Notes under the pieces: generated by a model
The model's database searches: none
Told to the model about the DNA's origin: nothing
Seen by the model: only the letters and a program-made list of their open reading frames with translations
Program-made: the position numbers and the translations under genes
NCBI GenBank assembly: GCA_041662745.1
Contig: JBAZRV010000005.1
Coordinates: 1 to 32,000, forward strand
DNA length: 32,000 bases
Direction of reading: 5' to 3'
From: Patescibacteria group bacterium
GTDB taxonomy: Bacteria > Patescibacteriota > Patescibacteriia > 2-01-FULL-39-33
Shown: piece by piece, positions 1 through 32,000 of the stretch
Layout: every line of letters starts with the position of its first letter
How positions within the stretch are numbered: position 1 is the first letter of the stretch

Positions 1-51
1 CAACTCATTCGCCGGCTCATCGACAGCCGGCCTTCTTTTTGTTTTAGGCAT
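1..51 (-). CDS. N-terminal fragment of an unidentified gene that continues past the left edge
   Basis: The reverse complement of 1-51 reads ATG CCT AAA ACA AAA AGA AGG... (MPKTKRRPAVDEPANEL) with no stop before the window edge. Only 17 codons are present and no RBS is visible. A stem-loop lies just upstream (ATCTTGGG 55-62 / CCCAAGAT 90-97, with inner AGGACG 69-74 / CGTCCT 80-85). Confidence 0.2.
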   Translation of the reverse strand, partial: MPKTKRRPAVDEPANEL

Positions 52-450
52 AGGATCTTGGGTTAGGCAGGACGCCAATCGTCCTACATCCCAAGATACC
101 ATTTACACATAATATTTTACAGTCTCACAGGAAAAATAAAACAAATAAAAAATCCCGTTGCTCGTAGCAGCAGAATTTTTCCCCTCCCTAATGTTTTCCC
201 TTTCATTGATTTGTAAATTATGATTTATAATTAGTCTTTAAAGTAAATCACTATTAATTTCCTGGCGATCCCCTATCGGCAATTAAATCAGCATCTTGAA
301 CGATCGCCAGCAAACGAACCATAATTAAAATGCATTGTTTGATCAAACTTTTTCTTAACTGTCTGATAAAGTCCTTTATAATCAGGATTCTTGTCTACAT
401 TATTCATACGATTATAATTCTTAAACTAAGTATACCTTCTTTAACAACTA

Positions 451-479
451 TTGACAAATTTTAGCTATAGTGCTACAAT
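451..479 (+). promoter_or_regulatory. sigma70-type promoter for the glycosyltransferase-aroE operon
   Basis: TTGACA (451-456), a 17-nt spacer, then TACAAT (474-479). It lies 47 nt upstream of the ATG at 526. The ORF-track start at 451 is the -35 hexamer itself. Confidence 0.7.
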
Positions 480-525
480 GAAATGTTTAATGGGACTTTA
501 CAACTTAATAATAAGGAGAGAGAAA

Positions 526-1662
526 ATGAATAGAACTAAAGTCATAGTAGGCATCCCCTCTTTAAACGAGGAGGATTCAATTGCCAATGTTACTGATTTA
601 GTGGACCAGGGCTTAGCGTCCATCTACAACCCGAAAATCTGTTTGATAGTCAATGTTGACAGTGATAGCACCGATAGAACACAAAAAGTGTTCAATCAAA
701 CGGCGACTCGCTGTCCCAAAATACAACTGGTCAATAAAAAGATTCCGCGGGGCAAGGGTTCTAATTTGCGTTTACTCTGGGAATTGGCGCTAACAACCGA
801 AGCCGAAGCCATCATTACCGTTGATGCCGATCTCAAAACTATTGAGCCGATCTGGGTAAAAAAACTTATCGGCCCCATCCTGGAGGATCGTTGCGATTAC
901 ATTTGTCCGTTATACAGCCGTAATCGTTTCGAGGGCAGTACCACCACCCATTTAGTCGTTCCTCTGGTCTGGGCAAAATTTCAAGCACCAGTCAGGCAAC
1001 CAATCGGCGGCGAATTCGCCTTGAGTCGTAAAGTTGCCAAATATTTGCTGAAACAACAATTCCCACTTGACGCCTATCGTTATGGCATTGATGTTTTCAT
1101 GACCATGCATGCTTTAGGCGGCGGTTTCCGCGTCGGCGAAACTTATTTGGGACGAAAATTCCATAAGCCGAGTTTCCCTAAAATCATGCCGATGTTTGAA
1201 CAAGTAGCGCAGACGGCTTTGACCGTGGCTAAGAGTTACAAGTATGGTGATCGAGCGAACTATGTTAATTTGGGAGAAGCCCGGCGTTGCGGTATTGATT
1301 CTCAAGCCATCTATCCGGGTGATGACCATATTAATCGTTTAGTCGGCCAAGCCAAAAACAACTACTGGAACCATCAGAAGTCTTTGGCAAAATTTCTCGG
1401 CCCACTAACACCACGAATCAATGATTTAATGTCTAACGATAAACCCGAGATATCTATCGCCGATTGGCTGGGTATTCTGCAATCATTCTATCAACAGCAT
1501 GACCTACAAAATAACCAAGCCGAAAATGAACAGAAGGCCGGCTGGCTGTTGGCACAACTATTCATCTGCCATGTCCGTTCTTTCTGGCAGTTAATCAAAG
1601 AACTGCCCGTAGAACAAGTGGAGGAGCTTATCGTATCACAAACAATGGGGCTAAGGTTGTAG
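526..1662 (+). CDS. family-2 (GT-A fold) glycosyltransferase, glucosyl-3-phosphoglycerate-synthase-like
   Basis: ORF 451..1662 trimmed to ATG 526, which is preceded by AAGGAGAG (513-520). The N-terminus VIVGIPSLNEEDSI...NVDSDSTD, the TVDADL (DxD-type) motif and PLYSRNRFEGSTTTHLVVPL resemble GT2/GT81 enzymes. Confidence 0.7.
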   Translation: MNRTKVIVGIPSLNEEDSIANVTDLVDQGLASIYNPKICLIVNVDSDSTDRTQKVFNQTATRCPKIQLVNKKIPRGKGSNLRLLWELALTTEAEAIITVDADLKTIEPIWVKKLIGPILEDRCDYICPLYSRNRFEGSTTTHLVVPLVWAKFQAPVRQPIGGEFALSRKVAKYLLKQQFPLDAYRYGIDVFMTMHALGGGFRVGETYLGRKFHKPSFPKIMPMFEQVAQTALTVAKSYKYGDRANYVNLGEARRCGIDSQAIYPGDDHINRLVGQAKNNYWNHQKSLAKFLGPLTPRINDLMSNDKPEISIADWLGILQSFYQQHDLQNNQAENEQKAGWLLAQLFICHVRSFWQLIKELPVEQVEELIVSQTMGLRL

Positions 1663-1677
1663 CCAAGGAGATGACTT

Positions 1678-2553
1678 ATGCTTTATACCGCCTTATTAGG
1701 ACATCCGGTGGACCACAGCGTCTCACCGATTCTATTTCAGGCCATAGCTAATAGTGTTGGACTGGAATACTCTCATCTCAAAATCGACGTATCCAGGGCC
1801 GAGGATTTGGCTGACTGTCTGAAAGCCATGTCACGACTAAATTTCAACGGAGCTAACGTCACCCTGCCTTACAAATTGGCGATCATGCCTCACTGTTCAG
1901 AAGTTGATCCGTTAGCCCAAAAAATCGGCGCCGTAAATTCCCTAGTGTTTAACGGGGATAAAGTTTCCGGTTTCAATACGGATATACGCGGAGCGGAAAT
2001 GGCGATTAAAACGCAACTCAAAGCAGTCGGCCAGACGGATAAAGTCCTGATCATCGGCGCCGGCGGAGTGGCTCGAGCCATAGCTTATGCTTTGGCCGAC
2101 TGTTGCGGCGAGATGTACGTCATCAACCAGGACAAGCGGCAAGCAGAAACAATGATTCGGGAATTATCGCTGGGGCCAAAAGCCAAGGCCAAAACCTTGA
2201 CACCATTGCGACTGCAATGGTTTCTACAACAGTGCGATGTCATTGTCAATGCTACACCGGTAGGTATGTATCCGGATATGGAAAGACGCATTGTGCCACT
2301 GCACAATATGGCGCAAGCGGCCCAAGATAGCGACTTCTCTAAAAAATGCTTTCTGGATGCGATTTTCAACCCCTATAAGACCCGTTTCTTGATGGATGCG
2401 GAGAATTTCGGCGCTAGGGTATGCTCGGGAACCTACATGATGATTTTCCAAGCCCTCGCCGCTTTTGAATTATGGACTGGCTTTAAGCCGCCCGCCAATC
2501 TAAGTGTTGACCATCTCAATACCCGTATGATACAAGCAGTCAAACTGCTCTGA
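1678..2553 (+). CDS. aroE: shikimate dehydrogenase
   Basis: Motifs LLGHPVDHSVSP, NVTLPYK, NTD and the GAGGVARA NADP-binding loop. RBS AAGGAG at 1665-1670. The start is 15 nt after the upstream stop, so the gene is probably co-transcribed. Confidence 0.9.
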   Translation: MLYTALLGHPVDHSVSPILFQAIANSVGLEYSHLKIDVSRAEDLADCLKAMSRLNFNGANVTLPYKLAIMPHCSEVDPLAQKIGAVNSLVFNGDKVSGFNTDIRGAEMAIKTQLKAVGQTDKVLIIGAGGVARAIAYALADCCGEMYVINQDKRQAETMIRELSLGPKAKAKTLTPLRLQWFLQQCDVIVNATPVGMYPDMERRIVPLHNMAQAAQDSDFSKKCFLDAIFNPYKTRFLMDAENFGARVCSGTYMMIFQALAAFELWTGFKPPANLSVDHLNTRMIQAVKLL

Positions 2554-2564
2554 ACCTTGACCAA

Positions 2565-2600
2565 AAAGACCGCCTCGGCACCATGCCGGACGGTCTTTTA
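2565..2600. terminator. bidirectional rho-independent terminator between convergent aroE and the HD-hydrolase gene
   Basis: AAAGACCG (2565-2572) pairs with CGGTCTTT (2591-2598), with an inner CGGCA/TGCCG stem. T-runs follow the hairpin on both strands. Confidence 0.65.
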
Positions 2601-2610
2601 TAATATTAAC

Positions 2611-3135
2611 TTAGCTATTTGACATTTCCAGTTGTTTTTTTAAATCCAGCCAGACCGGCTCATTGCCGATTTCCTCTTGGGTTAAGGTTAGAAAATATTC
2701 CACCTTGCCCCAGAGTGATTGTTGCTTATCCGCCGAAGCTAAACCGTAGTAACAGCTATTATTTAACAGATCGGCGGCTTTGACTAACAATGCTTCCCGA
2801 CCGCAAGTCTTGGCGCGATCAAACATTTCCTGATAATTTTTCTGCGGATCATCAATTTTCGGATCAAACGACACGGCACCGACAATCTCAGCAATTCTTT
2901 CACCAAACTCGCTTTTGATCCGCTCTAAGCTAACACCGGCATCCTCCAACAAGTCATGTAGAATTGCCGCGGCTGCTGTCTCATAAGAACAACCCGCTTC
3001 TAGGAGATAAATCGCCATTCGCAGAGAATGTAAAACCACCGGCTTGGGATTGTTGCCGGTACGGCCATATTCTTCAACTAAGAATTTGACGGCTTTTTCC
3101 AGTTTAAAGGATATTTCCGGTTCAATTTTAATCAT
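2611..3135 (-). CDS. HD-domain phosphohydrolase, SpoT/Mesh1-like small alarmone hydrolase type
   Basis: HSLRMAIYLLEAG...AAAILHDLLEDAGVSLERIKSEFGERIAEIVGAVS is the HD_4 / (p)ppGpp-hydrolase pattern. The ORF-track start at 3222 is rejected because 3136-3222 contains a terminator and a promoter. The ATG at 3135 begins MIKIEPE. Confidence 0.75.
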   Translation of the reverse strand: MIKIEPEISFKLEKAVKFLVEEYGRTGNNPKPVVLHSLRMAIYLLEAGCSYETAAAAILHDLLEDAGVSLERIKSEFGERIAEIVGAVSFDPKIDDPQKNYQEMFDRAKTCGREALLVKAADLLNNSCYYGLASADKQQSLWGKVEYFLTLTQEEIGNEPVWLDLKKQLEMSNS

Positions 3136-3150
3136 ATGATTATTACTGAT

Positions 3151-3179
3151 ATTGTAATACAAAAAATAAATAAAGACAA
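3151..3179 (-). promoter_or_regulatory. promoter for the HD-hydrolase gene (very short leader)
   Basis: On the minus strand: TTGTCT (3179-3174), a 17-nt spacer, then TACAAT (3156-3151). The ATG at 3135 lies 15 nt after the -10 element, and no Shine-Dalgarno sequence is visible. Confidence 0.5.
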
Positions 3180-3208
3180 GAAAAGCGCCCCGAAACAAAT
3201 CGGGGCGC
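3165..3208 (-). terminator. rho-independent terminator after the P-loop protein gene
   Basis: The minus strand reads GCGCCCCG-ATTTGTTT-CGGGGCGC (3208-3185) followed by TTTTCTTGTCTTTATTTATTTTTT. Confidence 0.75.
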
Positions 3209-3218
3209 AATGCATTGT

Positions 3219-4169
3219 TCAATGAGTGGCGATATACTCGGCTACGCCCTGAAGCGGTCCGGAAATATGCCTGATCTCCAAGCTATTGACCAAACAGGCG
3301 ATTAATCGCCGACGAAAATCATAGAATTCCGGCTGATCAAATGACGGGATGTAGCCGAGCATCTCGTAGTTGCTTCCGCCCAGCAACGTCGTGCAGGTAT
3401 TGCGGATGTAACGCGAGAAATTCTCGTTCAGATATAACATCGTCGTCAAAGACGGCGCCGGACTGACCACGACTTTGGTCTTAGTTTCATCAACATGCAT
3501 CAAATAGGCTTTGGCAATCCGATAGGGTCGGTTATTATCCTTAAAAAACCGTTCAATGCCCAGATCTTCCGGCTTAATCTTGGTCTTACTCAACCAAGAA
3601 TCGGCCGTTTCCTGCCAGGGTATCTGAACGGCTAGATCGGGTAAATTCCGTCTAACCGACTCTTGGCGCAGAAAGAAAAATTCCGTGCCCGCTTCAACAA
3701 ATACCTGACTGCGGTGCCAACATAAGATAGCCAGATCATTGGCGCCAAGCCGATAACCGTAATCGCGGCACAGTTTCAACGCTGTCAGCGACTTGCCACT
3801 GCCTTCCTTACCCAACAATAGGATGCCGGATTGATCAGTGGGACCACAGACGCTAGCGGCATGAGCAGTCAACATGTGATTGATTTGATGCTGTCGTTCA
3901 ATCATCGCATAAGCCAAATACATCAAGGTCTCACCGTTACGGGTCAAACGCCAAGGCAGACTAATCCGGCATTGCTGAGGAGCAATATCCAAATCAGTCA
4001 TCTCAACATCCCGGTAGTGCAGTATCGGCTGATCAATCAGTTGAATCTGTTTAATCAACAACCGTGGCACGAAGCAGTTGTAACTCTCTTCAAGAAATAA
4101 CCGTTGCAATGGCCTGCTACTCTGGAAGTTAACTCCATGGTAACAAGACTCCAGAAAAAACTCATCCAT
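3219..4169 (-). CDS. HPr-kinase/phosphorylase C-terminal-domain-like P-loop protein (HprK-related kinase family)
   Basis: LLLGKEGSGKSLTALKLCRDYGYRLGANDLAIL matches the HprK pattern G-x-S-G-x-GKS-x-x-AL-x-L...G-x-x-L-x-x-D. RBS AAGGAG lies in the 17-nt gap after the SAM synthetase gene. Confidence 0.55.
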   Translation of the reverse strand: MDEFFLESCYHGVNFQSSRPLQRLFLEESYNCFVPRLLIKQIQLIDQPILHYRDVEMTDLDIAPQQCRISLPWRLTRNGETLMYLAYAMIERQHQINHMLTAHAASVCGPTDQSGILLLGKEGSGKSLTALKLCRDYGYRLGANDLAILCWHRSQVFVEAGTEFFFLRQESVRRNLPDLAVQIPWQETADSWLSKTKIKPEDLGIERFFKDNNRPYRIAKAYLMHVDETKTKVVVSPAPSLTTMLYLNENFSRYIRNTCTTLLGGSNYEMLGYIPSFDQPEFYDFRRRLIACLVNSLEIRHISGPLQGVAEYIATH

Positions 4170-4186
4170 AACCTCGCTCCTTTGAG

Positions 4187-5386
4187 TCAGATAATGACTC
4201 GTGCCTCCAGGATCTCCCTCAAATAATCAACTTGCAGGAAGTTTCTGGCGACGACATCTTCAATAGTTTCACGCGCCACATCCCGGTCAACATAAATCAT
4301 CAGTTGGGCCGGAGGAATCAATGACTGGCCGTTTTTCGCCAATGAGACGACTGAGCACCGGACACCGAGCTCGTCAAAAATAGCCTTAGCCAAACGTTGA
4401 GTTAAAAAGCCCATGACCCGTCCAGTGTGATAAACCGGATTTTTACCAGCCGGAGCTTCCATCGAGTAGGGACGGAAAGTGGAAATAACGCCCAAAGGCG
4501 AATTACCTCGACCAACCAATCCTTCCTCGCCGCATTCCACACAACTGCCGATGCCCAACATATACAAACGGTAGCCATCGGGACCGGGATTAACGCGTAC
4601 TTTGGCTAGACAGGCGGAATCCGATATCATTAATTTTCTAGAGGCTACTTCAGACAACATCAGTTCCATTTCTCTGACTATCTCGTTATACTCCTGACGA
4701 TTAAGCACATCTTTAGCTAATACTGGCATACAAACAGTGATATCAATTCCATATCCGTCGCGATAAACCATGACTTTTATGTCTTGGCCAACACGATTAA
4801 AGATAAAATGCTTAAACGGCTTATCAGACCAAAAAGCATGCTCCAATTCATAGGCCAATGTTTCACAAATCGTCATCGGCCAATGAGCCACGGAAACCGA
4901 GGTATCACCAGCCATCAATTTGGTCGCTTCCGGCAAATCGCCGATATCGCGTGGCGAAAACCAGAACGGCCTGGTGGTGTGTTGGGTCGTACTGTTTATG
5001 ATCTCCAAATGTTGCGGTAGCAAATTAGGCAAATGCACCTGAAGATAATCGCTGACCGCTTGATTCTGGATCGCCGCCAAATCAATCGCTTGGCCGTCCA
5101 TAGTGTTGCTCATGCGTCCATTGACTACCACCTTGACCGGCTTCAGAAATTCACAGTGGCCAAAATCGCTTTTGAACCAACCGCCGCCAATAAAAAGCTT
5201 ATCAACATTATGATGCAAAACTACTCCAAAATTATTCAAACAATACTTGGAATACGCCACGGACACGGCTTCAGCCAGTCCGTCAGCCAAGGTGTCGGGA
5301 TGACCCAACCCTTTGCGTTCCACAATTTCAATTTCCTGATCCTCGGGATTAAGCCAATTCTTGCTAATCCTAACAAAATTCATCAT
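4187..5386 (-). CDS. archaeal-type S-adenosylmethionine synthetase (methionine adenosyltransferase)
   Basis: EIVERKGLGHPDTLADG, GQDIKVMV, and GLVGRGNSPLGVISTFRPYSMEAPAGKNPVYHTG align motif-for-motif with archaeal MAT as I recall the M. jannaschii enzyme (IVERKGLGHPD ... GRGNR.[25 protein letters not shown]). RBS AGGAGG is upstream. Confidence 0.85.
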   Translation of the reverse strand: MMNFVRISKNWLNPEDQEIEIVERKGLGHPDTLADGLAEAVSVAYSKYCLNNFGVVLHHNVDKLFIGGGWFKSDFGHCEFLKPVKVVVNGRMSNTMDGQAIDLAAIQNQAVSDYLQVHLPNLLPQHLEIINSTTQHTTRPFWFSPRDIGDLPEATKLMAGDTSVSVAHWPMTICETLAYELEHAFWSDKPFKHFIFNRVGQDIKVMVYRDGYGIDITVCMPVLAKDVLNRQEYNEIVREMELMLSEVASRKLMISDSACLAKVRVNPGPDGYRLYMLGIGSCVECGEEGLVGRGNSPLGVISTFRPYSMEAPAGKNPVYHTGRVMGFLTQRLAKAIFDELGVRCSVVSLAKNGQSLIPPAQLMIYVDRDVARETIEDVVARNFLQVDYLREILEARVII

Positions 5387-5455
5387 GGCTCGTACCTCCT
5401 ATGTTTATTGTTGCAGTTTGATTAATTAAATTTTAAAGTTCTTATTTAACAGATA

Positions 5456-5484
5456 ATTATACACCCAACATACATTTTTGTCAA
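5456..5484 (-). promoter_or_regulatory. consensus sigma70 promoter for the SAM synthetase operon
   Basis: The minus strand reads TTGACA (5484-5479), a 17-nt spacer, then TATAAT (5461-5456). Both hexamers are perfect consensus. Confidence 0.75.
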
Positions 5485-5514
5485 GAGGCTTATAAAATCA
5501 ACATGGTAAACCTT

Positions 5515-5549
5515 AAAACCCCCTGATCAAAAATTTGACCGGGGGTTTT
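5515..5549 (-). terminator. rho-independent terminator after the small membrane-protein operon
   Basis: AAAACCCCC (5515-5523) pairs with GGGGGTTTT (5541-5549), with partial inner pairing. On the minus strand the stem is followed by TTTTAAGG. Confidence 0.6.
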
Positions 5550-5564
5550 ATTAATTCAAAAATA

Positions 5565-5804
5565 TTATTTTTTCAACTGCGATCGCAGTAAAACAACGCT
5601 CAGAATAAAGGCGACGGCAAAAAAGATGGCGCCATAAAAACACGGAGTAAAAAACGGATTGGCCAAGGGTCCGGAGGCGGCGTAACAGCCGACGGTGCAG
5701 ACGCGTTTCTGTAACCAGAGCCACAACTCATAAAAGAAGTTGCCCCAGGCAAACACCGTACCGACCAACAAAATAATGAATTGAGAAACGACTACTTTTT
5801 TCAT
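5565..5804 (-). CDS. small integral membrane protein, function unknown
   Basis: 79 aa with hydrophobic segments and a CTVGC cysteine pair. It is last in a run of three small membrane-protein genes on the same strand. Confidence 0.5.
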   Translation of the reverse strand: MKKVVVSQFIILLVGTVFAWGNFFYELWLWLQKRVCTVGCYAASGPLANPFFTPCFYGAIFFAVAFILSVVLLRSQLKK

Positions 5805-5815
5805 ATTGTTTTATA

Positions 5816-6211
5816 TTACCTGTTTAAGTAAGTGATGGTTAATTGCAGTACGGCGGCAAACGTCACCCAGAGCAAATACGGGATCTGGATATACGACACC
5901 CAACGCGAGTAAGGATAAACGGCGACAATCGCCCAAATCAATGTGCCAAAAACCAATAGAATATCAACCGAGGCTAAAAAGTTATTTCGCAAATTGAATT
6001 GGATGGGTGTAAAAACAAAATTAAAAACCAAATTCAAAATAAAAGGCAAAACGACAATTAAGGGCAATCGCTTTTGCCAGGCCAAAATAAACACCCAGCC
6101 GAAGGAAATGGCGATCAGTGCGTAAAGGAAAGTCCAAACCGGACCGAACAGCCAAGCCGGCGGCGACCACGACGGTTTGATAAGTTGCTGATACCAATTG
6201 TAGGGGTTCAT
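5816..6211 (-). CDS. tspO: TspO/MBR family tryptophan-rich sensory protein
   Basis: WYQQLIKPSWSPPAWLFGPVWTFLYALIAISFGWV and further Trp-rich transmembrane helices are typical of TspO. Confidence 0.8.
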   Translation of the reverse strand: MNPYNWYQQLIKPSWSPPAWLFGPVWTFLYALIAISFGWVFILAWQKRLPLIVVLPFILNLVFNFVFTPIQFNLRNNFLASVDILLVFGTLIWAIVAVYPYSRWVSYIQIPYLLWVTFAAVLQLTITYLNR

Positions 6212-6220
6212 ATCTTTGCC

Positions 6221-6409
6221 TTATTTGTTTGTAAAGAATCTGATAATGAAATAAATCGCCGATACCACGAACAACGCCCACCAAAGCCACAACAAATCGA
6301 TAAGATAGGCATAAAAATACAACCCCAACAAAATACCCAAGGAGATTAGGCAAACCTTTATTAATGCCACCTCCCAAGGATTGAAAGTCCAATTCTTAAA
6401 AAATTTCAT
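6221..6409 (-). CDS. small membrane protein, function unknown
   Basis: 62 aa with two hydrophobic helices. It lies 9 nt upstream of tspO on the same strand. Confidence 0.4.
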   Translation of the reverse strand: MKFFKNWTFNPWEVALIKVCLISLGILLGLYFYAYLIDLLWLWWALFVVSAIYFIIRFFTNK

Positions 6410-6510
6410 AGCTTTTCAGTTAAAGTTAATACCTTACTTGAAGTATAACAAAAAAACCTAAAATTATAAACTATCAGTTTTAATCAATAATAAGATACAA
6501 AATCCCCGCT

Positions 6511-6924
6511 TCACGAGCGAGGATCAAAAAGTACTGACATTATTTTTAAACCTGCGTGATCTTGCCGATATTCATCAAGAAAAAACTTGAACCACTTGAC
6601 CGTCATGCCGACTTCCCTGGCCCAGGCCCTTATCTCGGCCTCTGTTGTTGGCAGACAACCCAAAAATTCAACCGGATCTTCTACCCCCAAAGCAAGTCTT
6701 TTCTGGCGAATCAATATGTAGAAGGCGTCTGCGTTTTCATTGTAATCCCTCTCATGCCTCGCTTGAGCTTTTTCGGCTTTGGCTCTCTTCTCTTTATCAG
6801 TCCTGGCTTCGGCTGTTAACAGGCCGCAACATGAACATTCCCGTCCATCCTGATGGGCTGACTGACCAGTGCAATCAGTATGACGGCCGGCCGAACAGGG
6901 CTTGCATCTTTTGCGTTGCTTCAT
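6511..6924 (-). CDS. hypothetical protein with a Cys-rich N-terminus
   Basis: 137-aa ORF preceded by GGGGGGAGA. The N-terminus CKPCSAGRHTDCTG...ECSCCG is followed by a Lys/Glu/Ala-rich helix. No family was recognised. Confidence 0.45.
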   Translation of the reverse strand: MKQRKRCKPCSAGRHTDCTGQSAHQDGRECSCCGLLTAEARTDKEKRAKAEKAQARHERDYNENADAFYILIRQKRLALGVEDPVEFLGCLPTTEAEIRAWAREVGMTVKWFKFFLDEYRQDHAGLKIMSVLFDPRS

Positions 6925-7146
6925 TTGTCTCCCCCCTTTTGGCAGTTAACCCTTATAGTTACCGTAAACAACGGTAACACTAAGTTATAATTTGGTCAAA
7001 TGCCAGACATTAAAAACGAAACTCAAACGGAATATTCGGGGCTTTGTTCAATAAGCCAGAAATTATTCCTCCTTGAGGAAATATAAAAATTTTTCAAAAA
7101 ATATCCTCATCAAAAACCAATTTGCCAAGATCCATTAATGCGATTA

Positions 7147-7350
7147 TTAATCTTTTAGATATTTGCCAGCGACACTCAAAGCAAACGAAGGCAAGATAAT
7201 AAAAACCGTGGCGAACATAAGCCTGATAAACACTTCGCTAAGCCATGAGTCGGCCTTATCCGGCCCGGAACCGGTCAAAACGACTAACATACCCACGATG
7301 CCGAAGACGATTGAGGAGTAAATAAATACCTGAGTAGCGATTTTTTGCAT
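7147..7350 (-). CDS. small membrane protein, function unknown
   Basis: ORF 7147..7431 trimmed to the ATG at 7350 (MQKIATQVFIYSSIVFGIVGMLVVL...). The region upstream of 7350 holds a TACAAT box and a terminator-module repeat. The start at 7431 remains possible. Confidence 0.4.
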   Translation of the reverse strand: MQKIATQVFIYSSIVFGIVGMLVVLTGSGPDKADSWLSEVFIRLMFATVFIILPSFALSVAGKYLKD

Positions 7351-7386
7351 ATTTTTTATTTTTATTGTATCACGAATATGCGCAAA

Positions 7387-7437
7387 TCGCCACCCGTGAA
7401 GGTGGCGAACAAACTTGCAAAACAAGTCCAAAGCTCA
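7387..7437 (-). repeat. copy of a dispersed trailer + hairpin terminator module (after the sortase gene)
   Basis: Hairpin TCGCCACC-CGTGAA-GGTGGCGA (7387-7408), followed on the plus strand by AAAACAAGTCCAAAGCTCA (7419-7437). The same AAAACAAGTYCAAAGCTC motif recurs at 12303-12320, 12534-12551, 27518-27537, and in part at 25572-25584. Confidence 0.6.
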
Positions 7438-7450
7438 CATGATTATTAAT

Positions 7451-8197
7451 TTATTCTTTATCAGCAAATATCACCAGCCTTTTAGGGTAACTTTTGACAG
7501 ATTTATTCCAAGCCCCCTCACAAGTAATCAAATTAAGATGCGCTTTGCCATCACTTGAAATAAACACCTCCGGCACATCGGCTTTAGGATCGTAACTTCG
7601 GCTTTGACGAACTATAAAAACCGTAATTCTCCCTTTCTCGTCCTCAATATATAATCTATCGCCGGCAACCAGCTTAGACAAACCGTTAAATACGGTCGGT
7701 TTGCCGTTTTTCCAAATGCCGTAATGGCCGGTTATAATAGCATTGCCGCTATCTCCGGGACGAGGACTGAATTCAAACCAAGCGGCGTTACTTGGTCCTT
7801 TCGGCACATCAACTGCTCCTTGAGGCGTCAACCCAACTCTTTCAATAACGGTATCAACTTTGATTTTGGGAATTTTCAGGCGCACCGGTACGCCTATGCC
7901 GGTTGAATCGGCAAGTAAAGCTGTCGGCAATCTTGGCGCCATGGATTCAATTAGCTTATTCAAATCACTAAACCTGTCATCCATTATGTTTTGCCCCATT
8001 TGACTGTTAAGCTTAATGCCGGTAGCTGACGGAGTGAATTCCGCGTATGAATTCTTTATTGATAAACCCAAAAACATCATAACCGAAGATGAAATAATAG
8101 CCAAAATACTGACAACCAATAATAATTTTACATACATTTTTGAATGCATACCTTCGTAACAACTATAGCATAATGGCCTCACCTGAGGCGAGGCCAT
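7451..8197 (-). CDS. sortase family transpeptidase
   Basis: Catalytic-type motifs ITGHYG (His), NLITCEG (Cys) and a C-terminal PKRLVIFA (Arg), plus an N-terminal membrane anchor. It lies immediately downstream of an LPXTG protein. The true start may be an internal Met (MHSKMYVKLLL). Confidence 0.8.
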   Translation of the reverse strand: MASPQVRPLCYSCYEGMHSKMYVKLLLVVSILAIISSSVMMFLGLSIKNSYAEFTPSATGIKLNSQMGQNIMDDRFSDLNKLIESMAPRLPTALLADSTGIGVPVRLKIPKIKVDTVIERVGLTPQGAVDVPKGPSNAAWFEFSPRPGDSGNAIITGHYGIWKNGKPTVFNGLSKLVAGDRLYIEDEKGRITVFIVRQSRSYDPKADVPEVFISSDGKAHLNLITCEGAWNKSVKSYPKRLVIFADKE

Positions 8198-8228
8198 TGC
8201 TTAGTAAAAATAAATACTAAAATTGTAA

Positions 8229-10043
8229 CTAAAAGGCCCGTCTTTTTAAAGCCACCCATAGAGAAACCAACGACACAACAATAATCCCAGCAATCGCAAC
8301 AATACTCCATGCCATATCTCCGATTACAGATGATGCGCCGGTATTCGGCAATTTCGGAACGGCAGCGGCAGCTACAACAACAGTCGCAATAGCATAATCT
8401 TTCGCTGTTAAACCATTAGCTTCGCCGATAGCTGTAGCCGTATTAACAGTCGTTTGCGTAAGTTTTGAAACGCAAGTAAAAGTCCAAATCTCATTATTTT
8501 CCAATAAATTATTGTTGTTCAAATCACCCGGATGTCCGATGACGCGGCCCGGCAACCCGGTACATTTATCATCAGCAACTGTGACATTGCTCAGCGGTTC
8601 CGTACCGGGATTAGTGATGGTATAAGTATACGTGACTGTTCCGCCGCCGGCACGAAGCGTCAACGGACTGGGAACTTTCACGATATGGATCAATGGAGGA
8701 ATAATCGGCTGGCCGACAACGACTGAAGCGCTGGCGATATCCGTAGCGCTAATGCCATTGGCCCAACCGGTCGCCACTACGGTATTGGTATGAGTAACTG
8801 AAAGCGTGCGGGAACAGGTATAGACCCAGGTCTCCGCCAAATCAAGCTTGGCATCATTATTTAAGTCTCCTGATATCAAATTTATCGGACCGCAGGAATC
8901 GCCGACCATTGTAATATTAGACACCGGAACAACGCCAATATTGCGAAGCGTGTAAGTATAAGTCACTGAACCGGGTCCGGCTGGCAAAGAGAGAGGATTG
9001 GCCGTTTTTACTATATCAATAAGGGGCGGCACGGGCGGAACAATTACCGGCGCGCCAATATCATTGTTAGTGACAATACAAAATTTATTATCACCACCAA
9101 TAAGGTTAAATTGGCCGTTAGCGTCGCAATCGCCGGAAAACACCCGAGTATAATTAGGATCGGCAGTTTCAGTTACAGTAAACGCGGCCGCAGGCGCCGT
9201 AAAACTGTTAGTTTCTCCGGATATGACTGATGTGCCATTAACAAATAAAGGGAAATCTGCTACGGTCTTGGTTCTACCGTTATCATTAACAACTGTCTTA
9301 ACGACATTGATTGTTCCCTGAGTCGGTAAACTTCCAGCTATCGGCGCTGCCACACAGGTCGGACCGGAAATAGTGCTATTAGCACCATTCATAGCAATAA
9401 AGGTTCCGGTAAGCGATATAAGTCGGCCATTAATTGTTGCTCCAGAAGCGGAAGTAATGTTGTTTTGGGCAATAAGCGTTCCGACAAAAGTACTATCGGA
9501 AGCTATGGTTGCATCTCTAACAACCTGGAAAAATACATTACAGGCTTGAGCATTGCCAGCTAAAACGATTGAGCCGGAAAAGGTAAAATCCCTTCCGATT
9601 TGGAAAACCCAAACATCACTATAATCCCCATCTAAAGTAAGAGTACCGGAGAAAGTCTGATCAGAAGCTATAGTCCAAACGCCAGGCGCCGGACTGTTGC
9701 TGGCCCAAACTCCGCTGGTAGTCTGGCTGGCCAAATTATTAAAGGCGGCCAAAGCGGCAATCTGTGCAGAGGCAGATAACCCGCCAGTGCCGAAATAATC
9801 AGCACCGCCGGTATGAGTCCAAGTTCCAGTTTTTGAAGCCGCCAATCCCGGACTAAGACCTAAATCGCCTGAAATCGTGGTGATGTTAGCTGAGCTCATG
9901 GCTGCAGCGCCCAAGACCGAAAAGCTGGCTGCATCACCCAGCGACGGAGCAGTGGCTGTCGCCGCGGACACAGAAATTGGCCCGACCAAACCAAATGAAA
10001 TGATAGCAGTTAAAATAACTGCTGAGATATTAAATTTTTTCAT
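8229..10043 (-). CDS. LPXTG-anchored surface protein with an ice-binding-like (DUF3494-type) N-terminal domain and two tandem repeat domains
   Basis: Signal peptide MKKFNISAVILTAIISFGLVGPISVSA. LGDAASFSVLGAAAMSSANITTISGDLGLSPG is the typical start of DUF3494. LPNTG (8337-8351) is followed by a hydrophobic helix and KRRAF. Confidence 0.8.
   Translation of the reverse strand: MKKFNISAVILTAIISFGLVGPISVSAATATAPSLGDAASFSVLGAAAMSSANITTISGDLGLSPGLAASKTGTWTHTGGADYFGTGGLSASAQIAALAAFNNLASQTTSGVWASNSPAPGVWTIASDQTFSGTLTLDGDYSDVWVFQIGRDFTFSGSIVLAGNAQACNVFFQVVRDATIASDSTFVGTLIAQNNITSASGATINGRLISLTGTFIAMNGANSTISGPTCVAAPIAGSLPTQGTINVVKTVVNDNGRTKTVADFPLFVNGTSVISGETNSFTAPAAAFTVTETADPNYTRVFSGDCDANGQFNLIGGDNKFCIVTNNDIGAPVIVPPVPPLIDIVKTANPLSLPAGPGSVTYTYTLRNIGVVPVSNITMVGDSCGPINLISGDLNNDAKLDLAETWVYTCSRTLSVTHTNTVVATGWANGISATDIASASVVVGQPIIPPLIHIVKVPSPLTLRAGGGTVTYTYTITNPGTEPLSNVTVADDKCTGLPGRVIGHPGDLNNNNLLENNEIWTFTCVSKLTQTTVNTATAIGEANGLTAKDYAIATVVVAAAAVPKLPNTGASSVIGDMAWSIVAIAGIIVVSLVSLWVALKRRAF
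8375..9029 (-). repeat. two tandem ~108-110-codon intragenic repeats
   Basis: PPLIDIVKTANPLSLPAGPGSVTYTYTLRNIG...CSRTL...ASVVV (about 9029-8700) is followed by PPLIHIVKVPSPLTLRAGGGTVTYTYTITNPG...CVSKL...ATVVV (about 8699-8375). This looks like a DUF11-like repeat domain. Confidence 0.7.
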
Positions 10044-10108
10044 TGTTGATTACTTAATTATTAAAAGAACTTAGCTCGCGTATATTTTAAACCTCCTTCA
10101 TAATAATT

Positions 10109-10117
10109 ATTATACCA
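10109..10117 (-). promoter_or_regulatory. extended -10 promoter element upstream of the surface-protein gene
   Basis: The minus strand reads TGGTATAAT (TGnTATAAT form), about 65 nt upstream of the ATG at 10043. No clear -35 element is visible. Confidence 0.35.
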
Positions 10118-10213
10118 CTTTTTTTACTTTATTCATAACTCAATACCCCCCTGTGGATAAGTGAAAATAATTATACTACGAAACGTTTCTAAATATTGCT
10201 ATCAATAGATCAG

Positions 10214-10375
10214 TTACCGTAAATTTACATAAAAAATACTTCCCTCACCCTCTTTTGATTCAAACCAAACTTTCCCGCCCAACTTATCAACTAACGATTT
10301 CAAAAGATAAAGGCCTAAACCCGTTCCAAGCGGCTCTTTCTCAATGACTGGAGGGTTTGGGGGGTAATTTTTGCC
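10214..10375 (-). pseudogene. remnant of the C-terminus of a sensor histidine kinase (HATPase_c end)
   Basis: Minus-strand translation gives (stop)GKNYPPNPPVIEKEPLGTGLGLYLLKSLVDKLGGKVWFESKEGEGSIFYVNLR(stop). GTGLGL...GGK.W.ES..G.GS.F is the G2 box and C-terminal end of HATPase_c. There is no start codon, and an in-frame stop lies at 10376-10378. Confidence 0.55.
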
Positions 10376-10399
10376 CTACGCCTCGCCACATCATACTGT

Positions 10400-10888
10400 T
10401 TATTTTAAATAACTGTCAAAATAAATCGCATGACAGGTATAACCGCCGGGATTTTTCTGTAAATAATCCTGATGATAGTCTTCGGCGAGATAAAACTTGG
10501 TAAGCGGTTCTAATGCGGTAACAACCTGATTTTTCCAACGCTGGGATTTGTTTACAATATCTATGAAATTTTCAGCCTCCCTCCTCTCGTCATCATTGCC
10601 ATAAAAAATCGCCGAGCGATAAGAAGTGCCGACATCATTGCCTTGTTGATTGAGGGTAGTTGGATCGTGAATTTGGAAAAAAAAGTCCAATAATTTTTTA
10701 TAAGAAGTTTTATTTTCATCGTATTCAATCTCCACTGCCTCAGCATGACCGTCATGATTTTCATAGGTCGGATTAGCAATCTTGCCGCCGGCATATCCGA
10801 CTTGGGTATTTATCACTCCGGGCTGTTTTCTAATCAGTTCCTCCAAACCCCAAAAACACCCTCCGGCTAAGACTATTTTTTTAGCCAT
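10400..10888 (-). CDS. msrA: peptide methionine (S)-sulfoxide reductase
   Basis: The GGCFWG active-site motif near the N-terminus, plus conserved YHQDYL near the C-terminus. Confidence 0.9.
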
Positions 10889-10892
10889 ATAA

Positions 10893-11249
10893 TTAATCTT
10901 TTGGAATGAATTTCATGGAAATGGAATTAACGCAATATCTTTTGTCTTTCTCTGTTAATTTTTCACCTATAAACAAATGGCCCAAATGCGCTCCGCACTT
11001 GGCGCAAGTTATTTCCGTACGCCGTCCATCAGCATCAAGGCTCTTATAAACGGCGCCCGGTATTTCATCGTCAAAACTCGGCCAACCGCAATCGGATTCA
11101 AATTTATCTTTAGAATCATACAGCGGCGCTCCGCATTGCCGGCAAACGTACACGCCGGTTTCTTTATTATTCACATATTCGCCCGAAAACGGCGCTTCCG
11201 TACCCTTATCGATTATCACTCTTTTTTCTTCAGGCGTTAGTTCGTTCAT
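10893..11249 (-). CDS. msrB: peptide methionine (R)-sulfoxide reductase
   Basis: CRQCGAPL and [10 protein letters not shown] zinc-binding CxxC pairs, GWPSF, and a SelR-type C-terminal Cys in RYCVNS. Confidence 0.9.
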
Positions 11250-11254
11250 ATTAT

Positions 11255-12217
11255 TTATTGCGAGAATTTAGAACCGTTAAGATCTCCGTTATTATTATAA
11301 CCGCGGCTTTCCCAAAATCCCTTGTAATCAGTGTCGCTTGATAATTCAATTTTAGTGATCCATTTTATCCATTTATAGCCCCATTTTTGTTCGGCCGCCA
11401 ATTGGAAAGGAAATCCCCTTTCCGGCGGCAAAACAACGCCATTAAGCTTATCGGCCATGATGATATTATTCTGCATGACATATTCCAGGGGAAAGGAAGT
11501 GGAATAGCCGTCAGCCGCATAAAAAATTATGGTTTTGGCTTCCGGTTTGATTGCCGTATCTTTCAATAAATCCCTTACTAATACTCCTTCCCATAAAGCC
11601 TTAACGCTCCAGCCCTCCACGCAATTCAACTGAATAACTTTTTGATATATTGGAAGTTTCAATATGTCGTCATATTTATATGACATCGGCGTTTCAATCA
11701 AGCCGGAGATTTCCAGCCGATAGCTATCCTTATCAACTTGCTGGGGACCTTTGATGGAATTCTCGCGAAAATCATTAATTGATCCCAATTTCTCGCCCCG
11801 ATACTCCGTTATCTCTACGCCGGAAAGCGTGATCGGTTTGCTTTTTCCGAAGTAATTGCCATTAAAATATGCAACAACGCCGGCTAAAATAATAATACCG
11901 ACGGCAACCGCAGTTATGATGTAAATAATATTAGCATTTCCTTTGGTCGATTTAAATTTGCCGACGATAGCTTCTTTTAATTCCCGCCTTTTCAAAATCA
12001 AATGGATAAGGATCAATAAAAATAAAATGATTCCGCTCCAGTCGTGGATCATTGAAATTTTCGAGGCCGGCAAAAAATCATACGCCAAAAGAAAATATCT
12101 TTGCCATTCGGGGAATTTAATTATTCCCGTTCCCGCCAAGAGAATAAAATCCAGAAACATAGCAATGATAATAAAGCGTTTAAATGCAGTCATATTATTG
12201 GCTTTATTATACCACAA
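11255..12217 (-). CDS. membrane-anchored molybdopterin-dependent oxidoreductase (sulfite-oxidase/YedY fold) with an N-terminal His-containing multi-TM segment
   Basis: The C-terminal domain [25 protein letters not shown]...[16 protein letters not shown]...[26 protein letters not shown] matches the Oxidored_molyb pattern, including the Cys ligand context. The N-terminal roughly 120 aa form three hydrophobic helices with His residues. Confidence 0.7.
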
Positions 12218-12263
12218 CCAAGCATAAAAATCTAAAATATAATAAGGTTTTCAATTTTTAAAA

Positions 12264-12333
12264 TAGAACGACCGGCATTCATGGCGAATACCGGTCGTTT
12301 GGAAAACAAATTCAAAGCTCAGCGGACTGGATT
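12264..12333. repeat. left direct repeat of the island (att-like): tRNA-Asn 3' fragment plus its downstream trailer/terminator
   Basis: TAGAAC-GACCGGCATTCATGGCGAATACCGGTCGTTTGGAAAACAAATTCAAAGCTCAGCGGACTGGATT matches 27474-27550. By eye there are 4 substitutions and a 6-nt indel. The final 16 nt (12318-12333) equal the tRNA-Asn 3' end, and identity stops at the T-loop. Confidence 0.7.
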
Positions 12334-12502
12334 TCCGTCTCATCTTTTCTTCCGAAAAGATTGCGGTGTCGCGGTCAGAGCTGAATGCTCCCAGGGTCGC
12401 ATCCAGCTACGCTCAACTGCGTTTTATTTTGACAGAATTCAAAATAAAACTTGTTTCGTTCCTGCCCTGTTCGAATCCAACTAAACTGAAAATAGTTTAA
12501 AA

Positions 12503-12553
12503 TAAAACAGGGCATAAAGCCCCGTTTTATTTTAAACAAGTCCAAAGCTCCAC
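12503..12553 (-). terminator. copy of the trailer + hairpin terminator module inside the island's left end
   Basis: Hairpin AACAGGGC (12506-12513) / GCCCCGTT (12519-12526); its single mismatch becomes a G-U pair in the minus-strand RNA. On the minus strand the hairpin is followed by TTTTATTTT and preceded by GAGCTTTGGACTTGTTT. Confidence 0.5.
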
Positions 12554-12702
12554 GCTACGGTCTGGAACCATTTTTACCAAGGGTTCTTGGGGTCTTTATG
12601 AGCGTTTTCTACCGGGAATCGGTCGGGGTAAAATGCGACAAATGCGACAGTACTTTATGCTGGTTTTATTGGACAAAATGAAGATTTGATAGTCCAATAT
12701 TA

Positions 12703-13251
12703 CTATACATTAAAATTATACCCAACGGGAGGATTATCTAATAATTCTTTGTACTCATTATTATGTCTATCTATTTCCCCTCTATCTACGGAATAGATAT
12801 TTCCAAGCGTGTCTAAAATATATATATAATCACAATTAACAAGGTTAACATCAATTAATTTCTGGGTATAAATAAAACCCTCCTCATTTAATCGTACGGG
12901 AGCATCGGATAATGGCGTATTAATTTTTATTTGACCAAAACGTCCATATATTAGTCTGCTTGCAAATATTCCATCCTTGCCAGTTTTTATTATGTTTATA
13001 AAAGAAACAACTTTATTTTTTGAAATTATATCAAAACCCAATCGTAATTTTAAATTCGCTTTTTGTCTTGAATAATCATACAACTTCCAATAAGCATTTA
13101 TAAATAAGCCACCAATTGAAAAAACAAATGCGGCGATAGAAAGTATTAATGCCATTGGAATATCCAAATATATATTAATCAAAAAAATCAGAAGCAATAC
13201 TATTGTTATACTTAACAATATTAACAATATTGGCAATCGAAATTTATCCAT
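12703..13251 (-). CDS. membrane protein (two N-terminal TM helices plus a soluble C-terminal domain), function unknown; third gene of a three-gene operon
   Basis: The N-terminus LPILLILLSITIVLLLIFLINIYL and ALILSIAAFVFSIGGLFINAYW are hydrophobic helices. The gene is very AT-rich. Its start lies 3 nt after the upstream stop. Confidence 0.6.
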   Translation of the reverse strand: MDKFRLPILLILLSITIVLLLIFLINIYLDIPMALILSIAAFVFSIGGLFINAYWKLYDYSRQKANLKLRLGFDIISKNKVVSFINIIKTGKDGIFASRLIYGRFGQIKINTPLSDAPVRLNEEGFIYTQKLIDVNLVNCDYIYILDTLGNIYSVDRGEIDRHNNEYKELLDNPPVGYNFNV

Positions 13252-13254
13252 ATT

Positions 13255-13977
13255 TTATAATCTTCTTTCCAAAAATTTTTTCTGATCTTCGACAAAAATC
13301 TTTTTATCTACATTATCCCAATCAAATTTCTTAAAAATTTCAATGGTTGTATCAAGAGCAATCTCATTTGTCAAATTACAAATTTGATCCCGCGAATATA
13401 CTTTTTTAATCAGAATTTTATCCTCCTTAAATTTACATATATATGCTCGGTTTGTTTCTCTTAAAAATATATCCCAAAAAAATAACATTCTGTTATTGAC
13501 TCCCACTAATTCAATAATAATTTCCAGTGAGTCAATATTTTCTATATTAGTTAATAATCTTTTAGAGAATTCCAAAATTTCTGTTATAGAATAAAGTGCT
13601 CCAATAATACTTAAAAATTTATCAACTTTTACCCCGTATTCGTCTTGATATTCCTTCACTTTTTGCGGGGATAATCTCAGATCTTCCCTCATGGAAAAAT
13701 AATGTACAAATTGTCCGGTATTATAAAATCTCCAATATTCATAAACTGGCCCCTCAGGCCAATCACAAAATGAGTCAACGCTGTTATTACTACTAGATAT
13801 AATACCGGTTTGACGATCTACGTGCGGGTAATCCCATCCCCGCAACGATACTCTACTTTTTTCAATAATTTTTTTACAATCAGATAGAGATTCAATTAAT
13901 TTATCATCATATTTATTTGGTCTAATAATAACCCTCCAATATCCCTTTAATTTAATTTTGTCTAATAATTCACTCAT
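13255..13977 (-). CDS. hypothetical protein, no recognised family; middle gene of the three-gene operon
   Basis: A 240-aa ORF whose ATG overlaps the upstream stop (ATGA at 13974-13977). Confidence 0.55.
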   Translation of the reverse strand: MSELLDKIKLKGYWRVIIRPNKYDDKLIESLSDCKKIIEKSRVSLRGWDYPHVDRQTGIISSSNNSVDSFCDWPEGPVYEYWRFYNTGQFVHYFSMREDLRLSPQKVKEYQDEYGVKVDKFLSIIGALYSITEILEFSKRLLTNIENIDSLEIIIELVGVNNRMLFFWDIFLRETNRAYICKFKEDKILIKKVYSRDQICNLTNEIALDTTIEIFKKFDWDNVDKKIFVEDQKKFLERRL

Positions 13978-14618
13978 AAATTATCTTTTATTAAATCAGT
14001 ATTAAATTTATCTGAATCTGTTTCAGTGTCCACATTTAATAAGTTAACACAAGGGAGTTTTTTTAATATATCTTCTTTTTTCTTTTGAACCATCCGATCT
14101 AATAATTCGCGCCACTCATGAATACTGGATATTTCCCTAGACTCAATCGGGGCTTTCGATCTGATATATATCGCATTCTTTCTTAACGCAATATTTTCAT
14201 AATGATTGCCCCCTTGCTTTTTAAACAGAGCAAAATCTGTACATACAGTGGGTTCAATTGATTCATGAATCTGTAAAATGATAAAGTTTTTAGATTCATC
14301 ATCAATTATTAAATTATCAGAAAAAATAGTAAACTCAATAATTGGGTCACAAAATCTTTTTATGAACCTCGCGATATCATCATAATTAAAAGATTGAAAA
14401 TCGCTATCAGTCATACCCGATAAACTAACGCTTCGGTCTTTTTCTTCTTTGACACCCAAAACAATCACGCCACCCTGATCATTATTAGCCATAGCCAACA
14501 TAGCTTTTAAAACGTTTATTTTCGTTTCGTAAGCATTCCAATTCAGTGATCCTTTATATTCAATGCTTTGTTCCTCATGACGACGTATTATGTAATTCGA
14601 AAATTCTTCATTAAACAT
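13974..14618 (-). CDS. Schlafen-like AlbA_2 (divergent AAA_4) domain protein
   Basis: SIEYKGSL...KAMLAMANNDQGGVIVLGVKE...FIILQIHESIEPTV...NAIYIRSKAPIESREISSIHEWRELL follows the AlbA_2 pattern (E-F-K ... A-F-A-N-x-x-G-G-x-I-x-I-G-V ... I-Y-I-R). Confidence 0.65.
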   Translation of the reverse strand: MFNEEFSNYIIRRHEEQSIEYKGSLNWNAYETKINVLKAMLAMANNDQGGVIVLGVKEEKDRSVSLSGMTDSDFQSFNYDDIARFIKRFCDPIIEFTIFSDNLIIDDESKNFIILQIHESIEPTVCTDFALFKKQGGNHYENIALRKNAIYIRSKAPIESREISSIHEWRELLDRMVQKKKEDILKKLPCVNLLNVDTETDSDKFNTDLIKDNL

Positions 14619-14841
14619 CTGATTAATAAATTATTATTTTAATTAAACTTACATTATCACTCTACACCCAAATTGTTATCGAATCAAGATGATTGAACAG
14701 TATTTTCCTATTGCTAACCTCGCAAAAAATATTCAAAAAACCCAGCAAAAAAGCCCTTTTGACAGCCATATAACAAAAGAGTATATTGAAAATAGGCCAG
14801 TCATAATTCAACCAATAACAAAACCCCCCGAAAAAATTTAC

Positions 14842-14870
14842 TTGACAAATTGGTTTTTTAGGAGTATAGT
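14842..14870 (+). promoter_or_regulatory. near-consensus sigma70 promoter with no ORF behind it
   Basis: TTGACA (14842-14847), a 17-nt spacer, then TATAGT (14865-14870). Confidence 0.65.
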
Positions 14871-14876
14871 GACGAA

Positions 14877-15125
14877 AGGATGAGGTGAAAACCACCGCCG
14901 AAAAATGCTATTTCAACAATTCATTAAAATGCCACCCTTAATCGGGCAACGCAAGCTCCCTTCATAGAGCCTCTAGAGTTTTAATGCGCATAGCGGTAAT
15001 ATTTCTAAACCGCAAACCGGAGTAATCCTCTGGTTGGTCTCAATAACATATAGTGAGAGGCCCAGAAGCAGAATTTAACCATGAAAATGGTAAAGTTTTG
15101 CGTCTGGGCCTCTCTTTTATTTTTC
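14877..15125 (+). ncRNA. candidate ~250-nt structured noncoding RNA or regulatory leader ending in a long terminator hairpin
   Basis: It lies between the promoter at 14842-14870 and a perfect 12-bp stem, GAGAGGCCCAGA (15055-15066) / TCTGGGCCTCTC (15103-15114), which has an inner ACCAT-GAAA-ATGGT tip and is followed by TTTTATTTTT. Internal hairpins: GGTG-AAAAC-CACC (14884-14896), GCGGT..ACCGC (14991-15011), AACCGGAG-TAATC-CTCTGGTT (15015-15035). GC content is higher than in the flanks. Only a 20-codon ORF without an RBS is present. Confidence 0.4.
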
Positions 15126-15153
15126 AAATTTTTAACAAATTAACAATAAATCT

Positions 15154-15522
15154 ATGTCAAAGACAAAATTTATCAGCACGATCGACTCCGATAATATCGA
15201 AGTCATCGATCGCGTTCAAAAAGTGGCTGAATTCATCGAATTCGTCAATTGGTCAGCCACTCCGAGCCGATTTCGGCAGCCTAAAAACCAGAAGGATTTA
15301 GCTGCCGAAATCGGAGTGAGTATCGATTCGCTTACTGACTGGAAAAAACATCCGAGCTTCTGGCCGCTAATGCAAATTGCCTTGCGGAAATGGTGCCAAG
15401 ATCAAATCCCCGACATTGTCGGCGGATTATACAGCAATGCCTGCGGCAAAGGCAAAGCGGGCGATGTCAAGATGTTCCTGCAATTAGCGGGGCTGATTGA
15501 GAATAATAAAACTAATAAATAA
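15154..15522 (+). CDS. small HTH protein, phage terminase-small-subunit-like / phBC6A51-type HTH
   Basis: QKDLAAEIGVSIDSLTDWKKHPSFW is an HTH followed by the W-K-K motif common in small-terminase-like proteins. The assignment is by pattern only. Confidence 0.5.
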   Translation: MSKTKFISTIDSDNIEVIDRVQKVAEFIEFVNWSATPSRFRQPKNQKDLAAEIGVSIDSLTDWKKHPSFWPLMQIALRKWCQDQIPDIVGGLYSNACGKGKAGDVKMFLQLAGLIENNKTNK

Positions 15523-15530
15523 CGAAAAAT

Positions 15531-16880
15531 ATGAATGAAAATTCAAACCAAGCCCCAACGGGCTTAAAAATCGTGGAAGTTCCGATCACTGAGCTTCATG
15601 CTTCCGAGTATAACGCTCGGAAGCATTCCAAAGAACAGGCTAATCAGCTCAGGGAGTCGATTGAGCGATTCGGGTTAGTCGATCCGATTATCTGCAATAA
15701 TGCTCCAGAAAGGCAAAATATCGTCATTGGAGGCCACTTCAGGCTTGAGGTAGCCAAAGATCTCGGCTATGCCGAAGTTCCAGTCGTCTACGTTAATATC
15801 CCCAACATTGAGAAGGAAAAGGAATTGAATTTGCGTTTAAACAAGAACACCGGCGAATTCGATTTGGATCTGCTCGCTCAATTCGATGAATCCTTTCTGG
15901 CTGACATCGGGTTTGATAGCGAGGAATTGGATCAAATCTTCCCGACTGAAGAAAATATTGAAATGTTCGATTTGAAGAAAGAACTGGACAAATTAGGCAT
16001 TGGCGAGATTAAAGTCCAGAAAGGCGATATTTATGAGCTGAACGGTTCGAGGCTAATGTGCGGAGATTCCACTCTAGAAGCCGATGTGCTTGCGCTAATG
16101 GGCGATGAAAAAGCCACGATGTGCCTCACAGATCCGCCGTATATTTTAGATTATTTGAAAGGCAAGACAAAAAATCAAGATGGCATTACCGAAGGCTTTG
16201 GCGCTAAGAAAAATCGAGTGTATATCGGAACCGAGGTCTTGCCCGATAATTTCACGGAATTATGGATGAATAACGTCGCAAAAATTCAAAAGCCTGATTT
16301 TTCCATTATCGTTTTTGAGAATCCCAAAAACCTCAGGATAATCTGGAATGAACTCGAGAAGCACTGGAAATACCGCAATACGATTGTCTGGCATCTGCCG
16401 AACCGAGTCCAGGGATTTTCTTCCAAGTACAAGTTTTTCAATAAATCAGACATTGCTTTAGTCGGCACTGGCGGTGAAGTGGAATTGAATTTAGAAGACG
16501 AAACAGAGGAATTGTTCCAGCAGGAATACGAGAATGCCATCTATGCGACCTCAGGCAAGCCTCATTGGGAATCTTACGAAGCTGGCAAGAAAATCTGTCC
16601 GACTGATTTCATTGAGTTTAAAGCGGCTGATGAGAAGTCCTCTGGGCAAGGCATCATCTTCGGCACCAAGCCGATTGAGATCCTTATTCCCTACATCAAA
16701 GTTTTGACCAAACGAGGTGATTTGATTGTTGAAGTCTATGGTGGAAGCGGCAGTACCCTTATCGCGGCCATTAAGATGAACCGTCGCTGTTACCTGATGG
16801 AGAAACAGCCGATTTATGCCGAGGTCATCTTGAACCGCTGGGAAAGAGAAACTGGCAAGAAGCCAGTGAAGATTAACTAG
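15531..16880 (+). CDS. ParB-like nuclease domain fused to an N6-adenine/N4-cytosine DNA methyltransferase (beta class)
   Basis: The N-terminus (YNARKHSKEQANQLRESIERFGLVDPII...GGHFRLEVAK) is a ParB/Srx-type domain. DPPY (16131-16142) precedes the SAM-binding EVYGGSGSTLIAA, which is the order seen in beta-class N6_N4 MTases. No partner nuclease is obvious. Confidence 0.8.
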   Translation: MNENSNQAPTGLKIVEVPITELHASEYNARKHSKEQANQLRESIERFGLVDPIICNNAPERQNIVIGGHFRLEVAKDLGYAEVPVVYVNIPNIEKEKELNLRLNKNTGEFDLDLLAQFDESFLADIGFDSEELDQIFPTEENIEMFDLKKELDKLGIGEIKVQKGDIYELNGSRLMCGDSTLEADVLALMGDEKATMCLTDPPYILDYLKGKTKNQDGITEGFGAKKNRVYIGTEVLPDNFTELWMNNVAKIQKPDFSIIVFENPKNLRIIWNELEKHWKYRNTIVWHLPNRVQGFSSKYKFFNKSDIALVGTGGEVELNLEDETEELFQQEYENAIYATSGKPHWESYEAGKKICPTDFIEFKAADEKSSGQGIIFGTKPIEILIPYIKVLTKRGDLIVEVYGGSGSTLIAAIKMNRRCYLMEKQPIYAEVILNRWERETGKKPVKIN

Positions 16881-16896
16881 CACCTTTGTTAAACGT

Positions 16897-17481
16897 ATGA
16901 TTAAGAGTCCCACCAAAAAAAAGTTGCTCGCTGAATTGGAAAAAAACGGCAATGTCACCATTGCCTGTTTAAAGTCCGGAGTCAACCGAGCGACTTTCTA
17001 CCGGTGGAAGCAAGAGAGTAATGAGTTCAAGGAGAGAGCGGAACAAGCTGAACTATCCGGACGAGAAAATAACTGCGATATTGCCGAACAATCTTTGATG
17101 TTGAAAATCAAAGATAAAGATTTAGGAGCGATTAAATACCTGTTAAGCCATAACTCTCCAAGATATAAAGGCAAGGAAACTAGCATGGCGGTGATTATCC
17201 ACAAGAAGGAAATGCCTGAATCAGAATTTATTAGCATAGAGCAACCTGAAGTATATAATAGAGTTTGTCATGAATATGCAATTGAGCTTCAAGAAAAATA
17301 TAAGTATTTGGGAGAAAAATTACCAAACAAACCCAATGGATTACCGATAGAACTTGATGAACTGCCTCTTTATGAAACATACATTGAAGATTGGAAAGAA
17401 GAAAGAAGAAAGGAAAGGGTCGCAGCAGGACTGGAGCATGAACGACAGGTTATGCCATGGATCGCGCAGAAGGAAGATTAA
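16897..17481 (+). CDS. HTH protein, phage terminase-small-subunit-like
   Basis: NVTIACLKSGVNRATFYRWKQESNEFKERAEQAE is a typical N-terminal HTH of small-terminase / phage HTH proteins. The C-terminal half is acidic and helical. Confidence 0.5.
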   Translation: MIKSPTKKKLLAELEKNGNVTIACLKSGVNRATFYRWKQESNEFKERAEQAELSGRENNCDIAEQSLMLKIKDKDLGAIKYLLSHNSPRYKGKETSMAVIIHKKEMPESEFISIEQPEVYNRVCHEYAIELQEKYKYLGEKLPNKPNGLPIELDELPLYETYIEDWKEERRKERVAAGLEHERQVMPWIAQKED

Positions 17482-17484
17482 TGA

Positions 17485-18567
17485 TTATTCCAAATGGGTG
17501 CTGGCTTTTATAACCAGCAATATGTCATCGTAATTTTGCAAAAATTCCTGCGGTTCTATTTTGTAAGTATTTTCCAATAATTCATCTGCTGTCGGTTTAA
17601 GCTTTGATTTGGATATTTCGTTATAAAAAGCATTGAAATATTTGTCAAACACTTCTTTATCGGTATGATTCTTGAGCCAGCCGAATTTAATCAAAAATGT
17701 GCCGTCGGAATAGATTGAGAATGGCGAAATAGTCGAACTAAGCTTTTTGATTATTGGCGCAAACGAACCATTGGCATTACCAGTACCCCATTTTATCTTG
17801 TCAGTATTCGCTTTGAGATATTCATAAAGCTTAAATACTTTCTCTGCTTCCGCACCTAATTTTTCTTTCGCTTGAATAAAAAAACTTTCTTCATCCCAGA
17901 TTCTCCTTTGGTTAATAGTAGAAACAGACATGCCCTTTTTTACCTCTACGCCAAACAACTTGGGAATCATTATCTCGTACTGCTCGTACTTGTAATATTC
18001 CATTTGAACGGCATAGATATCGAAATGGCTATTCTGGTTGATATAGACAATCAGGTCTTTCAACCTGTCTTCAATCGAATCCATCAGAATAACGAATTTG
18101 ATATTGCCTTGCTGGAGGTTATTTTTAATGGCTTCCAGCATGTCAACTACCTGCTCATCGTCAATATTAAAAAATGCCTTGGCTTTCTCTTCAAAACTGA
18201 CTTTAAATTTATTACTAACCTCACTATTTATCTTAGCGATGAATTCGCTAAAGTCGCTATGGCGCCAAAGCGAAGCTCCGTAATCAAGGGCTTGGGCCAC
18301 GACTGTTCTTTTGTCGGGATTCTTGTAAAGCTTAGTTTCCACGACATAGATGTCGCCATCCTTGTCGATAGCCAAAGCATCGATGGGGCCAGACTCGGTC
18401 GAGAATTCCCTGGCGACAACAAATAGCTTCTTGTCTTCTTCGATTTCATAGACAGGAATGGACTCGGGGTTCTCATGGATATAATTCTGCAAATAGCCTT
18501 CTTTCTCAAAGATAGACTTATCAATCCTCTGAGCCTTTTTGCCGTCTTGAGAAATAATTATGGACAT
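17485..18567 (-). CDS. PD-(D/E)xK nuclease-fold protein (NucS/DUF91-like N-terminal domain) with an uncharacterised C-terminal domain
   Basis: GPIDALAIDKDGDIYVVETKLYKNPDKRTVVAQALDYGASLW contains the D...D-x(n)-E-x-K arrangement of NucS-like endonucleases. Confidence 0.55.
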   Translation of the reverse strand: MSIIISQDGKKAQRIDKSIFEKEGYLQNYIHENPESIPVYEIEEDKKLFVVAREFSTESGPIDALAIDKDGDIYVVETKLYKNPDKRTVVAQALDYGASLWRHSDFSEFIAKINSEVSNKFKVSFEEKAKAFFNIDDEQVVDMLEAIKNNLQQGNIKFVILMDSIEDRLKDLIVYINQNSHFDIYAVQMEYYKYEQYEIMIPKLFGVEVKKGMSVSTINQRRIWDEESFFIQAKEKLGAEAEKVFKLYEYLKANTDKIKWGTGNANGSFAPIIKKLSSTISPFSIYSDGTFLIKFGWLKNHTDKEVFDKYFNAFYNEISKSKLKPTADELLENTYKIEPQEFLQNYDDILLVIKASTHLE

Positions 18568-18571
18568 AGGA

Positions 18572-18901
18572 TTATGATTGGCCTACCTTAATACGGGATT
18601 GGATAAAGTCGCTATATAGCTTTTGACCCTCAGGATCGCCTGAAGCGACTACCCCGTCTTTGTTAAGTAGGATGGTTAAATTCAGTGTCTTGGCCGGCTT
18701 ATTGGCAAAATACAGATAAAGGATGCCGGGGATAATAGCGCAACATAATAGCAATAAGGCTAAGAGGCAGCTGCCTTTCTTGGCAGGAATCTGCTTCTGG
18801 TAATTGACCACTTTGTCAGAGTGGCTGATTAGAAGCCAGCCTGAGCCGTTAACGGCCATATAGTCGATGAAGTCATTTAATACTTCGTTTGATTCGCTCA
18901 T
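18572..18901 (-). CDS. small membrane protein, function unknown
   Basis: 109 aa with a central hydrophobic helix (CLLALLLLCCAIIPGILYLYF). It lies 4 nt upstream of the nuclease-fold gene on the same strand. Confidence 0.45.
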   Translation of the reverse strand: MSESNEVLNDFIDYMAVNGSGWLLISHSDKVVNYQKQIPAKKGSCLLALLLLCCAIIPGILYLYFANKPAKTLNLTILLNKDGVVASGDPEGQKLYSDFIQSRIKVGQS

Positions 18902-18982
18902 AGAGTTTTTGGGTTAATAATAAAGCCAGCTAAGTGGTTTTAGCTGGCTTGAGAGAATTTGCATAAACACAAAGCCCCACGC

Positions 18983-19110
18983 CAGCTGAGCCTTACGGCC
19001 CCATACCCGTTTCCAGGCATGACCCAACAAAGAGTCGCTGATCGTGGGGATCAGTATCTTTGTTGGGTATTTTGAGCCATGCCCGCCAAATGACGGGTTT
19101 AGGCTCTGCT
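18983..19110. other. ~130-nt nested imperfect hairpin (candidate structured RNA or recombination site) between the nuclease operon and the recombinase gene
   Basis: There are five concentric complementary pairs. GAGCCT (18988-18993) pairs with AGGCTC (19101-19106). ACCCGT (19005-19010) pairs with ACGGGT (19092-19097). GGCATG (19016-19021) pairs with CATGCC (19078-19083). CCCAACAAAGA (19023-19033) pairs with TCTTTGTTGGG (19056-19066). CTGATC (19038-19043) pairs with GATCAG (19049-19054). Confidence 0.5.
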
Positions 19111-19286
19111 TTCGCTATAAATTGTACTTTTATTGTACTATAAAAGGTTCGACTTTGTCCACCATACTAGCTTAAATAACAGAATCCGCGAAGTCGAGTT
19201 ATCAACAGGTTGCCTACTGCCGGGGTCTGGACTCCCAGCCGCCAGTCCGGCATCATGTCCCTTACATAAGAAATAACTTCAAATTT

Positions 19287-20612
19287 ATGGGACTAATAAG
19301 TGACAAGGAAATGGCGGTTTTAGGGCATACCAGGACGTTTGAGGCGGTCTTACCGGTAAAGTACTGTCTTTATGCGAGAAAGTCGACCGAGGACGACGAG
19401 AGGCAGGCTTTGAGCATCGAATCTCAGGTTAAAGAGATGCTGGAGCAAGCCCAAAAAGACAAACTGAATATTGCGGAAATAAAGAGAGAATCCCACTCAG
19501 CCAAAGACTCAGGTGAAAGGCCAGTATTCAATAAACTGATGAGGGAGATTAAGGAGGGAAAATTCGACGGCATCCTGACCTGGGCTCCAGATAGATTGAG
19601 CCGTAACGCTGGCGACTTGGGCAGTATCGTCGATTTGATGGACAGAGGCATGATCAAGGAGATAAGAACGCACGGCCAAACATTCATCAACTCCCCTAAT
19701 GAGAAATTCCTGCTGATGATTCTGTGTTCCCAAGCCAAATTAGAAAATGATAATAAGGGCGAGAATGTTAAAAGAGGATTGAGAGCCAAAGTGGAAATGG
19801 GCTGGAGGCCGGGCATGCCACCGCTCGGTTATCTTCACGACAAGAATGGCGACAAAGGCAAAAGAAGAGCTTTTACTGATCCCAAAAGAGCGCCGATCAT
19901 GAAGCAATTGTTTGATAAAGTTGCCTATGAGGGCTGGAGCGGTCGAGCCATATTCAAATGGCTCGATGAAATGGATTTCAGAACTAGATCGGGCAAGAAG
20001 ATGACCTTAAGCTCAATCTACCTCGTACTCAAAAATACTTACTACTATGGCTACTTTGAATATCCAGTGGGCAGCGGCAATTGGTATAAAGGCGGACACG
20101 AGCCGATTATAACAAAAGAAACTTTCGATGAAGCTCAAATACAACTCACGGTAGCGCCAAAATCCAAACCAGGCACCAAAGAATTCAGCTTCACTAAAAT
20201 GATAAAATGCGGAGCTTGCGGATCAGGTGTAACGGCAGAAGAGAAATACAAAAAACTGAGCGATGGCTCAGTCAAAAAATATATCTATTACCACTGCAGC
20301 AGATTCAATGATCTTAAATGCAAAGAATCCTACATCAGGGAAGAAAACTTAACTATTCAGCTAGTCAAATTAATAGATAAAATCGACATTAATCTTTTGA
20401 AAACCCAAAAGAGAATTAAGGATGAGATAGACCGCTATCAAAAATTCACTAAAAATATCCTAGGTGTAGATAACAAAATAAAGATGCCGGAGATAAATAT
20501 GAAAGACTATGCCAGATATGTTTTGACGGATGGCACTAGAGAAGAAAAAAGAGAACTGCTTAATTGCCTGGATTCTGAATTAAAATTGATGGGGCAGAAG
20601 ATTTATATTTAA
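19287..20612 (+). CDS. large serine recombinase (resolvase domain + recombinase domain + zinc ribbon)
   Basis: CLYARKSTEDDERQALSIESQ contains the Y-x-R-x-S-T nucleophile motif (Ser codon 19383-19385). ILTWAPDRLSRN is present. The zinc ribbon is CGACGSG...YYHCSRFNDLKC. Confidence 0.85.
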   Translation: MGLISDKEMAVLGHTRTFEAVLPVKYCLYARKSTEDDERQALSIESQVKEMLEQAQKDKLNIAEIKRESHSAKDSGERPVFNKLMREIKEGKFDGILTWAPDRLSRNAGDLGSIVDLMDRGMIKEIRTHGQTFINSPNEKFLLMILCSQAKLENDNKGENVKRGLRAKVEMGWRPGMPPLGYLHDKNGDKGKRRAFTDPKRAPIMKQLFDKVAYEGWSGRAIFKWLDEMDFRTRSGKKMTLSSIYLVLKNTYYYGYFEYPVGSGNWYKGGHEPIITKETFDEAQIQLTVAPKSKPGTKEFSFTKMIKCGACGSGVTAEEKYKKLSDGSVKKYIYYHCSRFNDLKCKESYIREENLTIQLVKLIDKIDINLLKTQKRIKDEIDRYQKFTKNILGVDNKIKMPEINMKDYARYVLTDGTREEKRELLNCLDSELKLMGQKIYI

Positions 20613-20699
20613 CGCATAATTGCAATATCTCATTCCAATTAATAATACATCTGGTTAATATATTGCCACAGGTAGCGCTGAAAATCTTAAAAAGCTAAA

Positions 20700-22169
20700 T
20701 TATGACGCTTTTAAAAAAATATATGTATTCCTCAATGCAGGAAAAATTCTTAACAGCTTATTAGAATTTTTGTCAAAATCAGGCAAATTTTTAATTGCAA
20801 TCAAAAAATACCTAGCAATTTTCTCTTCGTTAGAGAATAATTGATAAAAATCATTTTTTATGGACATCTTTGAACCATAAGAGCCAAACTTAGCAATAAA
20901 AATTAAATAATATCCAATAAACATAAAATTAGATGTGCCATAAACCTTTTCCTTTTCTAATGACAAAACTAATTCCATGTCAATTTCATTTGCTTTTAAT
21001 AATGCTCTTAAAATAAAAATTTTCTGGTATAAGTAAGGCGACGATTTCAGAACGCTTATTAATAATCGTTGAATATCAACCCTATCTATGTAATCCTCTA
21101 GATAATAACAAATTTCTTTTGAGTAGCATGGATCGAAAAGATTATTTTTTAAAATGCTTTCCAACGGGTGGCTTAAATGTAATCTTTTGAATTTATAGAT
21201 GCAAAACTTAAAAACGGTCTTATTAATTTTGTCAACTGCTCTATTTATTACAGCATCGTCCCACATTTCTTTCAGTTGATCATCAACGAAATCGCAATTA
21301 TCATCATCAAAATCGGACATTAAATAATTAACAAAATCCATAGTGTCAGAATAATTATTTTTATTGGTTGTATGTTTCGAATAATTAATTATCTCAGTTT
21401 TACCGCCATTGAGATGCAGATTTAATGGCCTCAGTAATTCCGTCAATTTGCTTAATGCCCTTCTAACGCCGATTTCATCATCCGAAAATACCCTTATATC
21501 ATCCACAAATCTATAATAATTAAATCCAGACTCGATCATGGACTGATCAACCTCGTATAAATATACATTTGCCAAAAATGAAGCACAATCATTGCCCTGG
21601 CATAATCCAATCTCATCTTCACACCAAGTATTTAAAAGATGGCTTAACTTATCTGAGATTTCTTTTTCTGTTCCTAAATATTTTAATATCTCGATGATTT
21701 TTTTGATTTTGATATGTTCAAAAAATGCGTTGATATCGGTTTTTAAAAGAAACCCATTCGGATTATTAATAAAATTATCATTTGATTTCTTTATAAAACT
21801 TTTCCAACTTTCAATATTTTCATTCCTATTCAAAAAATAATTTTTCTTTTTTGATATCCTATAACCGAAACTGATTTGGCTTGAAACTAGCAACTTATCA
21901 ATATCTTTGCTAAATCTGTTTAGTATTAATTGAAAATACAACCTATCTAGGATAGAAATGAAATATCCTGGCCTCAATATTAAATTCGGCTTCGGTATGT
22001 CTAATATCAATAAGCTATGAGGAGTATAATTATCAAAATCAATTTCATAAAAAATTGATGGATTATTAATATAATCACGATAATTAATGACATCAGGCCA
22101 AAAATCATCGTTTTCATCCTTACTGATATTGCTTACGGCTACATTAATTTCTTCCCTAGTGAAATTCAT
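20700..22169 (-). CDS. stand-alone reverse transcriptase of the Abi/UG (defence-associated) type with a helical C-terminal domain
   Basis: RT motifs appear in the expected order: IPKPNLILRPGYFISILDRLYFQLI (1), LKTDINAFFEHI (2/A), GLCQGNDCASFLANVYLYEVD (4/B), YYRFVDDIRVFS (5/C, with FVDD at 21498-21509), LHLNGGKTEI (6/D). About 230 aa of helical repeat-like sequence follow. There are no endonuclease, maturase or Cas domains. Confidence 0.8.
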   Translation of the reverse strand: MNFTREEINVAVSNISKDENDDFWPDVINYRDYINNPSIFYEIDFDNYTPHSLLILDIPKPNLILRPGYFISILDRLYFQLILNRFSKDIDKLLVSSQISFGYRISKKKNYFLNRNENIESWKSFIKKSNDNFINNPNGFLLKTDINAFFEHIKIKKIIEILKYLGTEKEISDKLSHLLNTWCEDEIGLCQGNDCASFLANVYLYEVDQSMIESGFNYYRFVDDIRVFSDDEIGVRRALSKLTELLRPLNLHLNGGKTEIINYSKHTTNKNNYSDTMDFVNYLMSDFDDDNCDFVDDQLKEMWDDAVINRAVDKINKTVFKFCIYKFKRLHLSHPLESILKNNLFDPCYSKEICYYLEDYIDRVDIQRLLISVLKSSPYLYQKIFILRALLKANEIDMELVLSLEKEKVYGTSNFMFIGYYLIFIAKFGSYGSKMSIKNDFYQLFSNEEKIARYFLIAIKNLPDFDKNSNKLLRIFPALRNTYIFLKAS

Positions 22170-22234
22170 ATAAACATATTCATTAAAACTGACTAATCCT
22201 TATGATTATTCATCTTAAATTTTCGAACATACAA

Positions 22235-22651
22235 TTACAATTTCGATACTAGCTTATTTTCGATTTTAGACATAGACTTATTAAAATTTCTTTGAGTTAA
22301 TTGGTGTTCCCAAATCCTCAGAACCTTCCATCCCATTCTTTTTAATTTTCTTCTATTCTTAACATCCCGATGAATATTAGCTTCAATTTTAGCGCGCCAA
22401 TACTTCTTTGGCAAGCGTTTTTTCGTATTGCTAAAATTGTAACCGTGCCAAAAATCGCCATCAATAAACACGGCGATTTTTTTGCGTGGCAGGGCGATAT
22501 CCGGCTTGCCCGGCGCCCTTTTATAATGCTTTTGGAAATATACGCCTCTTTTCCTTAATTCACCGAAAACTAAAAGCTCCACTTTGGTGTTCTTGCCCCT
22601 GATCTTAGACATTATCTCGCTTCTTTTCTCTTTTGAAAACACGTCTGCCAT
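22235..22651 (-). CDS. vsr: very-short-patch repair endonuclease
   Basis: MADVFSKEKRSEIMSKIRGKNTKVEL...GKPDIALPRKKIAVFIDGDFWHG...GWKVLRIWEHQL closely parallels E. coli Vsr (MADVHDKATRSKNMRAI...GRPDFVV...IFTHGCFWH...GWRVLIVWEC). Confidence 0.9.
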   Translation of the reverse strand: MADVFSKEKRSEIMSKIRGKNTKVELLVFGELRKRGVYFQKHYKRAPGKPDIALPRKKIAVFIDGDFWHGYNFSNTKKRLPKKYWRAKIEANIHRDVKNRRKLKRMGWKVLRIWEHQLTQRNFNKSMSKIENKLVSKL

Positions 22652-22690
22652 AATTCACTGTTGGGATTATTTTCTATTCATTTTCTAATA

Positions 22691-22699
22691 TGATATAAT
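22691..22699 (+). promoter_or_regulatory. extended -10 promoter for the LexA-methyltransferase gene
   Basis: TGATATAAT (TGnTATAAT) with only a weak -35 (TTTCTA, 22671-22676). It lies 50 nt upstream of the ATG at 22750. Confidence 0.5.
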
Positions 22700-22710
22700 A
22701 TTGTCATACA

Positions 22711-22726
22711 TGTGGATAACTCCACA
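22711..22726. promoter_or_regulatory. 16-bp perfect palindrome, candidate operator
   Basis: TGTGGA-TAAC-TCCACA lies between the -10 element and the start codon, inside the 98-bp divergent region shared with vsr. Its left half plus spacer (TGTGGATAA) is also a perfect DnaA-box 9-mer. Confidence 0.45.
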
Positions 22727-22749
22727 GGAATAAAAAATAACTAGAAAAT

Positions 22750-24300
22750 ATGCCCACACTTACTAAGAAACAAAAAAACGTTCTTGATTTTATTGAGGGC
22801 TATCGCGATAGGAAGCACTATTCCCCCTCCCATGAAGAGATCAAGAATCACTTCAAGCTATCTTCCGTTTCAACTGCGCATCATTATATCTCCAAGTTGC
22901 AGAAGGCCGGATATCTGAAAAAAGAAGATAACCAGCCGAGATCAATAAACCTCTGCTTCGAACCGGTAATCCAGATTGATCTATTGGGCAATATTACTGC
23001 CGGCCAGCCAATCGAAGCGATTGAATTAGGCAAGGAAACAATCGCTATTCCTAGCTATGGACTTAATAGGAATAGTAGCTATTACGCTCTCAAAGTCAAG
23101 GGCGACAGCATGATCGATGAAGGGATATTCGACGGCAGCATCGTAGTCATCAAGAAGCAATCAACTGCTGAAAACGGCCAGACCGTAGTCGCCGTGATAG
23201 ATGATAACGAGGCAACACTGAAAATGATATACCGCGAAAAGAATAAATTCCGCTTGCAGCCAGCCAACCAAAGCATGCTTCCCTTTTACCGCAAAGAAGT
23301 GGAAATCCGCGGGGTAGTGATAAAAATCATCAGGGATTTATATAAAGAAGAGCAGAAATTCAGAACTCTTGATCTATTCGCAGGCGTAGGTGGCATCAGG
23401 CTGGGATTTGAAAAAGCCGGTTTCGAGACCGTATTCGCTAATGACTTTGAAAAAGCCTGCGCAGATACTTATAACAAGAACTTCAAGACTTCAAAATTAG
23501 TAGTAGAGGATATTAGGAGAATCGGAATCGATGATCTGCCTGAATTCGACTTCCTGCTCGGCGGCTTTCCTTGCCAGGCATTCTCAATAGCTGGCTACCG
23601 CAAAGGATTCGAAGATGACAAAGGGCGGGGCAACCTATTCTTTGATGTCGCAAGGATAATAGAAACCAGAAGGCCGACAGGATTCCTAATGGAAAACGTC
23701 AAGAACCTTAAAAGCCATGATAACGGACGGACATTCAAAATCATCAAAGAAACCCTGGAAAACCTCGGCTATCATATCAAAGCCAGGGTTTTGAATAGCG
23801 TGGAGTACGGCAATATCCCCCAGAACCGTGAAAGGATTTACATCGCCGGATTCAGGGACAAAAGGCATTGCGATAATTTCGAATTCCCAAAGCCGGTGAA
23901 ACTGACAAACAAGGTTGCAGATCTTCTCGAAAAAAAAGTTGATGAAAAATATTATTACAATGGAAAGCCTCTTTACCAAAAGCTTAAGGATTTCGTGAAA
24001 GAAAAAAATAAAGTCTACCAATGGCGCCGCCAATACGTCCGTGAAAATAAAAAAGGCGTCTGTCCGACGCTGACTGCGAATATGGGGATGGGCGGCCATA
24101 ATGTTCCGATTATCAAGGATGACAAAGGCATTAGGAAGCTTACGCCGTTAGAATGTTTTAGGCTCCAGGGATTTCCAAAGAGCTTCGAGCTTCCAGCTAA
24201 TTTGGCTGATTCAGCTCTTTACAAGCAGGCCGGCAATTCAGTTACAGTTACAGTATTGGAAGCGGTAGGCAAGCAAATGATGCAGGCTGTCAGCGACTAA
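22750..24300 (+). CDS. fusion protein: LexA-type repressor (wHTH + S24 peptidase) joined to a DNA (cytosine-5) methyltransferase
   Basis: LexA part: the HTH SVSTAHHYISKLQKAGYL, Ala84-Gly85 in ITAGQP (22999-23004), GDSM with Ser120 (23107-23109), and ATLKM with Lys158. MTase part: DLFAGVGG (I), GGFPCQAFS (IV, Cys codon 23572-23574), ENVKNL (VI), QNRERIYI (VIII), QAGNSV (X). No stop codon or frameshift separates the two parts. Confidence 0.85.
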   Translation: MPTLTKKQKNVLDFIEGYRDRKHYSPSHEEIKNHFKLSSVSTAHHYISKLQKAGYLKKEDNQPRSINLCFEPVIQIDLLGNITAGQPIEAIELGKETIAIPSYGLNRNSSYYALKVKGDSMIDEGIFDGSIVVIKKQSTAENGQTVVAVIDDNEATLKMIYREKNKFRLQPANQSMLPFYRKEVEIRGVVIKIIRDLYKEEQKFRTLDLFAGVGGIRLGFEKAGFETVFANDFEKACADTYNKNFKTSKLVVEDIRRIGIDDLPEFDFLLGGFPCQAFSIAGYRKGFEDDKGRGNLFFDVARIIETRRPTGFLMENVKNLKSHDNGRTFKIIKETLENLGYHIKARVLNSVEYGNIPQNRERIYIAGFRDKRHCDNFEFPKPVKLTNKVADLLEKKVDEKYYYNGKPLYQKLKDFVKEKNKVYQWRRQYVRENKKGVCPTLTANMGMGGHNVPIIKDDKGIRKLTPLECFRLQGFPKSFELPANLADSALYKQAGNSVTVTVLEAVGKQMMQAVSD

Positions 24301-25481
24301 TCATCCTCGGATTCCCCAGACCTATCTTCCTTTACCTCCCCCGCAAATTCTTCATAAGATCCGACTTTAGTGAAGTCAATGTCATATTTTCCTTCTCCAA
24401 TTTTGTATATTACGACTGAGTCCAAGCCGATCTCCTCTAATTTGCCATAAGTCAAAAGATCTCTTTCTTTCAGATCCAGTATGTCTCGAAGAAGCCACTG
24501 GCCCAGTGCCGAATTAGGATTGCTCATCAACGCCTTTGATCCGTCCTGGCATACCTTGGCTGACATTTCAGCGCCATTCGGCAGGAGCAGGGTGAATGAA
24601 GTGTCGCGCGGAGGGAAAAATCCCGGATATTCAGAATGTATCAATGCCGGGATCGGAATATACACTTCATCAGGATTTCTCGGCCTGCCTAAGGCATTCC
24701 ATTGATTGAGTCCGCTCCTGGCCGGCACTTCTTTAATTCCTTTTTTTGATGAATAAAGCGGAAGAAAAACATGAGTAAGAGCCTTAATGGGCGCAAAAAC
24801 AACTTCCCGTTCAACTTTCCTGAAAACATTTTCAAGCGCATCAAAGGGATTCTCCAGTATTTTTACCGGAAAATCCAATAATGCATCGGATAAATTAAAC
24901 CTTTTGTATAATGTGCTCTTGGTCACATTGAAGGAGTACTCATTGCTGCCGTCGCTGAATGAAATCGCATTCGCATTCTTTCCTGATTTGATATTCCTTA
25001 TTTTTGATAAATTTACCAGATCCATTCCTGATTCATAAACCAAAATACCGCCCTTTTTCCGAGTAACGCAGTGATACATCATTTTTTCCAAACCGAATAT
25101 TCTTTTTGTCGCGTTAATCCGCTCATTCCTCAGCCCGGCTATCTTAATGACTTTTCCCTTATCATCCAAATTTCGGAATAAATTATGCTCGCTATTGAAT
25201 TCAGCGATCTTCTGCATAGTCGCTCCATTGCCTTCAAGGAAAGTTTTGATTCCGATTCCAACTTTATTCTTAGCCGCATCAGCTGAACAGTCGGTTCTGG
25301 ATAAATTGTCGGCATTAAAAGACTTGCAAAATAAATTTTCTGCAATCCTGTATTGGATATACGGCTCCTGGCTTTCTGAAAACAAACGGGACAACGATCC
25401 GATCGTACGGAGCATCTCCTGATAATATGATATGCTTTTCTTGTCCTGCTTATTCAGAAACATATAATGATATTTTCTCAC
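24297..25481 (-). CDS. putative type II restriction endonuclease partnering the C5 methyltransferase
   Basis: The call rests mainly on context: the gene converges on the MTase gene with a 4-nt overlap at the 3' ends (24297-24300). A candidate PD-(D/E)xK-like segment is TDCSADAAKNKVGIGIKTF. No family was recognised. The start may be the ATG at 25463 (MFLNK...), just after a promoter. Confidence 0.5.
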   Translation of the reverse strand: MRKYHYMFLNKQDKKSISYYQEMLRTIGSLSRLFSESQEPYIQYRIAENLFCKSFNADNLSRTDCSADAAKNKVGIGIKTFLEGNGATMQKIAEFNSEHNLFRNLDDKGKVIKIAGLRNERINATKRIFGLEKMMYHCVTRKKGGILVYESGMDLVNLSKIRNIKSGKNANAISFSDGSNEYSFNVTKSTLYKRFNLSDALLDFPVKILENPFDALENVFRKVEREVVFAPIKALTHVFLPLYSSKKGIKEVPARSGLNQWNALGRPRNPDEVYIPIPALIHSEYPGFFPPRDTSFTLLLPNGAEMSAKVCQDGSKALMSNPNSALGQWLLRDILDLKERDLLTYGKLEEIGLDSVVIYKIGEGKYDIDFTKVGSYEEFAGEVKEDRSGESEDD

Positions 25482-25500
25482 TTTACCGCTATTGTGTCAA
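25472..25500 (-). promoter_or_regulatory. promoter for the putative endonuclease gene (leaderless or very short leader)
   Basis: The minus strand reads TTGACA (25500-25495), a 17-nt spacer, then GAAAAT (25477-25472). The ATG at 25463 follows 8 nt after the -10 element. Confidence 0.45.
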
Positions 25501-25524
25501 TTCGAATATAAACTGCCGAAAGCC

Positions 25525-25584
25525 AGTCTAGAACCAAAACGACCGGTTCGCCAGTGGCGGATCGGTCGCGCAGGAAAACAAGTT
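25525..25584 (-). terminator. terminator after the asparaginase operon; third, partial copy of the island-end repeat
   Basis: GTCTAGAACCAAAACGACCGG (25525-25545) is identical to 27472-27492. A different 16-nt hairpin body follows, then CGGTCG, then GGAAAACAAGTTC (25572-25584), which is identical to 27518-27530. No tRNA fragment follows. The minus strand gives the stem CGACCG..CGGTCG followed by TTTTGG. Confidence 0.6.
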
Positions 25585-25622
25585 CTTGGTTTTTATATTT
25601 GGATATAATAATGAAATTTAAT

Positions 25623-26654
25623 TTAGGTGGTAATCTCACCAACAATACTAGTATTAATCGCTCGTGATAAAGCTTTCGCTGATTTTAGTCCTTGTGCCAA
25701 AACCCACATAAATTTAACTTGAGCCATAACATCAGTTAAATCGCCAGCTGGAATAGCCCCCGCATCCAATGCTAATTTTCCTGGTTCATAAATATCCATA
25801 TGGGTTTGACCGCCGACAAATTTAGTCGAAACAATAACTGGAATTTTAAGAACATTGACGGATTCACTGATAACTGGAAGAAGTGAGTACTCATTTTCAC
25901 TCGGAACATTACCTGCACCCAATGATTTTAGTAACAAACCTTCGACCCCCCCCAATCGCAAAATTTTCGTAAGAATTTTTGGCTCTAGCCCTGGCACTAA
26001 ATCAATTGCAAGAATTCCTCGCTGGAATTCTGCATTAACTTTTAATGGTGTTTTTCTTTCCACCCTGAATGCTTCTGGAATAAAATGAACACCTACGGCG
26101 TCTATCCTGGCTAAATGTGGAAAGGCTGGCGAATCAAATGCAGGGAATCTTGCTTCGCTGGTTTTTATAGCTCTGACGGCTCGCAGGACGCTATCGCTAA
26201 AACAAATCATTACTTCCGCAATTTTCTCATCGCAAGCTTGAAGAGCTGTCTTCATTGAATTTTCTAAATTGAAGCGTGCGTCTGTACCATAGGCAACTAA
26301 GGGAAGTTGTGAGCCCGTAAAGACAATAGGAATTTTTAACCCTCTACCAAGCGCAAGAGCAACACCGCCAGCTGTATATGTCATAGTGTCAGTACCATGC
26401 GTAATAATAATAGCGTCCGCTTGATTATGGATTTCTTTGATTTTAAGGGCTAATTTTTTCCAATGGGTCGGGTTAATATTTGTGCTATCCAGACGTTCAA
26501 GCTCTAAGAAAGAAACATCTGCCATTTCTTGTAATGATGGAACTATAGCAAGAATCTCCTTTATGCTTTTAGCGGGCTTCAAAACTCCCGATGGGTCTGG
26601 AACCATTGCAATAGTTCCGCCAAATCCTAGTATTACAATTTTTCGTTTCTTCAT
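25623..26654 (-). CDS. ansA: L-asparaginase, type I (cytosolic/archaeal-like)
   Basis: ILGFGGTIAM (Thr nucleophile motif), ITHGTDTM and the overall length are typical of type I asparaginases. A GatD-like role cannot be excluded. Confidence 0.8.
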   Translation of the reverse strand: MKKRKIVILGFGGTIAMVPDPSGVLKPAKSIKEILAIVPSLQEMADVSFLELERLDSTNINPTHWKKLALKIKEIHNQADAIIITHGTDTMTYTAGGVALALGRGLKIPIVFTGSQLPLVAYGTDARFNLENSMKTALQACDEKIAEVMICFSDSVLRAVRAIKTSEARFPAFDSPAFPHLARIDAVGVHFIPEAFRVERKTPLKVNAEFQRGILAIDLVPGLEPKILTKILRLGGVEGLLLKSLGAGNVPSENEYSLLPVISESVNVLKIPVIVSTKFVGGQTHMDIYEPGKLALDAGAIPAGDLTDVMAQVKFMWVLAQGLKSAKALSRAINTSIVGEITT

Positions 26655-26657
26655 AAG

Positions 26658-27173
26658 TTATTTTTCGTTTATTTCTTTTGAGGCAATTATCTCACCGTCT
26701 TTTCTTTCATCAATAGTATAACCGACTTTGGCATGCCCTTGTTTTAATAATTCAGTTTCTGCTGGTTCTTCAGCGATTAATTTGCCAAAAACTAAGCTGC
26801 AATCATTTGCCCGAGCGACAGAGTCAGCGATTCCAAGCAGCTGCTCGCCGATTTTTTTACCTCGCAAATCAGGCCTGACGTATCTATCCGCAATATACAA
26901 ATAATTAGCCGAACTGCCATCTTTTTTATTATAAATTTTAAACAGTTTTAGATTTATAAAATAACGTTGATCTTCGCCTGTAAGATTGATTCTGTAGGCG
27001 GTCGATTTCGCTAAATCAACATCCAATAACTTTACGCCAACGGTTATAAGTTCGGAATAATTGTTTATCTTGCCTAATCTGGTTTCCAGAGCTTGAATTT
27101 GGCCATCGACTCTGATTCGATATTCATCATCAACAATTAAGCTGTAATCCCTAGTTACGGCAGAATCATACAA
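26658..27173 (-). CDS. GNAT-family N-acetyltransferase
   Basis: YIADRYVRPDLRGKKIGEQLLGIADSVARAN is a GNAT motif A (V-x-P-x-x-R-G-x-x-I-G-x-x-L). The stop lies 3 nt from the asparaginase start. Confidence 0.65.
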   Translation of the reverse strand: MYDSAVTRDYSLIVDDEYRIRVDGQIQALETRLGKINNYSELITVGVKLLDVDLAKSTAYRINLTGEDQRYFINLKLFKIYNKKDGSSANYLYIADRYVRPDLRGKKIGEQLLGIADSVARANDCSLVFGKLIAEEPAETELLKQGHAKVGYTIDERKDGEIIASKEINEK

Positions 27174-27233
27174 GGTGCTGTCTTTAGCCGCCTGGATAAA
27201 TTTAATATATATTTGTTTAGTGGCTCCAATAGT

Positions 27234-27383
27234 TTATCGCGCCATGCCTTCAGCCGATGACAAAAGACGTTCTCTTTCAGCCAAAGACAACTCGGACAAC
27301 CTTTCTGGATTGTGCAAATAATCGGCTAATTGGGGCTCGCCTTCATACTGTTCCCGATCCTCGTAACGTCCAAATTTTTCCAT
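27234..27383 (-). CDS. possible 49-aa acidic small protein at the head of the GNAT-asparaginase operon
   Basis: The reverse complement reads ATG GAA AAA TTT GGA CGT TAC GAG... (MEKFGRYEDREQYEGEPQLADYLHNPERLSELSLAERERLLSSAEGMAR). It falls below the ORF-track length cut-off. It sits directly after an extended -10 promoter, with no RBS. Confidence 0.3.
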   Translation of the reverse strand: MEKFGRYEDREQYEGEPQLADYLHNPERLSELSLAERERLLSSAEGMAR

Positions 27384-27406
27384 AAATATCATTCATTTAT
27401 ATGTGT

Positions 27407-27414
27407 ATTATACA
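27407..27414 (-). promoter_or_regulatory. extended -10 promoter for the small-ORF/GNAT/asparaginase operon
   Basis: The minus strand reads TGTATAAT, 23 nt upstream of the ATG at 27383. Confidence 0.4.
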
Positions 27415-27473
27415 CTATTTTAACTAAAAACAAAAGTCGAACGAACTAACTTCGAACTTTGCCCCCAATCGGT

Positions 27474-27550
27474 CTAGAACCAAAACGACCGGCATTCATG
27501 ACGAATGTCGGTCGTTTGGAAAACAAGTTCAAAGCTCAGCGGACTGGATT
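27474..27550. repeat. right direct repeat of the island (att-like), overlapping the 3' end of the intact tRNA-Asn
   Basis: It matches 12264-12333 (see that entry). It comprises the tRNA 3' 16 nt (27535-27550), the 17-nt trailer, and the terminator hairpin GACCGGCATTC..GAATGTCGGTC. Confidence 0.7.
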
Positions 27551-27606
27551 CGAACCAGTAACCTACCGGTTAACAGCCGGTTGCTCTACCATTGAGCTAC
27601 CGCTGA
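27535..27606 (-). tRNA. tRNA-Asn (anticodon GTT)
   Basis: A 72-nt cloverleaf folded by hand: acceptor TCAGCGG/CCGCTGA, D stem GCTC/GAGC, anticodon stem ACCGG/CCGGT with loop CTGTTAA (GTT = 27574-27572), T stem ACTGG/CCAGT with loop TTCGAAT, and discriminator G. CCA is not encoded. Confidence 0.9.
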
Positions 27607-27643
27607 ACCTTGAACTTGTTTTATTTTTTTAAGTTCATCCAAT

Positions 27644-27791
27644 TTAACAGCCGGCGAGCCGGTTGCTCTTCCTGGGCAGCGCTGAACGCTCCCATTGGTC
27701 GCGTTCATCGACACTCGACTTCGCCTTGAGGCTCGTCTTGTTTCTGCCCGTCCATCCGCTAAAGCGGATCGGACCCATTTCGCTACCGCTG
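27644..27791 (-). pseudogene. tRNA-Asn 5'-half pseudogene whose D-loop is replaced by a ~114-nt structured insert
   Basis: The minus strand reads TCAGCGGTAGC (27791-27781, equal to tRNA positions 1-11), then 114 nt (27780-27667), then GAGCAACCGG[CTCGCCGG]CTGTTAA (equal to the D-stem 3' strand through the anticodon loop, with an 8-nt insertion). Similarity to the tRNA ends exactly after the anticodon loop. It is preceded by its own copy of the leader (AAAACAAGTCCAAGGT). Confidence 0.55.
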
Positions 27792-27829
27792 AACCTTGGA
27801 CTTGTTTTATCGATCAAAAATAACTTAAT

Positions 27830-27859
27830 TATATTAGCAAAAAAATCGCCGTTTGTCAA
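27830..27859 (-). promoter_or_regulatory. promoter for the pseudo-tRNA / tRNA-Asn transcription unit
   Basis: The minus strand reads TTGACA (27859-27854), an 18-nt spacer, then TAATAT (27835-27830). It lies just downstream of the rpoD stop. Confidence 0.5.
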
Positions 27860-27881
27860 TAATTTACCGGCTGTGGAAAAC

Positions 27882-29141
27882 TTAGTAATCCCTTAATTTT
27901 TCTATTCCTTGGATTTTTTCAATCTTCTCCAGCGCCTTGGCTTCAATCTGGCGGATGCGCTCGCGGGTAACGTCAAACTCCTTGCCCACCTCTTCCAGCG
28001 TATGCGCCACGCCGTCGCGCAGACCGAAACGCATTTCCAACACCTTTTGTTCGCGCGGCGTCAACTCGCTGATCACCTGCCGGACATAATCGCTCAAGAT
28101 GCGCAAAGCGGCGGCGCGATCCGGCGTCAGCGTCTTCTGGTCTTCAATAAAATCCTCCAGCACCGAATCTTCACTGTCGTCGCCCACGGGCGTGCCCAGC
28201 GATATCGTCTCTTGCGAAATCTTTAAAATATGCAAAACCTTTTCCAGCTCCTCGCCCATTTCCGCGGCGATCTCTTCGGGCATGGGTTCGCGCCCCAGAT
28301 CCTGCACCAAGCGCCGTTCCACTTGCTGAAAACGATTGATGTTCTCCACCATATGGACGGGAATGCGGATAGTGCGCGACTGATCGGCCAGCGACCGGGT
28401 AATGGCCTGGCGAATCCACCAAGTGGCGTAAGTGGAAAACTTATAGCCCTTATGATAGTCAAACTTTTCTACGGCGCGGAACAAGCCGATGTTGCCTTCC
28501 TGAATCAGATCCAACAGCGACAGATTCTTGCCGGTGAACTTTTTGGCAATGGAAACCACCAGGCGCAGATTGGCCTTGATCAGTTTTTGTTTGGCTTCCA
28601 CATCGCCCCGTTCAATCCGTTTGGCCAAAGAGATTTCTTCTTCGGTGTGCAACAAGGGCACCTTGCCGATTTCGCGCAGATACATCTGAATGGAATCGGC
28701 GGAAATGTCGCCCAAATCAATATTCTCCCCCAAAGTAATCTTGGCGGCTTTCTTTTCCTTGGCGGTCAGTGGCGGTGGCGGTACGCCGGTCGGCGGTTTG
28801 CCCAGCAAGGACGGCGTTTCCACGACGGCGATATTGGCATAATCCAAATCATCCAGTATGCCTTCGTACTGGTCAACGTATTCCTCTATCTCCGGGTAGA
28901 GCAACGCCAATTCCTGCTCGGTTACAAAACCGCGGATCCTGCCCTTCTTCATTACCGCTTCAATCTCCAGCGGATTGGGCAGAACTGCCTGATGCGCCGT
29001 TTCTTTGGCTCGCGCTTTGGCCTGGTGCGGTTTCTTGCCCCTGGCCGGCTTGCGCGCTTTGCTCGGCTTGCGCGCCGGCTTCTTCTTGGCCTTGGCTTTG
29101 ACCGGCTTCTTGGCCGGTTTTTTCTTTTTTATTTTTGGCAT
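27882..29141 (-). CDS. rpoD: primary RNA polymerase sigma factor (sigma-70 family)
   Basis: Region 2 ([30 protein letters not shown]), region 3, and region 4.2 ([26 protein letters not shown]) are present. The N-terminal ~50 aa are an unusual Lys/Ala/Pro-rich basic tract. Confidence 0.9.
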
Positions 29142-29165
29142 GACGAATTGTTTTTAGAATAAAAA

Positions 29166-31091
29166 CTAAACCGCTGATTTCTTTTTGATCAGCTCGGACA
29201 GCTCCAAATAAATATTCTCGGCTGACGCAGTGTCGCCGGTTTTCTCCGCTTCATCCAACTTTAGCTTGAGGCGGGAAATCATGACGTTAAAATAGTTGCT
29301 TTTAAGCAACCTGATAAGGGTATCAAGTTCATTTTTCGCTTCTTTGGCGTCCAGACCGGCAAAATCCTTCTGCGCCAAAAGATACGATTGTTCGAGTGTT
29401 TTAAGCGCCAGCTCGCTCACGGCTTGGGTTTTGACCCAGTCATAAAACAGGTCAAATATGGTTTGTTCCTCCCGTTCGGCGGCGCTGATGGAAAACAGTT
29501 CGTTATTTACAGTATAAAATAAAATAATTTTTTTGTAAAGATCTTCGGCCAACGGATCAATCCAAAGTTCCGGTTCAAGGTAATCGCCCAATTTGGCCAA
29601 AAAGTCGGGAAACATCCAAATTAACGCCAAAACCCTCATAAACATCAACAAATCCCGGTCATTTATCGTATTCTGAGGCGCGGCTTGCCTAACGGCATCC
29701 TGGGGCCTGACAGGGGCCTTGGACGGGGCTTTTTGGACATTCTTAAGCTGGGAAACGCGATCCCGAAAATCATCCTCCCGAATGTTGAGCCGATTGCCGA
29801 TTTCATGGATCCAGTAGCCTCTTTCAACGGGGTCATCAATTTTGGCTATCTTTTCGCCGAGAAAAGAAGCGATTTGTTTTTTTACCGCCAGATCATTCGG
29901 GTCTTTGTCCTTGACCGTTGACTGCCAAAAATATTCCAGCGCCGGTTGCGCTTTATTAATCGCCTCCGCCCAATCCGCCGGATTATTCTTCAGGCACTCA
30001 TCGGGATCTTTGCCGCTGGGAATGGTAATGACTTTGGAATTATAATTCAGGGCCGGATCAATGAACTGCGACAGCTTGCCGTGCCTGTCAAGGGAACTGA
30101 CAATCCTGTCTTCCTTCTCAATATCCCGAACCAGCTCTTCGCCGCGATCGGTGGCTTTCTGGCCGGCCGAATCGGCGTCCAAAGCGAAATAAATATTATT
30201 AGTGTAACGCTTGAGCAATTGCAACTGATCTTTGGTCAAAGCCGTACCCGAAGAAGCGACCGTGTTTTTGAAACCGTATTGATGGCAACTGACCGCATCC
30301 ATTTGGCCCTCCACCACCACGGCGCAGTCCTGTTTTCTGATTTCATTCTTGGCTTGATACAAGGCAAAGACGATGGCGCTTTTGTTGTAAATATCGGTCT
30401 GAGGCGTATTGACGTATTTGGCCGGCTCGTCTTTGGACAATGTCCGGCCGGTGAAACCGCAGACTCGGCCGTTGTGGTCAACGATGGGAAACATGATGCG
30501 ATTCCGGAAACGGTCATAATACCCGCTTCCCCGATCCTTCCTGATGGTAAACCCGGCGGAAAATATTTCCTGTTCGGCGAACCCCCGCTTCCTCAAAAAC
30601 TCAAACAGATTGCTCCAGTCGTCAATGGCATAACCGATTTTAAAATTCTCCATCGTTTCTTCACTGACGCTCCGGCCGGCCAGATAATCGCGCGCCGTTT
30701 GCGCCCGCGGAGATTCTTGCAACACTTTCTGCCAATACCGGGCGGCCAAATCGCAAACATCGTACAGATTGTTTTTTCTGCTGGCGATTTCCGGCCGATG
30801 GCGCGACAAAGTAACGCCGGCTTTCTGCGCTAAGATTTTCAAGGCTTCGGGAAAATCCATGTTTTCCAGCTTCATCAGGAATTCAAAAATATCTCCGCCC
30901 GCACCGCAACCGAAGCAATGCCAACTGCCCCGGGCCGGCGAGACCATTAGCGACGGCGTCTTCTCATTATGGAAGGGGCAGAGCGCTTTGTACGCTCCCG
31001 CGCCGGCCGGCACCAATTTCAAGTATTCGCCGAGGAGCTCGGCGACGTCAATCTTGGCTTTGATTTGTTCTATTTCGGGACTGGAAGACAT
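29166..31091 (-). CDS. dnaG: DNA primase
   Basis: A CHC2 zinc finger (CPFHNEKTPSLMVS...WHCFGCGAGGD) and a TOPRIM segment (VVVEGQMDAV...DADSAGQKA). The dnaG-rpoD order matches the conserved macromolecular-synthesis operon. Confidence 0.9.
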   Translation of the reverse strand: MSSSPEIEQIKAKIDVAELLGEYLKLVPAGAGAYKALCPFHNEKTPSLMVSPARGSWHCFGCGAGGDIFEFLMKLENMDFPEALKILAQKAGVTLSRHRPEIASRKNNLYDVCDLAARYWQKVLQESPRAQTARDYLAGRSVSEETMENFKIGYAIDDWSNLFEFLRKRGFAEQEIFSAGFTIRKDRGSGYYDRFRNRIMFPIVDHNGRVCGFTGRTLSKDEPAKYVNTPQTDIYNKSAIVFALYQAKNEIRKQDCAVVVEGQMDAVSCHQYGFKNTVASSGTALTKDQLQLLKRYTNNIYFALDADSAGQKATDRGEELVRDIEKEDRIVSSLDRHGKLSQFIDPALNYNSKVITIPSGKDPDECLKNNPADWAEAINKAQPALEYFWQSTVKDKDPNDLAVKKQIASFLGEKIAKIDDPVERGYWIHEIGNRLNIREDDFRDRVSQLKNVQKAPSKAPVRPQDAVRQAAPQNTINDRDLLMFMRVLALIWMFPDFLAKLGDYLEPELWIDPLAEDLYKKIILFYTVNNELFSISAAEREEQTIFDLFYDWVKTQAVSELALKTLEQSYLLAQKDFAGLDAKEAKNELDTLIRLLKSNYFNVMISRLKLKLDEAEKTGDTASAENIYLELSELIKKKSAV

Positions 31092-31240
31092 ATTATTACT
31101 TAGATATCATACAATAAATACGCCGGTTTAAGCAATATTGACAAGAGGCGCTTAAAAATGATAATATCCGACATTAGAGTTCTTTACAACTGAACAGAAA
31201 AACATAAACAAAACCGCCCACGGGCAAGAAGGAGAAAAAC

Positions 31241-31807
31241 ATGGATTTAATGTGTAACGACGCAATCAGGGCGACGCTTGGGTCTTTTGCGGATGTGAGA
31301 TATAAATATTTGGACTGGGGCTTGTTCCTTATCAGTGGTCCAAACAGTGCTGAAAGAGCTGAGATTCTGGCCAAGATAAAACGCCAGCTTCAATTTAATT
31401 TGGATCAAACCTTGATAATTACCGCCATGACGCAATTTTCAAACGGTCAACTGTTAGTCAATTTTGATTCTGTTACCGCTCCAGCCAACCCCTCCATCAA
31501 TCTTTCTGCCGATCCTCCGGCCGGTCCTTCCGTTGATCTTCCCGCCTGTCCTTCCACCAATCTTCCCGCCGAAAATAAAAAAAGGATTTTTCTTTACCAC
31601 GCCTATGATAGCAGTGGCAGAAAACCGGAACAAGGGACGATAATGGTTATCGCTACCGATGTAAACGCGGCTGATGAAACTTTAGCCGCCGCCGGGAAAA
31701 AATTAGCACTCTCTACGAATAGTATCTGCTGGGGTTGCGAGCTTAATGGCGTTGCCCTGCAAGAAACAAACGGCAATATCATCGCCTTGTTACCGCCATC
31801 GTATTAA
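31241..31807 (+). CDS. hypothetical protein with a short proline-rich repeat
   Basis: 188-aa ORF. It contains the repeated PSINLSADPPAGPSVDLPACPSTNLPAE segment (31490-31575). No family was recognised, and the start is uncertain. Confidence 0.4.
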   Translation: MDLMCNDAIRATLGSFADVRYKYLDWGLFLISGPNSAERAEILAKIKRQLQFNLDQTLIITAMTQFSNGQLLVNFDSVTAPANPSINLSADPPAGPSVDLPACPSTNLPAENKKRIFLYHAYDSSGRKPEQGTIMVIATDVNAADETLAAAGKKLALSTNSICWGCELNGVALQETNGNIIALLPPSY

Positions 31808-31837
31808 GTTGAGGCAAAAAAACGAAGGGAGGAAGAA

Positions 31838-32000
31838 ATGAAAAACCATACAAGCGAAGCCAAGGATGAGCAGGGTACTCTCGGACAATTGTTGCGGGAA
31901 AAAGTCAAAGCCGGCAAACAAGCAAGGGAAGCTAAGGAACAAGAAGAACAACGCAAACGACTGGAACCGTTTATTAGCCGAGCTAACGATCTGATCAAGG
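31838..32000 (+). CDS. 5' part of a hypothetical gene running off the right edge
   Basis: The ATG at 31838 is preceded by GGGAGG (31827-31832). It reads MKNHTSEAKDEQGTLGQLLREKVKAGKQAREAKEQEEQRKRLEPFISRANDLIK and is open to the window end. Confidence 0.4.
   Translation, partial: MKNHTSEAKDEQGTLGQLLREKVKAGKQAREAKEQEEQRKRLEPFISRANDLIK

Follow-up and report, generated by a model that had tools for sequence, protein, structure and literature searches.

The closest described relatives of the reverse transcriptase (RT) analysed here are Class 1 UG/Abi enzymes, among which Mestre et al. 2022 (PMC9226505) placed UG20, UG21, UG23, UG9, UG19 and UG32, with helical-repeat C-termini; for UG21 and UG32 the same authors graded the prediction of a role in defence as 'inconclusive'. 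In the literature, AbiK, Abi-P2 and AbiA are described as single-protein systems with protein-primed, template-independent synthesis, and untemplated synthesis is likewise reported for the Class 1 DRTs. DRT4, a single-gene system, forms a hexamer and carries out Tyr-primed, template-independent synthesis of random ssDNA, with an RNase site at H160/D192.

The window, which denotes the whole stretch of 32,000 nucleotides that was analysed from a Patescibacteria group bacterium, carries an RT gene of this kind directly behind vsr (Table 1). We consider, with a probability of about 70%, that it encodes a single-gene Class 1 UG/Abi polymerase near UG21/UG32, which would produce untemplated ssDNA and act in abortive-infection (Abi) defence, and which landed behind vsr as the cargo of an island.

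Table 1. Positions of the RT gene, its domains and motifs, and the neighbouring features in the window.
Feature	Position	Strand	Evidence or remark
RT gene, stand-alone Class 1 UG/Abi reverse transcriptase, 489 aa	20700-22169	-	ORF, RVT_1, PADLOC, AF2, Foldseek
N-terminal signature DDFWPD, aa 21-26	22092-22109	-	invariant in 22-sequence clade
RT motif A, TDINAFFEHI, aa 144-153, catalytic D145	21711-21740	-	D145, F150, E151, H152, I153 invariant
RT motif B, CQGNDCASFLANVYL, aa 190-204, with P190C	21558-21602	-	conservation in 22 sequences
RT motif C, FVDD, aa 221-224	21498-21509	-	D223, D224 invariant; F221 agrees with the family consensus
Motif D/E region, LNLHLNGGKT, aa 249-258	21396-21425	-	N250, L251, H252, K257, T258 invariant
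C-terminal alpha-helical repeat (alpha-Rep, ARM/HEAT-like) domain, aa 263-489, predicted	20703-21383	-	separate AF2 model, Foldseek
Spacer, vsr stop to RT start, 65 nt, AT-rich	22170-22234	-	21.5% GC
Spacer between convergent recombinase and RT stops, 87 nt	20613-20699	.	sequence
vsr, very-short-patch repair endonuclease, neighbour	22235-22651	-	TIGR00632 109.7 bits vs 97.85; Pfam Vsr 6e-23
LexA(HTH+S24)-Dcm methyltransferase	22750-24300	+	Pfam, PADLOC
NgoFVII-like restriction enzyme	24297-25481	-	Pfam, PADLOC
Large serine recombinase, convergent with RT	19287-20612	+	Resolvase, Recombinase, Zn_ribbon_recom domains
Left direct repeat, 67 nt, edge of ~15.3-kb RT island	12267-12333	+	94% identical to 27484-27550
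Right direct repeat, 67 nt, overlaps tRNA-Asn 3' end	27484-27550	+	tRNA-Asn at 27534-27606 (-)

Family placement and fold of the RT

The RT gene is intact, with a reading frame open over all 489 codons, no truncation and a start codon that agrees with the N-termini of the homologues, and Pfam RVT_1 was matched at residues 70-262 (1.3e-14). The PADLOC classification was led by RT_UG21 (4.7e-61, 205 bits, residues 6-462) and RT_UG32 (4.1e-60, 202 bits, residues 7-486), two models that tie as to which of these groups the RT is assigned, followed by UG9_small with 179 bits and UG23 with 171 bits. All of the eleven top matches were UG groups (UG21, UG32, UG9, UG23, UG19, UG20, Drt8, UG33, UG34 and UG22), with E-values ranging from 1e-61 to 1e-28, and the CRISPR-associated and generic RT models of the same collection gave values between 1e-15 and 1e-26. 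The UG21/UG32 scores of the RT are lower than those of its next-tier relatives, which range from 280 to 344 bits. Ten members of the clade were also tested with PADLOC, with UG32 being the best model for eight and UG21 for two of them.

In the phylogenetic tree, the 24-row clade holding the RT was monophyletic with an SH-aLRT support of 100, and its stem, with a length of 0.77, was the longest internal branch. The clade stands beside, not inside, the rows labelled UG21/UG32, which are rows of the tree and not the published seed sequences. Judged from these sequence comparisons, the clade is small (about 25 clusters at 90% identity), long-branched and rare, occurs mostly in Patescibacteria and is sister to UG21/UG32-type sequences. 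No member of it was found in the phage and viral-contig collections searched.

None of the curated cut-offs of the group II intron, retron and Drt2-5 families was reached by the RT. All of its NCBIfam matches were confined to the RT core, with scores of 38 bits against 390 for Drt2, 63 against 200 for Drt3a and 45.8 against 450 for Drt4 (NF041749). TIGR04416, with 79.3 bits where 300 are required, the lack of an intron RNA in Rfam and the helical-repeat C-terminus speak against a group II intron RT/maturase, and 50 bits against 235 (NF038233), spacers of only 65 and 87 nt and the lack of a retron RNA in Rfam speak against a retron RT. The RT does not qualify for a diversity-generating retroelement either: in 12000-28000, the direct repeats with a length of 35 nt or more were limited to the att-like repeat of the island and a tRNA-related repeat, and no TR/VR pair was among them. 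Nor does it qualify for a CRISPR-associated RT, as no cas genes occur among the neighbours and the Cas1_IIIb model covers only the RT core.

In the AlphaFold2 model of the full-length RT (pLDDT 90.1), the residues between about 263 and 488 form helices only, in agreement with the helical tail of about 230 aa that had been noted behind the RT domain (~225 aa in the model). When the C-terminal domain was modelled alone, it attained a pLDDT of 87.7 with 15 helices and no strands, and its Foldseek matches were armadillo, HEAT and alpha-Rep solenoids only. No HEPN or nuclease fold was found among these matches, so the domain is predicted to be an ARM/HEAT-like alpha-repeat and not HEPN, in line with the earlier remark that no other catalytic domain follows the RT domain. 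The best full-length Foldseek matches were DRT4/UG15, AbiK and DRT6 (TMq 0.58-0.61, 514-530 columns), with AbiA and Abi-P2 coming next. According to these models, the protein is composed of fingers and palm, with the alpha-helical repeat domain replacing the thumb, which is the hallmark of Class 1. The RT is a further member of the already known Class 1 UG/Abi RTs, and PADLOC, Mestre et al. 2022 and Foldseek together support the reading of the initial annotation, a stand-alone Abi/UG RT from a class whose characterised members make DNA without a template.

Position of the RT behind vsr and within a tRNA-Asn island

The composition of the RT gene is foreign and the gene was horizontally acquired. 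Its GC content is 28.3%, compared with 37.9% for vsr, 44% for LexA-Dcm, 41.4% for the restriction enzyme and 44.6% for the genome, which bears out the AT-richness relative to vsr/dcm noticed earlier. Among 393 ORFs with a length of 300 aa or more it has the second-lowest GC content, ~4 sd below their mean. The RT was more AT-rich than its own flanks in 14 of 14 loci (the window and 13 homologue loci), and the gene was missing in the 40 relatives checked.

The initial annotation had offered the vsr-RT pairing as a meaningful unit and as its main novelty, and this claim fails. None of the 13 homologue loci has a vsr gene adjoining the RT, and the cassette of vsr, LexA-Dcm and restriction enzyme recurs without an RT in three loci (L043, L041 and L042). 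The DNA of L043 is homologous to that of the window over 22305-25476 only, the similarity ending at 22305, within vsr, and the GC content of the RT lies 10-16 points under that of the cassette, with the step at the vsr/RT junction. A conserved pairing was therefore rejected. vsr belongs to a cassette that is independent of the RT, and the location of the RT looks like an insertion accident, not a new partnership.

These same observations make it unlikely that vsr and the RT form a co-transcribed functional unit, expressed from the divergent LexA-Dcm control region, in which DNA damage and RecA would activate the polymerase. Such a unit would be consistent with the common strand, with the 65-nt spacer, where no terminator-like site was found and promoter-like matches were not above shuffled expectation, and with a neighbouring methyltransferase that has a complete LexA module in a genome containing recA. 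The vsr/lexA-dcm control region is also highly conserved between cassettes, and in other loci the RT also starts shortly behind a restriction-modification gene, at a distance of 2 nt from hsdS in L016 and of 35 nt from res in L019. However, only the left half of the 16-bp palindrome at 22711-22726 is kept in related cassettes, homology stops inside vsr, and read-through, if any, would be a by-product of the insertion site. We also hold it improbable, to a like degree, that the RT was captured in a LexA-Dcm-driven vsr unit and licensed by damage and RecA, with the clade as a whole being an accessory embedded in restriction-modification (hsdS-RT-Fic-hsdR, mod-res-RT, vsr-RT) that backs up failed restriction.

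The most suitable interpretation of the RT is that of mobile cargo in the tRNA-Asn island, beside the serine recombinase. The neighbours of its homologues include tRNA/tmRNA genes, serine recombinases, Type I, II and III restriction-modification genes, and TIR, Fic and HEPN genes, and the homologues are often positioned within or beside restriction-modification operons. No partner gene is conserved across these loci. A conserved upstream partner of 303 aa in the P0009/P0010/P0013 subclade was rejected, as the protein in L020 is unrelated and none is present in the window, and the TIR proteins of L021 and L024, despite closely related RTs, share only 38% identity. When the two sides of the RT gene were searched for insertion scars in the form of direct or inverted repeats, only AT-rich chance matches emerged.

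Catalytic residues, the recombinase and the spacers

Residue conservation was assessed in an alignment of the 22-sequence clade, and a wider set added UG21/UG32/UG9-like relatives. All core RT motifs, including the FVDD reported previously, were recovered, with the catalytic residues invariant, and the acidic residues of motifs A and C (D145, D223 and D224) are intact on alignment. In motif B, no variation occurs at Q191, S197, F198, N201, Y203 and L204, and very little at G192. Near the DDFWPD signature lie D18, D26 and D32, of which D26 and D32 are still invariant in the wider group, with D18 and D22 nearly invariant. Q23/D29 of DRT4 serve as the analogy by which this region is predicted to form part of the lining of the dNTP/template cleft. 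Within the clade, Y282 shows no variation and Y30 hardly any, but both vary once the wider group is considered; these two tyrosines are candidate priming residues.

The chance is small that a former defence gene is decaying here or has already become inactive. Residue 190 is Cys in this RT and Pro in 21 of 21 other members, making P190C in motif B unique among the 22 sequences, and the RT departs from the consensus at 10 of the 98 columns with high conservation, more than most members do but within the family range of 0-20. In view of these substitutions, the activity of this copy may be reduced, and the extremely foreign composition could be viewed in the same manner. Nevertheless, the open frame and the intact catalytic Asp, Gln and Lys residues speak against decay, as does the conservative nature of most of the ten deviations, and other members show comparable or larger numbers at the same 98 columns, with nine in P0014, 15 in P0022 and 20 in P0023.

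It is very improbable that the RT and the large serine recombinase serve the mobility or maintenance of the island, by retro-mobility or cDNA integration, instead of defence. A homologous recombinase (43-59% identity) does adjoin the RT in four of 14 loci (the window, L018, L020 and L024), but its orientation varies, being convergent twice, divergent once and tandem once, and the other ten loci are devoid of it. The recombinase family is abundant without an RT, with six copies in this 1-Mb genome and an occurrence in 29 of 41 genomes including that of the window, and the similarities of recombinases and RTs are only loosely congruent. A co-evolving module of the two genes was accordingly rejected as background. 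To our knowledge, no Class 1 UG/Abi enzyme has a mobility role.

The spacers of 65 and 87 nt on the two sides of the RT, as originally measured, were confirmed. Promoters and terminators in them were dropped as candidates because nothing exceeded shuffled expectation, and the 87-nt spacer contained no terminator-like hairpin. The latter is also below the size needed for a Class 2-type ncRNA. In the homologue loci, the gaps go down to 1-2 nt upstream of the RT (L020, L016) and to 12-53 nt downstream of it (L023, L022, L024, L018). Rfam revealed nothing adjoining the RT, either in the window or in the homologue loci. Across the 14 loci, and as negative evidence, no ncRNA space is conserved for the clade. 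A LOOT RNA (RF03000, 18988-19105) was considered as an ncRNA of the RT and discarded, since it is absent at 11 other RT loci, lies on the far side of the recombinase gene from the RT and is the sole copy in the genome.

An ncRNA-templated RT with an overlooked RNA partner, similar to Class 2 DRTs, retrons or group II introns, thus has very little likelihood: the 300-750 nt of non-coding sequence upstream of the RT in L001, L002, L003 and L024, which would leave room for one, hold tRNA or tmRNA genes, other loci have only 1-50 nt on either side, and the group II RT/maturase model, although the best NCBIfam match by E-value, covers the RT core only and stays far below its cut-off in a protein with a Class 1 C-terminus and no intron RNA, retron RNA or TR/VR pair.

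Proposed activity and comparison with known systems

For the single-gene Class 1 polymerase that we favour, the following course is suggested by analogy with AbiK, Abi-P2, AbiA, DRT4 and DRT6. The RT would form an oligomer, expected to be a hexamer like those of AbiK, DRT4 and DRT6, would prime on one of its own tyrosines and would synthesise ssDNA with neither template nor ncRNA. A phage product might trigger the RT, with single-gene abortive infection as the outcome; for DRT4 and DRT6, SSB-like proteins provide the precedent for such a trigger. Horizontal transfer probably brought in the gene, carried by the island integrated at tRNA-Asn, next to the serine recombinase, and it would have landed just downstream of vsr in the independent vsr/LexA-Dcm/restriction-enzyme cassette. 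A defence role would fit the restriction-modification, TIR, Fic, HEPN and tRNA/tmRNA-island neighbourhoods, and the recurrent siting of the homologues in Type I, II and III restriction-modification operons lends contextual support to it.

With this analysis, a Patescibacteria gene is assigned to the Class 1 UG/Abi polymerases, and a rare, compact clade is defined beside UG21/UG32. Ultra-small episymbionts are usually thought to depend mainly on restriction-modification; the present gene hints that they also carry Abi-type systems. With only 480-500 aa and neither partner nor ncRNA, a clade member would be an easy test case, which could show whether untemplated, protein-primed synthesis reaches this branch and which residue serves for priming.

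Class 2 DRTs and retrons require an adjacent ncRNA and lack an alpha-Rep domain. DRT2, DRT3a, DRT9 and the retrons share the RT core motifs and the defence-island setting with the RT, but the latter has no conserved ncRNA space and scores far under the cut-offs of their models. AbiK, Abi-P2 and AbiA match it in the RT plus alpha-Rep fold, although their identity to the RT is only ~13-16%, none of them is among the 25 best PADLOC matches, and the HEPN domain of AbiA-large has no counterpart. These systems are lactococcal or from the P2 prophage, whereas the host here belongs to Patescibacteria and no phage-borne clade members were found. DRT4 (UG15) and DRT6 (UG12) are the best full-length structural matches and resemble the RT in being stand-alone and in having fingers/palm plus alpha-Rep with no thumb, yet the sequence identity is ~14-16% and the Drt4 model gives 46 bits against 450. 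For the priming Tyr125 of DRT4, no conserved Tyr is seen at the putatively corresponding position of the clade. UG32 is described as an HTH fusion (Mestre et al. 2022, PMC9226505), and this HTH is absent in the RT. The uncharacterised UG21 and UG32 groups resemble the RT in their nearly full-length profile match, a length of ~490-520 aa, a helical-repeat C-terminus and a stand-alone organisation.

Integrity, fold and class of the reverse transcriptase

The reverse transcriptase (RT) is supported as a Class 1 UG/Abi RT; its clade is rare, has its centre in Patescibacteria and lies beside UG21 and UG32. Its start lines up with the N-termini of all homologues in the alignment, and residues 70-262 match Pfam RVT_1 (1.3e-14). 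In an alignment of the window RT with 21 homologues (A1), P59, K60 and R66 of the fingers, D145 of motif A (inside TDINAFFEHI), Q191 of motif B, D223 and D224 of motif C, and K257 and T258 are invariant, with G192 nearly so; the acidic residues of motifs A and C, on which the initial annotation had made its reading depend, are all present. FVDD (residues 221-224) lies exactly where that annotation had placed it, with Phe as the family consensus at its first position, and its statements on the ORF, spacers and AT-richness also stand on the ORF, alignment and GC data. Residue 190 of motif B is Cys in the window RT vs. Pro in 21/21 relatives (P190C). Of 98 highly conserved columns, the window RT departs from the consensus at 10, a high count that still falls within the family range of 0-20. 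The GC content is 28.3% for the RT, 37.9% for vsr, 44% for the LexA-Dcm fusion, 41.4% for the restriction enzyme, 41.9% for the recombinase and 44.6% for the whole genome (1.02 Mb), the RT ranking second-lowest among the 393 genome ORFs of ≥300 aa (mean 46.1%, sd 4.2%). In 14/14 loci (the window and 13 homologue loci), the RT also exceeded its flanks in AT content, the difference being 4 to 21 points.

Both profiles and fold bear out the classification as a UG/Abi RT. Near-full-length matches to the PADLOC defence-RT models were obtained for UG21 (205 bits), UG32 (202), UG9_small (179) and UG23 (171), with UG19 and UG20 also among them, while the best model for the 10 clade members tested was UG32 in eight and UG21 in two. 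[quoted passage not shown] 2022, PMC9226505). The AlphaFold2 model from A1 is confident (pLDDT 90.1, pTM 0.86), showing a fingers/palm core to about residue 262 and helices only beyond. Foldseek against the PDB ranked DRT4/UG15 (9vdo, 9l9s), AbiK (7r07) and DRT6 (9wy8) at the top (TMq 0.58-0.61, 514-530 aligned columns), followed by AbiA and Abi-P2, whereas the match to group II intron and retron RTs was limited to the RT core of ~275 columns. The initial annotation had asked whether the C-terminal domain is alpha-repeat or HEPN-like; modelled separately, these 227 residues (pLDDT 87.7) gave Foldseek matches to armadillo, HEAT and alpha-Rep solenoids alone, weak but consistent, and none to a HEPN or nuclease fold. 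The catalytic core is intact and the architecture is that of Class 1, with alpha-Rep replacing the thumb.

A placement among group II intron, retron or CRISPR-associated RTs, named in the initial annotation as grounds for refutation, is not borne out. The RT falls far short of every curated NCBIfam cut-off: group II RT/maturase (79 bits vs. a cut-off of 300), retron St85 (50 vs. 235), Drt3a (63 vs. 200), Drt4 (46 vs. 450), Drt2 (38 vs. 390) and Drt5 (30 vs. 550). No intron or retron RNA was found by Rfam, no TR/VR repeat pair was found, and no cas genes lie near the RT.

Distribution and phylogeny of the clade

The nearest proteins among 5.8 billion clusters share no more than 41-48% identity with the RT, and their hosts, where named, are Pacebacteria, Falkowbacteria, Saccharibacteria and unclassified Patescibacteria, while MAGs of Acidobacteriaceae and of Limisphaerales contribute single instances. 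When 1.84 billion representatives at 50% identity were searched exhaustively with HMMER, only ~10 clusters scored better than 1e-55; the bit score then drops to 171 from 251, with identities of ≤29%. On the UG21/UG32 models these next-tier proteins reach 280-344 bits. In the maximum-likelihood tree of 74 sequences, built without the published UG21/UG32 seed sequences, the RT lies inside a 24-row clade (SH-aLRT 100) whose stem of 0.77 is the longest internal branch; rows carrying a UG21 or UG32 label are next to the clade, and the UG9-like rows are separate from it. The tree position, long stem and score drop mark the clade as a rare and distinct sub-lineage close to UG21/UG32. Its signature is an N-terminal DDFWPD (aa 21-26) together with D18, Y30 and D32, of which D26 and D32 stay invariant once UG21/UG32/UG9-like relatives join the alignment. 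The RT was absent from all 40 related genomes searched, and no clade members were found in phage or viral-contig collections. The window's own genome has two further RVT_1 genes, unrelated to the RT clade.

Genomic setting of the RT gene

The whole region is held by an island of ~15.3 kb with a 67-nt direct repeat at its borders. The left end of the island has a second very AT-rich block, with three tightly packed genes, one of them for a Schlafen AlbA_2-domain protein.

Features of the window, of its genome (contigs C2-C4) and of RT homologue loci (L016-L024)
Feature	Position	Strand	Remarks
Island direct repeats	12267-12333 and 27484-27550		94% identical; include 3' end of tRNA-Asn
AT-rich block	12703-14618	-	29% GC
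ParB-N6/N4 DNA methyltransferase fusion	15531-16880		island cargo
HTH protein	16897-17481		island cargo
NucS/PD-(D/E)XK-like protein	17485-18567		island cargo; matches PADLOC candidate system PDC-S11
LOOT RNA (Rfam RF03000)	18988-19105	-	full-length
Spacer RT-serine recombinase	20613-20699		87 nt; recombinase convergent
RT	20700-22169	-	489 codons
FVDD	21498-21509	-	motif C
Spacer RT-vsr	22170-22234		65 nt; vsr on same strand
vsr	22235-22651	-	
vsr/lexA-dcm control region	22652-22749		divergent
Palindrome	22711-22726		16 bp, perfect
LexA-Dcm fusion	22750-24300	+	
NgoFVII-like restriction enzyme	24297-25481	-	
DNA homology with L043	22305-25476		ends inside vsr
Other recombinase copies, e.g.	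C4:52200-53453, C3:138179-139468		
RVT_1 gene	C2:162749-163417	+	open frame 353 aa; RVT_1 97 bits
RVT_1 gene	C4:57908-58576	-	open frame 380 aa; RVT_1 87 bits
RT homologue with Fic gene just downstream	L016 6001-8841, L023 6001-9509		
RT homologue with TIR_2 gene upstream	L021 4966-7461, L024 4268-7455		TIR_2 protein 303 aa

The pairing of vsr with the RT under possible SOS control, put forward in the initial annotation, is not supported as a conserved or designed feature: vsr adjoins the RT at 0/13 homologue loci, and the cassette recurs without the RT. The vsr is genuine (TIGR00632, 109.7 bits vs. a cut-off of 97.85) and forms a cassette with two further genes, one for a divergent LexA(HTH+S24)-Dcm fusion and one for a restriction enzyme in convergent orientation. 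This fusion is very common in Patescibacteria metagenomes (8000 significant matches; the 120 listed are 68-100% identical, all but one with the full three-domain architecture) and absent from the 40 related genomes. Among cassettes without an RT, L043 has a methyltransferase 85% identical, the same NgoFVII-type enzyme and vsr, then unrelated 219-aa and 129-aa ORFs; L041 and L042 have vsr, LexA-Dcm and a PD-(D/E)XK enzyme; and L040 lacks vsr but has LexA-Dcm with a Bsp6I-type enzyme. The fusion is seen to pair with differing restriction enzymes (NgoFVII-like, Bsp6I-like and PD-(D/E)XK). The end of the L043 homology inside vsr, together with the GC step, shows that the RT was inserted beside an independent cassette.

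In the vsr-RT spacer no terminator-like site was found, and promoter signals do not rise above shuffled expectation; vsr transcription could plausibly run on into the RT. The control region shows strong conservation from cassette to cassette. Its palindrome is specific to the window and not conserved in related cassettes. The conserved part is the left half only, TGTGGATAAC, flanked on either side by conserved inverted pairs of the word TAGAAAAT; owing to this conservation, TGTGGATAAC with the inverted TAGAAAAT pairs is a better operator candidate than the palindrome. The LexA module is complete (HTH and S24 peptidase) and fused to a Dcm C5-methyltransferase, and an AG cleavage site and GDSM serine motif look present by eye.

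Across the 13 homologue loci neighbours vary, the shared theme being mobile DNA and defence. In L016 the RT lies within a Type I operon (hsdM ... hsdS-RT-Fic-hsdR), beginning 2 nt past hsdS; in L019 the RT lies 35 nt past a Type III mod-res pair; L023 is a Type I island that also carries HEPN and Fic genes; L018 has an IceA/Dam-type restriction-modification system and a serine recombinase; and L021 and L024 have TIR-domain genes upstream of the RT. A tRNA or tmRNA gene lies ~0.2-1.4 kb from the RT in L001, L003, L020 and L021, such genes filling the long spacers of some loci. Since upstream gaps shrink to 1-2 nt (L020, L016) and downstream gaps to 12-53 nt (L023, L022, L024, L018), the family keeps no fixed non-coding stretch that could house a Class 2-type ncRNA. 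The RT has no conserved partner gene and a mobile, defence-island context, and the points of note are its host range and the way in which it is repeatedly embedded in restriction-modification operons. Fic and TIR_2 genes each recur twice; the two TIR proteins are only 38% identical though their RTs are closely related, which suggests a variable effector slot and not a fixed partner, and the L020 neighbour, also of 303 aa, is not related to them.

A serine recombinase is the immediate RT neighbour in L018, L020 and L024, as in the window, and the recombinases adjoining RTs are 43-59% identical to one another. The window's genome has six matches to the island's large serine recombinase (E ≤ 1e-20) in 1.02 Mb, three of which, the island's own included, belong to the same ~440-aa subfamily (56-100% identity), and the family was matched in 29 of 41 genomes (the window's own and 40 relatives), with cargo differing from copy to copy, e.g., radical-SAM genes. 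A functional recombinase-RT pair was rejected, as the family is abundant without the RT and its orientation relative to the RT varies between loci; on the same grounds the adjacency is read as a signature of island cargo. A LOOT RNA (90.9 bits vs. a gathering score of 46.4) lies divergently 181 nt upstream of the recombinase gene, with no second copy in the genome and none in 11 other RT loci.

Proposed mechanism and known systems

The initial annotation had assigned the RT to a template-independent defence class. AbiK, Abi-P2 and AbiA are described as making long random DNA without template or primer, and Class 1 DRTs catalyse untemplated synthesis according to a 2026 preprint. DRT4 is a hexamer (dimer-of-trimers) that primes on Tyr125 and produces random, purine-rich ssDNA, phage SSB-like proteins or a dNTP rise triggering abortive infection. 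By analogy, the RT probably oligomerises via its alpha-Rep domain and probably uses one of its tyrosines as primer; it would then probably make ssDNA, and growth arrest would follow as this DNA accumulates or is bound by a phage protein. Priming sites differ by family, lying in the fingers loop (AbiK, Abi-P2), the RT/alpha-Rep linker (AbiA) or the palm (DRT4), and the candidate residues here are Y30, nearly invariant in the N-terminal loop, and Y282, invariant in the clade in the lower-confidence RT/alpha-Rep linker. As a speculation, the acidic motif conserved at the N-terminus of the RT may help to place nucleotides where a template would otherwise do so, the role reported for Q23 and D29 of DRT4.

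Follow-up and report, generated by a model that had tools for sequence, protein, structure and literature searches.

The window analysed here is a stretch of 32,000 nucleotides from a Patescibacteria genome, and all positions refer to it. On its forward strand, the lexA-dcm gene (22750..24300) forms one uninterrupted ORF of 516 codons beginning with ATG, as a sequence-only reading of this DNA had reported. Rather than a stand-alone LexA of about 200 aa, its product is a methylase-fused protein of 516 aa, predicted to act both as a repressor and as a C5 DNA methyltransferase.

The sequence-only reading had recognised the hallmarks of LexA in the N-terminal part and a complete C5 methyltransferase from about residue 200. 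The profiles LexA_DNA_bind, Peptidase_S24 and DNA_methylase recovered this three-domain architecture. The winged-HTH DNA-binding domain of LexA spans residues 1-64 (22750..22941, forward strand; Pfam PF01726, 50.2 bits) and contains the recognition helix STAHHYISKL, and the Peptidase S24 catalytic and dimerisation domain spans residues 78-191 (22981..23322, forward strand; Pfam PF00717, 97.6 bits). The lexA equivalog TIGR00498 of NCBIfam scored 167.1 bits, above its cutoff of 110.95, with residues 1-196 covering positions 1-201 of the 203 of the model. Three motifs were read in the sequence of the forward strand: ITAGQP, with the predicted self-cleavage bond Ala84-Gly85 (22999-23004), GDSM, with Ser120 of the Ser/Lys dyad (23107-23109), and ATLKM, with Lys158 of the same dyad (23221-23223); domain order and spacing are the same as in canonical LexA. 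Coherently, the LexA half aligned end to end with the LexA structures of T. maritima (3k2z, residues 4-196 to 3-195) and E. coli (1jhh, residues 1-195 to 1-197).

The methyltransferase domain covers residues 204-511 (23359..24282, forward strand) and is M.HhaI-like, M.HhaI being the closest match of this half (213 bits). It fills positions 1-323 of the 324 of the Pfam profile PF00145 (315.8 bits), exceeds the NCBIfam cutoff for TIGR00675 dcm (344.5 against 100.65 bits) and is recognised by PADLOC as MTase_II (E=1e-125). All the C5 motifs were read: I (FxGxG, here DLFAGVGG), IV (PCQ, with the catalytic Cys275 in GGFPCQAFS, 23572-23574, forward strand), VI (ENV, here ENVKNL), VIII (QxRxR, here QNRERIYI) and X (GNSV, here QAGNSV). 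Between the folded modules, the AF2 model has pLDDT below 50 at residues 197-200 only (23338..23349, forward strand), so that the two halves are modelled as independent modules with a short flexible linker between them. Inspection of the sequence near the LexA/methylase junction found no in-frame Met able to start a free methylase, so the entire methylase of the cell must come from the fusion, which is predicted to be cleavable.

Convergent with the methylase, and overlapping its stop codon by 4 nt, lies a Type II restriction endonuclease (REase) gene of the NgoFVII/NgoAVII type (24297..25463, reverse strand). Its product has 388 aa from the ATG at 25463, a start taken from the family consensus, the ORF list extending to a GTG at 25481. 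It carries the Pfam domain RE_NgoFVII_C, was matched over its full length by PADLOC REase_II (E=1e-103), and has 4249 homologs, for which the NCBI name is NgoFVII family. The fold matches R.NgoAVII (4rct/4rdm) well for the B3 domain (TM ~0.7) and poorly for the whole-chain rmsd. No PLD or other nuclease fold was found in the N-terminal half, the superposition being good for the B3 domain only and the PDB sequence search giving no match. An NgoFVII-type REase is paired with the fusion also in two related loci (L029 and L069). The REase gene has its own promoter-like site on the reverse strand (25472..25500; TTGACA, 17 nt, TG-n-GAAAAT), no LexA operator was found ahead of the gene, and no small Xre-type HTH controller ORF was found between 24297 and 25622.

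On the other side, divergent from lexA-dcm, we found a vsr gene, encoding a very-short-patch T:G mismatch endonuclease (22235..22651, reverse strand; PF03852 and TIGR00632, 109.7 bits). A divergent vsr recurs in L001, L016, L036, L069 and L006. The membership in a restriction-modification (R-M) system proposed by the sequence-only reading agrees with these two flanking genes, and the methylase gene, adjoining that of an REase, would be half of a Type II R-M pair. For methylase and REase, the predicted target is GCNGC/GCSGC/GCGC-like. Downstream of vsr lies a reverse transcriptase gene of the UG21/UG32 DRT defence type (20700..22169, reverse strand; PADLOC RT_UG21, E=4.7e-61). It has no homolog beside the other fusions, and we rejected it as an integral partner. 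A large serine recombinase (19287..20612, forward strand; Pfam Resolvase, Recombinase and Zn_ribbon_recom) marks the edge of a low-GC island that, on the GC profile, includes the lexA-dcm gene. Close homologs of the recombinase flank LexA-methylase cassettes in L062, L012, L032, L080 and L063, and the R-M system appears to sit in a mobile island of the genome. No SOS genes (recA, uvr, translesion polymerases) were found in the 32-kb window.

Then, we evaluated if the fusion is genuine. The sequence is derived from a metagenome and the architecture is unusual, as would be expected if lexA and a neighbouring dcm had been merged by a chimeric join in the assembly or by a frameshift in sequencing. 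However, the database search suggested by the sequence-only reading retrieved the same three-domain architecture in at least 120 protein clusters (90% identity level), 68-100% identical to the fusion and drawn from four independent data sources (JGI, ENA, NCBI and Logan assemblies), many on long contigs of up to 1.08 Mb. A fusion is present on the 813-kb contig JBAZVG010000001.1 too. LexA-methylase fusions are also carried by about 70 genomes of GTDB species among the best 80 relatives, the LexA/methylase junction is conserved, and both halves are under purifying selection. These comparative data rule out an assembly artefact, to which we assign a negligible probability.

The residues predicted for self-cleavage are strongly conserved. 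Among the close homologs, A84 is present in 117/119 and G85 in 119/119, each of the four residues (A84, G85, S120 and K158) being kept in 117-119 of the 119 sequences. In 76 diverse relatives fused to four different methylase partners, with an overall identity of 28-73%, Ala84-Gly85, Ser120 and Lys158 are invariant (76/76), and PF01726 was detected in all of them. Only 15 columns of this alignment are invariant, and four of these are the Ala, the Gly, the Ser and the Lys.

The fusion is no isolated case. It belongs to a large Patescibacteria family, in which LexA is joined to at least four methylase families. Among the best 80 LexA relatives in GTDB species-representative genomes, about 70 are DNA methylase fusions, and the partners are N6_N4 (39), C5 (20), D12 (12) and Eco57I/N6 (2-3). 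For most of these fusions, the next gene downstream encodes a Type II restriction endonuclease, and this downstream neighbour is convergent in 54 of 68 related loci. The downstream REases include MvaI/BcnI, Bsp6I, TaqI, NgoFVII, BsaWI, AlwI, BglII, PDDEXK_5, EndoVII and HNH types; REases and methylases vary freely among the fusions. An unfused LexA-M-R operon exists (L027), two loci (L001 and L004) combine a LexA-methylase with an HTH_3 C-like gene beside R, and the phylum also has LexAs that stand alone in core contexts. Among the best 80 loci, which have 80 distinct WGS prefixes, no second LexA was found beside a fusion. Among 80 hits on viral contigs, only 2 were close relatives, one being a LexA-N4/N6 methylase; a phage origin was thus rejected, and the fusion would be mainly a cellular and island feature.

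The region upstream of lexA-dcm contains a candidate LexA operator, O1, which is the direct repeat TTTCTATTCATTTTCTA with an 11-bp period (22671-22687, forward strand). It lies over the -35 element and the spacer of the lexA-dcm promoter, the extended -10 element of which is TGATATAAT (22691..22699, forward strand). O1 is the sole exact match of its repeat in the window, and the only site with the operator core besides the own promoter is at 520-536, with 2 mismatches. The element was found 72 times in promoters of related genes, each at its own gene, versus 11 occurrences elsewhere in 854 kb, and the position of the extended -10 relative to the operator is the same in nearly all the related loci. 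A second candidate copy, O2, is inverted and has 1 mismatch (TTTCTAGTTATTTTTTA, 22731..22747, reverse strand), just before the start codon, where L001 and L006 have perfect inverted copies. The vsr promoter was assigned on a weak consensus match (9/12). This operator on the own promoter is a computationally supported candidate for autoregulation. The role of R-M controller that the sequence-only reading had proposed for the LexA part, still a prediction, was strengthened by this conserved operator and by the invariant cleavage and catalytic residues in the 76 relatives.

The operators vary together with the protein. The operator class was compared to the LexA recognition-helix residue, giving 28/0 versus 1/32 (Fisher p=1.5e-16, a value that ignores phylogeny), and both operator classes occur within each methylase class. 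The fusion of the window belongs to the TTCTA class and differs from all the housekeeping-type LexAs seen (TTCGG), although many fused LexAs also use the TTCGG class; in the window, the TTCGG operator has chance-level matches only. The housekeeping-type LexAs of the same lineage, one of them beside a Y-family polymerase, share with the fusion the repeat of 11-bp period. According to a published work that cites a Patescibacteria study, direct-repeat motifs have arisen several times in the evolution of LexA (PMC7739468).

The sequence-only reading had also pointed to the palindrome 22711-22726 as the LexA binding site, and this did not hold. Its right half is not kept even in the 78%-identical relative L001, and its left half is the DnaA-box-like element TGTGGATAA (TTATCCACA; 22711..22719, forward strand), which does not vary with the LexA recognition helix; for these reasons, the palindrome was rejected as an operator. 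The window holds no second copy of the palindrome, but one or more matches at 2 mismatches arose in 50/100 shuffles. The element TGTGGATAA is about 144-fold enriched upstream of the related genes (43/87 loci), with a bias in position and orientation, and occurs 3 times in the window versus 0.24 expected.

M.MspI and M.ScrFIA are among the dual-function methyltransferase-repressors of Type II R-M systems. According to a comprehensive 2025 review of R-M systems (PMC12707154), which never mentions LexA, M.SsoII, M.Ecl18kI and M.EcoRII bind their own promoter region through an N-terminal DNA-binding domain and autoregulate their R-M systems, and damage-induced restriction alleviation is an established concept. 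The fusion is similar to the SsoII/Ecl18kI type in having an N-terminal DNA-binding part on a C5 methylase and a candidate operator on its own promoter. It is set apart, by description, by a LexA module of 196 residues (wHTH and S24, from Pfam and NCBIfam) in place of a short HTH of ~70-100 aa, and by a direct instead of an inverted repeat as operator. Moreover, unlike in that type, a DNA-damage signal would be able to cut off its module, and related LexA modules are joined to N4/N6, D12 and Eco57I-type methylases. With canonical LexA, the fusion shares domain order, residue spacing, equivalog score and an own-promoter operator (here a candidate); unlike canonical LexA, it is fused to a methylase, lies in a mobile R-M island, has a TTCTA and not a TTCGG operator, and has neither SOS genes nor further strong operators within 32 kb.

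Other systems present partial similarities. As with C proteins, a dedicated transcription factor would set the timing and level of R-M expression, and the LexA-M-R order of L027 resembles C-M-R. C proteins, however, are Xre-type HTH activator-repressors of ~80 aa that usually control R, whereas the LexA of the fusion carries a protease and is predicted to control M. The alleviation of Type I restriction, by ClpXP degradation of HsdR, has the same proposed purpose of shielding unmethylated DNA from repair and recombination from the own restriction, but it acts post-translationally on R, whereas the fusion is predicted to induce M transcription in a Type II system. In CapH/CapP (CBASS) and ImmR/ImmA-type pairs, DNA damage leads to proteolytic inactivation of the repressor that controls a defence locus; these are two-protein pairs of an HTH and a metallopeptidase acting in trans, whereas the sensor of the fusion is an S24 autopeptidase in cis on an enzyme of the system. 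The sequence-only reading knew of no R-M system wired in this way, and no such system, nor any description of a LexA-methylase fusion, was found in the full-text literature searched, the scope of which did not include the Sanchez-Osuna 2017 paper on the Patescibacteria SOS. The dual-function methylase-repressor is thus the known part, and the new part would be the use, widespread, of a full LexA of the self-cleaving type as the repressor.

We consider it fairly probable that the product of the ORF is the modification subunit of a Type II R-M system and carries a LexA autorepressor, cleaved on a RecA signal so that methylase rises after damage. What follows on self-cleavage, its stimulation by RecA, the binding of the operators and regulation is predicted from the sequence. 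The fusion would dimerise through its S24 domain, bind O1 and O2 and repress its own transcription, holding the methylase at a set level as the SsoII/Ecl18kI-type methylase-repressors do. The divergent vsr-RT unit would probably be repressed too, since its only promoter-like site overlaps O1. RecA-ssDNA filaments arising from UV, replication stress, phage or breaks by the cognate REase would induce self-cleavage at Ala84-Gly85 into pieces of about 9.5 kDa (residues 1-84) and about 49 kDa (residues 85-516), the DNA-binding domain would be released from the S24-methylase fragment, and the promoter would open. More methylase (and Vsr) could then be made while repair and recombination generate unmethylated sites; in a Type II system, and at the level of transcription, this would be the counterpart of the restriction alleviation that damage induces. 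The DnaA-box-like element nearby would provide a second, replication-linked input. The fragments of E. coli LexA are degraded after cleavage; if this applies here, the S24-methylase fragment may be destabilised and not boosted, which is the opposite outcome.

Three other explanations were weighed against this reading. The LexA module could serve for DNA binding and dimerisation only, as an autorepressor of the SsoII/Ecl18kI kind, cleavage being physiologically unused and the R-M system insensitive to damage. Methylase-repressor fusions devoid of protease are indeed established, as stated in the above review (PMC12707154), and an operator on the own promoter, with a single other core site in 32 kb (that at 520-536), means that simple autoregulation is enough to explain the layout. 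Against this, the Ala-Gly, Ser and Lys are invariant across the 76 relatives despite their divergence and their four methylase partners, and the presence of the four cleavage and catalytic residues among the 15 invariant columns argues for selection on proteolysis and not merely on fold or dimerisation. An unused protease is thus unlikely. Somewhat more improbable to us is that the fusion is the sole LexA of the organism, a global repressor controlling mainly the SOS regulon and not the R-M system. In its favour, the TIGR00498 equivalog cutoff is exceeded, no genome appears twice among the best 80 LexA loci and many fused LexAs share the housekeeping TTCGG operator class; the absence of a second LexA is weak evidence, because it concerns the best 80 loci only and MAGs are incomplete. 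The protein of the window, instead, is of the TTCTA class, unlike all the housekeeping-type LexAs seen; the window has one further core site and no SOS gene, the gene is part of a low-GC island next to a serine recombinase, REase and methylase partners vary freely, and stand-alone LexAs are found in core contexts in the phylum.

The destabilisation of the fragment mentioned above could also have a lethal purpose, in a form of abortive infection: upon RecA activation by phage or damage, cleavage would expose degrons, the S24-methylase would be degraded, methylation would fall and the constitutive REase would kill the cell. Coherent with such a suicide are the strong promoter-like site of the REase, free of operators, the origin of all methylase from a cleavable fusion with no internal start, and the N-terminal fragment, which would end in I-T/A-A and resemble the end of the E. 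coli LexA fragment. In E. coli, this end is recognised by ClpXP. Nevertheless, cleavage would derepress synthesis at the same time, the methylase would remain attached to a folded S24 domain in the model, existing methylation lasts until replication, and a co-regulated Vsr repair gene suits protection better; we regard this outcome as unlikely too.

Extending the preferred reading, damage-induced protection by a cleavable LexA, to the whole family gives a broader proposal, which we consider quite possible though short of probable. Patescibacteria and a few neighbouring lineages would have an undescribed general form of R-M control, in which a portable cassette (DnaA-box-like element, direct-repeat operator and full self-cleaving LexA) is translationally fused ahead of at least four unrelated methyltransferase families, so that protection would be coupled to damage sensed by RecA and possibly also to the state of replication. 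Operators and their recognition helices would have diversified repeatedly as pairs (TTCGG, TTCTA, TTCGA, TTCGC and TTCGT), which is what a need to prevent cross-talk among co-resident systems and with the host SOS LexA would predict.

If the proposal is correct, the annotation of hundreds of proteins, now either “transcriptional repressor LexA” or “DNA (cytosine-5)-methyltransferase 1”, would have to be revised, and reconstructions of the Patescibacteria SOS regulon would have to treat LexA paralogs linked to R-M apart from the housekeeping repressor. The matched operator/recognition-helix pairs of the family are material for the study of how LexA specificity evolves. An R-M system turns toxic once methylase and nuclease are out of balance. 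C proteins and methylase-repressors are known to guard against this, as is, in Type I systems, proteolytic restriction alleviation after damage. An SOS sensor on the methylase, if true, would be a direct, transcription-level link from DNA damage to self-protection in a Type II system. With about 70 of the best 80 LexA relatives being methylase fusions, the design appears to be dominant in a huge and poorly studied branch of bacteria, and its recurrence across four methylase families suggests an undescribed way to tie self-protection to DNA damage.

The lexA-dcm fusion (22750..24300, + strand) is a single uninterrupted ORF of 516 aa, and profile searches reproduced the domain order claimed by the sequence-only reading: LexA_DNA_bind (residues 1-64), Peptidase_S24 (residues 78-191), and C-5 DNA_methylase (residues 204-511, covering the entire profile). 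The NCBI LexA equivalog model scored 167 bits on residues 1-196 (cutoff 111), and the dcm model scored 344 bits on the fusion. Over its whole length, the LexA half aligned with LexA proteins of known structure; the nearest match of the methylase half was M.HhaI. Ala84-Gly85 (22999-23004), Ser120 (23107-23109), Lys158 (23221-23223), and the catalytic Cys275 (23572-23574) were confirmed at these coordinates. The AlphaFold model contains three folded modules, with a low-confidence linker of four residues (197-200).

Then, we evaluated the spread of this architecture. A database search with the fusion, a check proposed along with the original claim, found the same three domains in at least 120 clusters (68-100% identity). 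As these clusters derive from four independent sources, with contigs up to 1.08 Mb, an assembly join at the LexA-methylase junction is excluded. Among 119 close homologs, the cleavage-site Ala is present in 117, and the Gly, Ser, and Lys in all.

The LexA half alone was used as query in a scan of one genome per species. The best 80 of at least 567 relatives were retained, each from a different assembly and nearly all from Patescibacteria; about 70 of these 80 were long fusions (460-627 aa). LexA_DNA_bind and S24 were found in all 76 complete proteins (the window protein plus 75 from the best-80 loci), with N6_N4_Mtase (39), C5 DNA_methylase (20), D12 adenine methylase (12), or Eco57I/N6_Mtase-type domains (2-3) as C-terminal partners. 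Only 15 columns are invariant over these 76 sequences (28-73% identity), and they include Ala84, Gly85, Ser120, and Lys158. The same split between fused and stand-alone proteins emerged when 1.84 billion cluster representatives were searched exhaustively: the ~65 nearest clusters are almost all long (up to 890 aa, LexA at residues 2-197), and ordinary 200-aa LexAs first appear below about 48% identity. The database annotation of the fusions is inconsistent, either LexA or Dcm.

The next gene is convergent in 54/68 fusion loci, and the stop codons often abut or overlap, as they do in the window. Among the genes found downstream are MvaI/BcnI (10), Bsp6I (8), EndoVII/His-Me (5), TaqI (3), NgoFVII_C (3), BsaWI (2), PDDEXK_5 (2), AlwI, BglII, MutH-like, and HNH nucleases, as well as second methylases. 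The window gene (24297..25463, - strand) matches a full-length Type II restriction endonuclease (REase) model (E=1e-103); its family comprises 4249 proteins, named NgoFVII-family REase by NCBI, and its predicted structure matches R.NgoAVII (B3 DNA-binding domain, TM about 0.7). It has a promoter-like site of its own (25472-25500, - strand), at which no LexA operator was found. In this start region (25461-25500), the -10 ends just 8 nt from the ATG (25463), thus the transcript may have little or no leader; two alternative starts, the GTG of the ORF list (25481) and that of the JGI call (362 aa), conflict with the family consensus start MFLxxQxK. At the comparison loci L001/L002 and L004/L005, the REase paired with the C5-type LexA-methylase is of the PDDEXK_5 kind and comes with its own small HTH_3 (C-protein-like) gene, which would give such systems separate controllers for the methylase and for the REase.

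Upstream of the fusion lies the divergent vsr gene, also present beside the C5-type fusions of L001, L016, L036, and L069. The reverse transcriptase (RT) gene beyond it (20700-22169, - strand) is a UG21/UG32-type DRT defence RT (PADLOC E=4.7e-61), which the neighbourhood comparison rejected as a conserved partner of the fusions. The locus is inside a low-GC island that also encodes a large serine recombinase (19287-20612), whose close homologs flank LexA-methylase cassettes in L062, L012, L032, L080, and L063. The remaining island (window ~12700-20612) encodes an SLFN/AlbA_2 protein (13974-14618), a ParB_N-N6_N4 methylase fusion (15531-16880), and a PDC-S11-like candidate defence protein (17485-18567).

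Unfused relatives were also observed. The contigs with P0121 (L006/L007/L008) have the same vsr(-RT) surroundings and carry a stand-alone LexA of 198 aa (77% identity to the N-terminal half of the window fusion). Downstream of it come a NOV_C protein, a small ORF, and, in the same direction, a homolog of the window REase (E=8e-96). These contigs lack a methylase and resemble either a derivative without this enzyme or another system with the same controller. Three further loci share the LexA lineage: L027 is an operon of LexA, N6_N4 methylase, and R.TdeIII; in L088, LexA and an adjacent Type IV REase gene (Mrr) are convergent; L091 shows the canonical SOS layout of LexA, operator, and Y-family polymerase.

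The alignment of 87 upstream regions revealed a direct repeat of 11-bp period abutting the -10 box, with 72 occurrences in the genes' own promoters versus 11 elsewhere in 854 kb. Two main candidate operator classes emerged: TTCTA-N6-TTCTA at 30 loci, among them the window, and TTCGGT-N5-TTCGGT at about 45. The latter class covers housekeeping-type stand-alone LexAs, one of which lies ahead of an operator and a Y-family polymerase gene. Operator class follows the recognition-helix residue just behind the STxH motif: an aromatic residue or His goes with TTCTA in 28/28 cases, and Glu or Gln with TTCGG in 32/34 (Fisher p=1.5e-16). Each methylase class contains both operator classes, therefore this tracking is not one inherited event. 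According to PMC7739468, which cites the Patescibacteria study, LexA direct-repeat motifs evolved several times. Tandem TTCGGT-N5-TTCGG also immediately precedes the probable true start of stand-alone LexAs in Gemmatimonadetes MAGs (L083, L089), thus the direct-repeat LexA box reaches beyond CPR. A third arrangement, a TTCGA-class repeat inverted and downstream of the -10 (TATAATCGAAAATGAATCGAAAG), was seen in L024 and L092, the latter an IMG/VR contig; on the viral contig it precedes a LexA-N6_N4 methylase.

The window's only exact match, the candidate operator O1 (22671-22687), lies over the -35 and spacer, and an inverted copy with one mismatch, O2 (22731-22747), precedes the start codon. 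The palindrome 22711-22726, which the sequence-only reading had proposed as the LexA site, is unique in the window yet not significant, and is unconserved in a 78%-identical relative. The only promoter-like site of vsr overlaps O1, which makes co-repression of vsr-RT by the fusion plausible but weakly supported. A site at 520-536 (- strand; GTTCTATTCATTTTCTC), whose 15-nt core TTCTATTCATTTTCT is identical to that of O1, extends over the RBS and start codon (ATG, 526) of a gene for a family-2 glycosyltransferase, and is either a second LexA-methylase target or a coincidence.

The left half of the palindrome, TGTGGATAA, is the other-strand DnaA-box consensus (TTATCCACA). The 12.9 kb of upstream regions contain 44 copies, versus 20 in the remaining 842 kb of locus sequence (about 144-fold enrichment). 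At L012-L091, the enriched promoters are those of lexA-methylase genes and of lexA genes linked to R-M; here, the element keeps mostly to a single orientation and usually lies 1-16 nt before the operator. It was found at 47/75 fused genes and both R-M-linked stand-alone LexAs, and at none of six housekeeping-type lexA promoters examined. Its presence is independent of the LexA helix class; thus, a different, conserved factor is implied, with DnaA as the obvious candidate. The window holds three copies (22711-22719; 10152-10160, + strand; 17195-17203, - strand) versus 0.24 expected; that at 10152 is just downstream of a TATAAT and upstream of an Ice_binding gene.

These features suggest that the fusion could repress its own promoter via O1/O2, likewise to the SsoII/Ecl18kI-type methylase-repressors. 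On stimulation by RecA, the protein would cleave itself and release its DNA-binding domain, inducing the methylase, and perhaps Vsr too, while damage and repair generate unmethylated DNA. This response would be a Type II analogue of restriction alleviation. Pure autoregulation without cleavage appears unlikely, given the invariant catalytic residues. We consider it slightly less probable again that the fusion is the organism's sole global SOS LexA, since its operator is of the variant class, it lies in an island, and no SOS genes are nearby. A suicide switch, in which damage triggers methylase loss, seems to us the most doubtful of these alternatives.

On the basis of its sequence, we rate the protein as a methylase-repressor fusion with a LexA-type sensor, apparently undescribed before. 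No published description of the LexA-methylase architecture was found in the full-text literature searched, which does not cover the key Patescibacteria SOS paper; a 2025 comprehensive R-M review makes no reference to LexA. The LexA-methylase fusion is widespread and experimentally tractable.
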